This document shows, piece by piece, positions 1-64,000 of a DNA stretch of 64,000 nt. The notes under the pieces were generated by a model that made no database searches, was not told where the DNA came from, and was given only the letters and a program-made list of their open reading frames with translations. The position numbers were made by a program, and so were the translations under genes. Source of the stretch: an uncultured Ectothiorhodospiraceae bacterium (GTDB lineage Bacteria > Pseudomonadota > Gammaproteobacteria > UBA9214). The stretch lies in NCBI GenBank assembly GCA_947258515.1, contig CAMYIO010000002.1:686-64685 (forward strand), read 5' to 3'. Positions within the stretch are counted from its first letter, which is position 1. Each line of letters begins with the position of its first letter.

Positions 1-433
1 AATAGCCGGATCGTAATACGGACAGGTCTTTCTCGAGTAGTTCTACATCCTGATTCTGTACTATCGTCCCTTTTGACAGGGGACGCACGGCAACCACAAT
101 GGTGTCATGGATGCTGACCTTGACCGGAACATAAAGTGTCCATGGCTGCGTGCCCGGGCATCGAACACCGACGGTGGTATTACCCAGTGAGCGTCCGCCG
201 GCAGGCTGAAAGGCCTGCAACGGTTCATCGCATTCCTTGAGGCGCAGTCGCGAATCGAGGCTTCCGGCGCTGGCGACGGGTACTCTGCCATGGCTGGACA
301 AGACCTTTTCCGCGATGAATTGTTCAGCGCTTTTCTGGATGGAATCGTGGCTCTGTATGGCGTCTGCCGCTACGGTGGCGGTGATGGCCATTAGTGCGAC
401 CAGGCATCCGTATAGCAATAGTCCGTGCTTCAT
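1..433 (-). CDS. flgA: Flagellar P-ring formation protein FlgA (N-terminal ~144 aa; C-terminus lies beyond the window start)
   Basis: Absent from the ORF track because it is open at the window edge. My minus-strand translation from ATG at 433 reads MKHGLLLYGCLVALMAITATVAADAIQSHDSIQ...GNTTVGVRCPGTQPWTLYVPVKVSIHDTIVVAVRPLSKGTIVQNQDVELLEKDLSVLRSGY. It has a signal peptide and an FlgA-like VGVRC..W..YV core, and is divergent from flgB. Confidence 0.75.
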   Translation of the reverse strand, partial: MKHGLLLYGCLVALMAITATVAADAIQSHDSIQKSAEQFIAEKVLSSHGRVPVASAGSLDSRLRLKECDEPLQAFQPAGGRSLGNTTVGVRCPGTQPWTLYVPVKVSIHDTIVVAVRPLSKGTIVQNQDVELLEKDLSVLRSGY

Positions 434-472
434 GTTCAGTCCCTGTGCTTCATGAGTTCTACTGTTATGTAA

Positions 473-488
473 GGCAACTACTGTGCCA
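473..488 (-). promoter_or_regulatory. Sigma-54 (-24/-12) promoter candidate for flgA
   Basis: Minus strand reads TGGCAC-AGTAG-TTGCC with the canonical 12-nt GG-to-GC register. The predicted start (~462) is ~29 nt upstream of the flgA ATG. Confidence 0.55.
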
Positions 489-904
489 ACTCATGCGAAT
501 AAGAAACCTGCAGCTGGAAATCACCTCATGGCTAGTGGCATTGCTGTCACCACCCGGGGTGGTGGAACCTGATAGTAGCAATACGCACTGTCTTTGCGGC
601 CAAATCACCTGGCCTGCAATTCTCTGGTTTACCGGGCATGGTGAAAGGTTCCGCATGATGCTGTGTGTATTGCACAAGAGAGGCTAATAGCCTGTCCGGG
701 TGGCAAGCAGTTGCCGCTCACACGGGCAGGGTGTTGCCGCTTATGGTTGCCGGCAGACAGGGTTCGTACGCGCTGCAGGTTGATCATGGTCTGTGCACTG
801 CCTGTATCAGGCGCCTGCTTATTCAATCCCGTCCCCTTGTATATAGGGTAAACACGCCCGCAGTTACCGCCTGGAATGAGCCGCGACGCCGTCACGACAA
901 TACT

Positions 905-920
905 TGGCATGCAGATTGCT
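905..920 (+). promoter_or_regulatory. Sigma-54 (-24/-12) promoter candidate for the flgB operon
   Basis: TGGCAT-GCAGA-TTGCT with canonical spacing. It lies 36 nt upstream of the flgB ATG, with a GGAG Shine-Dalgarno at 944-947. Confidence 0.65.
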
Positions 921-955
921 AATGTCTGTACAAAGGATTTATTTGGAGAACCATC

Positions 956-1351
956 ATGACCAGTGTAATCGATCGCCATTTCGGGCTTCATGCCGAGGCC
1001 CTGCAATTAAGGGCGCGCCGTGGCGAGGTGCTTGGCTCCAACCTGGCAAATGCGGATACCCCCGGTTACAAGGCGCGGGATCTGGATTTCAAGTCCGCCC
1101 TCAATGATGCGACAGCACACAGCACAACGTCCATGGCAACGACGCAACAGGGTCATATACGACCGCAGGGACGTGTTGGCGGGGCGCATGTGCTCTACCG
1201 GACGCCAAACCAGTCATCGCTGGACGGCAATACGGTAGACACCCAGGTTGAACAGAACAAGTTTGCCGAGAATGCAGTGCGCTACCGCACCAGTCTGCGT
1301 TTTCTGAGTGGCAAGATACAGGGCTTGATGACGGCAATCAGGGGAGAGTGA
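956..1351 (+). CDS. flgB: Flagellar basal-body rod protein FlgB
   Basis: 131 aa. N-terminal rod motif ...LGSNLANADTPGYKARD, and position at the head of the flgBCDEFG order. Confidence 0.95.
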   Translation: MTSVIDRHFGLHAEALQLRARRGEVLGSNLANADTPGYKARDLDFKSALNDATAHSTTSMATTQQGHIRPQGRVGGAHVLYRTPNQSSLDGNTVDTQVEQNKFAENAVRYRTSLRFLSGKIQGLMTAIRGE

Positions 1352-1353
1352 GC

Positions 1354-1767
1354 ATGGGTCTATTCAGTATATTCGATGTTTCCGGTTCGGCGATGAGTGC
1401 ACAAACGGTGCGACTTAATACCGTGGCCAGCAACATGGCCAATTCGGAAGTTGTCAGCGGCACAGAAGCCGGTGCCTACCATGCACGCCAGCCGGTTTTC
1501 TCGGCCGTCATGAAGGCGATCGGTGGTGATCCCGCGATTGTTCCCGTCGAGATCAGTGGCATCGTCGAAAGCGATGCGCCGGTTAACAAACAGTACAGTC
1601 CGGAGCACCCGGAAGCAGACGCTGAGGGTTATATCTACACCTCCAATGTCAACATGATCGAGGAAATGGCCAATATGATTTCTGCTTCACGTTCCTACCA
1701 GAGCAATGTTGAAGTGGCGAATACCTCAAAACAATTGTTGCTCGAGACCTTGCGTCTCGGGCAGTAG
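1354..1767 (+). CDS. flgC: Flagellar basal-body rod protein FlgC
   Basis: MGLFSIFDVSGSAMSAQ...NMANSEVV... with C-terminal SRSYQSNVEV. I prefer ATG 1354 (GGGGAGAG SD upstream) over the track's GTG 1348. Confidence 0.95.
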   Translation: MGLFSIFDVSGSAMSAQTVRLNTVASNMANSEVVSGTEAGAYHARQPVFSAVMKAIGGDPAIVPVEISGIVESDAPVNKQYSPEHPEADAEGYIYTSNVNMIEEMANMISASRSYQSNVEVANTSKQLLLETLRLGQ

Positions 1768-1797
1768 CAGCGGCCAACACAGCGGAGTAGCAGTGAT

Positions 1798-2472
1798 ATG
1801 AGCACCATTGAAGATGCCAAACTTTTTTCAGACCTGGGACTGTCTGCTCCTGTGCAGCAGAACAGCAAACGCAACGAACTGGGACAGGAAGACTTTTTAA
1901 AGCTGATGACAACCCAGCTGCAGAGCCAGGACCCGTTCAAGCCTGCGGATAATGCTGAATTCATGAGCCAGCTGGCACAGTTCGGTACGGTGACGGGCAT
2001 CGAGGATCTGAAGACCGAGATACAGAACCTGGCCGGCTCGCTGGTTTCAAACCAGACCTTTCAGGCAGCCGGCATGCTCGGACGTACTGTCCTGATCCCC
2101 GCTACTCATGCGGTACTGGAACAGGGCGGTGTCATTGAGGGTGCTGTCGAACTGCCCAATGCAGTTTCCAGCCTGAATATCGGAATTTACGATCCGGCCG
2201 GTCAGCTGGTAAAGAACGTCAGTTTGGGTAGTCAGGCACCAGGGATGGTGTCTTTTGATTGGGATGGCCTTGCCACGGATGGCAAGGTTGTCCCCCCTGG
2301 CCGTTATGAGATCCGTGCGGAGGCCAGCAGTGGCGGTATCAACGAGGCCTTCGAGGTGTTGATTGCCGACGAGGTGCAAAGTGTTTCATTGCCAGCGGCG
2401 GGTGCGGCACTCACCATGGAGCTTGCAGGGCTGGGTAAAGTGAATTTTTCAGACATCAGGCAGATCAGGTAG
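1798..2472 (+). CDS. flgD: Flagellar hook assembly/capping protein FlgD
   Basis: LGQEDFLKLMTTQLQSQDPFKP..N.EF..QLAQF motif typical of FlgD, plus synteny. Confidence 0.9.
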   Translation: MSTIEDAKLFSDLGLSAPVQQNSKRNELGQEDFLKLMTTQLQSQDPFKPADNAEFMSQLAQFGTVTGIEDLKTEIQNLAGSLVSNQTFQAAGMLGRTVLIPATHAVLEQGGVIEGAVELPNAVSSLNIGIYDPAGQLVKNVSLGSQAPGMVSFDWDGLATDGKVVPPGRYEIRAEASSGGINEAFEVLIADEVQSVSLPAAGAALTMELAGLGKVNFSDIRQIR

Positions 2473-2493
2473 GTACAGAAAAGGAGAACTATT

Positions 2494-3723
2494 ATGTCAT
2501 TTCGAATTGCTTTAAGTGGTCTTGCAGCAGCCCAGGCGACCCTGGATGTAACGGCTAACAATGTCGCCAACGCGAACACCACGGGTTTTAAACAGTCCCG
2601 GGCCGAATTTACTGACGTCTATGCCACGGCATTCGGCAGTATCGGTTCCCTGGACACGGGCGCCGGTGTGCGCCTAGCCGCGGTCAACTCCGAGTTTACC
2701 CAGGGAAACATCGAATTTACGGGTAATGCACTGGATCTTGCCGTTAATGGAGAAGGATTTTTCACCCTCAGTGACCAGGGATCCAGCGTCTACAGTCGTG
2801 CCGGTGCCTTCTCCGTCGATCGTGATGGTTACGTGGTTAATGTTACCGGGCAGCGCCTGCAGGCCTTCCCGGCTCTGGATCCGCAGGGTAATAACTTCAG
2901 TACTGCCTCACTGGGGGACTTGCAGTTGAATGCAACGGATGCGGCACCCCGGCCGTCTACAACTGCAGATATCGCTCTTAATCTGCAGGCCGATGCCACC
3001 GAGTTGGGAGCAGGTGCCATCGATATTACTGATGCAGCGACTTACAACTATTCAACGTCGCTGACAAGCTATGACAGCCTCGGCCAGGGCCATACATCGG
3101 CGTTGTACTTCAGAAAGACAGATACCGCAACACGCACCTGGGATGTGCGCATGGTAAACGACGGTGATGATACGCAATCCACCACCGTGCAAACACTGAC
3201 CTTTGACGATCTCGGGCAGTTGACCTCACCGCAGCCAGTTGGTTTTGGTGCTTACGACCCGGGTAACGGGGCGGCACAGATGAATGTCAGTTATGACTTT
3301 ACCGGCACCTCGCAGTATGGCAGTTCATTCGCCGTCAGTTCTCTGTTCCAGGACGGTTTTTCAACGGGGCGTCTGAGTGGTCTGGATATCACTGACAGCG
3401 GCGTGGTGCAGGCGCGTTTCAGCAACGGCCAGACTGCAGCGCTGGGCAAGGTGGCGCTGGCCAATTTTACCAATCCGCAGGGACTGACGCCATTGGGGGA
3501 CAGTACCTGGGGAGACAGCCACAGCGCGGGTGACCGCAGGCTGGGCGAACCCGGTGCGGGAAATTTTGGCTTCCTGCAGTCAGGGGCGCTGGAGAGTTCC
3601 AACGTTGAAATCACCGAGGAACTGGTGAACCTGATTACTGCACAGCGCAGCTTCCAGTCCAATGCCCAGGTGATTTCGGCTGCAGACACGATTACGCAGA
3701 CCATTATGAACATAGGCCGCTAG
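2494..3723 (+). CDS. flgE: Flagellar hook protein FlgE
   Basis: 409 aa. N-terminal ...ANNVANANTTGFK and C-terminal LESSNVEITEELVNLITAQRSFQSNAQVI flagellar axial-protein motifs. Confidence 0.9.
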   Translation: MSFRIALSGLAAAQATLDVTANNVANANTTGFKQSRAEFTDVYATAFGSIGSLDTGAGVRLAAVNSEFTQGNIEFTGNALDLAVNGEGFFTLSDQGSSVYSRAGAFSVDRDGYVVNVTGQRLQAFPALDPQGNNFSTASLGDLQLNATDAAPRPSTTADIALNLQADATELGAGAIDITDAATYNYSTSLTSYDSLGQGHTSALYFRKTDTATRTWDVRMVNDGDDTQSTTVQTLTFDDLGQLTSPQPVGFGAYDPGNGAAQMNVSYDFTGTSQYGSSFAVSSLFQDGFSTGRLSGLDITDSGVVQARFSNGQTAALGKVALANFTNPQGLTPLGDSTWGDSHSAGDRRLGEPGAGNFGFLQSGALESSNVEITEELVNLITAQRSFQSNAQVISAADTITQTIMNIGR

Positions 3724-3765
3724 ACCTGACGCTGAACACTACATCAAACAGGAACGGGACTGATC

Positions 3766-4500
3766 ATGGATAGATTACTGTATGTTGCGATGAGCGGGGC
3801 ACGTGAAACCATGCAGGCGCAGACCGTGAATACGCAGAACCTGGCGAATGCCAGCACCACCGGTTTTCGTGCGGATCTGCAATCTTTCCAGAGTCTTCCC
3901 GTCAATGGTCCCGGCTATGCCAGTCGTGTCTACGGCATGGCGACAGACCAGGGTATCGATACCTCGCCCGGTTCGGTCATGGGGACCGGCCGTGAACTGG
4001 ATGTTGCCATCAACGGCGATGGCTGGATCGCAGTCCAGGGACCGGACGGCAATGAAGCCTATACCCGTGCCGGCGATCTGCGGGTGGACAGTCTGGGCCT
4101 GCTCAGGACGGGTGCCGGTCGCCCGGTGATGGGCAATGGCGCCCCGATCGCGATACCGCCCGCTGAAAAGATTGAAATTGCCGGTGATGGCACGATTTCC
4201 ATACGACCCCTGGGTCAGAACACCCTTGCGGTTGTGGATCGTATCAAGCTGGTCAATCCGCCATCCGCCCAGTTGCAGAAAGGGGCTGACGGCCTGGTGC
4301 ACCTCAAGGGTGGCGATGCGGCAGAAGCCGACGCCAGCGTGCAACTGCAGGTGGGCGCGCTTGAGTCCAGTAACGTCAACACGGTAGAGGCCATGGTCAA
4401 CCTGATACAGCTGGCTCGCCAGTACGAGACGCAGGTAAAGATGATGGCAAACGCCGAAGAGAATGATCGCGCATCGGCACAGTTGATGCGCATGGGTTAA
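3766..4500 (+). CDS. flgF: Flagellar proximal rod protein FlgF
   Basis: Axial-protein N- and C-terminal motifs ([11 protein letters not shown]; [23 protein letters not shown]) and synteny between flgE and flgG. Confidence 0.9.
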
Positions 4501-4528
4501 CAGCAGGTCGATACACCAGGAGAATGAC

Positions 4529-5314
4529 ATGGATCAGGCACTTTGGATCGCGAAGACAGGACTGGAAGCACAGCAGACACGCATGGCGGTTACCTCAAAT
4601 AACCTGGCCAACGTCAATACCACCGGGTTTAAACGCAGCCGCGCCGTATTCGAGGATTTGCTCTACCAGAATAACGGTCAGGCGGGGGCGCAGTCATCGG
4701 AAGATACCCAGTTGAATTCCGGGTTGATGGTGGGTACCGGTGTGCGCGTTGTCGCTACCGAGAAGATCTTCAACCAGGGGAACCTGGTGCAAACCGGCAA
4801 CAGCCTGGATATGGCCATTGAAGGCCGCGGTTTCTTCCAGATCCTGACACCGGATGGTGCGCTTGCCTACACGCGTGACGGCACATTCCAGGTCAATGCC
4901 GACGGTGAAATGGTGACGTCCAAGGGCTATACCCTGCAGCCGGGAATCACCATTCCTGATGATGCGCTGAGTATCACGATTGGCAACGATGGCATCGTTT
5001 CGGTTTTGCAGGCAGGCAGTTCATCGCCGACCGAACTGGGCACGATACAGCTGGCCAACTTTGTTAACCCCGCCGGGTTACAGCCGATTGGCCAGAACCT
5101 GTTTCTGGAATCCGGGTCCAGCGGTTCGCCCCAGGCAGGTACGCCGGGCCTCGATGGCGTGGGCACCCTGATGCAGGGCTCGCTGGAAACCTCCAATGTC
5201 AATACCGTTGAGGAGCTGGTCAATATGATCGAAACCCAGCGCGCCTATGAAATGAACTCCAAGGCGATTGCAACGGCAGAGCAGATGCTCGAGTTTGCAA
5301 ATAACACGCTTTAA
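4529..5314 (+). CDS. flgG: Flagellar distal rod protein FlgG
   Basis: 261 aa. [19 protein letters not shown]...[12 protein letters not shown]...[27 protein letters not shown]. Confidence 0.95.
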
Positions 5315-5346
5315 TCCCTAACCGAGGCCAACTCTGGAAATCCGCC

Positions 5347-6042
5347 ATGAATCGTACTGTCAGATCTGCTGCAATCCTGTTGATCCAGTTTTTATGGATG
5401 GCAGGTTTAACGGGGTGCAGTTCTCCCATGCTGGTGAAGCCGGGTGAGACGGAATTTTCACCGGCTGCACCGGTTGACTATGCCCCGCTAACCCGGGACA
5501 ACGGTTCAATCTACATGGCAGGTTACTCAAAGACCTGGTTCGAGGATATCACCGCACATCAGGTCGGTGATCTGCTGACGGTTATCCTTGATGAGCAGAC
5601 AGATGCAACCAAGCAGGCCAGCACCGGCATAACCAAGGACAACACCACCAGTATCAGTGCGCCGACAATTCTGGGTCAGGGCGTTACCTGGAATGGCGAT
5701 CCCCTGAGCACCAGTCTGGAGTCGGCAAATGATTTTGCCGGAAAGGCGGACAGTTCCCAGAGCAACAAGCTAAAGGGCAGTATTACCGTGACCGTTTCGC
5801 AAGTGCTGCCAAATGGAAACCTGGTGGTGCAGGGTGAGAAGTGGATTGCGATCAACCAGGGCGATGAATACGTACGCCTGCGCGGTATTGTAAGGACGGT
5901 CGACATCACACCGCGCAACACCGTGTTATCAACACAGGTAGGCAATGCCCAGATCACCTATCGGGGCAAGGGTGCACCGGCCGATGCCAATGCAATGGGC
6001 TGGCTGGCACGGTTCTTCAATACACCCATCTGGCCCTTTTGA
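5347..6042 (+). CDS. flgH: Flagellar L-ring lipoprotein FlgH
   Basis: Lipobox LTGCSS. Conserved FED..A..VGD.LTV.. and ...LVV.GEK....N.G.E...L.GIVR..DI pattern. Confidence 0.9.
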   Translation: MNRTVRSAAILLIQFLWMAGLTGCSSPMLVKPGETEFSPAAPVDYAPLTRDNGSIYMAGYSKTWFEDITAHQVGDLLTVILDEQTDATKQASTGITKDNTTSISAPTILGQGVTWNGDPLSTSLESANDFAGKADSSQSNKLKGSITVTVSQVLPNGNLVVQGEKWIAINQGDEYVRLRGIVRTVDITPRNTVLSTQVGNAQITYRGKGAPADANAMGWLARFFNTPIWPF

Positions 6043-6064
6043 GGCAATCATCGGGATATAAAAA

Positions 6065-7180
6065 ATGAAAAGGAATATGAAAATGCATGCGCCAGCCTGG
6101 ACCCTGATAGTGGCGATGTTGCTGACGCCGGTAACGGTCTCGGCCGAACGCATCAAGGATCTTGCATCGATTGCAGGGGTGCGCAGCAACCAGCTGATCG
6201 GCTATGGGCTGGTGGTCGGTCTCGACGGTACCGGCGATTCCACCAGTCAGCCATTTACCGTTCAGAGCCTCAAGAATATGCTGGCGCAACTGGGTGTCGT
6301 CGTCCCGCCCGGCCTCAAACCGCAGCTCAAGAACGCGGCGGCCGTCATGATCAGTGCGGAGTTACCGCCCTTTGTGAAACCCGGACAGACCATTGATATC
6401 ACCGTGTCCTCGCTGGGCAACTCGAAGAGCCTGCGTGGCGGTACCTTGCTGATGTCACCGCTCAAGGGTGCTGACGGCCAGGTCTATGCCATTGCCCAGG
6501 GCAGCCTGGTGGTCAGTGGTATCGGTGCCCAGGGTTCCGATGGTTCAAGTGTGACTGTCAATATCCCCAGTGTGGGGCGCATCCCGAACGGGGCAACCGT
6601 GGAGCGCAGTGTGCCCAGTCCATTCGATTCATCGGATGCCATCGTGCTTAACCTCAACACAGCGGACTTCACAACCACCAGCCGCATGGTGAAGAGTATC
6701 AACAACACCATGGGACCGGACACCGCCAGCGCCATTGACGGTTCCTCGATCAGTGTGCGCGCGCCGCTCGATGTGGACAAGAAAGTGATGTTTGTCTCCG
6801 TGCTTGAGAACCTGACGCTCGAACCGGGCGAGGCAGCGGCGCGTGTCATTATCAATGCGCGCACCGGTACCGTGGTGATCGGCAGTAATGTCCAGGTGAT
6901 GTCAGCCGCTGTTTCGCATGGCAGCCTGTCGGTAACGATTGCAGAAGATACCTTTGTCAGTCAGCCCGGTGCCTTTTCCGATGGCAATACCGCGGTGGTG
7001 CCGAGAAGCGACATCAGGATTGCCGAGGACTCCGGTGCCTTCATGATCAAGCCGGGGACCTCGCTGGGTGAAATCGTGAATGCTGTCAACAGTGTGGGTG
7101 CCAGTCCCAGTGACCTGATTGCGGTACTGGATGCGCTCAAGCAGGCCGGTGCACTGAAGGCCGAGCTGATCGTGATGTAA
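6065..7180 (+). CDS. flgI: Flagellar P-ring protein FlgI
   Basis: Signal peptide followed by [31 protein letters not shown]. The start could instead be one of the nearby in-frame Met codons (6077/6083). Confidence 0.9.
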
Positions 7181-7215
7181 TGCCATGAGCGCGTGCACAC
7201 CCCATACACACAGGT

Positions 7216-8268
7216 ATGACGATGATCTCTGATCCCTCCATGGCTGCTGTCTATACCGACTTTCAGGGGCTGATGCGCCTGAAGGCGGAAGCCGGCAAGC
7301 AGACGCCGGCCGCAATACAGGAGACGGCACGCCAGTTCGAGGCATTGTTTGTGCAGACCATGCTGAAGGCAATGCGTGATGCCAGCCCGGGCGGGGGTAT
7401 GGGTGAAAGTAACCAGACTGACTTTTATCGTGACATGTACGATCAGCAAATGGCGTTGCACATGGTGAAAGGCCGCGGTCTGGGCATCGCCGACATGCTT
7501 GTTTCCAGTCTCGGCGGCAAGGCGTCAGGCAAGGAGACGCCGGCTGAACCGCTGGCTGCTGCAGCCGCAGAAACGAACAACGCGCGCCCCGTCGTTGACG
7601 GCACGCCGGCACGACCGTTCATGCTTGAACCTTCCGCGCGCCCGATTGTGCCATTGGAAAGTACCGGCCCGGTCCGGGCGCTGGTTAACCTGCAGGGAGT
7701 GGGTCGCGAGGCAGGCTCCCGGGAGTTGGCCGCCGCTGACTGGCGTCCGCAGACGCCCGAAGAATTTATTCGTGACCTGATGCCGCATGCAAGGAAGGGT
7801 GCTGCGGAACTGGGTGTGAAGCCTGGCGTACTGATCGCACAGGCAGCGCTGGAGACTGGTTGGGGCCAGAAGGTCATCCGCCATGCAGATGGTCGCAGCA
7901 GCTTTAACCTGTTTGGTATCAAGGCGGACGCGGGCTGGTCGGGCGACAAGGTCAGTGTGGCAACGCTGGAGTATGAAAACGGTATTGCGGCAAAACGGCG
8001 TGCAGCGTTCAGGTCGTATGAGTCGCTTGAAGGGGCCGTTGCGGGTTATGTCGATTTCCTGCGCAGCAACCCGCGTTATCAGGCGGTCCTGCAACAGGTT
8101 GCTGACCCGGATGCCTACCTGGAAGGGCTGGAGGCCGCCGGTTATGCCACGGACCCGGAGTATGCAGGGAAAATCAGGGCCATTATGAATCGCGACGCGT
8201 TGCTGACGGACAGTGACCCGTTGCTCGTATCGCAGGCGTCACCGTTGAATCGCATCATCGGTCAGTAA
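7216..8268 (+). CDS. flgJ: Flagellar rod-assembly protein / peptidoglycan hydrolase FlgJ
   Basis: N-terminal rod-binding region (ARQFEALFVQTMLKAMR) and C-terminal glucosaminidase-like region (LIAQAALETGWGQ...FNLFGIKA). Confidence 0.85.
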   Translation: MTMISDPSMAAVYTDFQGLMRLKAEAGKQTPAAIQETARQFEALFVQTMLKAMRDASPGGGMGESNQTDFYRDMYDQQMALHMVKGRGLGIADMLVSSLGGKASGKETPAEPLAAAAAETNNARPVVDGTPARPFMLEPSARPIVPLESTGPVRALVNLQGVGREAGSRELAAADWRPQTPEEFIRDLMPHARKGAAELGVKPGVLIAQAALETGWGQKVIRHADGRSSFNLFGIKADAGWSGDKVSVATLEYENGIAAKRRAAFRSYESLEGAVAGYVDFLRSNPRYQAVLQQVADPDAYLEGLEAAGYATDPEYAGKIRAIMNRDALLTDSDPLLVSQASPLNRIIGQ

Positions 8269-8310
8269 GGCATTCATGATTCCCGGCGTGTTACACAAGA
8301 GGTACTAGCT

Positions 8311-10269
8311 ATGGCAGGCGGTCTTTTAGGCATAGGAACATCGGCACTGTTGAGCAATCAACGGGCACTGGATACTGTCAGTCATAATGTCGCCAATGTG
8401 AACACCCCGGGGTACAGCCGTCAAAACGTGGAGTTGAGCGCGCGTCAGCCGCAGGGGCTGGGTAATGGTTTTGCCGGTGATGGCGTTGATGTGACGACGG
8501 TGCGGCGCAGCTACGACCAGTTTATTACCAGCGAACTGCGCACCAGTACCACCGCTCATGCACAGCAGGAAACCCTGGCATCACTTGGCAGCAGCCTGGA
8601 TAACCTGCTGGCGGATGAGTATGCAGGTTTAAGCCCGGCGCTGGGTTCCTTTTTCGATGCCCTGCAGGATGCAGCCGATGACCCGGCATCGACCGCCGCA
8701 CGCCAGGTGTTGCTCAGTGAGGCCGAATCTCTGACCAGCCGGCTGCATGGCCTGGATAACTGGATGGACAATAGCCGCCTTGCAATCGCTGACCGGATGG
8801 GTACCAAGGTACAGGAAATAAACCAGCTGGCGAGCTCCATAGCCTCGGTCAATCAGCAGATCATGGAGGCAAGCAGCCGTGCCGGCGGGCAGCCACCGAA
8901 TGATCTGCTGGACAAGCGTGATCAACTGGTGCTGGATCTTTCCGCCATTGTGTCTGTCTCCACGACCAGCCAGGAAGACGGTGCACTGAATGTATTTATC
9001 GGCAGTGGCCAGGCGCTGGTGCTGGGAATCAACCATAATAACGTTGCGGTACAGAACAGCGTTACAGATCCCGGCCAATACGAGATCGCTATCTCTGCAG
9101 GTGGCTCATCGAGTGTCGTCATTACCGACCTCATCCATGGCGGCGAACTCGGCGGCCTGGTGTCATACCGTGACCAGGTGCTGGATCCGGCGCACAGCGA
9201 ACTCGGACGCATTGCCATTGAGCTGGGCAGTTTCATGAATGAACAGCACCGGCGGGGTGTCAGCCTCGATGGTTTGCCGGGGCAGGACCTGTTTTCGGTT
9301 GCAAGCCCGGAGGTGATTACATCCATCGGCAACGGTGGCAGTGTATCCGTGGCCTTTGATGAGGTGTCACAACTGACGGCAGATGACTATCACCTGCGTT
9401 TTGATGGCAGCAGCTGGGCGCTTACACGCGCGGGCAACGGCCAGGTCGTGCCCATGAGTGGCAGCGGCACGGTGGCTGACCCCTTTGTCGCAGAAGGCCT
9501 GAGTGTCACCATCGGCCCGGGTGCAGCGGCAGGGGACAACTACGAGCTGCGCCCGACCCGCGCGGCCGCCAGGGCGATCAATGTCCTGATCGGTAATCCA
9601 GGAGAGCTGGCACTGGCAGCACCGCTGCGTAGCTCCGCCGCACTGACAAACACAGGCAGCGGATCTATCAGTGCGGGCGTCGTCACGGACATCGATAACC
9701 CGGCCTTTCAGTCATCTGCAGGGCAGCTGTCACCCGCCGTGCAGGTTCGGTTTACCAGTGCAAGCACCTATGAGGTGGTCGACCAGGCGACTTCCGCAGT
9801 GATTGACACGGGGACCTATGACCCGGCCTCCGGGGCGGACATTTTCCCCACGCAGAACCTGGCTATCGATTATGGCTACCAGGTTCGCATTACGGGGAAC
9901 CCGGCGGCCAATGACAGCTTCGATGTCACTTATAACAGTGGCGGGGTGGGCGACAACCGCAATGCCCTGTTAATGGCAGGTATGCAGAACGGGAAACTGA
10001 TGAATGGCGGTACCAGCAGCTTTAATGATGCCTATGGCGAGTTGCTTGCGGATGTCGGCAACAAGGCGCGCCAGGCGCAGGTCGGCAGCGAGGTGCAACT
10101 GCGGGTGCTCGAGCAGAGCAAGGCCGACTGGTCGTCTGCAGCCGGGGTCAACCTGGATGAGGAGGCGGCCAACCTGGTGCGTTTTCAACAGGCCTACCAG
10201 GCAGCGGCGCGGATAATTTCAGTCGCAGATGAGATATTCCAGACGCTGATTAACGCAGTAGGGAGATAA
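8311..10269 (+). CDS. flgK: Flagellar hook-associated protein 1 FlgK
   Basis: 652 aa. N-terminal LDTVSHNVANVNTPGYSRQ and C-terminal LDEEAANLVRFQQAYQAAARIISVADEIFQTL. Confidence 0.9.
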   Translation: MAGGLLGIGTSALLSNQRALDTVSHNVANVNTPGYSRQNVELSARQPQGLGNGFAGDGVDVTTVRRSYDQFITSELRTSTTAHAQQETLASLGSSLDNLLADEYAGLSPALGSFFDALQDAADDPASTAARQVLLSEAESLTSRLHGLDNWMDNSRLAIADRMGTKVQEINQLASSIASVNQQIMEASSRAGGQPPNDLLDKRDQLVLDLSAIVSVSTTSQEDGALNVFIGSGQALVLGINHNNVAVQNSVTDPGQYEIAISAGGSSSVVITDLIHGGELGGLVSYRDQVLDPAHSELGRIAIELGSFMNEQHRRGVSLDGLPGQDLFSVASPEVITSIGNGGSVSVAFDEVSQLTADDYHLRFDGSSWALTRAGNGQVVPMSGSGTVADPFVAEGLSVTIGPGAAAGDNYELRPTRAAARAINVLIGNPGELALAAPLRSSAALTNTGSGSISAGVVTDIDNPAFQSSAGQLSPAVQVRFTSASTYEVVDQATSAVIDTGTYDPASGADIFPTQNLAIDYGYQVRITGNPAANDSFDVTYNSGGVGDNRNALLMAGMQNGKLMNGGTSSFNDAYGELLADVGNKARQAQVGSEVQLRVLEQSKADWSSAAGVNLDEEAANLVRFQQAYQAAARIISVADEIFQTLINAVGR

Positions 10270-10272
10270 GGG

Positions 10273-11155
10273 ATGCGTATTTCAACGGCACACCTGTTTC
10301 AGCAGCAGGTAACCGCCATGCTGGAACAGCAGGCACAGCTTGCCAGGACAGAGCAGCAGCTTGCCAGCGGTAAACGCCTGGTATCGGCAGCGGATGACCC
10401 GGCAGCCAGCTTGCGTAATCTGCAGCTGGGTGACCGCCTGACACAAAATGAACAGTACCTGAAGAACCTCAATACCATGCAGGGACGGCTGGAACTGGAA
10501 GAGGGGGCACTGGCCTCGTCCGTGGATGTGTTGCAACGTGTCAGGGAACTGGCCATACAGGCGCGGAATGCTTCGTTGGGACCCGGGGATCTGAAAGCGA
10601 TTGAAGTGGAGGTGCGTTCCAGTCTGGAGGGCCTGCTGTCCCTCGCCAATACACAAAATGCCAACGGTGAGTTCCTGTTTGCCGGTTATCAGGTTGATAC
10701 ACAACCGTTCAGCAGTGACGGCTCCGGTGGTTTCACCTATAACGGTGATCAGGGGCAGCAACATCTGCAGGTCAGTCAAACACGCCAGATTGCGGCGGCC
10801 GATAATGGCGCGAGCATCTTTCAGGGTGTGGATGCCGCGGCAGGCGGGATAACCAGCAGTTTCGATATTCTGAATGACTTTGCTCACGGCCGATACGCTC
10901 ACTGACATTGATAGTGCAATGAACAAGATCCTCACCCTGCGTGCGGATGTCGGCTCCAGATTGCGTGCTGTTGATGATCAGCGCGCTACCAATGAATCAT
11001 TCGGGCTGGTGCTGGCGAAAGAACAGGCTGACCTGATGGATCTGGATTATACCGAGGCGATATCGCGTTTTAACCAGCAGCTGCTCGCCCTGCAGGCATC
11101 TGAACAGGTGTTTGCAAAAGTCCAGGGCCTGTCTCTGTTTGATTATCTTGGTTAA
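10273..11155 (+). pseudogene. flgL: Flagellar hook-associated protein 3 FlgL, interrupted by a frame change (10273-10905 frame 1; 10874-11155 frame 2)
   Basis: The first ORF carries the FlgL N-terminus (MRISTAHLFQQ...SGKRLVSAADDPAA). The second carries the FlgL C-terminus (LTLRADVGSRLRAVDDQ...DLDYTEAISRFNQQLLALQASEQVFAKVQGLSLFDYL). Removing one T from the TTT at 10879-10881 fuses them into ~293 aa. Confidence 0.8.
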
Positions 11156-11332
11156 TAATCCAGCCACTACCTGATGGTGGCTCGTGGCGTGTGCAGGATC
11201 GCGCTGTGAAACGCTGAATCCCCGCTGGGTGCAAGACACACCCGGTTTACCCTCACCTTAACAGCCTCTTGTCCCCACAAAATTTGTGGTAGTGCGTGGT
11301 TTGTATGTATACTACGTTTGTGGGCAGCAGTT

Positions 11333-11357
11333 AAAAAAAGGCCCCATCCCTGGGGCC
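11333..11357 (-). terminator. Rho-independent terminator (minus strand)
   Basis: On the minus strand, GGCCCC-AGGGAU-GGGGCC is followed by U7 (plus-strand A-run 11333-11339). The sequence after it on the plus strand is not T-rich, so it is minus-specific. Confidence 0.6.
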
Positions 11358-11457
11358 GGTGCGTTCCATGCGATGCTAAACCCTTCCCTGGGCATGTCTC
11401 CCGCGACGGTGGTGTTGGGAGTCCGGTCGGTAAAAGTCCATTTTCCCCTTCCGGCAG
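11333..11457 (-). ncRNA. Candidate sigma-54-dependent small RNA (~125 nt, GGA-rich); hypothetical
   Basis: Bounded by the sigma-54 promoter at 11468-11483 and the terminator at 11333-11357. It holds only a 21-codon ORF and has 8 GGA triplets, two of them in predicted hairpin loops. Confidence 0.3.
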
Positions 11458-11467
11458 GTAAATACAT

Positions 11468-11483
11468 TGCAGGACGTGTGCCA
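11468..11483 (-). promoter_or_regulatory. Sigma-54 (-24/-12) promoter candidate, minus strand
   Basis: Minus strand reads TGGCAC-ACGTC-CTGCA with canonical spacing, in an intergenic spacer. An AT-rich tract (11490-11650) lies upstream. Confidence 0.55.
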
Positions 11484-11563
11484 ATTACCGTTAGTTTATA
11501 AAATATGTAAATAAAACAATAATATACAATATTTCAGCGGGTTGCCGCACCGGTTATGTGATA

Positions 11564-11686
11564 GCGACAATATTTGCAGACCTTATACCCCAGAAATATA
11601 TAAAAAATATATTAAACAATGAGATAAAGAATATCCATGCTAATAATTCGAGTGCGACATTAGTTGCATTCGCAAAAAATGTCGCA
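11564..11686. promoter_or_regulatory. Three copies of a 15-bp motif GCGACAWTWKTTGCR (candidate enhancer-binding sites)
   Basis: The copies are 11564-11578 GCGACAATATTTGCA, 11654-11668 GCGACATTAGTTGCA, and 11671-11685 inverted (GCGACATTTTTTGCG on the minus strand). The last two form a 34-bp palindrome, 11653-11686. Confidence 0.35.
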
Positions 11687-11790
11687 GGCTAAATCGATAG
11701 GATAGCCTCTGCCATGGGGGGAGGGTCAGGGCGTGGTTGAATGCATCGCCCGGGTGGCTTTCAGGCAATGCAGGTGCGGGGTCAAAATGA

Positions 11791-13215
11791 CTAGCCGGCC
11801 TTCCTGCGGCGCACGATACGTTTGTTTAATGCCTGACGTGACATACCCAGAATGGCGGCGGCGGTGCCCTGATTGCCGTTGGCGCGTTGCAGTGCGGCAT
11901 CAATCAGGAAGTCTTCAGCCTCCTTGAGTGTCGGCAGCCGGTCGGGGAACAGGGTGTCGATGTGGGTTGCGCCGCCCCGATCATGCCCCGGGTCGGTCAT
12001 GTCGGCGTCATCAGCGCCTAGCAGTTCACGAAAGCTCTGCAGTGGCAGCACGCCTTTTTCATTGCGCGCGACGGCATCATATATAACGGCCTTGAATTCA
12101 CGTACATTGCCTGGCCAGTGGTAGCTCTGCAGCAATGCCGTCAGTTCACCCGGGACTGAAGGGGCCGGTTTGCCCAGCGACATGGCCGTGTCGTTGATGA
12201 AATTCTCGATGAGCAGGGGGATATCATCATGGCGTTCACGCAGTGGTGGCAGTTCAACCCGGTGTGCGCGCAAGCGGTAATATAAATCCTTGCGGAAGGT
12301 ACCATCCTTGACCAGCTGTTCAACATCGCGGTGGGTGGCAACCACGAACCGGGCGTCACTCTGGTGTGGTTTGTCCGAGCCGACCGGATAGTAGGTGTTT
12401 TCCTGAAAAAGCCGCAACAGCTTGATTTGCGAGGCGGCGCTCAAATCACCGATTTCATCGAGAAACAGGGTGCCGCCTTTTGCGCGCGCCACCAGTCCCT
12501 CGCGATCCTGAATGGCATTGGTGTAGGCGCCCCGCGTGTGTCCGAACAGGCTGTCGGAAAACAGGGTGTCATCGAGCCCTGCTGAATCGATAACAACAAA
12601 TTCCCCGGTGCGGCCCGACAACTGGTGAATTGCGCGGGCGATCAGTTCCTTGCCGGTTCCTGTTTCCCCGGTGATCAACGTCGGTTGCGTGGATCCGGCA
12701 ATGGCGACCAGGTAACGGAAGATGGCAAGCATTGCCGCATCACAGGTGACAATGTCCACAAATGCTTCCTTGTTGCGTACATCGCGTTCAAAGATGCTTT
12801 CTCTGAGCGTCAGTACCTCGTTGCGCAGGGCGCTCATTTCCATGGCGCGCTTGACCGATGAGAGTAGCTGGTCCTCGTCGACCGGTTTCACCAGATAGTC
12901 AAAGGCCCCGATGCGCACACACTTGACGGCAGTATCCAGGTCATTGGTGGCGGTAATGATGATGATCGGAATATCGGGGTATTCGGTGGTGATGTTGTCC
13001 AGCAATTCTTCGCCCGAGATATGCGGCATGGACAGGTCCAGCAGGATCGCGGCAACGGATTGCCTGGCTAGCAGCGGGATCACCTTGCGGCTGTCGTCAA
13101 CCGCCAGCACCGGGTCAATACCGGACGAGCGCAGCAGCATGTCTATGCTGCGCAAGACCTGGGGCTCATCGTCTACGATCAGAACAGGGAGTGTTGTTGA
13201 TACAGTGTCGATCAT
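11791..13215 (-). CDS. NtrC-family response regulator / sigma-54 enhancer-binding protein (REC + AAA+ + Fis-type HTH)
   Basis: REC (LIVDDEP...LLDLSMP...DYLVKP), Walker A GETGTGKE, Walker B LFLDEIGDL and a C-terminal HTH (GNQGTAAAILGMSRQALNKRI). The sigma-54 contact loop reads GAYTNA rather than GAFTGA. Confidence 0.9.
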   Translation of the reverse strand: MIDTVSTTLPVLIVDDEPQVLRSIDMLLRSSGIDPVLAVDDSRKVIPLLARQSVAAILLDLSMPHISGEELLDNITTEYPDIPIIIITATNDLDTAVKCVRIGAFDYLVKPVDEDQLLSSVKRAMEMSALRNEVLTLRESIFERDVRNKEAFVDIVTCDAAMLAIFRYLVAIAGSTQPTLITGETGTGKELIARAIHQLSGRTGEFVVIDSAGLDDTLFSDSLFGHTRGAYTNAIQDREGLVARAKGGTLFLDEIGDLSAASQIKLLRLFQENTYYPVGSDKPHQSDARFVVATHRDVEQLVKDGTFRKDLYYRLRAHRVELPPLRERHDDIPLLIENFINDTAMSLGKPAPSVPGELTALLQSYHWPGNVREFKAVIYDAVARNEKGVLPLQSFRELLGADDADMTDPGHDRGGATHIDTLFPDRLPTLKEAEDFLIDAALQRANGNQGTAAAILGMSRQALNKRIVRRRKAG

Positions 13216-13671
13216 TCTGATTAGCCTGTTTCCGGTTTGTGGCGGGTCGGTTTGCTGCCTGGCCGTGCTGCGTGGTCACTACCTGGAGTGATTCCCCGGC
13301 CAGCGGTGTGTCGGGATACTCTCTTATTGCATAGTGGCAGGAGCCGTTATTCTGCATACTTGCAGCAATGGTTGGATGCCCGGAAGATCCGTTGCTCCGG
13401 TTTCGCCATCCATTATGGCCAATCGGACAAGAATACTTTCTTGGAAGGGATTATTCCAGATATACGATAGACCGGGTTTTGTGTAGGCTTGTCGGTAATT
13501 TCGGGTGATCCCGTCTTACGCAGGGCTGTCCGTTGACTGATCAGGGTCGGGCGGATTCAGGTTGCGGGGTTTGCACGAAAATCGGGCTGAGGGGAGGGGC
13601 ACTGATAAAGTATATCCCCCGGGCTGAAGTACAGTACTTATCGCACAATCAAGTAATAACAAGGGTCGAAG

Positions 13672-14595
13672 ATGGGTGTCAGTCGTAAATTCTGGATGCG
13701 GCACTATTATTGCGGCGTCATTTTCCCAGCATTGCTTGCTGTCTTGTTTTCTTCGGTGCATGCGCACGAATCCAACGGGTACCAACCGGAACGCAAGCCA
13801 CTGCTGGTGGATAGCAGCTGGTTACAGGCGCGGCTACATACACCGGGTGTGGTGATCGTCGACACGCGCCAGCCCGGTGAATACGTGCGCGGACACATAG
13901 CCGGTGCCATCAGCCTGCCTTCAGATGAAACCTTTCATACCCGCCTGGGAGAAAGGGTCGCTACCCAGTCCAGAATTGAATACCTGCTGGGTCGTCGCGG
14001 CATTCGTCGTGATGATCACGTCATTCTTTATGGCTATGATAGCTACCGGGATGCCGCCCGGGTACTCTGGATCCTGGCGCTGTATGGCCACAGCAGCGCC
14101 GCGTTGTTGAACGGCGGATACACTGCCTGGAAAAACGCGGGCCTGCCCATAGACACCCGCATTCCGTTACGGAAACCTGTCAGCTACCGCGCGATTGTCC
14201 GTCACGGTCTCATGTCAACCCGCTTTCATGTATTACTGGCCCTTGAAAATCCGGCGATAGCTATTGTCGATACGCGTGATGCAATTGAGTACCAGGGATT
14301 CGACTCAGTGTCTGATCGCCCGGGCCATATACCGACAGCCTTCAATATCCCTTCAGAACTTAATCTCGAAGTGCGGCAAGGGATACCTTACATAAAGTCG
14401 AGACCGGCACTGCAAGAACTGTACAGGGATCTGGCTGATTACAGCGTGGTTGTCCTGTACTGCAACAGCGGCTGCGAATCATCTACTTCCTACCTGGCAC
14501 TTCGACTCCTCGGCAAGCAGGTCAGTATCTATGATGGTGGCTGGAAGGAATGGAGCAGCGATCCGCGGCTGCCTGTCGAAGTTGTATTGCAATGA
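13672..14595 (+). CDS. Exported tandem-rhodanese sulfurtransferase-like protein
   Basis: Signal peptide (..ALLAVLFSSVHAHE) and two rhodanese-like halves. Only the second has an active-site Cys loop (VVLYCNSGCESS). Its stop overlaps the next gene's ATG (ATGA at 14592-14595). Confidence 0.85.
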   Translation: MGVSRKFWMRHYYCGVIFPALLAVLFSSVHAHESNGYQPERKPLLVDSSWLQARLHTPGVVIVDTRQPGEYVRGHIAGAISLPSDETFHTRLGERVATQSRIEYLLGRRGIRRDDHVILYGYDSYRDAARVLWILALYGHSSAALLNGGYTAWKNAGLPIDTRIPLRKPVSYRAIVRHGLMSTRFHVLLALENPAIAIVDTRDAIEYQGFDSVSDRPGHIPTAFNIPSELNLEVRQGIPYIKSRPALQELYRDLADYSVVVLYCNSGCESSTSYLALRLLGKQVSIYDGGWKEWSSDPRLPVEVVLQ

Positions 14596-16445
14596 ATGAT
14601 GCGGTGCCCGGGATAACTGCAAGACAGGGAATAAACAGTTGGCGCTTTTCACCCGGGATTCGAACGCGCCTTGTCATGGCCATCTTGCTGGTTACGCTGA
14701 CTGTTTCACTGATCGGCCTGCTCATAAACACACAACGCGATTTGGCGCGAATTCGACAGTCGACCGTTGAAACGCTGTTGCAGCGACTGTCTTCCATGAA
14801 GGTGGATTTCGTGAAGGTTATTACCGATCATTCACCGGAGCATGCGGTCGAGCTTGTCGACGAGCTGAATATATACAAGGATATTCATCACATAATACTG
14901 CGCGATAATAACGAGAATGTTGTGTTTCGCTATAACTTTCATGAATCCGAAATCTATGAAATCCCTGATTTTATAAGGCCTGACGAAACATCCGCCATTA
15001 TCTATGGTGATGACAATCTCCTGATGCATCACATGGTGATGTATGGCGGCAAGCGTTATGGCTGGGTCTCCATCTGGGTCGATGCCATCAATATCAATGC
15101 GCAATACAGGGCGTATGCCCTGACAGCGATTCTGTTGATGGTTGGTGCGTTCTTGATCACACTCGTTCTTGCTCTTCTGGCCGGGCATTACTTCAGCCGT
15201 CCTGTTCGTAACCTGGTTGATTTTGTCCGGGTTGTCGGCCATGAGCACGATTTCACACGCCGCCTTGCGGCTGGCCAGAGTGGAGAAATCGGTGAATTGT
15301 ATGATGGTATAAATGCCATGCTTGATGAAATTGCCGTTGCTGAGAATGAAATACTCCGGCTCAATGAGTCACGGCTGCATAATATTATCGAGTCGGCCAT
15401 CGATGGCGTGATTTCTGCCAATAGTGAGGGTGTCATCACCTACTGGAGTCGACATGCGGAAAAAATCTTTGGCTGGAGCAGCGCGGAAGCGCTGGGGCAC
15501 AGCATTGCAGAGACCATAGTGCCCGAGCGCTTGCGGCAGCATTACAAGAATGGCATGCGGCGACTTATAGAATCCAGCGAGGAAATGGTGGTGAATCGGC
15601 GCATGTCCGTGGAAGCGCAGCATCGAGACGGCCATGAATTGCCGGCAGAAATATCGCTATCGGCAATCAGGGAGAATGATGGCTGGATATTCAATGCCTT
15701 TGTGCGAGACCTGAGTGATCAAAAAATTGCCGAGCAGGAGAAGCGTGACATGCAGGCACTGTTACTGCGCAAAGAACGGCTGGCGACGGTCGGGCAGCTG
15801 ACGGCCACGGTGGCTCACGAGTTACGTAATCCGATGGGGACAATACAGAACAGCCTTTATCTGCTGACCCAAAAGCTCGCAGATGTAGACCTTGGCACGG
15901 TCAACCTGGTTAATCGAATTAATCGCAATATAAGACGTTGCGATGCAATTATTACCGAGTTGCTCGACTTTACCCGTGACCGCGAGATTTTACTGGTTCC
16001 GACGCTGATCGATAACTGGCTGGCGAGGCTGCTGGATGGCTATGACTTACCCGAGGGTATCGAACTGGTCCGTAAACTTGTCTCGGCTGCCAGGGTGCCG
16101 CTCGATGTTGCCTATTTTGAATCTGCAGTCGTCAACGTGCTGACTAATGCCGTGCAGGCCGCAATGGAGAAGCACCCGGAAGGCGGTGGCCGGGTCGAGG
16201 TTCGCACGTTGCTTGAAAAGGACCGGGTCGGCGTGGTGATCAGCGATAACGGGCCGGGGATTGCCGCTGCGGACAACCAGCGTGTCTTCGAGCCCTTGTA
16301 TTCCACCAGGGTATACGGGGTCGGACTGGGATTGCCGACAGTCAAAAAGGTCATGGAAAAGCACACTGGCGAGGTGTCTCTGGAAAGCGCTCCTGAAGGC
16401 GGGGCGCGTGTCATCCTGTGGTTGTATATGAATAAATCTTCGTGA
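14592..16445 (+). CDS. Sensor histidine kinase (2 TM with periplasmic domain, HAMP, PAS, HisKA, HATPase)
   Basis: Two hydrophobic segments flank a ~150-aa domain, followed by a HAMP-like linker and a PAS domain (IIESAIDGVISANSEGVITYWS). H-box is TVAHELRNPMG; N/G boxes are NAVQA / DNGPGI / GVGLGL. Start is set at ATG 14592 (ATGA coupling) rather than the track's 14550. Confidence 0.85.
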   Translation: MNDAVPGITARQGINSWRFSPGIRTRLVMAILLVTLTVSLIGLLINTQRDLARIRQSTVETLLQRLSSMKVDFVKVITDHSPEHAVELVDELNIYKDIHHIILRDNNENVVFRYNFHESEIYEIPDFIRPDETSAIIYGDDNLLMHHMVMYGGKRYGWVSIWVDAININAQYRAYALTAILLMVGAFLITLVLALLAGHYFSRPVRNLVDFVRVVGHEHDFTRRLAAGQSGEIGELYDGINAMLDEIAVAENEILRLNESRLHNIIESAIDGVISANSEGVITYWSRHAEKIFGWSSAEALGHSIAETIVPERLRQHYKNGMRRLIESSEEMVVNRRMSVEAQHRDGHELPAEISLSAIRENDGWIFNAFVRDLSDQKIAEQEKRDMQALLLRKERLATVGQLTATVAHELRNPMGTIQNSLYLLTQKLADVDLGTVNLVNRINRNIRRCDAIITELLDFTRDREILLVPTLIDNWLARLLDGYDLPEGIELVRKLVSAARVPLDVAYFESAVVNVLTNAVQAAMEKHPEGGGRVEVRTLLEKDRVGVVISDNGPGIAAADNQRVFEPLYSTRVYGVGLGLPTVKKVMEKHTGEVSLESAPEGGARVILWLYMNKSS

Positions 16446-16538
16446 TGTGAATATTCACTTTAATTGGTTGCTTTTGTAAGTATAGTTGCAGTTGTTCAGG
16501 ATGCGGGTTTGTATGTCTGAGTGTAAATAGGGGATCTA

Positions 16539-18671
16539 ATGCAAAAGTCGATCAGACTACCCGCCACCAGGTTGAGCCAGCGGGTCCTGGTTGTTGACGA
16601 TGACCCCGACTATGCAAGCAGCCAGGGTGAGTTAATCAGATCTCGTGGCTATGCGGTCCTGACGGTTACCTCGGCACAGGCAGCGCACCAGGCGCTGGGC
16701 ACTTTTTTACCCGAGGTGATATTGATTGACGTTCGCCTCGGTAAGGTCGATGGCGTCGACTTGCTGGCTGAATTGCTGGTACACGAATCATCACCCACCT
16801 GTATCATGATGACCGGTTACGCAAGCATGGAATCTGCCGTCGATGCGCTCAAGGCAGGTGCCTATGACTACCTCACCAAGCCGATCGCCCCTGAAGATTT
16901 ATTCAGTACGCTCGACCGCTGTTTTGAACGCATCAGGCTGGAGGACGAACGTGTACAGGCCCTGACTAAACTCGATAGTCGTAATCGTGAGCTTGAGTAT
17001 GCCAACAAGCGCCTGCAGCGGGTGGTGGAATGCATGGGCGAGCTTAGCCGCAGTCAATCGATGGCCGACCTTTGTCATAAACTGCTGGACAAGGTCGCCT
17101 ACAACATGGGTGCGGAAGGCGGTTCCGTGTACCTGCGCAAGGATGATCAGCTGTTGCTGGTGCATTCACTGGATCCGGGACATGCGCCACCTGTTATTCC
17201 GATGCCACTCAATGCCAACAGCATCCTGGGTCGGGTAATGGAACAGGCAGAGGCGGTACTGGTAGCCGATGCAGCAAGCAGCGATGGACTGATGTTGAGC
17301 GGCTGGTCCGGTTACCGGGACGAGTCACTGCTGGCTTTACCGCTTACCGGTGAGAAGAATAAAATCATCGGGGTGCTCTCGCTACACACCAAGCAGCGGC
17401 CACCTTTTACCCCGCAGGACCGTGATGTGGGGCGGATCTTGCTGGCAGCCAGCAGCGAAACCCTGCGAGCCGTGAAGGCGCTTGAGGATCTGCAGCAGTC
17501 ACAGGCCATGCTGCAGATGATCATGGATTCTAATCCCGACTGCATCAGGGTGCTCGACAAGGACTGCAAGCTGGTGCAAATAAACCCGGCTGGCCTGGAC
17601 TATATCGAGATCGACTCCATCGATCAGGTTGACAATGCCAGCTGCGCTCATGACGTTATTGATCCACCTTACCGCGATGCCTACCAGCGCATTATTGATG
17701 GTGCCTACGAGGGGGAGCCCGGCAGTATCGAGTGCAGCATCACAGGGCTGCGCGGTACCCGTCGCTGGGTCGAGATCAACGCCGTCGCGCTGCGTGATCC
17801 CATGCAGAATATTATGGGTTGTTTGAGTATCTCGCGGGATATCACTGAAGACAAGCGCCTGCTGGAAAAGAACCGTCAGCAGGAACTGCAGCTCATCGAA
17901 ATCAACAAGATGTCGGCCCTCGGCACACTGGTGGCCGGTGTCGCTCATGAGATCAACAACCCGAACCAGACGATCCAGATCAATTCAAGACTGCTTGGCA
18001 AGGTATGGCAGGATACGCACAAGATCCTGGATGAATATGTCAGTATGCATGGAGCAATCAAGCTGGGCGGTTTGCACTACAGCGGCGCGCAGGGTGCGCA
18101 TACAGATCTGATCAATGATATACGAATCGGTGCAGACCAGATCAGGACGGTTGTGGGCAGGCTGAAGACCTTTGCGCGCCCCTACAACGGGATACACGGC
18201 GGTGTTGAACGTGCGCGAATACAGTTGAATGAGGCGGTACAGTCAGCCGTGGCATTGCTCAGGCATGCCATCCGGTCAGGCACGGATAATTTCAGTGTCA
18301 TTCTGGAGGACGCATTGCCTGCGGTTCAGGGCAACCGCCAGCAGCTACAGCAAATAGTCATCAATCTGGTTATGAATGCGCTGGATGCGTTGCCTGACAG
18401 ATCGCGTGGTATCCGCATTGAAACCTGGCTGAATGCAACACAATCCACCGTGGAACTGAGCATTACAGATGAAGGCGTTGGCATGGAAACCGGTGAAATG
18501 AAGCAGATAATGGAGCCTTTCTATACCACCAAGCGTGATCAGGGAGGGACCGGCCTCGGCCTGTCAATCACGCACAGCCTGTTGCAGGAGCAGGGCGGTA
18601 CGATTCATTTTGAATCCGAGCCGGGTAAGGGCACGCGTGTGGTTATCAGTCTGCCTGTTGCAAAACACTAG
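16539..18671 (+). CDS. Hybrid signalling protein: REC + GAF + PAS + HisKA + HATPase
   Basis: N-terminal receiver (VLVVDDDPD...ILIDVRLG...YDYLTKP), a GAF-like segment, and PAS (MLQMIMDSNPDCIRVLD). H-box is GVAHEINNPNQ. The ATPase carries NLVMNALDA / DEGVGM / GTGLGLS. Confidence 0.85.
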   Translation: MQKSIRLPATRLSQRVLVVDDDPDYASSQGELIRSRGYAVLTVTSAQAAHQALGTFLPEVILIDVRLGKVDGVDLLAELLVHESSPTCIMMTGYASMESAVDALKAGAYDYLTKPIAPEDLFSTLDRCFERIRLEDERVQALTKLDSRNRELEYANKRLQRVVECMGELSRSQSMADLCHKLLDKVAYNMGAEGGSVYLRKDDQLLLVHSLDPGHAPPVIPMPLNANSILGRVMEQAEAVLVADAASSDGLMLSGWSGYRDESLLALPLTGEKNKIIGVLSLHTKQRPPFTPQDRDVGRILLAASSETLRAVKALEDLQQSQAMLQMIMDSNPDCIRVLDKDCKLVQINPAGLDYIEIDSIDQVDNASCAHDVIDPPYRDAYQRIIDGAYEGEPGSIECSITGLRGTRRWVEINAVALRDPMQNIMGCLSISRDITEDKRLLEKNRQQELQLIEINKMSALGTLVAGVAHEINNPNQTIQINSRLLGKVWQDTHKILDEYVSMHGAIKLGGLHYSGAQGAHTDLINDIRIGADQIRTVVGRLKTFARPYNGIHGGVERARIQLNEAVQSAVALLRHAIRSGTDNFSVILEDALPAVQGNRQQLQQIVINLVMNALDALPDRSRGIRIETWLNATQSTVELSITDEGVGMETGEMKQIMEPFYTTKRDQGGTGLGLSITHSLLQEQGGTIHFESEPGKGTRVVISLPVAKH

Positions 18672-18903
18672 CCCGTTGATGATCTGGTGCGGTATCGAGA
18701 GACCTGCAGAGACCTGTTGCCGGCGCACTCTCGGCGCGATGCGCGGCCGCGGGTGCGAGTGGCGAGGTTGCTTTCGACCTCTATACCACCGGGATTCCGC
18801 GGCCACGATGACAGGACACGCCCTGACGTCGTCTCAAGTTCTCCATGACCAAGACGATAGCAGAGTACATGGATGCAAGTCTGGCAGAAGGGATATCGCG
18901 CGC

Positions 18904-19977
18904 ATGTCCAGCATGGAAGCAACAGCAGAAATTGAACTCGGGTCACTGCCGAATGCCGCTCAAAAGGCCGGATCGCGCAAGGCCATACAGGATAACCTGG
19001 CAATCATTCGCGAGCAGGGACGTGTCCCGCGCGAGATGGATACCAGTGTCTTTCGAGGTGCACACCTGATCGGTGAAGACCTTTCCGGTCTCGATCTCTC
19101 CGGCCTTGATCTTGGCGGTGCCGATTTGAGTCGCGCCAATCTCTCCAGCAGTAAACTGATAGGTGTCAGGCTGGCCAGGTCCGTTCTGTTTGAAGCAGAT
19201 CTGACCGGGTGCGAATTGCTGTCTGCAGATCTCACCGAAGCAAATCTGAGCTCGTGTCGTGCTGCCGGTGCCGGTTTTGAATCCGCCAACCTTGCCAATG
19301 CAATCATGTTCAGCGCCGAACTGAAGGGCGCCACGTTTACCAAGGCAAATTTGCGGGGTGCTGACATGCGCCGTGCGGATTTGCAGGATACGCGGATGAG
19401 GGAAGCGGATATCAGTGATGTGGACCTAACCCGGTGTAAAATGCAAAGCGCCGATCTTGAAGGCAGCTGTGTGGATAATGCAACGCTTATGGATGCGGAC
19501 CTGTGTCATTCCCGACTGCGTGGTTTGAAGGGATATGCCACCGCCAACTGGATTGGTGCCGATGTTCACGGTGTGAATTTCACTGGCGCGTACCTGACCC
19601 GCAGGACTATTATGGACCAGAACTACCTGCATGAGTTCCGCACCCAGAGCCGCGCTAACGCGGTGGTGTACTGGCTCTGGTGGTTGACCTCGGACTGCGG
19701 GCGCAGTTTTCTTCGCTGGGGTGCATGCATATTCCTGTTACTGTGTTTGTTTGCGGTGCTGTTCAGCTTTGTCGCAATTGATTACGGGGAATACCCCACA
19801 TCAATTTCATCTTTCTACTACAGTGTGGTGACACTGACAACGCTTGGCTATGGCGATGTGCTGCCGGCATCTTTGGCCGCGCAGGTCCTGGCGATGATTG
19901 AAGTCGTCATCGGTTATGTCATGCTTGGCGGCTTGTTAAGCATTTTTGCCAACAAGATGTCGCGCCGCGCAGACTGA
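18904..19977 (+). CDS. Pentapeptide-repeat domain fused to a 2-TM potassium-channel pore
   Basis: About 200 aa of A(D/N)LXX-type repeats (DLSGLDLSGLDLGGADLSRANLSSSKL...) precede TM1, a pore helix with the TLGYGD selectivity filter, and TM2. The track ORF starts at 18535 inside the upstream kinase. I chose ATG 18904; ATG 18808 is possible. Confidence 0.75.
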   Translation: MSSMEATAEIELGSLPNAAQKAGSRKAIQDNLAIIREQGRVPREMDTSVFRGAHLIGEDLSGLDLSGLDLGGADLSRANLSSSKLIGVRLARSVLFEADLTGCELLSADLTEANLSSCRAAGAGFESANLANAIMFSAELKGATFTKANLRGADMRRADLQDTRMREADISDVDLTRCKMQSADLEGSCVDNATLMDADLCHSRLRGLKGYATANWIGADVHGVNFTGAYLTRRTIMDQNYLHEFRTQSRANAVVYWLWWLTSDCGRSFLRWGACIFLLLCLFAVLFSFVAIDYGEYPTSISSFYYSVVTLTTLGYGDVLPASLAAQVLAMIEVVIGYVMLGGLLSIFANKMSRRAD

Positions 19978-19990
19978 TGGTGGACCTCGC

Positions 19991-20839
19991 ATGCTGAATA
20001 TTTTCAAAAAGAGAGAAATCGATCCCAAGGAGCAAATGAAGGCTGTCCTGGGTGATTACAAGTTGCCCAGTTTCCCGCTTATTATCCTGAATGTACTGGA
20101 GAAGGTGCGCGATGCAGATGAATCTGCTTCAGAAATATCGGAGCTGGTGGCAACCGATCCGGGTCTTTCTGTCAGGGTCCTGACAACCGTGAATTCAGCC
20201 GCCTATGCACTCAAGCACAAGGTAAACAATATTGATCATGCCGTGTCACTGATGGGGCGCGGCGAACTCGAGTCAATACTGATTTCAATGGCGGTTCATG
20301 AAGTCATACCTACCGAGAGCATTCCGGGATTTGATGCACACAGGTTCTGGGTGGCTGCCGCACGTCGCGCTGCACTGGCGCGCGGGTTGGCTGACCTGAT
20401 TGACCCTTCGTCGCGCTCTGAAAGTTTTACGGCTGCATTACTGCAGGACATGGCCATACCGATACTTGCCCGGCAGAGGGCTGATGATTATGGCCCGGTT
20501 CTCGTGCACTGGTATTCAAATGGCTGTGACCTGGCAACGCTGGAGCGTGAGACATTCGACTGGGACCATGCCACGGTTGCCATGTGGATGTGTGATGACT
20601 GGGGATTCCCCGAGCGCATTAGCGAGGCAATCGGTGCCCACCACGGGACCAATGATGATCTGGTGGCGTTGCCAGCAGTCAGTCTGGTTGGTGTCTTGCG
20701 TGAACAGGACGATACTACGGGTGTGGATGAGCTTGTCGAGAGCGCCTTTGAAAACTATGGTTTGTCCAAGGACCAGGTGGTGGAACTGGTTGATACCAGC
20801 TTTGCTGCTGCGGAAGATATTGCACGCATGTTCTCCTGA
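19991..20839 (+). CDS. HDOD domain protein
   Basis: LPSFPLIILNVLEKVRD...ELVATDPGLSVRVLTTVNSAAYALKHKVNNIDHAVSLMG is characteristic of HDOD. ATG 19991 lies 14 nt after the channel stop. Confidence 0.8.
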   Translation: MLNIFKKREIDPKEQMKAVLGDYKLPSFPLIILNVLEKVRDADESASEISELVATDPGLSVRVLTTVNSAAYALKHKVNNIDHAVSLMGRGELESILISMAVHEVIPTESIPGFDAHRFWVAAARRAALARGLADLIDPSSRSESFTAALLQDMAIPILARQRADDYGPVLVHWYSNGCDLATLERETFDWDHATVAMWMCDDWGFPERISEAIGAHHGTNDDLVALPAVSLVGVLREQDDTTGVDELVESAFENYGLSKDQVVELVDTSFAAAEDIARMFS

Positions 20840-20882
20840 GTCGCTGTCAGTTGCGCGATCGTTTCCTGCGTAGCAGCCAGAA

Positions 20883-21620
20883 CTACGCGTTCTCCGATAT
20901 AAAAGTCCCGCTTTGTGCGTAAAAGTGCAGTGTCAGGAACTCCGCACCAATCACATAGTGCTTGCCTCCGTTATGCTGTTGGCAATGCGTGACTCGCGCA
21001 ACTGCCGAGAGAACATGACTGACGATCCTGATTACCTGGCCATCTTCAAGCCGGCAACTCGTCGAGAACTGCATGCCTTGAGGAGAGAGGTCCCTGGTTG
21101 ATCCGGACTTTCCTGTTGTTTCCTCCGGGTGTGTGAAATACCGGATGGCACCACGGTGCGATGTTCGTTGCAATGCCCGTCCGGTCTTTCCTGCCAGTTG
21201 CAGTCGAACTACCGGCTTCAGCGGGCTGTGGCAGTGGCCGCAATCGCTTGTGTTGCTGTAGCGAAACCCGGCAGGTTTTGGTGCGCCGCAAAACAGGCAT
21301 ACAGGCCGACCTTGACTGTCGTGGGACGGTTTCGCAGATTTACGCTGTTGTTGTTTTTCCCTGCCACGTCCCTGCTTTCCCGATTGCTGGCGTGAGGTTC
21401 TGCATTTATACAGAAACTGCTGGTCATAGGCGCTGCGTTTCTCCGGGTTCGTCAGTACTGCATAAGCTTCATTGAGTATTGATGCGTTCCAGCTGTCACC
21501 GCCAAGGTCCGGGTGGTGTTTCAGTTTTTGCATCAGGGTACGGTAACTGGCCTTGATTATTTCGCTGGGTGCGTCCGGCTGTACATGGAGGATACGATAA
21601 TAATTACGTTTGTTTTTCAT
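20883..21620 (-). CDS. J-domain (DnaJ-like) / Cys4 zinc-ribbon / PilZ-domain fusion protein
   Basis: N-terminal J domain with HPD (YYRILHVQPDAPSEIIKASYRTLMQKLKHHPDLGG...AYAVLTNPEKRSAYD), CLFCG...CGHC in the middle, and C-terminal PilZ signatures RTSHR and DLSPQG. Confidence 0.75.
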   Translation of the reverse strand: MKNKRNYYRILHVQPDAPSEIIKASYRTLMQKLKHHPDLGGDSWNASILNEAYAVLTNPEKRSAYDQQFLYKCRTSRQQSGKQGRGREKQQQRKSAKPSHDSQGRPVCLFCGAPKPAGFRYSNTSDCGHCHSPLKPVVRLQLAGKTGRALQRTSHRGAIRYFTHPEETTGKSGSTRDLSPQGMQFSTSCRLEDGQVIRIVSHVLSAVARVTHCQQHNGGKHYVIGAEFLTLHFYAQSGTFISENA

Positions 21621-21659
21621 GTTGTTACCAGGCGCTGTAGGAAAATGAGGAGTCCAGGG

Positions 21660-22133
21660 TCAACCAATCGCCTCTCTGTATAACAGATAATCAGCAAGCG
21701 TATCCTGTCCCGCGCTGAAATCGAGGAATCTCAAACCTACCCGGGACATGTTGTGCCTGGTTCTGCGGGCATAGACAGTCTCGCACTGCACACTTACCGC
21801 ATCGAAAGGGTCAAGATTGCTCGGTAAAGTAAAGCAGATCTGAACGATAGTCGGTTTGCATCTGAATAATCGCAGAACGCAGGCTTTCAGGCAGTCCGCC
21901 ATCTGCCGATTGCCCAGCAGATGCAATCCGCTTTCCGAGAGTGAAACTACCGTGCCCTTCATGTTTTTGCCTGTTCCTGTAATTAATTCGGCTGAAATAC
22001 GGGTATCAACGCTGATACCTTTCGGCCGCCAGAATAACGGGCTGCCATTATCAATGTGTGGCTTTCCTGATTCGCTCGCGAGTGTTGTCGTGAAGGCACG
22101 AATGGTTTTTGACAGATTTGAATTGATCGCCAT
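21660..22133 (-). CDS. Small PilZ-like protein (degenerate c-di-GMP motifs)
   Basis: GTVVSLSESGLHLLG resembles the D/NxSxxG strand of PilZ, but no clear RxxxR precedes it. ATG 22133 (AAGGA upstream) is preferred over the track start 22169. Confidence 0.5.
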   Translation of the reverse strand: MAINSNLSKTIRAFTTTLASESGKPHIDNGSPLFWRPKGISVDTRISAELITGTGKNMKGTVVSLSESGLHLLGNRQMADCLKACVLRLFRCKPTIVQICFTLPSNLDPFDAVSVQCETVYARRTRHNMSRVGLRFLDFSAGQDTLADYLLYREAIG

Positions 22134-22353
22134 CAGAGGAATCCTTTCCTTGTCTTGATATAACTGCATGAGGAAGCATCCGTGTTCCTCTGTGTAGCTA
22201 TCGACCCTGATGCTATGCCCTTAAACCGGCATCCTCATTATCGAAAATCGGGAGGATTGCTGCAATCAATTGCTTGTTCAGGCTACTTGAGCAGAACTAT
22301 ATAACAAGGAATACAGCTCCTGGACGTGTTGCTAATGAGTAGTCAAGGCTCTC

Positions 22354-22380
22354 TAAAGTTCCCTTGCCACAGGACGCTAA
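22354..22380 (+). promoter_or_regulatory. Sigma-28 (FliA)-type promoter candidate for fliC
   Basis: TAAAG-N14-GACGCTAA versus the consensus TAAAG-N14-GCCGATAA (6/8 in the -10 element), ~115 nt upstream of the fliC ATG. Confidence 0.45.
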
Positions 22381-22494
22381 GGTGTACGGAGGCGGTGAAT
22401 ATCACACTCCAGTGATATATCTGCCAAATTTGAAACTGGTTCCAGGGAAGGGAATTAAGACCAGTACCTTGCCTGGACAAAAAGGAGATTTACC

Positions 22495-23313
22495 ATGGCA
22501 CTTTCTATCAACACTAATGTAATGTCGCTGACTGCCCAGCGTAATCTGTCCAGCACCCAAACCGGCCTGGCAACCGCAATGGAGCGTCTGTCATCCGGCC
22601 TGCGCGTCAACAGCGCCAAGGATGACGCCGCCGGTCTGGCGATTGCCAGCCGCATGGATGCCCAGACGCGTGGTATGAATGTTGCGATCCGTAATGCAGG
22701 TGATGGAATATCACTGGCCCAGACGGCGGAAGGTGGTTTGAATGAAATCACCAATATGTTACAGCGTATGCGTGAACTGGCGGTGCAGGGCGCCAATGCC
22801 ACTAACGGCGCAGGCGACCTGGCAAACCTCAATGCTGAGTATGCGGCACTGGGTGCTGAAATCAATCGTCAGATTGCAGCCACGTCATTCAACGGTATTT
22901 CCGTGCTCGCCACTGCTGGTAACCAGGTGTTCCAGGTAGGCGCCAACGAAAACGAAACTATCACAGTGGCGACCACTGATATGGCTGTTGCGACTGGTGA
23001 TATCGCTCTTGCGGTAGCCGGTAATCTGACGACTGGCGCTGCTGCGGCTATTACCCTCGTCGATAATGCACTGGATGATGTTACCACCACCCGTGCAACT
23101 TACGGTGCGGTGCAGAACCGTTTCCAGTCTGTCATTAACAACCTGCAGGTGGCCTCTGAGAACCAGGCCGCAGCACGCGGGCGGATTATGGATGCCGACT
23201 TTGCAGCGGAAACAGCCAACATGACGCGCTTCCAGATCCTGCAGCAGGCAGGTACGGCGATGGTGGCTCAGGCGAATGCTGCTCCGCAGTCGGTACTCTC
23301 GCTGTTGCAGTAG
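22495..23313 (+). CDS. fliC: Flagellin (short, 272 aa)
   Basis: MALSINTNVMSLTAQRNLSSTQ...RLSSGLRVNSAKDDAAGLAIA... with C-terminal DADFAAETANMTRFQILQQAGTAMVAQANAAPQSVLSLLQ. Confidence 0.95.
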   Translation: MALSINTNVMSLTAQRNLSSTQTGLATAMERLSSGLRVNSAKDDAAGLAIASRMDAQTRGMNVAIRNAGDGISLAQTAEGGLNEITNMLQRMRELAVQGANATNGAGDLANLNAEYAALGAEINRQIAATSFNGISVLATAGNQVFQVGANENETITVATTDMAVATGDIALAVAGNLTTGAAAAITLVDNALDDVTTTRATYGAVQNRFQSVINNLQVASENQAAARGRIMDADFAAETANMTRFQILQQAGTAMVAQANAAPQSVLSLLQ

Positions 23314-23326
23314 TTGTAAAACACCA

Positions 23327-23361
23327 GGGATTGCCGGGCAGGGACGCCCGGCAATCCCTTT
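23327..23361 (+). terminator. Rho-independent terminator after fliC
   Basis: GGGATTGCCGGGC-AGGGAC-GCCCGGCAATCCC, a perfect 13-bp stem, followed by TTT. Confidence 0.8.
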
Positions 23362-23371
23362 AAACTAGCAG

Positions 23372-23758
23372 GTGAATGACATGATAAACATGAACTCACA
23401 GCTGGTACCCCAGCAAGGAATGGGGGTTAATGCCACGTTGACAGCCAGTCGCAAGTTACCGCAGGCTGTCGTTGCCGAGAACACATCCCGGGAAGAAATT
23501 ATTACGGAAGTTCAAGGCGGTATGAATACACAGTCAGTTGAAGAGCTGACAGAGGCAATAAACCAGCTCAATGGATATCTGGAGGAGACCCATCGCGACC
23601 TCCGCTTTACTATCGATGATGATAGTGGACGAACTATTGTCCGTGTCATTGATACCGAAACTGATGAAGTAATCCGACAAATACCGTCGGAAGAAATGCT
23701 GGTAGTGATCCGGCATTTCAGTGAAATGACCGGCAAGATATTCGATGAAGTCGCCTGA
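23372..23758 (+). CDS. flaG: FlaG-family flagellar protein
   Basis: C-terminal LRFTIDDDSGRTIVRVIDTETDEVIRQIPSEEML is typical of FlaG, and the position between fliC and fliD fits. The start is uncertain (GTG 23372 or ATG 23381). Confidence 0.8.
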   Translation: MNDMINMNSQLVPQQGMGVNATLTASRKLPQAVVAENTSREEIITEVQGGMNTQSVEELTEAINQLNGYLEETHRDLRFTIDDDSGRTIVRVIDTETDEVIRQIPSEEMLVVIRHFSEMTGKIFDEVA

Positions 23759-23825
23759 CCTCTGCTTGCCTGTCAGGCGCTTCTATTGACAGTAATGTAA
23801 TCATAAATTACCGGGGAAGGCGCTC

Positions 23826-25217
23826 ATGTTAAGTGCGGCAGGGATTGGATCCGGTCTGGACGTTGACTCGATTGTCAGCCAGTTGATGACGTTTGAACGC
23901 CGTCCCCTGGTCAGCTTGCAGAATCAACTGACGGATATCGACGCCAGGGTCAGTGCCTATGGCGAATTGAAAAGCGCCCTGGCTACTTTCCAGTCTGCCA
24001 TGAAGGACCTCAGTACGCCTGCAGCATTGAAGGTGTTTACTACCACGTCCGGAAATGACGAGGTTTTCACTGCTTCGGCTACCAGCACCGCTGCTGCCTC
24101 CAGCTTCCAGATTGATGTTGTCCGACTTGCAGAACGACACAAGTTTGCTTCCGCTGAAATGCTGGATACCGATACCATCGGTGGCAAGAACAACGATGCA
24201 CTAAATATCCAGGTCGGTTCCGACCCGGCCAATACCCTGACGGTCGATCTCAGTACCGCCAGCACCCTCGGTGACATCCGTGATGCCATCAACACCGATG
24301 CCGCCAACCCGGGCGTGACCGCCACGCTGGTCTTTGGCAATGATGGTAACCAGAAGCTGGTATTGACGGCGCGTGACAGTGGTGCTGAGAATGCGCTGAC
24401 CATTTCATCCTCGGGCCTTTCAAATCCGGGCAATGGCAATGGCAATGGCAATGGAGCCGGAACGGACTTCGGTTTTCAGGAAATCAATAATATCGGCGGC
24501 AATACCGCGCTGCTGGATGCTGAGATCAGTGTCGATGGCTATAGCGTCACGCGCGCCAGCAACACCATCGATGACGTGATCACGGGGGTGACCCTCGACC
24601 TGCACAATGCCGATCCGGGTATACCCTACACCCTCGATATTGCGCGTGATACCGCAGCCGTGGCCGAATCAGTACAGGCCTTTGCTGATGCCTATAACGG
24701 AATGATGACGTCCATCGATACCCTGCGTGACAAGGGGCTGGCTACTGACAGTGCCTTGTTCAGCATCGAGCGGGGGTTGCGTGGCGTCATCAACACACCT
24801 GCGTCCGGTTTGAGTAGTGGTTACGCCTACCTGGCCCAGATTGGTGTCACCTTTTCCAGAGAAGGCATAATGACCGTCAATACAGCAGCCGTGGAAAGTG
24901 TGCTCGTCAATAATTTTAATGCCGTCTCGGAATTGTTCTCCACGGATGGCCAGGGCTTTGCCAACCGCCTGGATACACAGGTTGATGGCTGGCTGGATAT
25001 TGATGGTCTGATCAACGGGCGTACTGACGGGCTTGATAGTCAGAAAAGATTATTGCAAACACGTGAACAATCGCTGGAATACCGCATGGGGCAAATAGAA
25101 GCAGGCCTGTATGCACAGTTTACCCGACTGGATACCTTGCTCGGCAATATGCAGGGAACCAGCGATTACCTGGGTCAGCAACTACAGTTGTTACCCGGTT
25201 TTGGTAATGAAAGCTAG
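23826..25217 (+). CDS. fliD: Flagellar filament cap protein FliD
   Basis: N-terminal GIGSGLDVDSIVSQLMTFERRPL and C-terminal coiled-coil region (...QFTRLDTLLGNMQGTSDYLGQQL). Confidence 0.9.
   Translation: MLSAAGIGSGLDVDSIVSQLMTFERRPLVSLQNQLTDIDARVSAYGELKSALATFQSAMKDLSTPAALKVFTTTSGNDEVFTASATSTAAASSFQIDVVRLAERHKFASAEMLDTDTIGGKNNDALNIQVGSDPANTLTVDLSTASTLGDIRDAINTDAANPGVTATLVFGNDGNQKLVLTARDSGAENALTISSSGLSNPGNGNGNGNGAGTDFGFQEINNIGGNTALLDAEISVDGYSVTRASNTIDDVITGVTLDLHNADPGIPYTLDIARDTAAVAESVQAFADAYNGMMTSIDTLRDKGLATDSALFSIERGLRGVINTPASGLSSGYAYLAQIGVTFSREGIMTVNTAAVESVLVNNFNAVSELFSTDGQGFANRLDTQVDGWLDIDGLINGRTDGLDSQKRLLQTREQSLEYRMGQIEAGLYAQFTRLDTLLGNMQGTSDYLGQQLQLLPGFGNES
24429..24452 (+). repeat. (GGCAAT)x4 in-frame hexanucleotide repeat in fliD (encodes GNGNGNGN)
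   Basis: Read directly from the sequence; it lies in the variable central part of FliD. Confidence 0.9.
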
Positions 25218-25249
25218 CCTGAAATCCAGACCCTGATCTGATAAATGGT

Positions 25250-25265
25250 TGGCTCAATAGTTGCA
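25250..25265 (+). promoter_or_regulatory. Sigma-54 promoter candidate upstream of fliS
   Basis: TGGCTC-AATAG-TTGCA with canonical spacing, in the fliD-fliS spacer ~55 nt upstream of the fliS ATG. Confidence 0.45.
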
Positions 25266-25320
25266 TTGTTTAGCTCGTGAGTGCCGATCAGCCGAAATTA
25301 CATGTAAGGAAACGATCAAG

Positions 25321-25755
25321 ATGAATAAGCCAGGAGAGAAGGGCGCCGCAGGCCAGTACGCTGCAGTGGGGACACAGACCGGTGTTACGGAGGCAACACC
25401 TCACCGTTTGATACAAATGCTGCTCGATGGCGCACTCGACAAGATAGCCAGGGCCAGGGGCGCGATGCAGCGCAAGGAGATAGCAGAAAAGGGCAATAAC
25501 ATCAGCAGTGCCTGTTCCATCGTCAATGGTTTGTGTGACAGCCTGGATATGGACGCGGGTGGTGAGATGGCTGCCAATCTGGCAAACCTTTACAATTACA
25601 TGATCCGACGATTGATGGAGGGGCACGCGGCCAATGACCCGGTCGCGCTGGACGAGGTTGCCAGTCTGTTGCGTGAGATAAAGTGCGGCTGGGACGCTAT
25701 CCCGAGTGAAGCCATCAATGGCGGCGAGATGGTGAAATCAATGGTCGGCACATAA
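25321..25755 (+). CDS. fliS: Flagellin-specific chaperone FliS
   Basis: ATPHRLIQMLLDGALDKIARARGAM...NLANLYNYMIRRL is typical of FliS. ATG 25321 is preferred to the track's TTG 25261, which overlaps the promoter. Confidence 0.9.
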   Translation: MNKPGEKGAAGQYAAVGTQTGVTEATPHRLIQMLLDGALDKIARARGAMQRKEIAEKGNNISSACSIVNGLCDSLDMDAGGEMAANLANLYNYMIRRLMEGHAANDPVALDEVASLLREIKCGWDAIPSEAINGGEMVKSMVGT

Positions 25756-25781
25756 GTCCGCCTGTCATTTACTATCGCAAT

Positions 25782-26102
25782 ATGGATACTTCAGTCAGGC
25801 AGGAACAGCTGAATGTGCTGGTCGAGGTCAGTCGGCGTATGCAGGCATGTGCCGGGACGGGGGACTGGGAGACGGTCAATCATTTACAGGAACAGAGCCA
25901 GCAACTTGCAGGCGAGCTGTTCACAGAAGCCATTACAGCCGCAGATGTACAACTGGTCTCTGCAGCTGTTAATGAAGTGCTGAAGATAAATGCTCGTGTC
26001 GCGGAGTTGTGTGTCGAGGCTCGCGATGTATGTCTTGGGGAAATGGACAAATTTAAACAAAGCCGTCGGGCTGTAAAGGAGTATTCGGAAAATTCGGGAT
26101 GA
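25782..26102 (+). CDS. FliT-like flagellar chaperone (tentative)
   Basis: 106-aa helical protein immediately after fliS, with a ..GDWETVNHLQEQSQQL.. pattern as in FliT-like proteins. Sequence evidence is weak. Confidence 0.5.
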   Translation: MDTSVRQEQLNVLVEVSRRMQACAGTGDWETVNHLQEQSQQLAGELFTEAITAADVQLVSAAVNEVLKINARVAELCVEARDVCLGEMDKFKQSRRAVKEYSENSG

Positions 26103-26280
26103 TCATCCGGGGCCCTTCATCCCTGTCATGTGCAAAATAGAATAATAATAGCTACAAAATGTTGAACGGCATCGAGCACAGCGCCATGAAGAAGAATGCA
26201 GCAGATATTTTCCCGGGCTTTGCAGTTACCCGGTCTTTATGTAATTCCTGTCCCTGCTTTTGTCCTGCAGCAAGCGAATT

Positions 26281-26757
26281 TCAGCTCAATGGCTCAAGGC
26301 CGGTCTCCCTGGTCCAGACCAGCCAGCTGATGATCTTGAACTTCGAGATCGAGATCGCTCCCCGGTTGCTGCGGCTCGAAGAGCTGGACATGGCTTCCTC
26401 AACCTCTTCACGTGATGCCTCATAAATTTCACAGGGTTCGTAATCTTCATCCATAATCACGAGGACCACCGTGTCCCAGTCACCATTGGGATTCAGTTGT
26501 CCAATGCGAGCCCCGGATTTCTTGTCCCGGGAAAGGACGCGTGATTTGACCTGGATGCGTTGTCCTTCACGATCGCCCTGGCCAATAGCGTCGATTCCCC
26601 CTGTCCGCTGTTCACACAAGGTCAGCCCCAGGATCCGCGCGGCATCGTGACGTGCAATCTCGCCGGATACCGGCAGGACCTGGCCGGTTGAACGCCGGAA
26701 TTCAGCTGCCAGGCGTCGTGTCTCTGCAATCAGCTTGTCGATTGAATAAACGGTCAC
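26281..26757 (-). CDS. Hypothetical protein (158 aa), possible PD-(D/E)xK-like nuclease fold
   Basis: Lone minus-strand ORF flanked by non-coding DNA (about 180 nt on one side, 590 nt on the other) inside the flagellar cluster. GTG start with a weak SD. The GGIDAIG...RIQVKSR spacing resembles D...(E/Q)xK. I cannot name a family. Confidence 0.5.
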   Translation of the reverse strand: MTVYSIDKLIAETRRLAAEFRRSTGQVLPVSGEIARHDAARILGLTLCEQRTGGIDAIGQGDREGQRIQVKSRVLSRDKKSGARIGQLNPNGDWDTVVLVIMDEDYEPCEIYEASREEVEEAMSSSSSRSNRGAISISKFKIISWLVWTRETGLEPLS

Positions 26758-27148
26758 GTACGGTTACCCGTGTCAGAATGAATGCAAATCATGGGGGGAT
26801 ATTATTGCCTGTTATGTCACTTTCATAGTAACAAACACGTGAATTCACACCAGCACCGGATTTCCCGGATAATGCCGACGACAGGGCAACTGACAGCCTT
26901 TGTTGATGGGTGATCAGGTTCATACCCAAGCTACACGCACGCCAGTGATAATGACGGCTGGCGATTCCATTAACCCTGTATGTGGCGATTATGTTTGCCC
27001 GGATAAGTCCTGGGTGAAGATGCGGAAGGCGTCTAAAGTGTCGGAAAATTGTCGGATTTGGCGATGAAGTAAATAACAGCGTGACATAAAAACGGCGTTA
27101 GATAACTCTACCCAGTATAACCCTCTGTATTTGAATCAAATATATTAT

Positions 27149-27165
27149 TGGCATGGTAGATGCAT
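27149..27165 (+). promoter_or_regulatory. Sigma-54 promoter candidate upstream of the receiver-less activator gene
   Basis: TGGCAT-GGTAG-ATGCAT with the canonical GG/GC register, preceded by an AT-rich tract. It lies ~180 nt upstream of ATG 27346. Confidence 0.5.
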
Positions 27166-27345
27166 GCATTTGGTCGTGAAGCGTAACTGGCCCGTCAGGG
27201 GCCACAAGCCGAATGGATTTGGCGGCTCGAATTGCAGACCGGCAGTAGCCAGGGGATCGCAACTTCGAGTTTAAGGGTGAAGCTGCTGTGACGGTGATGT
27301 TGTAGACCCGTTTGGTATCTTTCATCAGGACAAGGAGGTCGTTTG

Positions 27346-28374
27346 ATGGACAAGCCTGTGTCACAGGTACTGAAAACCGGGCTGATCGCCAGGGACAAGC
27401 GTACCAGGGAACTGGTCACGCTGTCGCGACGCGTAGCGGCTTCGGATGTAACCGTGATGATTAGCGGTGAGTCCGGCACGGGTAAGGAAGTTCTTGCACG
27501 CTTCATTCATGAACATTCGGAACGGGCAGAGGGTCCCTTTGTGGCCATCAACTGTGCCGCAATCCCCGAGAATATGCTTGAAGCCGTCCTCTTTGGATAC
27601 GAAAAGGGCGCCTTTACCGGTGCCTATAAATCCTGTTCAGGAAAGTTTGAGCAAGCACAGGGAGGCACGCTGCTGCTTGATGAAATTACCGAGATGGAGC
27701 TTGGATTGCAGGCAAAACTCCTGCGTGTGTTGCAGGAACGGGAGGTTGAGCGTCTGGGTGGCAAGGACTCGATCCCCCTTGATATTCGTATTCTCGCAAC
27801 GACTAACCGTTGTATGCGTAAAGCGGTAAGCAATGGTCGTTTTCGACAGGATCTTTTCTACCGTCTTAATGTCTTTCCCTTGATTATACCGGCCCTGCGT
27901 GACAGACCGGGGGATATTGTGCCCCTGGCACAGCTGCTTGCCTGTCGTCATGAGCGGGATGCTGGCGGTCCGGAATTTACCCGTGAGGCACAACAGTACC
28001 TGCGGTCGCATGCCTGGCCCGGCAATGTGCGTGAGCTGGAAAATGTTGTCCAGCGGGCATTAATCCTCAAGACGGGAGACTGCATAGAAGAATCCGATAT
28101 CTGCCTTGACGAGGTGATAGAACTGCCAGTATCCGAAACGCGGGAAGCTGCAACCGCGGTTGATAGCGAACAGAATACGGGCCGCTTGCTGGAGCAGGAT
28201 CTCAAGGTCAAGGAGCGGGAACTTATCCTTGCTGCACTGAAAGCCGGCAATGGCAGCCGCAAGGATGTGGCAAATCAACTGGGAATAAGTCCGCGAACGC
28301 TCAGATACAAGCTGGCACGCTTGCGTGACGCGGGAATGGAGATCCCCCGGTCGGCAGGTATGGGGGATGTGTAA
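27346..28374 (+). CDS. Sigma-54 enhancer-binding protein lacking any N-terminal receiver/FleQ domain (AAA+ + Fis-type HTH)
   Basis: Walker A GESGTGKE starts ~40 aa from the N-terminus. It has a canonical GAFTGA, Walker [10 protein letters not shown], and [33 protein letters not shown] lies 7 nt before ATG 27346, and an in-frame stop is at 27295-27297. Confidence 0.9.
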
Positions 28375-28418
28375 ATGCATAATGCATACGAAGTGGTTAT
28401 CAGTGACGGGTAGCAGCC

Positions 28419-28742
28419 ATGAGTGAAAACGGAATTGAATCTGTGTTGAGCCAGATACGTGCCATGTCATCAATGGCACAGGGCCCCGCTGCAACAGCGG
28501 CAAAAGATGGCGCCGAGCGGCCGGATTTTGCCGGCCTGTTACAGGAATCGCTTAACAAGGTGAATGAAATTCAGCAGACAGCCGGGAGCCTGGCAACGGC
28601 TTTTGAGGCGGAAGACCCGAATGTGGATCTGGCGCAGGTGATGATTGCCCAGGAAAAATCCAGTCTGGCCTTCCATGCCTTGACTCAGGTACGGAACAAA
28701 CTGATATCGGCCTACCAGGAAATAATGAATATGCCCGTTTGA
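28419..28742 (+). CDS. fliE: Flagellar hook-basal body protein FliE
   Basis: 107 aa. ...FAGLLQESLNKVNEIQQTA... and C-terminal ...AFHALTQVRNKLISAYQEIMNMPV. Confidence 0.9.
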   Translation: MSENGIESVLSQIRAMSSMAQGPAATAAKDGAERPDFAGLLQESLNKVNEIQQTAGSLATAFEAEDPNVDLAQVMIAQEKSSLAFHALTQVRNKLISAYQEIMNMPV

Positions 28743-28776
28743 TATTGATTAACTCAATTGAAAAAGGTTTTTGCAC

Positions 28777-30387
28777 ATGGCACTTATAAACACAGAAAAA
28801 TTGGCAGCGCAGTCGAGAGGTTTTAACGCACTACCCGTGGTGCGGCAGCTCGGTTTGATGGTCGGTCTGGCGGCAAGTGTGGCGCTGGGATTTTACGTCG
28901 TGCTCTGGTCGCAAACGCCGGATTACAGCATGTTATACGCGGGCTTGTCAGACGCGGATGCTTCACAGGTTGCCGAGTCACTCGAACAGGCCGGTATACC
29001 CTATCGTATCGAGCCCGGATCAGGGGCAATTACCGTGCCCGGCAGCGAGGTCCACGAGGCACGTTTGAAACTGGCAGCCAGGGGGCTGCCGAGAGGTGAT
29101 GGCAGTGGCTTCGAGCTGTTTGAAAAAACCAGTAGTTTTGGAACCAGTCGCTTTATGGAAGCAGCCCGCTATAACCGTGCTATAGAAGGCGAGCTGGCGA
29201 GGACCATCGCAAAATTACAAAGCGTCGAGAGTGTACGCGTACATCTTGCCATTCCGAAGCAGTCGGTTTTCGTCCGTGACAAGAGCAAGACGCGTGCCTC
29301 GGTGGTACTGAATCTTTATTCTGGCGCCCGTCTCGACGAGGAAATCATCACGGGGATCGTGCACCTGGTGGCTGCCAGTATTCCGGGTCTGGAGGAAGAC
29401 AATGTCACGGTTGTCGACCAGAAAGGACGGCTGCTCACGAACAGCGGCTCCAGTGGTGTCGGGGCTACATCCAGTCAGCTGGCCTATACACGTAGCCTTG
29501 AATCGCTCTATGTCCAGCGTATCAAGGACATTCTTGTCCCGATCCTGGGTATGGATGGTGTTCGCGCGCAGGTCGTAGCGGATATCGATTTCACCATGGT
29601 GGAAACAACTACCGAAAGTTATCAGCCTGATAACAGGGCGGTTCGCAGCGAGGAAATCACAGAGGAAAAGACCAGCGGCAGCGGTGTTTCCGGTGTGCCG
29701 GGTGCGCTCAGTAACCAGCCCCCGGCGGCTGGCACGACAGGGAAGGTAAAGGGTACGGTTGAAACCGGCACAGCTGTTAACAGCAGCAGTCATTCAACAC
29801 GTAATTATGAACTGGATCACAGTGTCAGCCACTCACGTACTGCGCCCGGGGAAGTACAGCGCTTGTCTGTGGCGGTGGTCGTTGATTACAACGAGCAGCC
29901 CGGGGAAGACGGTACCCTGGAACGTGTACCACTTGCTGAAGACGAAATGGCGCGCATAACGGCCCTGGTCAAGGATGCGGTTGGCTATGATGCCGAACGC
30001 AACGACAGTGTTAATGTCAGCAATATTTCATTCAAGGTTATCGAGGAAATGGAGCCCGCACCCGAGGCACCGGTATGGGAACAGGCCTGGCTGTGGGATA
30101 TCGGCAAGAAGGGACTCGGTGGCTTGATGGTTTTACTGCTGGTCTTCGGTGTCCTGAAACCTTCGTTGCGTAGTCTGGCAAGCATCACACCAGGTGCCGC
30201 TGCCTTGCCACACGGACTTGCGGCCGATCAGTCGTCACTTGCACCGGACCAGCTCAGTCTCGGTAATCAGCCGGCTGCCCAGCAACTGTCGCAGGAACAG
30301 CAGTTTGCAATGGCCAGAGAGCTGGTCGCAAAAAATCCGCAACAGGGAGCGAAAGTGATAAAGCAATGGGTTGCCGCTGATGGCTGA
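28777..30387 (+). CDS. fliF: Flagellar MS-ring protein FliF
   Basis: N-terminal TM, then LYAGLSDADASQVAESLEQAGIPYRI..G..I.VP...V...RL.LA..GLP and LARTI..L..V..VRVHLA.P. ATG 28777 is preferred to the track's TTG 28771. Confidence 0.9.
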   Translation: MALINTEKLAAQSRGFNALPVVRQLGLMVGLAASVALGFYVVLWSQTPDYSMLYAGLSDADASQVAESLEQAGIPYRIEPGSGAITVPGSEVHEARLKLAARGLPRGDGSGFELFEKTSSFGTSRFMEAARYNRAIEGELARTIAKLQSVESVRVHLAIPKQSVFVRDKSKTRASVVLNLYSGARLDEEIITGIVHLVAASIPGLEEDNVTVVDQKGRLLTNSGSSGVGATSSQLAYTRSLESLYVQRIKDILVPILGMDGVRAQVVADIDFTMVETTTESYQPDNRAVRSEEITEEKTSGSGVSGVPGALSNQPPAAGTTGKVKGTVETGTAVNSSSHSTRNYELDHSVSHSRTAPGEVQRLSVAVVVDYNEQPGEDGTLERVPLAEDEMARITALVKDAVGYDAERNDSVNVSNISFKVIEEMEPAPEAPVWEQAWLWDIGKKGLGGLMVLLLVFGVLKPSLRSLASITPGAAALPHGLAADQSSLAPDQLSLGNQPAAQQLSQEQQFAMARELVAKNPQQGAKVIKQWVAADG

Positions 30388-31390
30388 TAAGGACAATACG
30401 CTGAGTGGCACTGAAAGTGCCGCGGTGCTGCTTCTAAGCCTGGGCGAAGAGCATGCTGCCAGCATTCTCAGGAACATGGATCCGCGTGAGGTGCAAAAGG
30501 TCAGCGCTGCCATGTCCTCGTTATCCGGTGGTGCAGGCAAGCAGGTTGGCAAGGTATTGGGTAATTTTGTTGCAGATGCAAGTGGCGAGACCTCGCTGGC
30601 TGTGAGTTCCGATCAGTTTGTAACGAATGTGCTGGAACAGGCTTTTGGGGCGGAAAAGGCGGGTAATTTGCTGAATTATGTGCTTGAGGGAAACAGCTCC
30701 AAGGGGCTGGAAACACTGAAATGGATGGACCCGCATGCGGTTGCCGATGTCATCAGGAAGGAGCATCCGCAGATTATCGCCATCGTCCTGTCGCAGCTTG
30801 ATTCAGACCAGGCGGCTGCGGTCCTGAAGCAGCTCCCGGATGATAATCGTGTCGATATCCTGATGCGTGTTGCACGGATGGATACGATTCATCCGTCTGC
30901 ACTGAAGGAACTCGATGAGATACTTGCAAAACAGTTCAATTCCTCGGGTGGAGATAAACCATCCACTGCGGGCGGCACGAAAACAGTGGCCGACTTGCTG
31001 AACTATCTCGGAAAAAAGGATGAGGCCGAGCTTTCCAGGGGCATCACCGAACTGGATGAAGCCCTCGGTCAGGAAATATCCGAATTGATGTTTGTATTCG
31101 AGAACCTGAAGGATGTTGATGGCCGCGGTATTCAGGCATTGCTGCGTGAAGTGTCATCCGAGACGCTGGTCATTGCACTCAAGAGTGCTGATGACGAGAT
31201 CAGTGAAAAGATTTTCGCGAATATGTCCAAACGCGCAGCCGAGATGTTGCGCGATGATCTGGAAACCAAGGGTCCAGTGAAGCTGAGTGAAGTACAGGAG
31301 GCGCAGAAGGAGATCCTCGTGGTTGCTCAACGTATGGCCGAGTCCGGAGAACTCGTGCTGGGTGGCAAGGGCGGTGACGAATATGTCTAG
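30380..31390 (+). CDS. fliG: Flagellar motor switch protein FliG
   Basis: LSGTESAAVLLLSLGEEHAASILRNMDPREVQKV... and C-terminal MSKRAAEMLRDDLE. ATG 30380 overlaps the fliF stop by 8 nt. Confidence 0.9.
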   Translation: MADKDNTLSGTESAAVLLLSLGEEHAASILRNMDPREVQKVSAAMSSLSGGAGKQVGKVLGNFVADASGETSLAVSSDQFVTNVLEQAFGAEKAGNLLNYVLEGNSSKGLETLKWMDPHAVADVIRKEHPQIIAIVLSQLDSDQAAAVLKQLPDDNRVDILMRVARMDTIHPSALKELDEILAKQFNSSGGDKPSTAGGTKTVADLLNYLGKKDEAELSRGITELDEALGQEISELMFVFENLKDVDGRGIQALLREVSSETLVIALKSADDEISEKIFANMSKRAAEMLRDDLETKGPVKLSEVQEAQKEILVVAQRMAESGELVLGGKGGDEYV

Positions 31391-32006
31391 TGTCATGGAA
31401 GGAGATAATGTGGATAAATTCCAGCGCTGGGACCTCCCCGAACTGGGTGAGTCCGGCACCGGTCATTCAGGCCCGATGACTCCGGGGGAAATGGAAAAAC
31501 TGCAGCAGCAGGCTTACCAGGAAGGTTTCGAGCGTGGCCGCCAGGATGGGCTGGATGCCGGCAGGCAGGCTCTGGCAGATCAGGCCCGACAACTTGAGCA
31601 GCTTCTCTGTGCACTGACACGTCCGTTTGAAGAACTGGATGAGCAGGTGGAGGAGGAGTTGCTTGGACTGGTATTCACGATTGTACGCCAGCTGGCAGGC
31701 AATGAAATCAGGGAGAATCCCGAGCAGATTCTGTCAATCGTGCATAAAACGGTCGCGATGCTACCGAGTGCTTCACGCCATTTGCAGTTATACCTGCACC
31801 CGGATGATGTACAACTTGTTCACGATATTCTGCCGGCAGCAGACAGCACAACACCGTGGCATGTCATCGAGGATGTTTCAGTTGGCCGGGGTGGTTGTCG
31901 TGTAAGCACCGAAACTTCACAGGTTGATGCAACCCTGGAGACGCGTCTTGATAATATTGTCAACTCACTTGTTGGCGGTGACGATGACAAGGATGCACAG
32001 CAATGA
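31383..32006 (+). CDS. fliH: Flagellar export apparatus protein FliH
   Basis: QQQAYQEGFERGRQDGLDAGRQ... FliH/YscL-type region. The stop overlaps the fliI ATG (ATGA). The start is uncertain (31383 or 31395). Confidence 0.8.
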   Translation: MSSVMEGDNVDKFQRWDLPELGESGTGHSGPMTPGEMEKLQQQAYQEGFERGRQDGLDAGRQALADQARQLEQLLCALTRPFEELDEQVEEELLGLVFTIVRQLAGNEIRENPEQILSIVHKTVAMLPSASRHLQLYLHPDDVQLVHDILPAADSTTPWHVIEDVSVGRGGCRVSTETSQVDATLETRLDNIVNSLVGGDDDKDAQQ

Positions 32007-33406
32007 ACACGGCACCCGGTATTCCATCCGCACAGCGTGGAGTGCTCTGGGCAAAGCGGCTCGCCGGATACCGCAAACGTCTCGACACCGCTGTGCCACT
32101 GGTCGTGGAGGGTAAGCTGGTTCGTATGGTAGGGCTGACCCTGGAGGCGGTTGGTTGTCACGCGCCGGTGGGTGCGCGATGTGATGTGCTGGCATCGAAT
32201 GGTAACCGCATCGAGGCCGAGGTGGTTGGTTTCTCCGGTGAGAATACCATTCTTATGCCGACCGGGGATATCCATGGACTGACGCCCAATGCCCGTGTTG
32301 TGCCCTCAAGTCATGTGTGCGAAGCAGTCGTCGGCGATGGCTTGCTGGGCCGGGTAGTGGATGCCTCCGGACGACCGCTTGACGGCAAGGGCCCCATTGT
32401 TGCGGATGCGCGCGTGCCCTTGACGGGCCGTCCGATTAATCCGCTGGCGCGTCAATCAATTACCGAGACACTGGATGTGGGTGTGCGTTCTATTAATGCG
32501 CTGCTGACTGTCGGTCGCGGGCAGCGCATGGGTCTGTTTGCAGGAAGTGGCGTCGGCAAGAGTGTGCTGCTTGGCATGATGACGCGTTATACAGCCGCGG
32601 ATGTCATTGTTGTCGGCCTCATCGGAGAGCGTGGACGTGAGGTCAAGGAATTTGTCGAAAACATCCTCGGTGAGGAAGGCCTGGCGCGTGCCGTGGTGGT
32701 TGCTGCACCCGCAGATCAGCCGCCGTTAATGCGTATGCACGGTGCGTGGCTAACGACGTCGATTGCTGAATATTTCCGTGATCGTGGCATGAAGGTGCTG
32801 TTATTGATGGATTCGCTGACGCGTTTTTCACAGGCGCAGCGCGAGATAGGCCTTGCGATTGGTGAGCCGCCGGCAACCAAGGGTTACCCGCCATCGGTGT
32901 TCGCCAAGCTGTCCCAGCTGGTGGAACGGGTGGGTAATGGTGACAGGGGGAGTGGCTCGATCACGGCTTTTTATACCGTGCTCGCGGAGGGCGATGATCA
33001 GAATGATCCCATTGCCGACGCGGCCCGTGCCACGCTTGATGGCCACCTGGTACTGTCACGGGATATTGCCGAAACCGGTCTTTACCCGGCGATTGATGTT
33101 GAGTCATCGATTAGCCGCGTCATGCACGACATTGCAGAGCCCGTCCATCTGCAGGCAGCACAACGTTTCAGGCAGCTCTACTCGACCTACCAGCAAAACA
33201 AGGACCTTATAGCGGTTGGTGCATACCAGAATGGCAGTGATCCGAGGATAGATGAGGCAATCGCCTATCAGCCGCGCCTCCTCGAGTTTCTGAGGCAGGG
33301 TAACAGTCAGGGAATTGTGTTCGAGGAGAGCCTTGATCAGCTGTGTGAGCTGTTGCTGCCTGCCGAGGGTGGTGGCGAGACAATAACAGAGGGGAATGCG
33401 GTATGA
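32003..33406 (+). CDS. fliI: Flagellum-specific ATPase FliI
   Basis: Walker A GSGVGKS, Walker B LLLMDSLTR, and F1-ATPase beta-like architecture. Confidence 0.95.
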   Translation: MNTAPGIPSAQRGVLWAKRLAGYRKRLDTAVPLVVEGKLVRMVGLTLEAVGCHAPVGARCDVLASNGNRIEAEVVGFSGENTILMPTGDIHGLTPNARVVPSSHVCEAVVGDGLLGRVVDASGRPLDGKGPIVADARVPLTGRPINPLARQSITETLDVGVRSINALLTVGRGQRMGLFAGSGVGKSVLLGMMTRYTAADVIVVGLIGERGREVKEFVENILGEEGLARAVVVAAPADQPPLMRMHGAWLTTSIAEYFRDRGMKVLLLMDSLTRFSQAQREIGLAIGEPPATKGYPPSVFAKLSQLVERVGNGDRGSGSITAFYTVLAEGDDQNDPIADAARATLDGHLVLSRDIAETGLYPAIDVESSISRVMHDIAEPVHLQAAQRFRQLYSTYQQNKDLIAVGAYQNGSDPRIDEAIAYQPRLLEFLRQGNSQGIVFEESLDQLCELLLPAEGGGETITEGNAV

Positions 33407-33846
33407 GTTCATACAAGAGAATGCAGCCTGTGGCCGAGGCAGCACAGCAACAGGCAGATGCTGCCGCGAAAAGTGTTGCTGAATGTAATCGAATAGTCAT
33501 GGCTATGCGACTGCAGCTGGATGAGTTACTTGGCTACCGGGATGATTATGCTAACGGCTTGCGCCAAAAGGGCCATAAGGGAGTCAATGCAAGCCAGATG
33601 AAGGACTACAGTGTGTTCCTGGAGCGTCTCAACAAGGCAATAGGACAGCAACAGGAAAATCTGGACAACGCGGGTGCCCGGTTTGCGGCCAGCAAGCGAG
33701 TATGGATAGAGAAGCAACAACGCGCGAAGGCGATAGATTCAGTAGTCAGCCGCTACCAGCAGGCCGATCGACGTGAGCAATCACGGCGTGAGCAGCAGGA
33801 GGGCGATGAACATGCACGCCGCCTCACATGCAGGCAGGAGAGCTAG
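33403..33846 (+). CDS. fliJ: Flagellar export chaperone-like protein FliJ
   Basis: 147-aa coiled-coil protein, ATGA-coupled to fliI. The pattern ..LDELLGYRDDY.. matches FliJ. Confidence 0.8.
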   Translation: MSSYKRMQPVAEAAQQQADAAAKSVAECNRIVMAMRLQLDELLGYRDDYANGLRQKGHKGVNASQMKDYSVFLERLNKAIGQQQENLDNAGARFAASKRVWIEKQQRAKAIDSVVSRYQQADRREQSRREQQEGDEHARRLTCRQES

Positions 33847-33869
33847 AAATACCGTCAGCATGATAAAGC

Positions 33870-33885
33870 TGGCATGGGTATTGCT
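33870..33885 (+). promoter_or_regulatory. Sigma-54 promoter candidate upstream of fliK
   Basis: TGGCAT-GGGTA-TTGCT with canonical spacing, in the fliJ-fliK spacer 66 nt before the fliK ATG. Confidence 0.55.
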
Positions 33886-33950
33886 ATAACTCATTACAAG
33901 TGTATTGACACTTGAACATGTAACCAATTCTCAAGAGGGTTTACCGGCGT

Positions 33951-35225
33951 ATGAACGAGCCTATACAGGTACTTGAAGCGTCTGGTCATCTTACTTTAAC
34001 CAGCCAGGGTGGGGTTAACAGTGGCCGAAGCGAGGATGGCGATAGCTCATTCTCCAGCATCCTGTCGCAGAACAAGGGTGAGCAGGTCGGCGCTGATGAT
34101 GGCCAGTCCTTGCCCGATAGCGGCAACACATTGCCGGCACCGCAGGCACTTAATGATGGTCAGCAAGGGGCGGCCGGGGGTTCACCCGCTGCGGCAGATC
34201 AAACGGGTCTACCCGGTAAAGCGGTCGTTATTGATGATCTCTTGACGGTGGCGGGGGTGGATCAGTCTGGGCAACCGACCGTTCTGGCGCTCCCGCAAGT
34301 TGCCCCTGTGTCGGATGTGGCGGCCATCGAAGGACAGCCACTGAATTCCGGGGTGCCGGTGTCTGCTGCAATGGCAGGGCAGCCGCTGCAGCAGCAGCTG
34401 CAGGTGCAGGTGCAGGTGCAGGCTCACATGGGGAGTACGCCACTGCCTGCCATGATGCAGACCGGCGGTTTGACTGTACCAGGCATGCAGCTACGGCAGG
34501 ATGTTGTTCTTGATGCTGCCGGGGCAAGAGTTGCTCCTGATACTTTGCCGGTGATTGCTGAGACCGGCCGTCCCCTGGCTGATACAGAGCCGCTTGCCGG
34601 TGCCGTGCGCGAGGCGCTGCATCTGGCTGTCGCAAACCAGGCCTCTAACAGTAATTTGAAACAATTCATGCAGCAGCAATCGAACCAGCAGGCTGCAAGC
34701 AACCCGTTGCTCGCTGCCAGCAGCGCGGAGGCGGGCGCAGTACCTTTCCTGCAGACCTTGTCAGACAGTGCTGTGACCATGCCTTCGGCAAGAGTACCGG
34801 TGGCTGTTGGTCAGCCGGGCTGGGGCGAGGCGGTGGGGCAACAGGTTACGTGGTTCGTTTCCCAGAAAATCAGTACCGCCAGTTTGCGGCTAAATCCACA
34901 ACACCTGGGTCCAATGGAGATGGCGGTCACTATGGACGGCGATAAGGCAAGCATTACCTTCACAAGCCAGCAGTCAATGGTGCGGGATGCGCTGGAGTCT
35001 TCCATACCCCGCTTGCGTGAAATGCTCGCTGAAAATGGCCTGAATCTTGTCAATGTCAATGTGTCACAGCAGGGCAAGTCACGCAGGGATGGCCAGCACG
35101 AGAGCGGTTTCGGGCAAGGATCCGCTGTTGCGAAGGATGACGCTGGCGCCAGCGAGGCTGTCTCCGCTTCAGAACTGCGACGGATGACGATACCTATGCA
35201 AGGCCTGGTCGACGACTACGCATAA
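33951..35225 (+). CDS. fliK: Flagellar hook-length control protein FliK
   Basis: Low-complexity Q/P/A-rich N-terminal half. The C-terminal Flg_hook-type region reads GQPGWGEAVGQQVTWFVSQKISTASLRLNPQHLGPMEMAVTMDGDKASITF. Confidence 0.85.
   Translation: MNEPIQVLEASGHLTLTSQGGVNSGRSEDGDSSFSSILSQNKGEQVGADDGQSLPDSGNTLPAPQALNDGQQGAAGGSPAAADQTGLPGKAVVIDDLLTVAGVDQSGQPTVLALPQVAPVSDVAAIEGQPLNSGVPVSAAMAGQPLQQQLQVQVQVQAHMGSTPLPAMMQTGGLTVPGMQLRQDVVLDAAGARVAPDTLPVIAETGRPLADTEPLAGAVREALHLAVANQASNSNLKQFMQQQSNQQAASNPLLAASSAEAGAVPFLQTLSDSAVTMPSARVPVAVGQPGWGEAVGQQVTWFVSQKISTASLRLNPQHLGPMEMAVTMDGDKASITFTSQQSMVRDALESSIPRLREMLAENGLNLVNVNVSQQGKSRRDGQHESGFGQGSAVAKDDAGASEAVSASELRRMTIPMQGLVDDYA
34389..34421 (+). repeat. 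CAG-rich tract with (CAGGTG)x3 in fliK (encodes QQQLQVQVQVQ)
   Basis: Read directly from the sequence; it lies in the low-complexity ruler region of FliK. Confidence 0.9.
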
Positions 35226-35533
35226 AATATTGGCAGAGCGTTTACGGTCCGACTGATTGTTTACCCGCTGCACCCGCTTGGTGTTCGTCAGGCACGCTTT
35301 CGCATGCTGTCATAATCCGGATGCCGTCCGCTCCTGTCTTGCGAGCTTCCTGATCGTTTGCTGAAATCATGCTGGAGTTACCCGACCTGTCGGATGACAG
35401 TCTCCAGTGGCCCTGGTTTTTGCCGCCTGTAAGTGACGGTAAATCGACGTCCCCATGCGGGCAGCGTTGTCATAAAAATGACTCACGTCAATATGGAAAA
35501 TATAACCCATTGTAATACATGAAATAAATAATA

Positions 35534-35549
35534 TGGCATAAGTATTGCT
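35534..35549 (+). promoter_or_regulatory. Sigma-54 promoter candidate for the fliL operon
   Basis: TGGCAT-AAGTA-TTGCT with canonical spacing. It lies in the 406-nt fliK-fliL spacer, 83 nt before the fliL ATG, with an AT-rich tract upstream. Confidence 0.6.
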
Positions 35550-35631
35550 TTGCTTAGCACAGGTATCGATGCTCATCTCTCAAGCGTATCGATTGGACTA
35601 AGGATAGTCTCAACGTTAAGCAGGGAAGCTT

Positions 35632-36090
35632 ATGAAGAAAATCATTCTTATCGCAGTGGGTGTGTTGTTGCTTGCCGGTATCGGGGTAGGCACGATGCTG
35701 TTTTTGAAGGATGACCCTCCTGCAGATGAACAGGCGGGGGATGAAACCGCTGAAAAGCTGCCGAAGGCGGCAGACCCCATTTATCAAGGCCTTGATCCTG
35801 ACTTCGTTGTGGCCTTTCAGGATCCAAAGACGGTCAGGTTTCTGAAACTCTCCATAGAAGTGATGGCGCGTGATGATGACGTGATAGAGGCCGTCCAGCT
35901 CCATATGCCCGCAATTCGCGACAGCATCATTATTCTCTTGAGCAGCAAGAGCGAGACCAGCCTGCTGGATACGGATGGCAAGGAACAGTTGCGCAAGGAA
36001 GTGCTTGCCGCAATACAGGGCGTGCTGATTGAAAACACCGGTAGCCCTGGTATTGAGGCTGTTTATTTTACCAACCTTGTCATGCAGTAA
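35632..36090 (+). CDS. fliL: Flagellar basal body-associated protein FliL
   Basis: 152 aa. N-terminal TM, then ...FVVAFQDPKTVRFLKLSIEVMARDDD...LRKEVLAAIQ. Confidence 0.85.
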   Translation: MKKIILIAVGVLLLAGIGVGTMLFLKDDPPADEQAGDETAEKLPKAADPIYQGLDPDFVVAFQDPKTVRFLKLSIEVMARDDDVIEAVQLHMPAIRDSIIILLSSKSETSLLDTDGKEQLRKEVLAAIQGVLIENTGSPGIEAVYFTNLVMQ

Positions 36091-36095
36091 CTGCC

Positions 36096-37121
36096 ATGGA
36101 TAACAACGAAACAGTGTCTGAACAAGCTGCTCCCGATGAAGTCGCTCCCGGTGAGGTCTTGTCAGTAGAAGAGAAGGATGCACTGATGGCGGGTGTCAGT
36201 TCCGGTGAAGTGGACGGGCAGCCCGCGGTGCCGAGCGGTGAGGTGGTGCCCTATGACCTGACCAGCCAGGATCGCATCGTACGTGGGCGCTTGCCGGTTC
36301 TGGAAAAGATAAACGAACGCTTTATTCGCTATCTGCAGGGCGGCTTCGAGGAAATGCTGAAGCGGCCTGTCGATGTATCGAGCGGAGAACTGAAAACCGT
36401 GAGGATATCCGACTATATCCACGGGCTTGATATTCCGGCGAGCCTGAATTTTGTGCATGTTGACCCTCTGCCGGGTGAGGCGCTGTTTGTCTTTAATCCT
36501 CACCTCGTCTATTCAATTGTTGATATCTATTTCGGTGGAAATTGTCAGCAGCAAGGCAAGGTAGAGGGGCGTGACTTTACTCCGACGGAGACACGGGTTA
36601 CGCGGCTTGTCCTGGACGGGATCTTCCAGGCCTTGAAGGATGCATGGGAGCAGGTGCTTGCTGTTGAATTCAACTACGTGAAGTCCGAGTCAAATCCGCA
36701 ATTTTCCTGCATGGCCACGTCGCGGGAGATGATGGTTGTTTCCAGTTTTCATGTGAGATTCGGTGAGGTTGGCGGCGAATTTCATGTCTGTTTCCCGTAC
36801 TCCATGATTGATCCCGTGCGCGGTTTGCTGGACGGTGGCAGGCAGAAGAGCAAGCTTGATATCGAGAAAATATGGCTAACCAATCTGAAACACAAGATTC
36901 AGGAGGCGACCGTAGAAATGCACGGCACTATTGCGGACACCGAGGTCAGTCTGCGCGACATCTTTAACTTGAAGGCCGGTGATGTGATACCGGTAACAAT
37001 GCCCGAACAGGTAACCCTGACAGTTGATGATGTAGACATGTTTCATGGTCACTTCGGTGTGCACAACGAGCACAATGCAGTGAAGATTATCAGCAGACTG
37101 AGTACCCAGGAAGAGAGATAG
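36096..37121 (+). CDS. fliM: Flagellar motor switch protein FliM
   Basis: N-terminal LSVEEKDALM (CheY-P-binding-like) and RLPVLEKINERFIRYL... Synteny also fits. Confidence 0.95.
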   Translation: MDNNETVSEQAAPDEVAPGEVLSVEEKDALMAGVSSGEVDGQPAVPSGEVVPYDLTSQDRIVRGRLPVLEKINERFIRYLQGGFEEMLKRPVDVSSGELKTVRISDYIHGLDIPASLNFVHVDPLPGEALFVFNPHLVYSIVDIYFGGNCQQQGKVEGRDFTPTETRVTRLVLDGIFQALKDAWEQVLAVEFNYVKSESNPQFSCMATSREMMVVSSFHVRFGEVGGEFHVCFPYSMIDPVRGLLDGGRQKSKLDIEKIWLTNLKHKIQEATVEMHGTIADTEVSLRDIFNLKAGDVIPVTMPEQVTLTVDDVDMFHGHFGVHNEHNAVKIISRLSTQEER

Positions 37122-37145
37122 CACCGTACATTCCAGGAGATTGTC

Positions 37146-37598
37146 ATGAGTGAAGAGAACGAGACGATGGAAACAGATGAAACAGTAACCGGGGCAACGG
37201 TGGATGATTCTTCGTCTGTTACCGGCAACGGGCAGGCCGCTGCAGACGCCGGGCAGGAGCAGGCGGGGGGAGAGAATTATCAGCCGGCCGCGTTTGATGA
37301 AAAACAGCGTGATCCTGAAACAGCTAACAAGACGGGTGATACCAACCTGGATGTCATCCTGGATATTCCCGTGACGCTATCAATGGAAATCGGACGCACC
37401 CGGGTCAGCATCCAGGACCTGCTGCAATTGACCAAGGGTTCAGTCGTTGAACTGGACCGGATGGCCGGTGAACCACTCGATGTGCTGGTGAATGGCACAC
37501 TGGTGGCGCGCGGTGAGGTTGTGGTGGTCAACGATAAATTCGGTGTGCGCCTCAATGATGTCATCAGTCCGGTTGATCGAGTCCAGACTCTCAGGTAA
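37146..37598 (+). CDS. fliN: Flagellar motor switch protein FliN
   Basis: C-terminal SpoA domain: NLDVILDIPVTLSMEIGRTRVSIQDLLQLTKGSVVELDRMAGEPLDVLVNGTLVARGEVVVVNDKFGVRL. Confidence 0.9.
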   Translation: MSEENETMETDETVTGATVDDSSSVTGNGQAAADAGQEQAGGENYQPAAFDEKQRDPETANKTGDTNLDVILDIPVTLSMEIGRTRVSIQDLLQLTKGSVVELDRMAGEPLDVLVNGTLVARGEVVVVNDKFGVRLNDVISPVDRVQTLR

Positions 37599-37612
37599 AC
37601 GGTGCCTCTGCC

Positions 37613-38083
37613 ATGCTTATTATCGATAAAGATATAACACAATCCATGCTGGCTTCAGCGAGCTGTTTGCTCGCGACACTTTGTCCGCCGGTTGTGCAGG
37701 CAGCAGAAAAACCCCGTGGTTTGTCAGCGGCGGGACTGTCTGGTGATGTCATGGGAAGCGGTTTTCTTGCACAGTCAGCGACCGGGCTGCTTGTCGTGCT
37801 GGTCTCTGTCGTCGTCGTTACCTGGATGATCAAGCGCTTCGGTCGCTTGCAGTCATCAGCAAAAGGTACTTTACGCATGATTGATGGTATGGCCCTGAGC
37901 ACCCGGGAACGGATTGTCCTGGTACAGGTGGGTGATACCCAGGTGCTGCTGGGTGTGGCACCCGGCAGGGTAGAAGCAGTACATGTGCTTGAAAAGCCCG
38001 TGGTGACGGAGGCCGCAAGAGAAATTACGGGGAGTTTTGCAACACGTCTCAGGGAAGCACTTGTAAAGGAGCAACAACAGTGA
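37613..38083 (+). CDS. fliO: Flagellar biosynthesis protein FliO
   Basis: Single TM followed by [27 protein letters not shown]. The stop overlaps the fliP GTG. Confidence 0.7.
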
Positions 38084-38832
38084 AATTCCACCAGCTGATG
38101 TTCATGTCGGTGCTGCTTTTTCTACCCTGCGGATTGGCACTGGGTGCGCCGGGCATGGCAGCAGTGACGGTGACGCCGGTAGCTGGCGGTGGTGAGACCT
38201 ATACCCTGAGTATGCAGGTGCTGGCTCTGATGACGGCACTCTCCCTGCTGCCGGCGGCGCTCATCACCATGACCTCCTTCACGCGGATCATCATTGTGCT
38301 GGCGATACTGCGCCAGGCGCTGGGTACTGCGCAAACGCCTTCAAACCAGATTCTTGTAGGCCTGGCGCTGTTTCTTTCCGCATTTATCATGGCGCCGGTG
38401 TTTGAGGATATTTACGAGGCAGGTGTCGAGCCCTACCTGGCTGAAGAGATCGGGCCGCAGCAGGCACTTGAACAGGGGGTGCAGCCGCTGCGGGAATTTA
38501 TGCTTGAACAGACACGCGAGTCTGATCTGGGCATGTTTTCCGATATCGGGCAGTTTCCGCAAACGGACCTGGCCTCACCGGAAACCATACCTTTTACATT
38601 GCTGGTCCCTGCCTATGTAACCAGCGAGCTGAAGACTGCTTTCCAGATCGGTTTTCTGATGCTGATACCTTTTCTTGTGATTGATCTTGTTGTCGCGAGT
38701 GTGCTGATGTCCATGGGCATGATGATGCTGTCGCCCATGATCATTTCACTGCCATTTAAAATCATGCTGTTTGTGCTGGTAGATGGCTGGGCACTGGTGA
38801 TGGGAACGCTGGCCACCAGTTTCTTTACGTAA
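38080..38832 (+). CDS. fliP: Flagellar export gate protein FliP
   Basis: ...[53 protein letters not shown]... Confidence 0.95.
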
Positions 38833-38872
38833 CCGGGAGTAACAGCGGTGGCGCTATGCACGGAGGCATGAA

Positions 38873-39142
38873 ATGACACCGGAAAGTGTAGTTCTGATAG
38901 GCCAGGAGGCAATGAAGATAACTGCCCTGATGGCGGCGCCATTGCTGGGTTCCGCGCTGGTTGTAGGGTTGTTAATCGGTATGTTCCAGGCCGCCACACA
39001 AATTCAGGAAATGACACTCAGTTTTATTCCCAAGCTTGCTGTGATGGCGCTGGCGCTGATGTTGCTTGGTCCATGGATGATTCACCTGGTGGTGAATTTT
39101 ACGGAAAGGCTTTTTGAAAGCATTCCGGCGCTGATCAGCTAG
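38873..39142 (+). CDS. fliQ: Flagellar export gate protein FliQ
   Basis: 89 aa. ...GLLIGMFQAATQIQEMTLSFIPKL... Confidence 0.95.
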   Translation: MTPESVVLIGQEAMKITALMAAPLLGSALVVGLLIGMFQAATQIQEMTLSFIPKLAVMALALMLLGPWMIHLVVNFTERLFESIPALIS

Positions 39143-39168
39143 TTGCCAGTCCAGGGATAACAGACACC

Positions 39169-39951
39169 ATGATCAGCCTCACCAGCGTTGAATTGAGCGG
39201 ATGGGTCGGCTCATTGCTATGGCCGTTTATACGCATAGGTGCCATGCTGATGGCCGCACCGGTATTCGGTGCACGTATGGTCCCTGTTCGCGTACGGCTC
39301 GCCCTGGCAATGATCCTGGCATGGGTGCTGTCTCCAATGGTCTATTCCGAGGCAGTGATGATCAATCCCCTGAGTGCCGAAGGACTCATGGTCACCGTGC
39401 AGCAGGTCCTGATTGGGCTGGCAATGGGATTCACTCTGCAAATGGTATTTTCAGCACTGGTGATTGCAGCACAGAGTATGTCAATGGGTATGGGGCTCGG
39501 TTTTGCTACCGCGGTCGATCCCCAGAATGGTGTCCAGGTTCCCGTCGTTGCCCAGTACTACCTGACACTGGCCACCCTGATATTCCTTGCCCTGAACGGC
39601 CACCTGCTCATTATCCAGGTGCTGGTCGACAGTTTTCAAACGCTGCCCGTCGGTATTGATGGTCTGTCACGTGAAGGGCTCTGGGCGCTTGTAAACTGGG
39701 GCAGCCGCATGTTTGCCGGAGCCGTGCTGATAGCACTGACGGCCATGACGGCGCTGCTGGTCGTCAACCTCGCTTTTGGCGTTATGAGTCGTGCGGCACC
39801 GCAGCTCAATATTTTCGGTGTTGGTTTTCCGGTCATGATGGCTGCCGGTTTCGTTGTGATCCTGCTGAGCCTGCCCGGGATTACACCCCAGCTGGAAGAG
39901 CTTCTGCAGGATGCATTTGAATTGATCGGCTTGCTGGTCTCCGGAGGCTGA
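39169..39951 (+). CDS. fliR: Flagellar export gate protein FliR
   Basis: 260-aa polytopic membrane protein (..WPFIRIGAMLMAAPVFG..), with matching synteny. Confidence 0.9.
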   Translation: MISLTSVELSGWVGSLLWPFIRIGAMLMAAPVFGARMVPVRVRLALAMILAWVLSPMVYSEAVMINPLSAEGLMVTVQQVLIGLAMGFTLQMVFSALVIAAQSMSMGMGLGFATAVDPQNGVQVPVVAQYYLTLATLIFLALNGHLLIIQVLVDSFQTLPVGIDGLSREGLWALVNWGSRMFAGAVLIALTAMTALLVVNLAFGVMSRAAPQLNIFGVGFPVMMAAGFVVILLSLPGITPQLEELLQDAFELIGLLVSGG

Positions 39952-39954
39952 AGT

Positions 39955-41088
39955 ATGTCACAGACTTCCGGACAGGAGAAAACCGAACAGGCAACCCCCA
40001 AACGACTGCGCGACTCGCGTGAAAAAGGACAAATTGCACGATCCCGTGATCTGAATAGCCTGATCCTGTTGCTGGCGTCCTCCGGCGGGCTGCTGGTTTT
40101 CAGTGAGTCGATGTTGAGTGGCATGGTACGCCAGATGTATTCGGGTTTTATGCTGTCACGTGATGTGCTGTTTGATCCAGCACAGCTGCAGTACCACCTG
40201 GGGCGGGCACTCGCGGATGCGTTGCTGGCTTTCTCGCCTTTGCTCGGCGTGCTGTTTATTGCCGCCCTGCTGGCACCGATGGCGCTCGGCGGATGGTCAT
40301 TCAGTCCCAAGGCTATCGTGCCCAACTGGGGGAAGCTGAACCCGGCCAAGGGGTTTGGCCGCATGTTTTCACGTCGTGCACCTGTAGAGGGACTCAAGGC
40401 GTTTGCCAAGTTCGCCGTGGTTGCAATTGCCTCGGCCATTCTTCTCAATCAGCGAGCGGGTGATATTTTCATGCTCGGTACTGAACCGTTGCGCAACGGT
40501 CTCGCGCACACAGCGCATATCGTCGGCTGGTCCTTTATTGCAGTGAGTTCTGTGCTCATCCTGATTGCCGCTGTCGATGTGCCTTTCCAGCTCTGGGATA
40601 ATGCCAATAAGCTGAAGATGACGAAGCAGGAGATAAAGGATGAGCAGAAACAAACGGATGGCAGCCCGGAAACCAAGAGTCGTATTCGGGCGATACAGCG
40701 ACAGATGGCTCAGCAACGCATGATGGAGGCTATTCCTGATGCTGATGTGGTCGTAACCAACCCGACACATTATGCAGTTGCACTGCGTTATGACAAGGAG
40801 GGCAGCGGGGCGCCCACTGTTGTAGCCAAGGGTGCGGATCTGATAGCTGCCCAGATCCGCAAGATTGCCGCTGCCAACGACGTCGCGATTGTAGAGGTCC
40901 CGCCGCTGACGCGGGCACTGTATTTCAATACCGACATTGGCCAGGAGATACCTGCCGGATTATATGTGGCTGTCGCACAGGTGCTGGCTTATATCTACCA
41001 GCTGAAGAGTATGCAGACAACAGGACGTGAAGTGCCGGCGCTGCCGGTGGATCTGCCGGTACCCGATGAACTATTGAGAGATCGTTAA
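39955..41088 (+). CDS. flhB: Flagellar export switch protein FlhB
   Basis: N-terminal SGQEKTEQATPKRLRDSREKGQIARSRDL and the NPTH autocleavage motif (VVVTNPTHYAVAL). Confidence 0.95.
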   Translation: MSQTSGQEKTEQATPKRLRDSREKGQIARSRDLNSLILLLASSGGLLVFSESMLSGMVRQMYSGFMLSRDVLFDPAQLQYHLGRALADALLAFSPLLGVLFIAALLAPMALGGWSFSPKAIVPNWGKLNPAKGFGRMFSRRAPVEGLKAFAKFAVVAIASAILLNQRAGDIFMLGTEPLRNGLAHTAHIVGWSFIAVSSVLILIAAVDVPFQLWDNANKLKMTKQEIKDEQKQTDGSPETKSRIRAIQRQMAQQRMMEAIPDADVVVTNPTHYAVALRYDKEGSGAPTVVAKGADLIAAQIRKIAAANDVAIVEVPPLTRALYFNTDIGQEIPAGLYVAVAQVLAYIYQLKSMQTTGREVPALPVDLPVPDELLRDR

Positions 41089-41110
41089 TACAGGACGTAG
41101 AGAAGGTGAC

Positions 41111-43216
41111 ATGATGGATACGATGGCGAGATTTGAAAGGTTCAGTCCCCGGATGCTGATCGGGCTGGGTACACCCCTGTTACTGGTGATGATGCTCGGC
41201 ATGATGATATTGCCGCTGCCGACGCCGGTGCTGGACCTGGTATTTACGTTTAACATCGCGCTGGGGCTGATTGTTCTGCTGGTGGCGGTGTATACCCTGA
41301 AACCCCTTGAATTTGCCATCTTCCCGGCAGTATTGCTGGTGGCCACGCTGCTGCGGCTGTCGCTCAATGTCGCATCTACCCGCGTCATCATGCTGAACGG
41401 TCATGAAGGGGGGGATGCCGCCGGGCGTGTCATCCAGGCCTTCGGTGAGTTCGTCGTGGGGGGTAACTATGCCGTCGGCCTGATCGTCTTTGCCATTCTG
41501 GTGATTATCAACTTTGTTGTTGTGACCAAGGGCGCCGGTCGTATCGCGGAAGTCAGTGCCCGTTTTACCCTGGATGCCATGCCCGGCAAGCAAATGGCGA
41601 TTGACGCCGATCTGAATTCAGGTCTTATTGACCAGGACCAGGCACGGACGCGGCGTGAGGAGGTTACCCAGGAAGCCGACTTCTACGGTGCCATGGATGG
41701 TGCCAGCAAGTTTGTCCGCGGTGATGCTATCGCCGGACTATTGATATTGTTCATCAATATAATCGGCGGTTTTGCAGTTGGTACGCTGCAGCACGGATTG
41801 TCGATGGCGGATGCCGCCCATTTCTATACCTTGTTGACGATTGGTGATGGCCTGGTTGCCCAGATTCCGTCACTGGTACTGTCAACTGCAGCGGCCATCA
41901 TGGTAACGCGCGTCTCTGCTGCACAGGATATGGGGCAGCAATTCATCAACCAGCTGACCCGGCACCCGCGGGCATTGGCTATTACGGCCGGTGTGATCGG
42001 GATACTCGGGCTGGTCCCCGGTATGCCCAACGCGGTATTCCTGACACTCGCGGCCGTGATTGGTGGCATAGCCTATTTTCTCATCGTTAAGCAGAAACAG
42101 GCTGCGACGGCAAACACCAGGGAGCAGCAACAGCCGGTTGCCGATGAGCACTCGAGAGAGCTCGGCTGGGATGATGTCTTGCCGGTTGATGTCATTGGTC
42201 TTGAAGTCGGTTATCGCCTGATTCCGCTGGTGGACAAGAAACAGGGCGGTCAACTGATGTCCCGCATCAAGGGTGTGCGCAGAAAGCTTTCACAGGAACT
42301 CGGATTCCTGATCGATCCGGTACATATCCGGGATAACCTGGACCTGGAGCCGGGCGCTTATGTTATTAACCTGATGGGTGTTCCGGTGGGCGAGGCGCAG
42401 ATACATCTCGAGAAGGAACTGGCCATTAATCCCGGACAGGTCTTTGGCAAACTGGAGGGGCTTGCCGTCAAGGACCCTGCCTTCGGGCTGGAAGCGGTGT
42501 GGATTGATGCCGCCCAGCGAGACGAGGCACAGACGCTCGGTTATACCGTGGTTGATGCAAGTACCGTGGTGGCAACCCATTTGAGCAGCCTGCTGCAGCA
42601 ACATGCGCATGAGTTGCTTGGCCATGAAAGCGTGCAGCAACTGCTGGATATGCTTGCCAAGACCTCACCGAAGCTGGTTGAAAACCTGGTGCCGAAAACG
42701 CTGTCACTCGGGGTGGTCGTGAAGGTGCTGCAGAATTTGTTAATGGAGGGTGTGCCGATACGTGACTTGCGCACCATCGCCGAAACATTGGCGGAGCAGG
42801 CCCCCAGGAGTCAGGATCCCGACTTGTTGACGGCCGCAGTGCGGGTCAAGTTGTCACGCATGATTTACCAGAAAATCAATGGCATGGAGGACAATCTGGA
42901 CGCGATGGCGCTGGATCCCAAGTTGGAACAGTTATTGCTTAAATCTATAGAGGGTAGTCATGGCAATGGCCCTGGAATGGAACCCGGGCTTGCCGAGACG
43001 ATGTTGCAATCGCTGCTGGAAAATACCCGGCAGCAGGAAGCGAAAGGGCAGTCAGCGGTATTACTGGTGTCCCCGCAATTGCGGCAATGGCTGGCAGAGT
43101 TTATACGCGGCACGGTTTGCGGACTCAATGTTCTTGCCTACAACGAGTTGCCCGAGAACAAGCAGGTCAGGATCGTGGCAACAATCGGCGGTGAGGCCTA
43201 TGCAATGGCCAGCTGA
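41111..43216 (+). CDS. flhA: Flagellar export gate protein FlhA
   Basis: 701 aa. ...FPAVLLVATLLRLSLNVASTRVIL..., the FHIPEP region (RFTLDAMPGKQMAIDADL) and a large cytoplasmic C-domain. Confidence 0.95.
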   Translation: MMDTMARFERFSPRMLIGLGTPLLLVMMLGMMILPLPTPVLDLVFTFNIALGLIVLLVAVYTLKPLEFAIFPAVLLVATLLRLSLNVASTRVIMLNGHEGGDAAGRVIQAFGEFVVGGNYAVGLIVFAILVIINFVVVTKGAGRIAEVSARFTLDAMPGKQMAIDADLNSGLIDQDQARTRREEVTQEADFYGAMDGASKFVRGDAIAGLLILFINIIGGFAVGTLQHGLSMADAAHFYTLLTIGDGLVAQIPSLVLSTAAAIMVTRVSAAQDMGQQFINQLTRHPRALAITAGVIGILGLVPGMPNAVFLTLAAVIGGIAYFLIVKQKQAATANTREQQQPVADEHSRELGWDDVLPVDVIGLEVGYRLIPLVDKKQGGQLMSRIKGVRRKLSQELGFLIDPVHIRDNLDLEPGAYVINLMGVPVGEAQIHLEKELAINPGQVFGKLEGLAVKDPAFGLEAVWIDAAQRDEAQTLGYTVVDASTVVATHLSSLLQQHAHELLGHESVQQLLDMLAKTSPKLVENLVPKTLSLGVVVKVLQNLLMEGVPIRDLRTIAETLAEQAPRSQDPDLLTAAVRVKLSRMIYQKINGMEDNLDAMALDPKLEQLLLKSIEGSHGNGPGMEPGLAETMLQSLLENTRQQEAKGQSAVLLVSPQLRQWLAEFIRGTVCGLNVLAYNELPENKQVRIVATIGGEAYAMAS

Positions 43217-43265
43217 AGAGGAATGCAACAGACCGCAGTATTTTGTTACAAGGAGGTAGCAAATT

Positions 43266-44486
43266 ATGAAAATGAAACGTTTTATTGCCGCTGGATCGCA
43301 CCAGGCAATGGTACAGGTCAATGATGTGCTGGGCCCGGATGCGCTGATTCTTTCCAATCGCAAGGTTGCAGAGGGTGTCGAGATAATCGCGGCGGTTGAC
43401 TACGAAGATGATTTGCTCTCCAGTACACCTGTCTCGACCGAGGCCGCGTCTGTCACTGACAAGGCACCCGATAAAGCCGCCGCCGTGGTTGCCAGGCGGC
43501 CTGAATGTGCCGCAGGCAAACCTGAAGGTCCTGAAACTCTTTCACTGCAAGGCGTGCATAGTGAGATAAAGGCATTACGTAACATGCTGGAAGTGCCCCT
43601 GTCGCGGATGGTGTGGTCCGAAATGGAGCGGCTGCAACCGCATCGCGCGGCCTTGCTGGCGCGGATGATAGCGCTGGGACTGCACCCGGTCATTGCCAAC
43701 CGGATTGCAGACCAGTTGACAGACATCCAGGACGATGAGCATGGCTGGAAGCAGTCGTTGTCCATTCTGGAAAACATGCTTCCGGTTGCAAATGATGATC
43801 TGCTGGATACCGGCGGAGTCGTTGCGCTGGTCGGTCCCACGGGGGTCGGCAAGACCACCACAATTGCAAAGCTCGCAGCCCGTTTTGCCTTGCGACATGG
43901 ACGTCGACATGTGGCGCTGGTCACCATGGATCACTATCGTATTGGTGCACACGACCAGCTGCGTACCTACGGGAAGCTGATTGGCGTGCCAGTGTATATC
44001 GCGGGTGACGAGGAGGAGTTACGGGTTATCCTCAACCAGATGAATGATCGCAAGCTGATCCTGATTGATACCGCGGGTACCAGTCAGAGAGCCATGCAAC
44101 TGTCAGAGCAGTTTGCGGCACTCAACATCGATGGCGCGGACATAAAACGCTATCTGGTGCTGTCCGCGACAAGTCACATGGCGGTGAACGATGAGGTGGT
44201 AAGCACCTTTTCCAGTATTAATCCTGAAAGATGTATTTTGACGAAGGTTGATGAAACAACCAGTCTCGGCGGTACACTTTCAGTTTTGATAAAACACAAT
44301 CTTCCCGTGTCCCATATTGGCGACGGGCAGCGTGTGCCTGATGATTTCCACCAGGCGAGTGCTCGGCGTCTGGCGGCACAGGCCGGGGCGCTGCTAAAAG
44401 ACTGCGGTAATACCCAGTCCGATGAGGTCTGGATGCAGGCACTTGGTGTTATCGAGGGGGAGAATAATGCTCATGCATATTGCTGA
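43266..44486 (+). CDS. flhF: Flagellar SRP-type GTPase FlhF
   Basis: G1 LVGPTGVGKTTTIAKLAA, DTAG motif (LIDTAGTSQ), TKVDE. Confidence 0.9.
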   Translation: MKMKRFIAAGSHQAMVQVNDVLGPDALILSNRKVAEGVEIIAAVDYEDDLLSSTPVSTEAASVTDKAPDKAAAVVARRPECAAGKPEGPETLSLQGVHSEIKALRNMLEVPLSRMVWSEMERLQPHRAALLARMIALGLHPVIANRIADQLTDIQDDEHGWKQSLSILENMLPVANDDLLDTGGVVALVGPTGVGKTTTIAKLAARFALRHGRRHVALVTMDHYRIGAHDQLRTYGKLIGVPVYIAGDEEELRVILNQMNDRKLILIDTAGTSQRAMQLSEQFAALNIDGADIKRYLVLSATSHMAVNDEVVSTFSSINPERCILTKVDETTSLGGTLSVLIKHNLPVSHIGDGQRVPDDFHQASARRLAAQAGALLKDCGNTQSDEVWMQALGVIEGENNAHAYC

Positions 44487-45345
44487 GAAAACCATGGATC
44501 AGGCAGACGGGCTACGTCGTATGATCCAGCCACGTCCGGTAAAGGTGATAGCTGTGACGGGTGGCAAGGGGGGGATTGGCAAGACCAATGTGTCCGTGAA
44601 TCTTGCTATTACGCTGGCACGGCAAAACAGGAAGGTGATGTTGATGGATGCGGACTTCGGGCTTGCCAATGTCGATGTGATGCTCGGGCTCAATAGTCGC
44701 AAGAACATGTCCCATGTCGTATCCGGGGAGTGTTCACTTGAAGAAATTACTGTCGATGGGCCGGCAGGATTGAAGATCATTCCATCGGCCTCGGGAAATA
44801 ACAGCATGCTCAATCTCACCACTGTCGAACATGGCGGGCTGATTCGTGCGTTTAGTGAATTTACTCATGACGTGGATGTCTTGCTGGTGGATACGGCAGC
44901 CGGAATTTCAGAGAGTGTAGTGACCTATGCACGTGCAGCCCATGAGGTGATTGTCGTTGTTTGTGATGAGCCCGCTTCACTGACTGATGCCTATGCATTA
45001 ATAAAGATATTGCATCGATACCATGGGGTTTACCGTTTCCAGGTTCTTGCAAATATGACGAATAATGCCTATGAAGGCAGGAACCTGTTCGGGAAGCTCT
45101 CCAAGGTGGCACAACGCTTTCTGGATGTGAGTCTTAACTATATGGGTTGCATCCCCCGGGATGACTTCCTGCGCAAGGCAGTACAACGCCAGCAGGCTGT
45201 CGTGGAGGCCTTTCCGCGCAGCAGTTCAGCGATTGAATTCGCAAAGCTGGCAAAGAAAGCGGACGAGTGGCCGATGCCGGAGGTTGCAACGGGCCAGATG
45301 GAGTTTTTTATCGAACGTCTGATACAACCCGGTAATGTCGCGTAA
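44467..45345 (+). CDS. flhG: MinD/ParA-type flagellar number regulator FlhG (FleN)
   Basis: Deviant Walker A VTGGKGGIGKTNVSVNLA. GGGGAG SD before ATG 44467, and a 20-nt overlap with flhF. Confidence 0.9.
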   Translation: MLMHIAEKTMDQADGLRRMIQPRPVKVIAVTGGKGGIGKTNVSVNLAITLARQNRKVMLMDADFGLANVDVMLGLNSRKNMSHVVSGECSLEEITVDGPAGLKIIPSASGNNSMLNLTTVEHGGLIRAFSEFTHDVDVLLVDTAAGISESVVTYARAAHEVIVVVCDEPASLTDAYALIKILHRYHGVYRFQVLANMTNNAYEGRNLFGKLSKVAQRFLDVSLNYMGCIPRDDFLRKAVQRQQAVVEAFPRSSSAIEFAKLAKKADEWPMPEVATGQMEFFIERLIQPGNVA

Positions 45346-45363
45346 CCATGTAATAGCAGCGTT

Positions 45364-46005
45364 ATGGATGCCAGAATCTTCATTGCAGTATTGCTAGGTG
45401 CCGCATTCATTGCGGGTCCCGGTAGCAGTATCGCTAAAGACCAGCACGCCCTGCTGATTACAGTACTGCAAACTGATGATGCCGGCCTGGCCAGGGGCTT
45501 GCTGGCCAATACAACAGACGTCGGGCGCATTGAGCACGGCTATCATGCACCTGCCAGGGTATATGGAACCGACAGTGTGCGTTCGCCCGGGAGTTTTCAG
45601 CAGGTGCGGGTAATTGAAGGACAGAGAGCTGTGTATTCAAGCAGCTACAGTTCTCCGCAGGTTCGCTTTCTGTGGGCGGAAGAGAGCGGCAGGCGCTTGC
45701 GGTCAAATGTTGGTGTGGAAAACCATGAAATAGTGTCCGGGTTTTATGTGCAGGCAGAACTGCAGGGTAACGAGGTGTTGCTGCAACTGGATCGATTCAA
45801 TGGTCAGGCACAGCCTGACTATGACGGTCATGGCTTACGTCTGAATATCCGTACAACGATAAATGGTCCTCTGGGCAACTGGCTGGATGCCGGTGGTTCA
45901 CTGCTGCTGGAAGAAGACAAATCTGTAAATCGTAGCTACTACCTGCCACGCAGAAATGAGGAACATACGCGTTTGCTGATAAAAGTAGAGTCTGTGCCCG
46001 AGTGA
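45364..46005 (+). CDS. Exported hypothetical protein with secretin-C-domain-like sequence pattern
   Basis: Signal peptide (IFIAVLLGAAFIAGPGSSIA). Segments QQVRVIEGQRAVYSS / SGFYVQAELQGNEVLLQLDR / NIRTTINGPLGNWLDAGG resemble the beta-strand pattern of secretin C-domains. It starts 19 nt after the flhG stop. Confidence 0.55.
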   Translation: MDARIFIAVLLGAAFIAGPGSSIAKDQHALLITVLQTDDAGLARGLLANTTDVGRIEHGYHAPARVYGTDSVRSPGSFQQVRVIEGQRAVYSSSYSSPQVRFLWAEESGRRLRSNVGVENHEIVSGFYVQAELQGNEVLLQLDRFNGQAQPDYDGHGLRLNIRTTINGPLGNWLDAGGSLLLEEDKSVNRSYYLPRRNEEHTRLLIKVESVPE

Positions 46006-46461
46006 TGCATCAATCAACAATGATGAATCACGCTCATGCGATGACATCATCATGGAAGAAAGTACCCCGAGCGTTACTGTCGTTGCGTCTTGTCACCGGC
46101 TGACTATGCATATTCATCAATATGGTTCGTGTCGGTATCCGGGTTTTCCTGGTCGTCCTGCGGTTGCCGGCGCGGGCGCGGGCGCTGGGCTTTTCCTCGT
46201 GCTGTATGCGATGTGGTCGCTGATGGCCAATTGACGGAGATGACGGCACAGGTGTCAGTGGCCTGATATCCTCGAGCATTCCCATGAGTGTTGACCTCAA
46301 TCTGCAATTGTTCACTGTACTTATCGGCAGACATTTGAAAATCTTGGCAAGGGTGCGGGGTCACGGCAGGTGGCAAGTCCGGTCCGTCTGGCTATTGCCG
46401 GCGTGGTTATGCGAGAATCGGCCGGCAAGCACTGGATGTTATTGAGCGGGGGGGTATTTTT

Positions 46462-47382
46462 ATGCTGGAGCACAACAAGAACCTGAGTAGCATTATCGGG
46501 ACCATTCAGGATGAAGGCCCGTCATCCGGGGAGACGGACAGGCAGCGGGATGTGAAAGACACTACCGCCCCGTTCGATGTGGAGGCGCTTATCTCTGGCA
46601 GGTCGGCACCGCGGCGCACTTCCTGGCGCCTGTTTTTCTACATATTTATCGCCACACTGGTGCTTGCAGCCACTTTGATATTTATTGCAGGGGGGAGTGA
46701 CAGGCAACTGGCCGATGACTCACACGCGACAGAGCAGCCCGTTCAGCCACCCTACCTGCTGGCGGAAAATAGTATTCCTGACACCGGCAGGCGCATGGCA
46801 TCTGCAGGCACAGATGAACCGGCAATGTCCGTCACTGTCGGGGGACAGTCTGATAATTTCAGCAATGGTGAGATCCATGAAAGACAATCTTTGATCCTGC
46901 AGCAGCTACAGGAATTGACTGCCGCGATAGCGGATATCAAGGCAGGCAACAATCAGCACTGGATCGAAAATCAGGGTGAACTGATAAAGATGCAGAAAGA
47001 ATTTTATCGCGAGTTTGATAAAGTGGCGGCGGTTGTTGCCGGATTGCAGCAGCAACCGGTTGCGCAGTCAGAAAGTCCCGCAGGGATTGCGGAAGATCCG
47101 GTCGAGCTTGAAGTCGCATTACCGCAATCCGGCAAGGTGCCTGTCACGGGTGAATGGGTAGTGAATGTCGTTAGTTCGGAGCATCTCGAACCTGTCGAGA
47201 AGCTGATGAGCAAGCTGCACGAGCGTAAAATTCCGGCAGAGATACAGGAAGTGATGATTGGCGGAAAGCTGCGCTACCGTCTGCGGATACCGGGATTTAC
47301 CAGCAGAGAGGAGGCACGGGAGTATGCCCGCCTTCTTGATGGCGACCTCGGTCTGAAGGACCCCTGGATCAGCGAGCGCTAG
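46462..47382 (+). CDS. Bitopic membrane protein with C-terminal SPOR (peptidoglycan-binding) domain
   Basis: TM WRLFFYIFIATLVLAATLIFIAG, a coiled-coil-like middle, and a C-terminal WVVNVVSSEHLEPVEKLMSKLHERKIPAEIQEVMIGGKLRYRLRIPGFTSREEAREYARLL typical of SPOR. GGGGGG SD. Confidence 0.75.
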   Translation: MLEHNKNLSSIIGTIQDEGPSSGETDRQRDVKDTTAPFDVEALISGRSAPRRTSWRLFFYIFIATLVLAATLIFIAGGSDRQLADDSHATEQPVQPPYLLAENSIPDTGRRMASAGTDEPAMSVTVGGQSDNFSNGEIHERQSLILQQLQELTAAIADIKAGNNQHWIENQGELIKMQKEFYREFDKVAAVVAGLQQQPVAQSESPAGIAEDPVELEVALPQSGKVPVTGEWVVNVVSSEHLEPVEKLMSKLHERKIPAEIQEVMIGGKLRYRLRIPGFTSREEAREYARLLDGDLGLKDPWISER

Positions 47383-47613
47383 CAGTTTCGACTTCACAAA
47401 ACAGGCGTGGACTCCCGCAGGAGTAGACAGTTGGCGTCGCTGTTAAAAGTTGCAAGGTTTTAAAGTTATCAGTGGGTTAGACGAAATATACAGGTAGAGG
47501 CGGCGTTGATTATGTTGTGAGCTGCAATACAGCGTACTGCCTGCGAAAACAAGCCACAGGATAGAGGCTTGTGCCAACATATTTTTACGTCATTCATACA
47601 AGGGAATGGGATT

Positions 47614-49194
47614 ATGACTGTAAATGCCGAACCAGACGGGTTCCTGCTCGATCAACAATTGCTTGTACACCTGGAAAAGTGTACTACCCTGCCCAGTCCA
47701 CCGACTGTTGCCATGCGGATACTGGATCTTTCCCAGGATCCTGATGTCGATATAGCCAAGGTCGCTGACGTGGTAAGCATGGATCCTGCGCTGACGGCGA
47801 AGATCCTGCGAATTGCCAACTCACCACTCTATGCAATCAGACGCAAGACAGAGAACCTGCGTCAGGCCATCATGCTGCTTGGTCTCAATGGTACCCTCAC
47901 CATGGCGCTCAGCTTCTCTCTCTCGTCCTCGATGCATAATAATGCGGGCCAGGGATTTGATTACACTTTGTTCTGGAAGCGCTCGCTTGCCGCGGCGACC
48001 TGCTCCCGCCGGTTAAGCGTGGCCGCCGGGATGGGCGCTGGAGAAGAGATGTTCCTCGCCGGCCTGTTACAGGACATCGGTATGCTGGCGATCGACAAAC
48101 TTCAACCCGATTTTTACAGCAATCTGGATACTGACCAGTCAGACCACAATATGGTGCAGGAACTGGAAAAGCGGGCGATTGGTGCTGATCATGCCGCCAT
48201 TGGTGGCTGGTTGTTGCAGCAATGGAACCTGCCGGAGACGCTGCAATATGCGGTGGCCGGCAGTCATAACCTGGAGTTTGTTGACAGGCAGAGTGAACAT
48301 TTTTCGCACGCGATTTGTGTCGCGGTTTCAGGCCTGCTTTCTGATGCATTGCTGCTGGATGATGGTGGCCAGTCACTGCTGCCGGTACTTAATCTTATTA
48401 AAGAAAGTCTTGCGATAGATGATGAAACCATGTCCGGGTTGCCTGAGACACTGAATGAAGATTTTATGGAAGTGGCATCAGTATTTGAAACTGACCTGGC
48501 AGACTACAGTCTTTCCGAATTCCTGGTTGATCAGGCCAAGGAAACACTCCTGTTGCGCAATCTGCAAACAATCCAGAAGTCGGAACAACTCCGTGAAGAG
48601 ACGCAGATGCTTGAAACCAGGACCCGGTCGCTGGAAGAGCAGGCCCGGCGTGACGGACTGACCGGGTTGTATAACCGTGCCTATCTGGACGAAAAGATTG
48701 AGCGGGAATTCAAAATGGCCAAGGCCCGTGACTGGCCGCTGGTGGTGATGTTCGTCGATCTTGATCACTTCAAAAATGTAAATGACACCTATGGGCACCA
48801 GATCGGTGATGAGGTACTGCGGGCCTCGGCTGAAATCCTTGGCACCTGTATACGCAACGATGACATTGTAGCGCGGTATGGTGGTGAAGAGTTTGTCATC
48901 ATACTGCCGGGCTGTCCGCAGAATCCAGCGAGTGTTGTTACTGAACGCATAATCAACAAATTCCGTAATAAACGCCACCCGGCACATGATGGCACCGAAA
49001 TAACGGTAACGGCATCAATCGGGATGGCCGTTATGGGTGAAGGGGTAACATTCAGCAGCGCCCTGGAGCTGCTCGGTGCAGCAGACAAGGCTGTATATGT
49101 GGCAAAAGATCAAGGGCGGAATCGTTCTGTCACATACAGTAGTACGTTTGATCAAAGCATGAACCTTGATAGTAATCTGGTATCCATCAGCTGA
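47614..49194 (+). CDS. HDOD + GGDEF diguanylate cyclase
   Basis: N-terminal HDOD (LPSPPTVAMRILDLSQDPDVDIAKVADVVSMDPALTAKILRIANSPLY). C-terminal GGDEF domain with an intact GGEEF and an RNDD I-site 5 residues upstream. Confidence 0.85.
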   Translation: MTVNAEPDGFLLDQQLLVHLEKCTTLPSPPTVAMRILDLSQDPDVDIAKVADVVSMDPALTAKILRIANSPLYAIRRKTENLRQAIMLLGLNGTLTMALSFSLSSSMHNNAGQGFDYTLFWKRSLAAATCSRRLSVAAGMGAGEEMFLAGLLQDIGMLAIDKLQPDFYSNLDTDQSDHNMVQELEKRAIGADHAAIGGWLLQQWNLPETLQYAVAGSHNLEFVDRQSEHFSHAICVAVSGLLSDALLLDDGGQSLLPVLNLIKESLAIDDETMSGLPETLNEDFMEVASVFETDLADYSLSEFLVDQAKETLLLRNLQTIQKSEQLREETQMLETRTRSLEEQARRDGLTGLYNRAYLDEKIEREFKMAKARDWPLVVMFVDLDHFKNVNDTYGHQIGDEVLRASAEILGTCIRNDDIVARYGGEEFVIILPGCPQNPASVVTERIINKFRNKRHPAHDGTEITVTASIGMAVMGEGVTFSSALELLGAADKAVYVAKDQGRNRSVTYSSTFDQSMNLDSNLVSIS

Positions 49195-49641
49195 GCTGAC
49201 TGTATGTAAATAGCCGGGACTTTTGTGAAGCCTGTCTACGAATACAGATACGGCAGCAATCAGTAACCCGCGTTTTAATCGCGGACAGTCCTGTCAGTAC
49301 TTGCCGGAATAGAGAGCAAGTTGGCTGGCTTTGTCCGATGGCCGCTCTGTTTTTCCATATAAAATAATCAGTTGCTGTTTTAATGATAACCCGGGCATCC
49401 GGCTGTGCCCAGGCGGTGGGGTTATTGATGATAAAGTCACGTTCATGCCTCAGCTGACTGGTTTCGATACTTGAGCCGCTGGAAACCGGGGCATGTTTGA
49501 GGACGGGCGTTGTCCGGTTGGAACCCGCTGAGAAGTGCGGAAACGGTCATGCTGTGGCAAACTGGCCAGGTGTGGAATACACGCGCCGCAGCGAACCCTG
49601 GTCATGCCGGGTGATGGTGCTTTTGAATACGATGCGTAAAG

Positions 49642-50016
49642 GTGAAGACCTCGTGGTCAACAGGATGGACTATAGTTGTGAGTAAACCTTCTTTTGCAAC
49701 GGCCATTCCCCGGCGCCGCTACAAGTACGGTGAATTCACCCTGACCGTACTGGGGGATATCGAAACTCCGGATGTAATTGACTATCGCTACATTCTGGCA
49801 GTAGCACAGGGCTCCGACCCGGAGCCGGGCTTGTATATAACGGCAGAGCAGGCTGCAGGCGAAGAACTGGTCATGCGCATCATGATGCGTGATGGTGACG
49901 AGGTGATCGGACATTCCGGTCAGTGGCGTGACCTGGACATGTTTGTCGATGAAGCGCTGAGCATCGTTTCACGGATACTGAATCTGTCAGACGAAACGCC
50001 GTATCAACTCATGTAA
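49642..50016 (+). CDS. Hypothetical protein
   Basis: ORF with protein-like composition (..RRRYKYGEFTLTVLGDIETPDVIDYRYILAVAQG..). The start is uncertain (GTG 49642 or GTG 49678). No family recognised. Confidence 0.45.
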   Translation: MKTSWSTGWTIVVSKPSFATAIPRRRYKYGEFTLTVLGDIETPDVIDYRYILAVAQGSDPEPGLYITAEQAAGEELVMRIMMRDGDEVIGHSGQWRDLDMFVDEALSIVSRILNLSDETPYQLM

Positions 50017-50029
50017 CAGAGGATCTGCA

Positions 50030-50314
50030 ATGAACCGGGGAGCCAGACGCATTGTGTTGCTGTTAGCCATGCTCGCTGCATTTGCCTGTTCGGCTCCGCT
50101 ACAGGCCTTTTCTTTTTGTTTTTCATTCGGAAATAACAACCACAGGTTCTCGCCCCACGACCGCTATATGCAACCCTACCCACCGGCACCTGGTGCATAT
50201 TACCCGGCAGATCCGAATCAGATGCAATTGCCGGGCACTGCCTATCCCCCTGCGTACCCGTTACCACCCTTGCAGCCCTATGGCACTCTGCTACCGGCGC
50301 AATCAGGCTGGTAA
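50030..50314 (+). CDS. Small exported Pro/Tyr-rich protein (hypothetical)
   Basis: Signal peptide RRIVLLLAMLAAFACSAPLQA, then a P/Y/Q-rich tail (PYPPAPGAYYPADPNQMQLPGTAYPPAYPLPPLQPYG). Confidence 0.4.
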   Translation: MNRGARRIVLLLAMLAAFACSAPLQAFSFCFSFGNNNHRFSPHDRYMQPYPPAPGAYYPADPNQMQLPGTAYPPAYPLPPLQPYGTLLPAQSGW

Positions 50315-50329
50315 GGGGCTGACTGACAG

Positions 50330-51970
50330 CTATAGCACGCGTACCCGGAACTGGAAACTGAAGCCGGGGTTGTTAATTCCATCTGAGGCTGCAAACGCAC
50401 CGCTTGTCAGGCCGCGGAAATGGGTGACATTGCTGTCATAGCCATCTGCATCCGGTACCGGGGTGTAAGTGTAGCTTAGCCCGCCGTCGCTGGAAAACTC
50501 GATATCATCCATGCTGTTGCCGAGTGCGGTAAACGTATAAGCGAGTGCGCTCGGGGTGCCGCCGTCAATGAATGCCAGTGGACCGGAGTCACTGGTAGTG
50601 ATGTCCCCGACGAACATTTCGGTATTCGCCGGGATGGAATCGGTCACGGTGACCGAGTTCATGTCGGTTGCCGCGAATCCCGAGTTACTGGAGGTGATGG
50701 TGTATTGCATCACGGCACCCGGTATCGCTTTTGGATTGCTGGTGTTATTCACCGGGTCAGAAAGGGTTTGTACTGATTTGATTGTCTGTATTTCCGGTGT
50801 CGGGTTGATGGTGACTGCGACACTGTCCGCGTCGTTGCCGGATACCGGGTCAGGCTGGTCCAGTGCCAGGCTGTCGGCCGTATTGGTGACTATGGTTACT
50901 GCTGATACAGTGTCGGCCTTGACACTGAGTGTCAGTGTGGCAACGGCCTGGTCCGCCAGTGTACCCGCGGTCCAGAGACCGTTGGACGGGTTATAACTGC
51001 CGTGAGAAGCCGCTGCCGATATATAACTGACACCGGCAGGCAAAACATCGCTCAGGACCACGCCGGTTGCGTCACTGCTGCCGTTATTGGTGATCGTCAC
51101 GGTATAGCTGAAGCTGCTGCCTGAACTGACGGTCGTGCTGCTGGCCGTCTTGGTGACTGCCAGGTCACTGAATAAAATGCTGCCGCCATTGCCACCCGGT
51201 CCGTCCATATTGTCTTCGGTGCTAACAGGGATGTTCTGGCCATTGGATGAGGCAATGTGGAAACCCAGCGAAGAGGGACCTGAAAAACCCAGTGCGGCCC
51301 ACGAGATTCTGGTTTCCATTTCGACACCGGCCTGGGCTCCCGAGGTAAGTCCGCCATTCTGGTTCCGACTGTCGCCATTGGCTGCCAGCAGTGTGACCTC
51401 GGTGCCGTAGGTGCCGGGCAGGTTATAGCCATCGGCATTGCCGGCGCCCGGGCACCAGCCATCGGCGACGGAATTGACACCGCTGGCCGGGCAGGTCATG
51501 GGGTCACCGCCCGGCCGGGCACTGACATAGCCATACAGGCGCACAGTCGTGGCGCCGTTGTTGCCCTTCCAGGAGACGCGCAACAGCTTCTCACCTGACT
51601 GCATCAGGCCATCGGGTGCGCCGCCACTGGAGTCGAAAAAGAACCACCAGTCGGTGGTATTGCTGATGCTGGCGAAACGCTCGATCCACAGGTACAGAAA
51701 GGCACTGTCATACGTATAGGCAAATGATTCGAGGTCGCGCCCGTTGCTGTCAATCTGATAGTCCAGGTCCGCAGCCGTACCGGTCTGCTTGTCGCCCTCG
51801 GCATCGCTGGAGAACTGCCCCGGATTGGTGGTTATGTCCGTCGGTGTTTTCCAGTCACTGGTGCCACCGCCGGACAGACCGGCGTCGATGGAAATACTGC
51901 GCTGGATAACAGCGGGCAGTGCCGGCAGGGTGTAAAGCAGGAGGCTGACGAAAAGTAATTTACGTATCAT
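50330..51970 (-). CDS. Exported DUF11-type repeat protein (putative surface/adhesin-like)
   Basis: Signal peptide. Two repeats of the LAVTKTASS..V..G..FSYTVTITNNG.SDATGVVLSDVLPAGVSY type (conserved repeat domain). ATG 51970 lies 14 nt after the upstream gene's stop. Confidence 0.7.
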   Translation of the reverse strand: MIRKLLFVSLLLYTLPALPAVIQRSISIDAGLSGGGTSDWKTPTDITTNPGQFSSDAEGDKQTGTAADLDYQIDSNGRDLESFAYTYDSAFLYLWIERFASISNTTDWWFFFDSSGGAPDGLMQSGEKLLRVSWKGNNGATTVRLYGYVSARPGGDPMTCPASGVNSVADGWCPGAGNADGYNLPGTYGTEVTLLAANGDSRNQNGGLTSGAQAGVEMETRISWAALGFSGPSSLGFHIASSNGQNIPVSTEDNMDGPGGNGGSILFSDLAVTKTASSTTVSSGSSFSYTVTITNNGSSDATGVVLSDVLPAGVSYISAAASHGSYNPSNGLWTAGTLADQAVATLTLSVKADTVSAVTIVTNTADSLALDQPDPVSGNDADSVAVTINPTPEIQTIKSVQTLSDPVNNTSNPKAIPGAVMQYTITSSNSGFAATDMNSVTVTDSIPANTEMFVGDITTSDSGPLAFIDGGTPSALAYTFTALGNSMDDIEFSSDGGLSYTYTPVPDADGYDSNVTHFRGLTSGAFAASDGINNPGFSFQFRVRVL

Positions 51971-51984
51971 CACTACCGTGGGAA

Positions 51985-54132
51985 TTATTTTACCAGGTTG
52001 ACAGTGCCGGGCACGTTCTGCGCTTCCAGCATCCTCAGGAGTTCTGATGCCGGTACCGGTTTGCTGAACAGATAACCCTGCACGATATTAACACCCTGTT
52101 GTCTGAAGAAATTCAATTGCCTGACATTTTCGACGCCTTCTACAACCAGCGACAGCTTCAGGCTCTGGGCCATGGCAATAATGGCCTGTGCAATCGTAAC
52201 ATCATCAGTGCTGTCGGGGATCTCGCTCACAAAGGACTTGTCGATCTTTACGATATCGATTGGCAGGCGGCGCAGGTAATTGAGCGATGAATAGCCTGTA
52301 CCGAAGTCATCCATGGCAATACTGATACCCATACACTTCAGCCTGTCCAGTACGGTAATGGCCGAGTCAATATTTTCCATTGCCACATTCTCGGTAACCT
52401 CGAGTTCAGTCATCCTGGCATCCAGCCCTGCTTCCCCGAGCGCTTGCGCGACCACATCTTCAAAACCGGGTCGCGAGAGCTGTGCAGAAGAAAGGTTGAC
52501 AGCAACAGTGAGACCGGTGAATCCGGTGTTGTGCCATTGCTTCAATTGCCTGAAGGCAGTGTTAAGTACCCACTCACCAATGGGAATAATCAGGCCGCTG
52601 TCCTCTGCCACCGGGATGAAGTCGAGTGGGCTGATAAAACCCATCGTCGGGTGTTTCCATCGCAGCAGCGCCTCGACGCCAACGATCATGTTCCTGTTGA
52701 TGTCGACTTTTGGTTGATAGAACAGTCGCAGCTGGTTTCTTTCAACAGCCTTTCGCAGGTTGGTTTCCATGGCCAGTTGTTTGCGAGAGCCGGCGTTCAT
52801 CTCGGCCGTGTAGTAAATCGCCTTGTTACGGCCGAGTTCCTTGGCGCGGTACATACTGATGTCCGCGTGTTTTATCAGCGTCTCTGCATCTGTACCATCA
52901 TAGGGAAATATGCTGATACCGATGCTGGTGGTTATATGCAATTCGTGGCCATTACAGGATATCGGGTCAACCAGGCATTCGATGATTTTCTTTGCGATGC
53001 GTCCGGCATCGGCGGAGCCGCTGATTCTGGGCAGCAGTACCATGAATTCATCGCCGCCGAGACGGGCAACGGTGTCTTCCTCGCGTACACAGTTGTTCAG
53101 CCGGCGCGATATGACACGCAATAACTGGTCCCCGACGGCATGCCCCAGTGAATCGTTAATAATCTTGAAACGATCAAGGTCGAGAAACAGCAGTGCAGCA
53201 TTGGTCTGTTGCCGGCGTGCATGTGCCAGTTCGCTGGTGATGCGGTCATTGAGCAGTATCCGGTTGGGAAGCCCGGTCAGTGCATCGTGGTGTGCATGAT
53301 ACTCCATGCGGTTTGCGACAGACTCGGCCTGCTCCTTGGAGAGTTCGAGTAGCGCATTGGCGCTTTCAAGTTCCCTGGTGCGTTGCGTGACACGTTCTTC
53401 CAGTCTTAGACGATGCTCCCTGAGTTCGTTATCACGCGACTGTATTTCATCCAGCATGGTGTTGAAATCAGTGATCAGGTTGCCGAGTTCATCCTTGCCT
53501 TCGCCGATGACGCGCACTGAATAGTTTTTCCCGGTACTGACCTGACGAGCGATGGCGGATAGTCGCAGCAGCGGGTCGGTGATAATGCGTTGTAACTGTG
53601 CGCCCAGTACGAATGTGACCAGCAGCGAAGCCAGCAATACAATGGCGACGATTCCCAGAAACATCACCAGTCGGTCATGAATGGCTTCCATATCCGAGCG
53701 CAGGTAGATAAAGCCAATAAGGTCTCCTTCATAGAATATGCGGGTATACAACTCGACATAATCGCTCCAGAAGAGAATGTTCTCGTTTTGCAGATCGGAT
53801 GCCGGTAAATCCAGGTTCAGGCCGGGCTGGATATAGTGTGCGAATTCCTTCTCATCGCTGTCATAGATGGCAGCTGCCTGGATATGTTGCTGTGAATTGA
53901 GGAAACTGAGCGTTTCCTGTGCCGCAACCGGGTCGGAGAACAGCAGTGCTGCACTGCTGTTGGCCGCGATGATGTCTGCCATCGTGCCAAGGTTGTCGCT
54001 GACAGTTTGCTGGGTATTGATGCGGTCACTGGTAATAAAGGCAATACTGGCTAGCAACAGCGACACGCTACTGATACTGACAATCAGTATTGTCAGTTTC
54101 GTGCGTATGGATATGTCCCGGAGATTCCACAT
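51985..54132 (-). CDS. Membrane sensor (CHASE8-like periplasmic domain + HAMP) GGDEF-EAL protein
   Basis: 2 TM flank a ~150-aa domain, then HAMP, GGDEF (intact GGDEF with an REED I-site) and EAL ([28 protein letters not shown]). Confidence 0.9.
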
Positions 54133-54141
54133 AAGGAGGCC

Positions 54142-54711
54142 TTAATTACCTCCCGTTACGCTGATCGCCAGTGACAGCAATTTCGAACTGATGTTCAGAC
54201 CGGCATTATTGGCAGCCCCGGCGTTAATCCTGAACCTGACCTTGTTATGGACCAGAATGAACTGGATGATGCCACCTTCTTCAATGAAGCCGGCTGCGTC
54301 ACTGACGGTCAGTACCGGTTGTTCGCTGAGCAGCAACAGGACCTCGATGAGCTCGGTATTTTCACCGATATAGACAAGCTCGCAGTCATCAAGCATGGTG
54401 AGACTGCTGAGGCGCCTGATCACCAGCGTCTGCTTTTTAACTGCCTTGCCTGCAAGATTGTCCAGCTCTGTGCCAAAAGGATCTGTTCCGATCACGCAGA
54501 GTGTGAACTCCGTGCGGTCCTGTAGCGTTGCTTCCGGCCAGGTTACAAAGCGGGAGAAGTTATACAGAAAGGCTGTCTTCACCCGGTACTCCGAAATTTG
54601 CGTTTCACCCGACATGACATGGGCTGGAACAGACAACAGCAACACTGTCAGCAGGCAGCGAACCAGGCGGTGCAGGCCGTGCAACAGTGACATGTCGTGT
54701 CGTGATGTCAT
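54142..54711 (-). CDS. YfiR-like (DUF4154) periplasmic protein
   Basis: Signal peptide, then YRVKTAFLYNFSRFVTWPE...FTLCVIG...VLTVSD..GF...GGIIQF.L..NKVRF.IN...A...GL.ISSKLL. ATG 54711 avoids overlap with the upstream receptor gene. Confidence 0.75.
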   Translation of the reverse strand: MTSRHDMSLLHGLHRLVRCLLTVLLLSVPAHVMSGETQISEYRVKTAFLYNFSRFVTWPEATLQDRTEFTLCVIGTDPFGTELDNLAGKAVKKQTLVIRRLSSLTMLDDCELVYIGENTELIEVLLLLSEQPVLTVSDAAGFIEEGGIIQFILVHNKVRFRINAGAANNAGLNISSKLLSLAISVTGGN

Positions 54712-54721
54712 CAGTATGTTT

Positions 54722-56827
54722 CTAGAAAGACCAGGTGATCCTGCCGAAGATGCTGCGTTCCACTTCTGTGGGTTGGGTGTTGATGAAGTCCGGCAGGTAT
54801 TCAGCATGCCTGCTGTCGAGCAGATTCTGGCCAATAATCGAGAGTTCCAGACCGGGTCTGGCCTCCCAGCCGAGTCGCAGATCGGCTTCCACGTAGCCGT
54901 CTATTTCAACACCCGAGACCTTGATATCACCGACATAGCGCAAGGCGGCGTCGAACTGCAGCCTGTTACCGAAATCAAGTGACGACCAGATAGCGGCCTT
55001 GCTGACCGGGCTCGACTGTTCGGCACTTCGAGAGGCGCTATCGGTGCTGCCGTTGACCAGTCGCAGTTGCATATCAAGCCAGGTGTAGCTCGCATTAAGA
55101 CGCCAGCCCGTGCGTACCTGCCACTGGGCGGCAAGTTCTGCACCATAGGTTCTGCCTTTCATATTATTGTCAAAAGGAAACAGCACGGCCGCTGGTGGTC
55201 CCGGATCAGGTACCGGATCAAGCGTGCGCAGCTTGTTATAGTCGTTATAAAACGTTGCTACGTCGACAGACCAGAGATTCCTGTAGTTGAATCGATAGCC
55301 CAGTTCATAGGCGACCAGGTCTTCCGAGTCGTAATCGCTGTTACCTTGTGCATAAACCGGTATACCCGGATCGGATGCCGGCGGTGGTACCAGTCGCAGC
55401 GTGACGTCATGTTCACCGCGTGACGGGGTGCGTACGGCGCGCGACACTGAACCCCACCAGGTCTGGCTCTCGTCCACGGACCAGGCAAGACGCACGTTCG
55501 GCTGGTATTCAAAGCTGGTGAAGTCATTGTGTTCCAGCTTGATACCTGCCGTGAGCTGCAGATTATCCCTGAGGCTGACTTCATCCTGGATGAAGATGCT
55601 GTACAGGTTTACGCTGCGCGAGGAGGGATCAAGGCTGAAGGCTGGATTGTTGCTGGTGTTGTCGTGTATATGGCGGTAGTCAACGCCCCAAACGATATCG
55701 TGTGCGCTGCGCCACTTGAAGTGATGCTGAAAATCGATATCGACTGTATCGCGGTCTTCGAACAGCACCGCGCCGTCCAGGCCGACATGGTCATAATAGA
55801 CCTGCAGGGCAAAGTTGGAGGCGTTCTCGAGGACATGTGACCAGCGCAACAACAGGTTGCCGCCATTGGTGTCGATGTCATTTACCGTCGGGATGACGGT
55901 GGTGGGCGGTGGGCCGGGCGGGCCGCCGGGGATGTTGACCAGCTGGCCGGCCTTGCCCCGGTAGTAGTCCCCCTGGAGTGTGATGCTGTCACGGTCGGTT
56001 TTGACCCAGTCGGAACGAAAGCCGATCTGCCCGGTGCGCCAGTCGTCGTGTGCACCAGCCGGGTTAAAGCCCTCATCATAGTTGGAGTATTTTGCGTAAA
56101 TACGATAGTCCGCGCCGTTTTTGAGTTTCCCGCCGTGACGCACGCTACCGATGCCATTTACTACATTGCCGGCCGCTACCGAGACCAGATTACCCTGGGT
56201 GTCGGCTGCATTTTTCGTAATAATATTGATTACGCCATTGACGGCATTGGCGCCCCACAGGGTGCCACCCGGTCCGCGGATTACCTCGATGCGGTCAACA
56301 TCTTCCAGTACCACGTCCTGTGAGTCCCAGTAGACGCCGGCAAATAACGGTGTATAGACGCTGCGGCCGTCGATCAGTACCAGCAACTTGTTTGCAAAAC
56401 GGCTGTTGAAGCCGCGCGAGGTGATGGCCCACTTGTTGGCATCGATACGTGCTACATCTATACCCGGAACCCGCCGCAGTGCCTCGGGTATATTGGTCAC
56501 ACCCCAGCGCCGCAGATCATCATTGGTAATGACGAAGACGGCGGCAGCGGCTTCCGATTGTTTCTGGGGCCTTTTTGAGACCGAGGTGACCTCGATATTC
56601 ATCAGGGCCTCGAGACTCATGTCTGTCAGGTCGTCCGGTAATGCGTCGTTGAGGTTGGTGGCGTGTACGGAAAATACGGTGAGCAGACTGGTGACCAGTG
56701 CGAGACTGGTCCGGTACAGCGGTGTTGCCAGGCGTTGTAACAGAGACTGTGCGCGTGCTTGAGCTGTTGTCCAGCCGGGCAGGTCACCCTGCTGGTTTTG
56801 CACGCTAACCCGTGTTCCAGTACCCAT
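54722..56827 (-). CDS. TonB-dependent outer-membrane receptor
   Basis: Plug-domain motifs (LEALMNIEVTSVSKR..Q; IEVIRGPGGTLWGANAVNGVINIITK), a long beta-barrel and a terminal aromatic (..ITWSF). ATG 56827 has an AAGGAG SD. Confidence 0.9.
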   Translation of the reverse strand: MGTGTRVSVQNQQGDLPGWTTAQARAQSLLQRLATPLYRTSLALVTSLLTVFSVHATNLNDALPDDLTDMSLEALMNIEVTSVSKRPQKQSEAAAAVFVITNDDLRRWGVTNIPEALRRVPGIDVARIDANKWAITSRGFNSRFANKLLVLIDGRSVYTPLFAGVYWDSQDVVLEDVDRIEVIRGPGGTLWGANAVNGVINIITKNAADTQGNLVSVAAGNVVNGIGSVRHGGKLKNGADYRIYAKYSNYDEGFNPAGAHDDWRTGQIGFRSDWVKTDRDSITLQGDYYRGKAGQLVNIPGGPPGPPPTTVIPTVNDIDTNGGNLLLRWSHVLENASNFALQVYYDHVGLDGAVLFEDRDTVDIDFQHHFKWRSAHDIVWGVDYRHIHDNTSNNPAFSLDPSSRSVNLYSIFIQDEVSLRDNLQLTAGIKLEHNDFTSFEYQPNVRLAWSVDESQTWWGSVSRAVRTPSRGEHDVTLRLVPPPASDPGIPVYAQGNSDYDSEDLVAYELGYRFNYRNLWSVDVATFYNDYNKLRTLDPVPDPGPPAAVLFPFDNNMKGRTYGAELAAQWQVRTGWRLNASYTWLDMQLRLVNGSTDSASRSAEQSSPVSKAAIWSSLDFGNRLQFDAALRYVGDIKVSGVEIDGYVEADLRLGWEARPGLELSIIGQNLLDSRHAEYLPDFINTQPTEVERSIFGRITWSF

Positions 56828-57071
56828 TCTGGACGCTCCTTGCAACCCCGTTGTTGTTACTAACAGGCTGAAATACTGGCGATTAACCCCGTGTCCCGGT
56901 CGTAATCCCGGCACGCAGGCAATGCGCAGCAAAGCTGCTTAAAGGAGTATCGGCGTGACCGTAATCAACCTTAGATGTTGATTAATAGTCAATAATTTTC
57001 CGCAAAGGATCTATGGCGGAGTTTCGGAGGTGCTTGCAGGGAGGGCGGACAGGCCCTGACTGGGGGAGGGA

Positions 57072-57440
57072 TTACTGTTTGTCTTTATCTTTTTTGCCGG
57101 GTACGGTCAGGGGGACAACGACCGAGGATTGTGGCTCGTCAATAAAGCGCGGACGGGCATTCATTTCACGTCCGGCAGCAGTATTGAGTTCACTTTCCCG
57201 GGCCGTTATCAGGCCCAGGCAGTGCCGGATGTCATTCACGGTTTCATCTGTCAGCGGGTGGCGATGGCCCGGGCGCGTGTAGGTATCCTTGGCAATTTTG
57301 GTCAGCACCTGGCGCATGACCTGCAGAATTCGTTCTTCCTTGGTGGGTGTACTGTCATTCATGAGGGTTACCGTCTGGTCAAAGATGATAGCCTGTATTG
57401 TGACACAACTGCCGTGTCGCGGCAGGTGTGGCCGGATCAT
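57072..57440 (-). CDS. Hypothetical protein
   Basis: ATGA overlap with the upstream ORF supports start 57440; an internal Met (57362, MNDSTPTKEE..) is an alternative. No family recognised. Confidence 0.5.
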   Translation of the reverse strand: MIRPHLPRHGSCVTIQAIIFDQTVTLMNDSTPTKEERILQVMRQVLTKIAKDTYTRPGHRHPLTDETVNDIRHCLGLITARESELNTAAGREMNARPRFIDEPQSSVVVPLTVPGKKDKDKQ

Positions 57441-58027
57441 TCCTTTATATAGAGGGTGGACCAGTCACCATGGGTCAAGGATTTCAGGGTGTTTAACAGG
57501 GTCTCGGCGGGTACCGCCTCTGACGGGTATATCCCCCTGATTTCCACAAAGCTGCGTCCGAAACCGGCAGTTTTTCTGAAGCTCAGGCCGGTGATGTCCC
57601 CCGTAGCGCCACATTGCCTGCAGTGCCAGTCGCTGTGTACCGGGTCGTCCCGCCATGCCTGAAGCCGTGATTGCCAGTCAGCCTGTGGCGTGCGGCATGC
57701 CGGGCAACGGGGTACCGGGGTATGGGGGTCAGACCTGAATCGCAGGGTTTCAGAGCTGCTCAGGAAGACATGGCAAAATTTCCCGTTGGCGCTGTCGGCT
57801 GCAAGTGTCACCGGATCGGACGGGGGTTGCAGTTCGATCATCGGTGAGCAGCCGAGGAAGATAATGAGTTGCAGGAAATGTTCGCCGACGGGGAAGTAGA
57901 TGTCGTTATGCAGCTTGCGCGGTGGGCCGATCAGGCCAATCGCCTGTAATTCCGTGGCCAGCCGGTCGGCCCTGACGACAGCACAGTCGGGGTCTGACGG
58001 GAGCAGGATGAGTTTATGCGCGGCCAC
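57437..58027 (-). CDS. Hypothetical protein with CxxC...CxxC zinc-ribbon-like motif
   Basis: 196 aa with a GTG start. CPAC...CRQC pair in the centre. No family recognised. Confidence 0.55.
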   Translation of the reverse strand: MAAHKLILLPSDPDCAVVRADRLATELQAIGLIGPPRKLHNDIYFPVGEHFLQLIIFLGCSPMIELQPPSDPVTLAADSANGKFCHVFLSSSETLRFRSDPHTPVPRCPACRTPQADWQSRLQAWRDDPVHSDWHCRQCGATGDITGLSFRKTAGFGRSFVEIRGIYPSEAVPAETLLNTLKSLTHGDWSTLYIKE

Positions 58028-58129
58028 TAATGCCGCCTGCCGGATTCCGGAAGCTGATCATACTATGGCTGTCCCTGTGCTGTGTTATCTACCATACTAT
58101 AAGTCATCACAAGCGAAAGACGGCGGGGC

Positions 58130-58843
58130 GTGCCTATGATATCAAGTGAACCTTTCTCAATCCATGCACTGGAACTCGGGCCGATGGAGAACTTTGTGTA
58201 CCTGATTCACGACCATGCTTCCGGGCGGGCGGCAGTTGTGGACCCGGCCTGGGAGGTCCCGGAGGTGCTGGCACTGGCCGCTTCCCGGGGCGTGCGCATA
58301 ACCGACATCCTGCTGACGCACAGCCACCATGATCATATCAATGGCATCAGTGAAGTACTGGAAGAATACGATGCGCAACTGCACCTGATGAAATCCGAGG
58401 CACAGTTCTGGGGCCATCAACTGGACCTGCCGACGCTGCATCACGGCGGTGATGTCATCGAGCTGGGCAACACCGCGATCACGGCGTTGCACACCCCGGG
58501 TCACACGCCGGGATCAGCGTGTTACCACATCGGTAACGAGTTGATTACCGGTGATACGCTGTTCGTTTTCGGTTGTGGCCGCTGCGACCTGCGCGGTGGC
58601 GATCCGGAACAAATGTACGTCACCCTCAGGGATATGAGCAAACGTTTGCCGCCCGAGACCGTGATTCACCCGGGTCACAATTATGCGGAAAAGGCCACGA
58701 CCACCATGGACGAACAACTGACGGGCAATCCTTTCCTGCATTTTGAAAACAGTGAGGATTTCACGCGCTACCGCATGCACTATCACGACAAGCACCGCGA
58801 CTCGCCCTATGGCCCTGTCTGCAAGGGCGATGAAATGAAATAG
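58130..58843 (+). CDS. Metallo-beta-lactamase-fold hydrolase (hydroxyacylglutathione-hydrolase-like)
   Basis: THSHHDH metal-binding motif, ..HTPGHTPGS.., ..GDTLF..GCGR. The start is GTG 58130 or ATG 58136. Confidence 0.85.
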   Translation: MPMISSEPFSIHALELGPMENFVYLIHDHASGRAAVVDPAWEVPEVLALAASRGVRITDILLTHSHHDHINGISEVLEEYDAQLHLMKSEAQFWGHQLDLPTLHHGGDVIELGNTAITALHTPGHTPGSACYHIGNELITGDTLFVFGCGRCDLRGGDPEQMYVTLRDMSKRLPPETVIHPGHNYAEKATTTMDEQLTGNPFLHFENSEDFTRYRMHYHDKHRDSPYGPVCKGDEMK

Positions 58844-58880
58844 TCAACCAGTGAGCTGAAGCAATAAAAGGAATGAAGCA

Positions 58881-59381
58881 ATGACAGAGCGCTATCTGAA
58901 CCCGGGAATAATTGTATGTTTACTGTTTATCGGCCTGCTGACTGGCTGTGCCGGTATCAATACCTACACTGAAGCACCGCGTGTTTCTCTGGCAAGTATA
59001 GAACCGAAGGATATGACGCTGCTTGAGCAGCGCTACGGTATCCGCCTGCGCATCATGAACCCCAACGATGCGGCACTGCCGGTTGCAGGTCTGAGTTATG
59101 GGCTGGAAATCAATGACCGTGAATTTGCCTACGGGGTGAGTCGCCAGGCGGTGGAAATCCCGGCATTTGGCGAGGCGCTGCTCGATGTCGAGGTGGTCAG
59201 CAACCTGTTGAATGTCATGCAGCAGATACAGAAGATGAGCGGTGAGAGTCGCGACAGCCTGTCGTATCGTTTAACAGGAAAGATCAGTCTGGCAAACAGA
59301 CTCGGGAGCCTGCCGTTTGATTACAGCGGCAACCTGTCCTATCTGCCGACCGGGAAGCCGGCGCCGGAGACAGAAAACTGA
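58881..59381 (+). CDS. LEA type-2 (LEA_2/NDR1-HIN1-like) lipoprotein
   Basis: Lipobox LLTGCAG, and a pattern ..L.IMNPND..L.V.GLSY.L.IN..EFA.G. Confidence 0.65.
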   Translation: MTERYLNPGIIVCLLFIGLLTGCAGINTYTEAPRVSLASIEPKDMTLLEQRYGIRLRIMNPNDAALPVAGLSYGLEINDREFAYGVSRQAVEIPAFGEALLDVEVVSNLLNVMQQIQKMSGESRDSLSYRLTGKISLANRLGSLPFDYSGNLSYLPTGKPAPETEN

Positions 59382-59383
59382 CC

Positions 59384-60376
59384 GTGGAGTCATTTCGTGC
59401 CTGTCGCGTACATAATAATACCGGCAGGGTAACGGCGGGAATTGAGGCCCTGACACTCTCTGCGCTCTCTCCCGGAGAGGTCGTTATCCGGGTGCATTAT
59501 TCCAGTGTGAACTACAAGGATGCGCTGGCTGCGACGGGCAGGGGCAAGATACTGCGCCGTTTCCCGCTGAATGCCGGTATTGATCTCGCGGGCGTGGTTA
59601 CAGACTCCGTCGATGACCGCTTTCAGGCAGGTGACGAGGTGCTGGTGACCGGCTGTGGTCTGGGCGAGTCCCATGACGGCGGGTTCTCCGAGGTTGCCCG
59701 TGTACCGGCCGACTGGGTGGTGCCCTTGCCGGCCGGCCTGTCACTGTTTGATGCCATGGTGCTGGGGACCGCCGGCTTTACCGCGGCGCTGGCCATCGAC
59801 CGGCTTGAGCAAAACGGCCAGCAACCGTCACTGGGGCCGCTGCTCGTGACGGGTGCCAGTGGCGGCGTCGGCAGTGTCGCCGTCGACCTGCTGGGTGCGC
59901 GTGGTTATGAGGTCGTGGCCGTGACCCGAAAAAGAGATGCCACGGTGTACCTTGAAGGTCTCGGTGCAGCCAGTGTAATGCCCACTGACAACCTGGTCTC
60001 TGACGGGTCGCCATTACAGTCCGCGCAGTGGGGCGGGGCAATCGATAACGTCGGTGGCAAGGTGCTGGCCGGGTTGATCAGCGGCACCCGACCGTGGGGC
60101 AATATTGCCTCTATCGGCATGGCGGGTGGCAGTGAATACCGTGCCACGGTCATGCCGTTTATTCTGCGCGCTGTCAGCGTGCTCGGTGTTAGCTCGGCCA
60201 ACTGCCCCATGGAGCGCCGTCTCCGGGTATGGGAACGACTGGTGTCAGATCTGCGGCCCGGGCATTTACCGCAGATCCTGGCCGGGGTGGTTGACCTGGA
60301 TGAGCTGCCAGCCGTGTTCGCGCGTCTGCTTGAAGGTGAACATCAGGGCCGGTTTGTCGTCAGCATGCAGTCGTAA
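59384..60376 (+). CDS. YhdH/AcuI-family NADPH-dependent (acrylyl-CoA/quinone) oxidoreductase
   Basis: MDR superfamily. VRVHYSSVNYKDALAATG...FPLNAGIDLAGVV...VLVTG.GLGE.HDGGF and VTGASGGVGS. Confidence 0.85.
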   Translation: MESFRACRVHNNTGRVTAGIEALTLSALSPGEVVIRVHYSSVNYKDALAATGRGKILRRFPLNAGIDLAGVVTDSVDDRFQAGDEVLVTGCGLGESHDGGFSEVARVPADWVVPLPAGLSLFDAMVLGTAGFTAALAIDRLEQNGQQPSLGPLLVTGASGGVGSVAVDLLGARGYEVVAVTRKRDATVYLEGLGAASVMPTDNLVSDGSPLQSAQWGGAIDNVGGKVLAGLISGTRPWGNIASIGMAGGSEYRATVMPFILRAVSVLGVSSANCPMERRLRVWERLVSDLRPGHLPQILAGVVDLDELPAVFARLLEGEHQGRFVVSMQS

Positions 60377-60496
60377 TCAGCACGTTTGTACCCATAGATC
60401 CACGCTCCCTCCGCAAGCGCCCAAACGGCGGTCATAAAAGGGCCGGGGAGAGGGGATAAGATTTAAAGAACAATTTTTTGTTTTTTTCAACAGGTC

Positions 60497-61915
60497 ATGC
60501 AGTCAGGGTATTCAATGAAACCGTATTTATCAGCGCTCCGAGGTAATATTAATTCCGGTACCCGCCTGTGCCTGTTGCGACGCTGTGTCGCGGATGACTT
60601 CACGGTGTCGCTGGATCAGCTGGTGCTGTTGATCGCCCTGAACCTGTTGCTCGCGTTTTTCGTTGATCTGGCCAGCAGTCTGCCGCATCCGCAATTCTAT
60701 TCGTATGCGGTTGCCGCAAATGGACTGGATGTATTGTTGTTTCTGTTCGCCGTCTATCTCGTCAGCAAGCTGCTGATGGAGAACCGGGTGGCATTGCGTC
60801 TCGCCGTTTATATCTACAGCATGAGTCCGTTCTTTCTGCTGCTGTGGGTCATGCTGGGGCGGCTGGAGGTACTGCTGCCGCCGGATGATGTCGTTATCTA
60901 CAGGGTATTTTATCTGCTCTACCTGACGTGGGTGATAATCGCCATAGGCCGGGTGCTGACCCTGCTGGCGGGTGGTTACTCACGCAAGGTCCCCGCAGCG
61001 ATGGCGATTATCGTTCTGGCCTGGGTACTGCCAGCCAGTTATTTTGCGGAGAACACAACACTCTGGTATGCCGCTGAAGAGCAAGGCGTTGATGAGTATG
61101 CAGCCTACCGGGCGCTTGACGTCGAGGGCATTTTCTACCGGCAGCCGGAGTTGCTGACGCAGCACCTGGAGCCGCTGCTGACCGAGCGCAGCGACAGGGA
61201 CGACCTGTATTTCGTCGGCTTTGCAGGTTATGCGCTGCAGGACGTGTTCAGAAATGAGATCGAGTTCGCTCGCGCATTATTTGATGAGCGCTTCGATACC
61301 GCGGGCCGTTCACTGGTCCTGATAAACAGCCTTGCAACCCGCGATACCCTGCCGTTGGCATCATCCAGCAATCTGCAACGCGCACTGCAGCATATCGGTA
61401 ATGTGATCGACCGTGAAAATGATGTTGTGGTGCTGTTTCTGACCAGTCACGGCGACAGGGCCGAGCTGTCTGTTAATTTCTGGCCGCTGCGGCTCAACGA
61501 TATGACCCCGGCGATGCTGAAGCAGTACCTCGATGATGCCGCTATCAAGTGGCGCATCATCATGGTCTCGGCCTGTTACTCGGGTAGTTTCATCGAGACG
61601 CTTAAAGATCCGAATACAGCGATCATGACCGCATCATCGGCCGACAGGTCCTCGTTCGGCTGTGATGACAAACGCAAGCTAACCTATTTCGGCGAGGTGT
61701 TGCTGCAGAGGCAGTTGCAGGAACAGTACTCGTTCGCGGCCGCATTTGAAGAGGCGGCCAGGGAAATCGAAATACGTGAACTGGCAGAAAAGCGCGATCC
61801 TTCGCAGCCGCAAATCTACATCGGAGAGGCCATGCAGGAAAAGCTGCGGCGCCTTGAATCCAGCCTGTCTGCTGCCGTCGGCAAGGATAGCGCTACGGTG
61901 ATACTGGACCCGTAG
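60497..61915 (+). CDS. Membrane-anchored peptidase C13 (legumain-like) family protein
   Basis: Polytopic N-terminal half. C-terminal ..DLYFVGFAGYA.QDVF..E...A...F.....RS..L.N......PLAS..NL...L......D...DVVVLFLTSHG...L.....ML...L......KWRIIMVSACYSGSFI. Confidence 0.7.
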   Translation: MQSGYSMKPYLSALRGNINSGTRLCLLRRCVADDFTVSLDQLVLLIALNLLLAFFVDLASSLPHPQFYSYAVAANGLDVLLFLFAVYLVSKLLMENRVALRLAVYIYSMSPFFLLLWVMLGRLEVLLPPDDVVIYRVFYLLYLTWVIIAIGRVLTLLAGGYSRKVPAAMAIIVLAWVLPASYFAENTTLWYAAEEQGVDEYAAYRALDVEGIFYRQPELLTQHLEPLLTERSDRDDLYFVGFAGYALQDVFRNEIEFARALFDERFDTAGRSLVLINSLATRDTLPLASSSNLQRALQHIGNVIDRENDVVVLFLTSHGDRAELSVNFWPLRLNDMTPAMLKQYLDDAAIKWRIIMVSACYSGSFIETLKDPNTAIMTASSADRSSFGCDDKRKLTYFGEVLLQRQLQEQYSFAAAFEEAAREIEIRELAEKRDPSQPQIYIGEAMQEKLRRLESSLSAAVGKDSATVILDP

Positions 61916-61932
61916 CCTGCGATCCTGTTCTC

Positions 61933-62493
61933 GTGGAAACACTGCCAGATTATCTGTGTGCCGGGTTGCGACTGGTCTGCATCGGCTTGAATCCCTCGCT
62001 GCCATCCGTGCGCGCGGGATTTTATTTTGCCAACCCACGTAATCGTTTCTGGCGGGCGCTGCAGGCCAGTGGGCTGTTAAACAACAAACTCGAGCCGGGT
62101 GTCGACGCCATGCAGATTCTGTTACGCCAGTACGGCATAGGTTTTACGGACGTCGTCAAACGTCCGACAGCAGGTGCCAAAGACCTCAGGGCCGCGGATT
62201 ACCGTGAATGGGCGCCGCAGCTTGTACAGAAATTGTTGCATTATCAGCCGGGTATTGCCTGGTTTCATGGCAAGCTGGCCTATGCCAATTACCTGCGCTA
62301 CGGCGAAGCGATCAGGCCGGATATCGACTGGGGACGCCAGCCCCGTAAAATTGGACATACGCGGGTGTTCGTTACCCCCAACCCGAGTCCGGCCAATGCC
62401 GCCTACTCCCTGGATGACCTGGGTGCCTGGTATCGGGAACTTGGCGTCTATGCCTCATCGCTTGAGCCGCGTCCGGGACGGCCGCAGGGATAA
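61933..62493 (+). CDS. mug: G/U mismatch-specific DNA glycosylase
   Basis: GLRLVCIGLNPSLPSVRAGFYFANPRNRFW...GFTDVVKRPT...VFVTPNPSPANA aligns by eye with E. coli Mug motifs (GINPG.., NRFW, PNPSG). GTG start. Confidence 0.8.
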   Translation: METLPDYLCAGLRLVCIGLNPSLPSVRAGFYFANPRNRFWRALQASGLLNNKLEPGVDAMQILLRQYGIGFTDVVKRPTAGAKDLRAADYREWAPQLVQKLLHYQPGIAWFHGKLAYANYLRYGEAIRPDIDWGRQPRKIGHTRVFVTPNPSPANAAYSLDDLGAWYRELGVYASSLEPRPGRPQG

Positions 62494-62595
62494 GACGGCT
62501 GGCTGCACCCGGGCGCTGTCGTGCGCAATATTGTTCCTGCAGAATACAATCCATGTTCTATACTTAAAAGTGAGTAAATAGAGGAGGAGTTGGTC

Positions 62596-63063
62596 ATGGC
62601 AATTGCATCTACGGTGTCAAATTATCTGGCCGAGCATGACGTGGCCTACGATGTTTTGACGCATCCACACACGGCAAGCAGCGGGGAAAGCGCGCAAGCG
62701 GCCCATGTTCCCGGGATGCGGCTCGCAAAGTCAGTGATTCTTGAGGATGATCAGGGCTACCTGATGGTGGTGTTGCCTTCAAATCGCCAGATTAATCTTG
62801 GCGAAGTGCACCGCCAGCTAAATCGTAATCTCGGGCTGGCAACCGAGGGTGAGCTGGCCGGTCTCTTTAACGACTGTGAAATCGGTGCACTTCCGGCAGT
62901 GGGTCCGGCCTACGGGATGGAGACGGTGGTGGATGAGACGCTTGCAGAGCAATCTGATATCTACTTCGAGGCCGGCGATCACGAGCAGCTGATACATGTC
63001 AGCGCAGAAACCTTCCAGGCTTTGCTGGGAGACAATGCCCGGCACGGTTATTTCAGTCACTGA
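62596..63063 (+). CDS. YbaK/EbsC-type aminoacyl-tRNA deacylase-domain protein
   Basis: ..L.EHDV.Y.VL.HP...S....A.......AKSV.L.D..GY.M.V.P......L..., consistent with the YbaK/ProRS-associated domain. GAGGAGG SD before ATG 62596. Confidence 0.75.
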   Translation: MAIASTVSNYLAEHDVAYDVLTHPHTASSGESAQAAHVPGMRLAKSVILEDDQGYLMVVLPSNRQINLGEVHRQLNRNLGLATEGELAGLFNDCEIGALPAVGPAYGMETVVDETLAEQSDIYFEAGDHEQLIHVSAETFQALLGDNARHGYFSH

Positions 63064-63082
63064 ACGCCAGGCACTGCCATGT

Positions 63083-63106
63083 CGCTCCCTACAAGGGTAG
63101 GGAGCG
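63083..63106. terminator. Hairpin between convergent genes (likely bidirectional terminator)
   Basis: CGCTCCCTAC-AAGG-GTAGGGAGCG, a perfect 10-bp stem with T-rich sequence downstream on the plus strand. Confidence 0.6.
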
Positions 63107-63138
63107 GCCTATTTCATTGTATTTACTGTAAAAACTAT

Positions 63139-63645
63139 TTAAAGCCCAAGTGCTGCCGTTCCCCATCCGACACCGCCAATAGCGACTTCCGGGTGGTTAT
63201 GGTGCACCTGTTGTTCGACTTTCGCTACCTCGGTTTCGGCGACATCCACCATTAGCAGGATCTCACCGTGTGCGAGCGCGTCCTGAAATTCGCCCAGGTG
63301 GGTATTCGGTACGCTGGTAAAACTCAGACCCGCGAAAAAATTCATCACCATGATGACAACCGGTAGCAGTAGCCACCCGTTCCAGTTCAGGGTCAACACC
63401 AGTGCAATAAACACACACAGTGCCACGGCAAAGCTGACGAGATTGGCATTCCAGAGAAGTTTCTCCAGCCGACTGGCACTGTCACTGGCTTGTCGCAAAG
63501 TCGATGCCGGCAAGCCGTCGAGCCGTGTACGCCGATCGCCCAGCGCGTGGATTTGCGCCGAGTCGATGCCACTTTTATTGAGTTCATCAACCACCAGCAG
63601 TGCGTGAGCTCTGTCAGGCAGCAGAAAGTAAAGTCTTCTGTCCAT
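63139..63645 (-). CDS. Hypothetical membrane protein
   Basis: 168 aa with two central hydrophobic helices and a GGGGGAG SD. Family uncertain. Confidence 0.6.
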   Translation of the reverse strand: MDRRLYFLLPDRAHALLVVDELNKSGIDSAQIHALGDRRTRLDGLPASTLRQASDSASRLEKLLWNANLVSFAVALCVFIALVLTLNWNGWLLLPVVIMVMNFFAGLSFTSVPNTHLGEFQDALAHGEILLMVDVAETEVAKVEQQVHHNHPEVAIGGVGWGTAALGL

Positions 63646-63870
63646 TGAGATCTCCCCCTCTCATTCGCAGTTAAAACATGTAGTTAAATGCTTAATCAGG
63701 CGGCTGGCCCTGTTCAGGGAATGGTTTCCCTGAATACTATTCATAGTTCTTCTTGCGGTATAGACAACCCTGCTGGCAGTGATGTTACTACCGAAAGTTG
63801 TCGTGCTGCAATCCATCTATGGCTGTTGACAGCTAACAGCGCCTGCAACACAATAGCGGGCTTGCATTTT

Positions 63871-63955
63871 GGAGGGGTTCCCGAGTGGTCAAAGGGATCA
63901 GACTGTAAATCTGACGGCTCAGCCTTCGGAGGTTCAAATCCTCCCCCCTCCACCA
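63871..63955 (+). tRNA. tRNA-Tyr (anticodon GTA), class II with long variable arm, CCA encoded
   Basis: GGAGGGGTTCCCGAGTGGTCAAAGGGATCAGACTGTAAATCTGACGGCTCAGCCTTCGGAGGTTCAAATCCTCCCCCCTCCACCA. The acceptor stem GGAGGGG/CCCCTCC pairs, the anticodon loop is CTGTAAA, and the architecture is near-identical to E. coli tRNA-Tyr. TTGACA -35 at 63826. Confidence 0.92.
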
Positions 63956-64000
63956 AATGTAGTTATATCCTCTGTGGTGAATGGGGGAGTGTTTGAACCG

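Follow-up and report, generated by a model that had tools for sequence, protein, structure and literature searches.

A candidate sigma-54-controlled Csr/Rsm-type sponge RNA in the flagellar gene cluster of an uncultured gammaproteobacterial clade

Sigma-54-dependent small RNAs encoded beside the gene of their EBP, such as Qrr1 with LuxO and NrsZ with NtrC, act by base pairing. NrsZ of Pseudomonas aeruginosa, which depends on sigma-54 and NtrC, immediately follows the activator gene, is built of tandem stem-loop units, and affects motility. In the case of crcZ, the cbrB gene lies directly upstream on the same strand. CrcZ, a Pseudomonas protein sponge made of RNA and carrying repeated motifs, has a sigma-54 promoter that is activated by the NtrC-type regulator CbrB (PMC8871633). 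The characterized CsrA sponges of gammaproteobacteria (CsrB, CsrC, RsmX, RsmY, and RsmZ) are all wired to BarA/UvrY-GacS/GacA and to sigma-70 promoters (PMC7652899). A sigma-54- or RpoN-dependent Csr/Rsm sponge was sought in the literature, and none was found among the papers searched.

The locus considered here lies in a 64-kb stretch of DNA, referred to as the window. A preliminary description had read it as an EBP-controlled regulatory RNA within a flagellar cluster, possibly acting through a CsrA-like protein, and this reading is supported by comparison with related loci; of the computational checks that the description suggested, all but Rfam membership turned out in its favor. At a probability of about 0.68, the locus is the gene for a Csr/Rsm-type CsrA sponge RNA under the control of sigma-54 and a dedicated two-component system. 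The lineage is uncultured, its closest cultured FlhA (Ectothiorhodospira) being ~70% identical; all sequences are metagenomic, and all support for the RNA is computational. Coordinates are collected in Table 1.

Table 1. Features of the RNA locus, its control region, and neighboring genes (window coordinates)
Feature	Coordinates	Strand	Basis
Predicted ~125-nt non-coding RNA	11333..11457	minus	Covariance model R1, covariation; start site inferred, ±3 nt
H1, outer stem CCGG/CCGG around A-U hairpin, loop UGGAC	11423..11454	minus	Compensatory changes
H2, stem CUCCC/GGGAG, GGA in 3' strand, conserved loop AACACCACCGUCGC	11398..11421	minus	Stem variants
H3, hexaloop GGA hairpin GCCC-AGGGAA-GGGU	11380..11393	minus	Compensatory change
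H4, short hairpin GC-AUGGAAC-GC	11361..11371	minus	Stem variants in relatives
H5, intrinsic terminator GGCCCC-AGGGAU-GGGGCC + U7, loop GGA	11333..11357	minus	Terminator scan
Sigma-54 (-24/-12) promoter TGGCACACGTCCTGCA	11468..11483	minus	Exact motif match
AT-rich spacer with conserved motif ATTGTTTTAT	11484..11562		Conserved alignment block
Putative enhancer (UAS), three palindromes TGCRAC-N4-GTYGCA	11563..11686		Motif scan and alignment
flgL, convergent with RNA, frameshifted	10273..11155	plus	Two ORF pieces
NtrC-type response regulator (REC, AAA+ sigma-54 activator, HTH_8)	11791..13215	minus	NCBIfam, Pfam
Divergent sensor genes	13672..18671	plus	Family searches; order common to relatives
Rhodanese-like protein	13672-14595	plus	
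HAMP-PAS histidine kinase	14550-16445	plus	
Hybrid REC-GAF-PAS kinase	16539-18671	plus	
Site where relatives carry csrA	18672..18822		blastn, L107 vs window
fliC leader, likely CsrA target	22354..22494	plus	Motifs, conserved in L105
Sigma-28-like promoter TAAAGTTC-N11-GACGCTAA	22354-22380	plus	
Hairpin presenting AGGGAA	22436-22464	plus	
SD AAGGAG of fliC	22483-22488	plus	

Hairpins, GGA motifs, and conservation of the RNA

Covariance model R1 matches the window at 11331-11457 with 128.9 bits, and the predicted transcript contains five local hairpins. The last of these (GGCCCCAGGGATGGGGCC followed by T7, 11357-11333) had already been proposed as a GC hairpin terminator with a U7 tract, a claim borne out by the terminator scan and by conservation: the hairpin is invariant, and its loop reads A-N-GGA-Y in every unit. 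Elsewhere in the RNA, the stems change while the loop GGAs stay fixed. For example, the H1 stem segments CCGG/CCGG and GAAAA/CUUUU become CCAG/CUGG and GCAGAAA/UUUCUGC around an invariant loop GGA. The stem of H2 (helix 3 of the alignment, three pairs changed on both sides) occurs as CUCCUG/CAGGAG in locus L092 and as CUCCCGG/CCGGGAG in L004. H3 of L004 is GUCC-ACGGAA-GGAC, a compensatory change, and its GGA is kept in 21 of the 22 units. H4 of relatives takes the forms UGC-AAGGA-GCA, GUGC-AGGGA-GCAC, and CUUC-AGCGGAC-GAAG, with differing stems and a constant loop GGA.

Taken by itself, the window sequence is less telling. It was earlier credited with eight GGA motifs against roughly two expected; the count holds (eight in 127 nt), but base composition predicts 2.7, and dinucleotide-preserving shuffles give 5.0±1.4 (P=0.034 for the window's single unit), an enrichment that is real but modest. 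Half of the eight lie in apical loops (H1 UGGAC, H3 AGGGAA, H4 AUGGAAC, and terminator AGGGAU), among them the terminator loop and the UGGAC loop of the A-U hairpin, where the preliminary description had correctly placed them. Against shuffles, the loop-GGA count of this unit gives P=0.076. Shuffles of the window RNA reach minimum free energies just as low (z=+0.19), so thermodynamic stability does not count as evidence. What is convincing, over any single-sequence statistic, is comparative conservation.

Fourteen distinct loci from the clade, with EBP identities of 65-100%, present a common order: NtrC-type activator gene, three palindromes, AT-rich spacer, sigma-54 promoter, GGA-hairpin RNA, and convergent flgL. 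Alignment of the flgL-to-EBP spacer, a comparison suggested at the outset, shows the promoter, terminator, and loop GGAs kept in 13/13 further loci and the stems carrying compensatory changes. Thirteen of 26 pairs are changed on both sides, compared with 4.0±1.5 in shuffles (0/500) and 3-7 in slid controls, although these are not counts of independent events, since the alignment is model-fitted and the sequences are closely related and include paralogous units. In the structure alignment, 92% of cells are paired. Given the two-unit alignment, RNAalifold folded the terminator-type hairpin of unit 1 against its identical counterpart in unit 2; this was taken as a duplication artefact, and local hairpins were used instead.

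In every relative with a fully covered RNA (L092 being a doubtful case), two units in tandem make up a molecule of ~235-275 nt, each unit containing 4-5 GGA hairpins. These RNAs hold 11-16 GGA motifs, of which 7-11 are in hairpin loops; all homologues are enriched in GGA, and in most the hairpin-loop GGA count exceeds that of shuffles. R1 matches both units in the clade loci (E 1e-38 to 1e-6), with the exception of L089 and L102, which are without a unit 2 match. Judged by this comparison, the window RNA is a one-unit deletion derivative of the tandem form, and the ~125 nt first assigned to it describes this shortened version, the relatives carrying the longer RNA. Compared with L001, whose flgL is intact (301 aa), the adjacent flgL has lost 23 nt between CGGCA microrepeats. 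Since one RNA unit is missing and the neighboring flgL is frameshifted, the system of this particular strain may be decaying.

Model R1 detected no extra copies of the RNA in the window or in the ±10-kb neighborhoods of the loci, and a search of metagenomes with an RNA pattern that made no use of the promoter retrieved, besides loci of this kind, just one unrelated GC-rich RNA. The RNA is absent beside EBP homologues of 58% identity, which occur in a DAHL-kinase/MauG context (L007, L008), and beside those of ~50% identity in Desulfobacterales and others (L011-L076). A single R1 match among the latter (L027, E=0.005) proved spurious when inspected.

Several ORFs overlap the locus, and a product encoded by one of them has to be considered. 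The 105-aa ORF at 11167..11484 is present as described earlier. A 21-codon ORF (AUGGAC...UAG), once thought to be the only one in the interval, is indeed the first inside the predicted transcript, but a 51-codon ATG ORF (11312..11467) is found as well, its ATG lying upstream of the predicted start site. None has a family match, including the longest. The ATG of the 51-codon ORF is replaced by ACG or TTG in relatives, the start of the 21-codon ORF changes from AUGGA to AAGGA, and every frame is broken among close relatives by 1-2 nt indels and by a 148-nt unit, which is no multiple of 3. No ORF is conserved across the RNA loci. A small protein from any of the three was rejected on these grounds, and that the locus should be protein-coding has next to no probability.

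Promoter, enhancer, and regulatory neighborhood

The -24/-12 promoter that the preliminary description located at 11483-11468 on the minus strand is both exact and conserved in relatives. Its GG and GC are 10 bp apart and at the right distance from the predicted 5' end of the RNA. TGGCACACGTCCTGCA fits TGGCAC-N5-YTGCW without a mismatch, as no other site in the 64-kb window does (~0.1 exact matches would be expected from base composition by our estimate), and TGGCAC-N5-CTG(C/T)A is kept at the same position in 13/13 other loci. Near 11484-11800, no sigma-70-like promoter is predicted on the minus strand, and no GacA/UvrY box (TGTAAG-N6-CTTACA) occurs at ≤3 mismatches.

Three palindromes lie 80-220 bp upstream of the promoter, at 11671-11686, 11653-11668, and 11563-11578. 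The middle one is the only perfect TGCRAC-N4-GTYGCA match in the window, the two flanking sites having 2 mismatches, and all three blocks hold their position in the alignment of 13 loci. A second cluster was found neither elsewhere in the window nor in L105, L106, or L107. The AT-rich spacer may be a DNA-bending (IHF-type) region; inspection by eye gave no good match to the IHF consensus WATCAANNNNTTR. Palindrome cluster and AT-rich spacer together make up what looks like the architecture typical for EBP-dependent promoters.

This layout bears on whether an independent RNA exists at all. The terminator scan shows nothing between the stop codon of the activator gene and the RNA, making read-through possible, and the fold energy is unremarkable; both would suit a stretch that is either a conserved part of the activator mRNA (its 3' region or terminator) or a repeat-rich spacer, and in which a promoter-like sequence arose by chance. 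Such an origin is very improbable, given that the -24/-12 element is conserved over 65-100% EBP identity while the spacer DNA flanking it diverges freely, that the stems covary, and that palindromes and AT-rich DNA are arranged as in EBP-dependent promoters.

The presumed activator of the RNA promoter is the product of the adjoining NtrC-type gene, whose closest solved structures are NtrC1 and LuxO. This gene adjoins the RNA in 13/14 loci and thus wherever the contig reaches, the contig of L103 ending just upstream of the enhancer repeats. Its sigma-54 contact loop reads GAYTNA, not GAFTGA, as it does in 15/16 orthologues at ≥75% identity, a departure that counts against the proposed reading. 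The Y is tolerated in HrpS, where GAYTGA is functional (PMC3105312). The locus pairs a natural GAYTNA contact-loop variant with an invariant CTGCA -12 element.

A different EBP could instead switch on a real, sigma-54-dependent RNA. The window encodes a receiver-less FlbD-like EBP (27343-28374) and no FleSR pair, several flagellar operons in it have sigma-54-type promoters, and the RNA gene sits inside the flagellar cluster adjoining flgKL in all loci. However, the flagellar sigma-54-type promoters read TGGCAT-N5-TTGCT as opposed to TGGCAC-CTGCA at the RNA, and the three palindromes are found at the RNA promoter only. The immediate proximity of the NtrC-type gene also recalls LuxO-qrr1 and CbrB-crcZ, and activation by the FlbD-like protein is accordingly considered unlikely.

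In two relatives, the regulatory island also holds csrA, ~6 kb from the RNA (L105:4089-4268 and L107:3902-4084). Both genes pass the NCBIfam equivalog cut-off, and their products are 69% identical to E. coli CsrA; CsrA of the clade is of the short type, with 59-60 aa. At the corresponding site in the window, 151 unrelated nt replace a 435-nt csrA segment (blastn, L107 vs window), the window having lost its island copy. No CsrA-like ORF occurs in the 64-kb window, and L106 has no csrA within ±10 kb, both of which count against the sponge reading.

A likely CsrA target nearby is the fliC mRNA. Its leader contains four GGA motifs including that of the SD, just as first described, and also UGGAC; L105 has kept the AGGGAA hairpin, UGGAC, and SD. 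This hairpin-plus-SD architecture matches known CsrA-repressed leaders (PMC7652899).

Proposed circuit and comparison with known systems

In the proposed mechanism, the rhodanese-like protein and the PAS histidine kinase, whose genes are divergent, would sense a signal, perhaps together with the hybrid kinase, and the histidine kinase would phosphorylate the adjoining NtrC-type response regulator. The regulator would then bind the three TGCRAC-N4-GTYGCA palindromes and activate sigma-54 RNA polymerase at TGGCAC-N5-CTGCA. The resulting transcript (~125 nt here, ~235-275 nt in relatives) is predicted to fold into short hairpins with the loop A(N)GGA, which would titrate CsrA dimers off mRNAs, fliC being the most likely target in the vicinity. 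A bolder version is a self-contained, flagellum-dedicated Csr circuit, in which a sulfur-related signal acts through the rhodanese-like protein, the PAS kinase, and the GAYTNA regulator on a tandem sponge, the island csrA paralogue is the protein titrated, and flagellin translation is what is set. This version is offered tentatively, as a possibility that we rather doubt.

The GGA motifs could also be incidental to a sigma-54-dependent, base-pairing small RNA of the Qrr or NrsZ kind, with the conserved CUCCC or CCACCGUCGC as its seed. Qrr1/LuxO and NrsZ/NtrC both set a precedent for pairing with targets, CUCCC is complementary to an SD sequence, and the 14-nt H2 loop AACACCACCGUCGC hardly varies in most loci and recurs in unit 2. 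However, that loop sequence is lost in L004 and L092, where the GGA loops are kept, and CUCCC is buried in a covarying stem. Repeated units with 4-5 GGA hairpins are a trait of sponges rather than of seed-type small RNAs, two relatives have csrA in linkage with the RNA, and the Rfam Qrr model finds no match. Taken together, these points make a pairing RNA improbable.

Among known systems, the sponge reading brings the RNA close to RsmZ, RsmY, RsmV, and CsrB (Rfam clan CL00106). Shared with these are a non-coding RNA of 120-350 nt, short hairpins with the loop A(N)GGA, one GGA hairpin that doubles as the Rho-independent terminator, tandem duplication of units, a link to motility, and, presumably, titration of CsrA dimers. 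Several GGA or A(N)GGA motifs are displayed in short-hairpin loops and conserved while stems covary, and in silico the RNA is a stand-alone non-coding unit running from promoter to Rho-independent terminator with no conserved ORF. Its short-stem hexaloops follow the rules that SELEX and CsrB have given for CsrA sites (PMC7652899). The Rfam scan proposed in the preliminary description (CsrB, RsmY, RsmZ, and Qrr) yielded none of these: the whole window gave no match at the gathering score, and the locus gave no Csr/Rsm or Qrr match at E≤10. The two-unit homologue, scanned at E≤10, likewise gave noise, the best of the clan being a weak, sub-threshold RsmV hit on unit 2 of L001 (16.7 bits vs a threshold of 100), a slight point in favor of the sponge reading. 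With no match to any curated clan model (CsrB, CsrC, RsmX, RsmY, RsmZ, RsmV, or RsmW), the RNA appears to be a new family and would be an addition to those in Rfam. It differs further in position, within a flagellar cluster beside its presumed regulator, and in control, having a sigma-54 promoter and NtrC-type palindromes in place of a sigma-70 promoter with a GacA/UvrY box. If the sponge is indeed of this sigma-54/NtrC type, the Csr output module can be coupled to another signaling input, and the dedicated circuit, if real, would be the first with a Csr sponge under sigma-54 instead of GacA/UvrY.

In wiring, the locus resembles CbrB-CrcZ, which also combines a repeated-motif sponge RNA, a sigma-54 promoter, and an NtrC-type regulator gene just upstream. 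In contrast, the A-rich motifs of CrcZ titrate Hfq/Crc, whereas the GGA motifs here are presumed to serve CsrA; the two RNAs have no sequence similarity, and the sensor kinase is of another type. LuxO-Qrr1 of Vibrio likewise places an NtrC-type regulator gene beside a ~100-nt sigma-54 small RNA with TGCA-type palindromic enhancers. The Qrr RNAs, however, act by Hfq-dependent base pairing and lack GGA-loop repeats, qrr1 and luxO are divergent, and the Rfam Qrr model does not match here. NtrC-NrsZ has in common the sigma-54 promoter, the site downstream of the activator gene, and tandem stem-loop units, but NrsZ pairs with rhlA, is processed into its units, and lacks the GGA-loop architecture.

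In function, the locus invites comparison with the FliW-CsrA-flagellin switch of Bacillus, Campylobacter, and spirochaetes. Both place a CsrA antagonist in the flagellar cluster near flgKL and flagellin, both have csrA in that cluster (here in relatives), and in both the flagellin leader offers a GGA hairpin and a GGA-containing SD. The antagonist proposed here is an RNA under transcriptional control, while that of the switch is the protein FliW; the short gammaproteobacterial CsrA of the clade lacks the C-terminal FliW-binding extension, and tblastn, a weak test here, found no FliW-like ORF in the window. The flagellar-cluster site and the csrA copy of its own parallel the fliW-csrA arrangement of Firmicutes and spirochaetes, which suggests convergent solutions for the control of flagellin translation. 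The dedicated circuit, if it exists, would functionally replace the FliW partner switch, with an RNA in the role of the protein.

Promoter, terminator and control region

The minus strand between flgL and the gene of the NtrC-type activator (an enhancer-binding protein, EBP) carries the predicted GGA-hairpin RNA. The -24/-12 promoter and the GC hairpin with its U-tract, both recognized in the preliminary description, are present. No other site in the 64 kb of the window fits TGGCAC-N5-YTGCW without a mismatch. Sites with one mismatch number 16, versus 7.6±2.7 in shuffles, and several of these (TGGCAT-N5-TTGCT) precede flagellar operons. The hairpin is the sole terminator-like site on the minus strand of the flgL-to-activator interval. 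The count of eight GGA motifs also stood, while the expectation, put earlier at roughly two, is 2.7 by base composition and 5.0±1.4 by dinucleotide shuffles (P=0.034). Since the fold of the window RNA is not more stable than shuffles (z=+0.19), the window sequence taken singly is suggestive, not compelling. The Rfam scan proposed earlier gave no family match at gathering score and only noise at E≤10.

Features of the RNA locus and of one RNA unit (hairpins H1-H5, 5' to 3'); coordinates are those of the window unless a related contig (L105, L107) is named
Feature	Position	Strand	Remark
flgJ, flgK, flgL	up to 11155	plus	
Predicted RNA, ~125 nt	11457-11333	minus	start inferred, ~11 nt past the GC of the -12 element
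Sigma-54 promoter TGGCACACGTCCTGCA	11483-11468	minus	exact TGGCAC-N5-YTGCW
Terminator GGCCCC-AGGGAT-GGGGCC + T7	11357-11333	minus	terminator scan
Three TGCRAC-N4-GTYGCA palindromes	11671-11686, 11653-11668, 11563-11578		pattern scan
NtrC-type response regulator (REC, AAA+, HTH_8)	11791-13215	minus	neighbour gene
csrA	L105:4089-4268; L107:3902-4084		between hybrid kinase and pentapeptide-channel gene
H1			CCGG/CCGG around A-U stem, loop (A/U)GGA; unit 2 often with two inner hairpins
H2			stem CUCCC/GGGAG
H3			GCCC-AGGGAA-GGGY
H4			short stem, loop AUGGAAC or AAGGA
H5			terminator-type hairpin

Upstream of the promoter, the three palindromes and the ATTGTTTTAT block of an AT-rich spacer keep their position across the clade. 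Of the window's matches to the palindrome pattern, only the middle one (11653-11668) is perfect. Neither the flagellar sigma-54 promoters nor any other part of the neighbourhoods has a comparable cluster. Neither a GacA/UvrY box nor, on the RNA strand, a sigma-70-like promoter was found in the control region. Judged from sequence, the region is laid out like a promoter that depends on its own, dedicated EBP, for which the invariant neighbouring NtrC-type regulator is the obvious candidate. Control by the flagellar activator (27343-28374), a receiver-less FlbD-like EBP, is less well supported: its gene does not adjoin the RNA, and the palindromes are missing from the flagellar promoters. Sigma-54-type promoters of TGGCAT-N5-TTGCT flavour lie on the plus strand at 905-920, 33870-33885, 35534-35549, 39051-39066 and 42924-42939, ahead of the flgB, fliK, fliL/M, fliR/flhB and flhF operons. 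No FleSR/FlrBC pair occurs in the window.

Among solved structures, NtrC1 and LuxO, not FlrC, come closest to the candidate activator, the NtrC-type regulator. Its sigma-54 contact loop (residues ~225-235) reads GAYTNA, not GAFTGA; this form occurs in 15 of 16 orthologues, with GAYTSA in one and GAFTHA in the 65% relative. Tyrosine in this loop is functional in HrpS (PMC3105312). The asparagine is an uncharacterised substitution, counted as both a caveat and a curiosity. GAYTNA is accompanied by a -12 element that invariably reads CTGCA, in place of the usual TTGCA.

Divergent from the activator gene are genes for a rhodanese-like protein, a HAMP-PAS histidine kinase and a hybrid REC-GAF-PAS kinase. 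Beyond these follow a pentapeptide/ion-channel protein, an HDOD protein, a DnaJ-domain protein, fliC, fliD and fliS, then the FlbD-like activator and fliF through flhA, flhF and flhG. The NCBIfam model "sensor histidine kinase, YfiR-like protein-associated" gives a weak match (79 bits versus 194) to the N-terminal region of the RNA-linked kinase. A TonB-dependent receptor, a YfiR/HmsC-like protein (DUF4154) and a CHASE8-HAMP-GGDEF-EAL protein are clustered at 51985-56932 on the minus strand. By FlhA, the nearest cultured relatives are Ectothiorhodospira (~70% identity); the host lineage is an uncultured gammaproteobacterium.

Conservation and structure in related loci

Orthologues of the activator form ~16 clusters at ≥75% identity, plus one at 65%. 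The next homologues (~58% and ~50% identity) occur in unrelated contexts without the RNA. Fourteen distinct clade loci were collected from orthologue-encoding contigs, one genome scan and one metagenome scan in which the RNA pattern did not rely on the promoter. Every locus shares one order: activator gene, palindromes, AT-rich spacer, TGGCAC-N5-CTG(C/T)A, GGA-hairpin RNA and convergent flgL. The RNA-only pattern scan of metagenomes found no orphan copies, and R1, a covariance model of one RNA unit, detected no further copies in the rest of the window or, for four relatives, in the flanking ±10 kb.

The ~125-nt length proposed earlier holds as a prediction for the window; in every fully covered relative the RNA consists of two tandem units totalling about 235-275 nt (contig L092 is unclear). 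Each unit ends in a GGCCCC-ANGGAY-GGGGCC hairpin, with a U-tract directly after the second only. The spacer alignment suggested in the preliminary description revealed promoter and GGA hairpins in every clade locus, with compensatory changes in the stems: CCGG/CCGG to CCAG/CUGG in H1, GAAAA/CUUUU to GCAGAAA/UUUCUGC, CUCCC/GGGAG to CUCCUG/CAGGAG in H2, and GCCC/GGGU to GUCC/GGAC in H3. H4 has four unrelated stems across loci, all with GGA in the loop. Across 22 units in a model-fitted alignment, pairing holds in 92% of cells. Of 26 pairs, 13 have changes on both sides; shuffles give 4.0±1.5 (0/500) and slid partners 3-7. These counts come from an alignment fitted to the structure, of sequences and units akin to each other. 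A non-functional 3' region and a small protein are less well supported as readings of the interval. So is a base-pairing small RNA, as the conserved H2 loop is not retained in contigs L004 or L092.

Hairpin-loop GGA exceeds shuffles in most homologues. CsrA sites defined by SELEX and in CsrB have short stems and six-base A-N-GGA-N loops (PMC7652899), and the hairpins of the RNA agree with these rules. Unit 2 of L001, a close relative, scores 16.7 bits against the RsmV model (gathering score 100), a weak resemblance of architecture, not membership.

Other elements were noted nearby or in the scans. A ~75-nt block between RNA terminator and flgL stop (~11255-11330, minus; CCCACAAACG.AGTATACAT.MAAACC...ACCACAAATTTTGTGGGGA) is kept in 12 of 13 loci and absent from L004; possible roles are those of a 3' element of flgL, an antisense promoter or a segment of a further RNA. 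The RNA pattern also caught an unrelated GC-rich locus (L096:380-760 and L099; Ga0307428_1011215, Ga0315541_1021084) with at least eight hairpins bearing CAUGGAUG or CAUGGACG loops within ~350 nt. It looks like another candidate CsrB-like sponge. Rfam does not match it, and a regular-expression scan showed no sigma-54 promoter there. The region downstream of a paralogous EBP with 58% identity (L007:5637-5760; DAHL-kinase/MauG context) holds a short ORF (MKWTKPAYQDKRFGFELTM...) behind a sigma-54 promoter; the ORF resembles PqqA-like precursor peptides. Finally, CAVYIJ010000009.1 (L010/L004/L106) is titled "uncultured Halobacteria archaeon", yet bears a bacterial flagellar cluster and the gammaproteobacterial RNA module; mislabelling or chimerism of this MAG bin is therefore probable.

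State of the window copy

The DNA of the window and that of L001 share 97.7% identity. Relative to L001:4759-5033, the window's RNA gene lacks 148 nt, with the junction inside the 40-nt identical ends of both units, and it is thus a one-unit recombinant; either recombination or collapse of the repeat in the assembly could account for the loss. The window flgL (10273-11155) lies in two frames owing to a 23-nt deletion near 10884 between CGGCA microrepeats, whereas L001 FlgL is intact (301 aa); a pseudogene in this population or a misassembly may account for the split. Three differences thus set the window apart from its closest relatives: the RNA is halved, flgL is frameshifted and the ancestral csrA site lacks the gene. 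They reflect either a circuit decaying in this population or assembly artefacts.

CsrA, the fliC leader and known systems

No CsrA is encoded in the 64-kb window. Two relatives, L105 (81% EBP identity) and L107 (92%), encode CsrA proteins of 59 and 60 aa, scoring 101.7 and 109.1 bits against an NCBIfam equivalog cut-off of 73; that of L107 is 69% identical to E. coli CsrA. By eye, the two sequences visibly differ, which is unusual for CsrA. In both contigs csrA lies ~6 kb from the RNA gene. The L107 gene is preceded by a perfect TTGACT-17-TATAAT promoter, with GGA motifs at its SD. The window has 151 unrelated nt (18672-18822) in place of the 435-nt csrA segment. L106 has a different context, with no csrA within 10 kb.

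The GGA motifs reported earlier in the fliC leader, including the SD, are borne out. A sigma-28-like promoter at its start is followed by an AGGGAA hairpin, with the same loop as H3, then UGGAC and, ~35 nt downstream, the SD AAGGAG; hairpin, UGGAC and SD are kept between the window and L105. Hairpin plus SD is the architecture of CsrA-repressed leaders (PMC7652899), and the fliC leader shows this layout.

The best-supported reading is that the RNA would be a Csr/Rsm-type sponge. Sigma-54 RNA polymerase would transcribe it under the adjacent two-component system, and it would sequester CsrA, with flagellin translation as the probable output. The proposal of an EBP-controlled RNA acting through a CsrA-like protein thus gains in silico support from locus conservation, covariation and csrA linkage in two relatives. 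A sigma-54-dependent Csr/Rsm sponge was not found in the literature searched, whose coverage is incomplete and no proof of novelty; by its sequence, the RNA is a putative new family with new predicted wiring. Unlike classical Csr/Rsm RNAs, it has no covariance-model match and its locus no GacA-box/sigma-70 promoter, and it is therefore set outside their membership. Its proposed function would nevertheless be like that of RsmZ/CsrB, and the regulatory architecture of its locus appears analogous to those of CbrB-CrcZ and LuxO-Qrr1.
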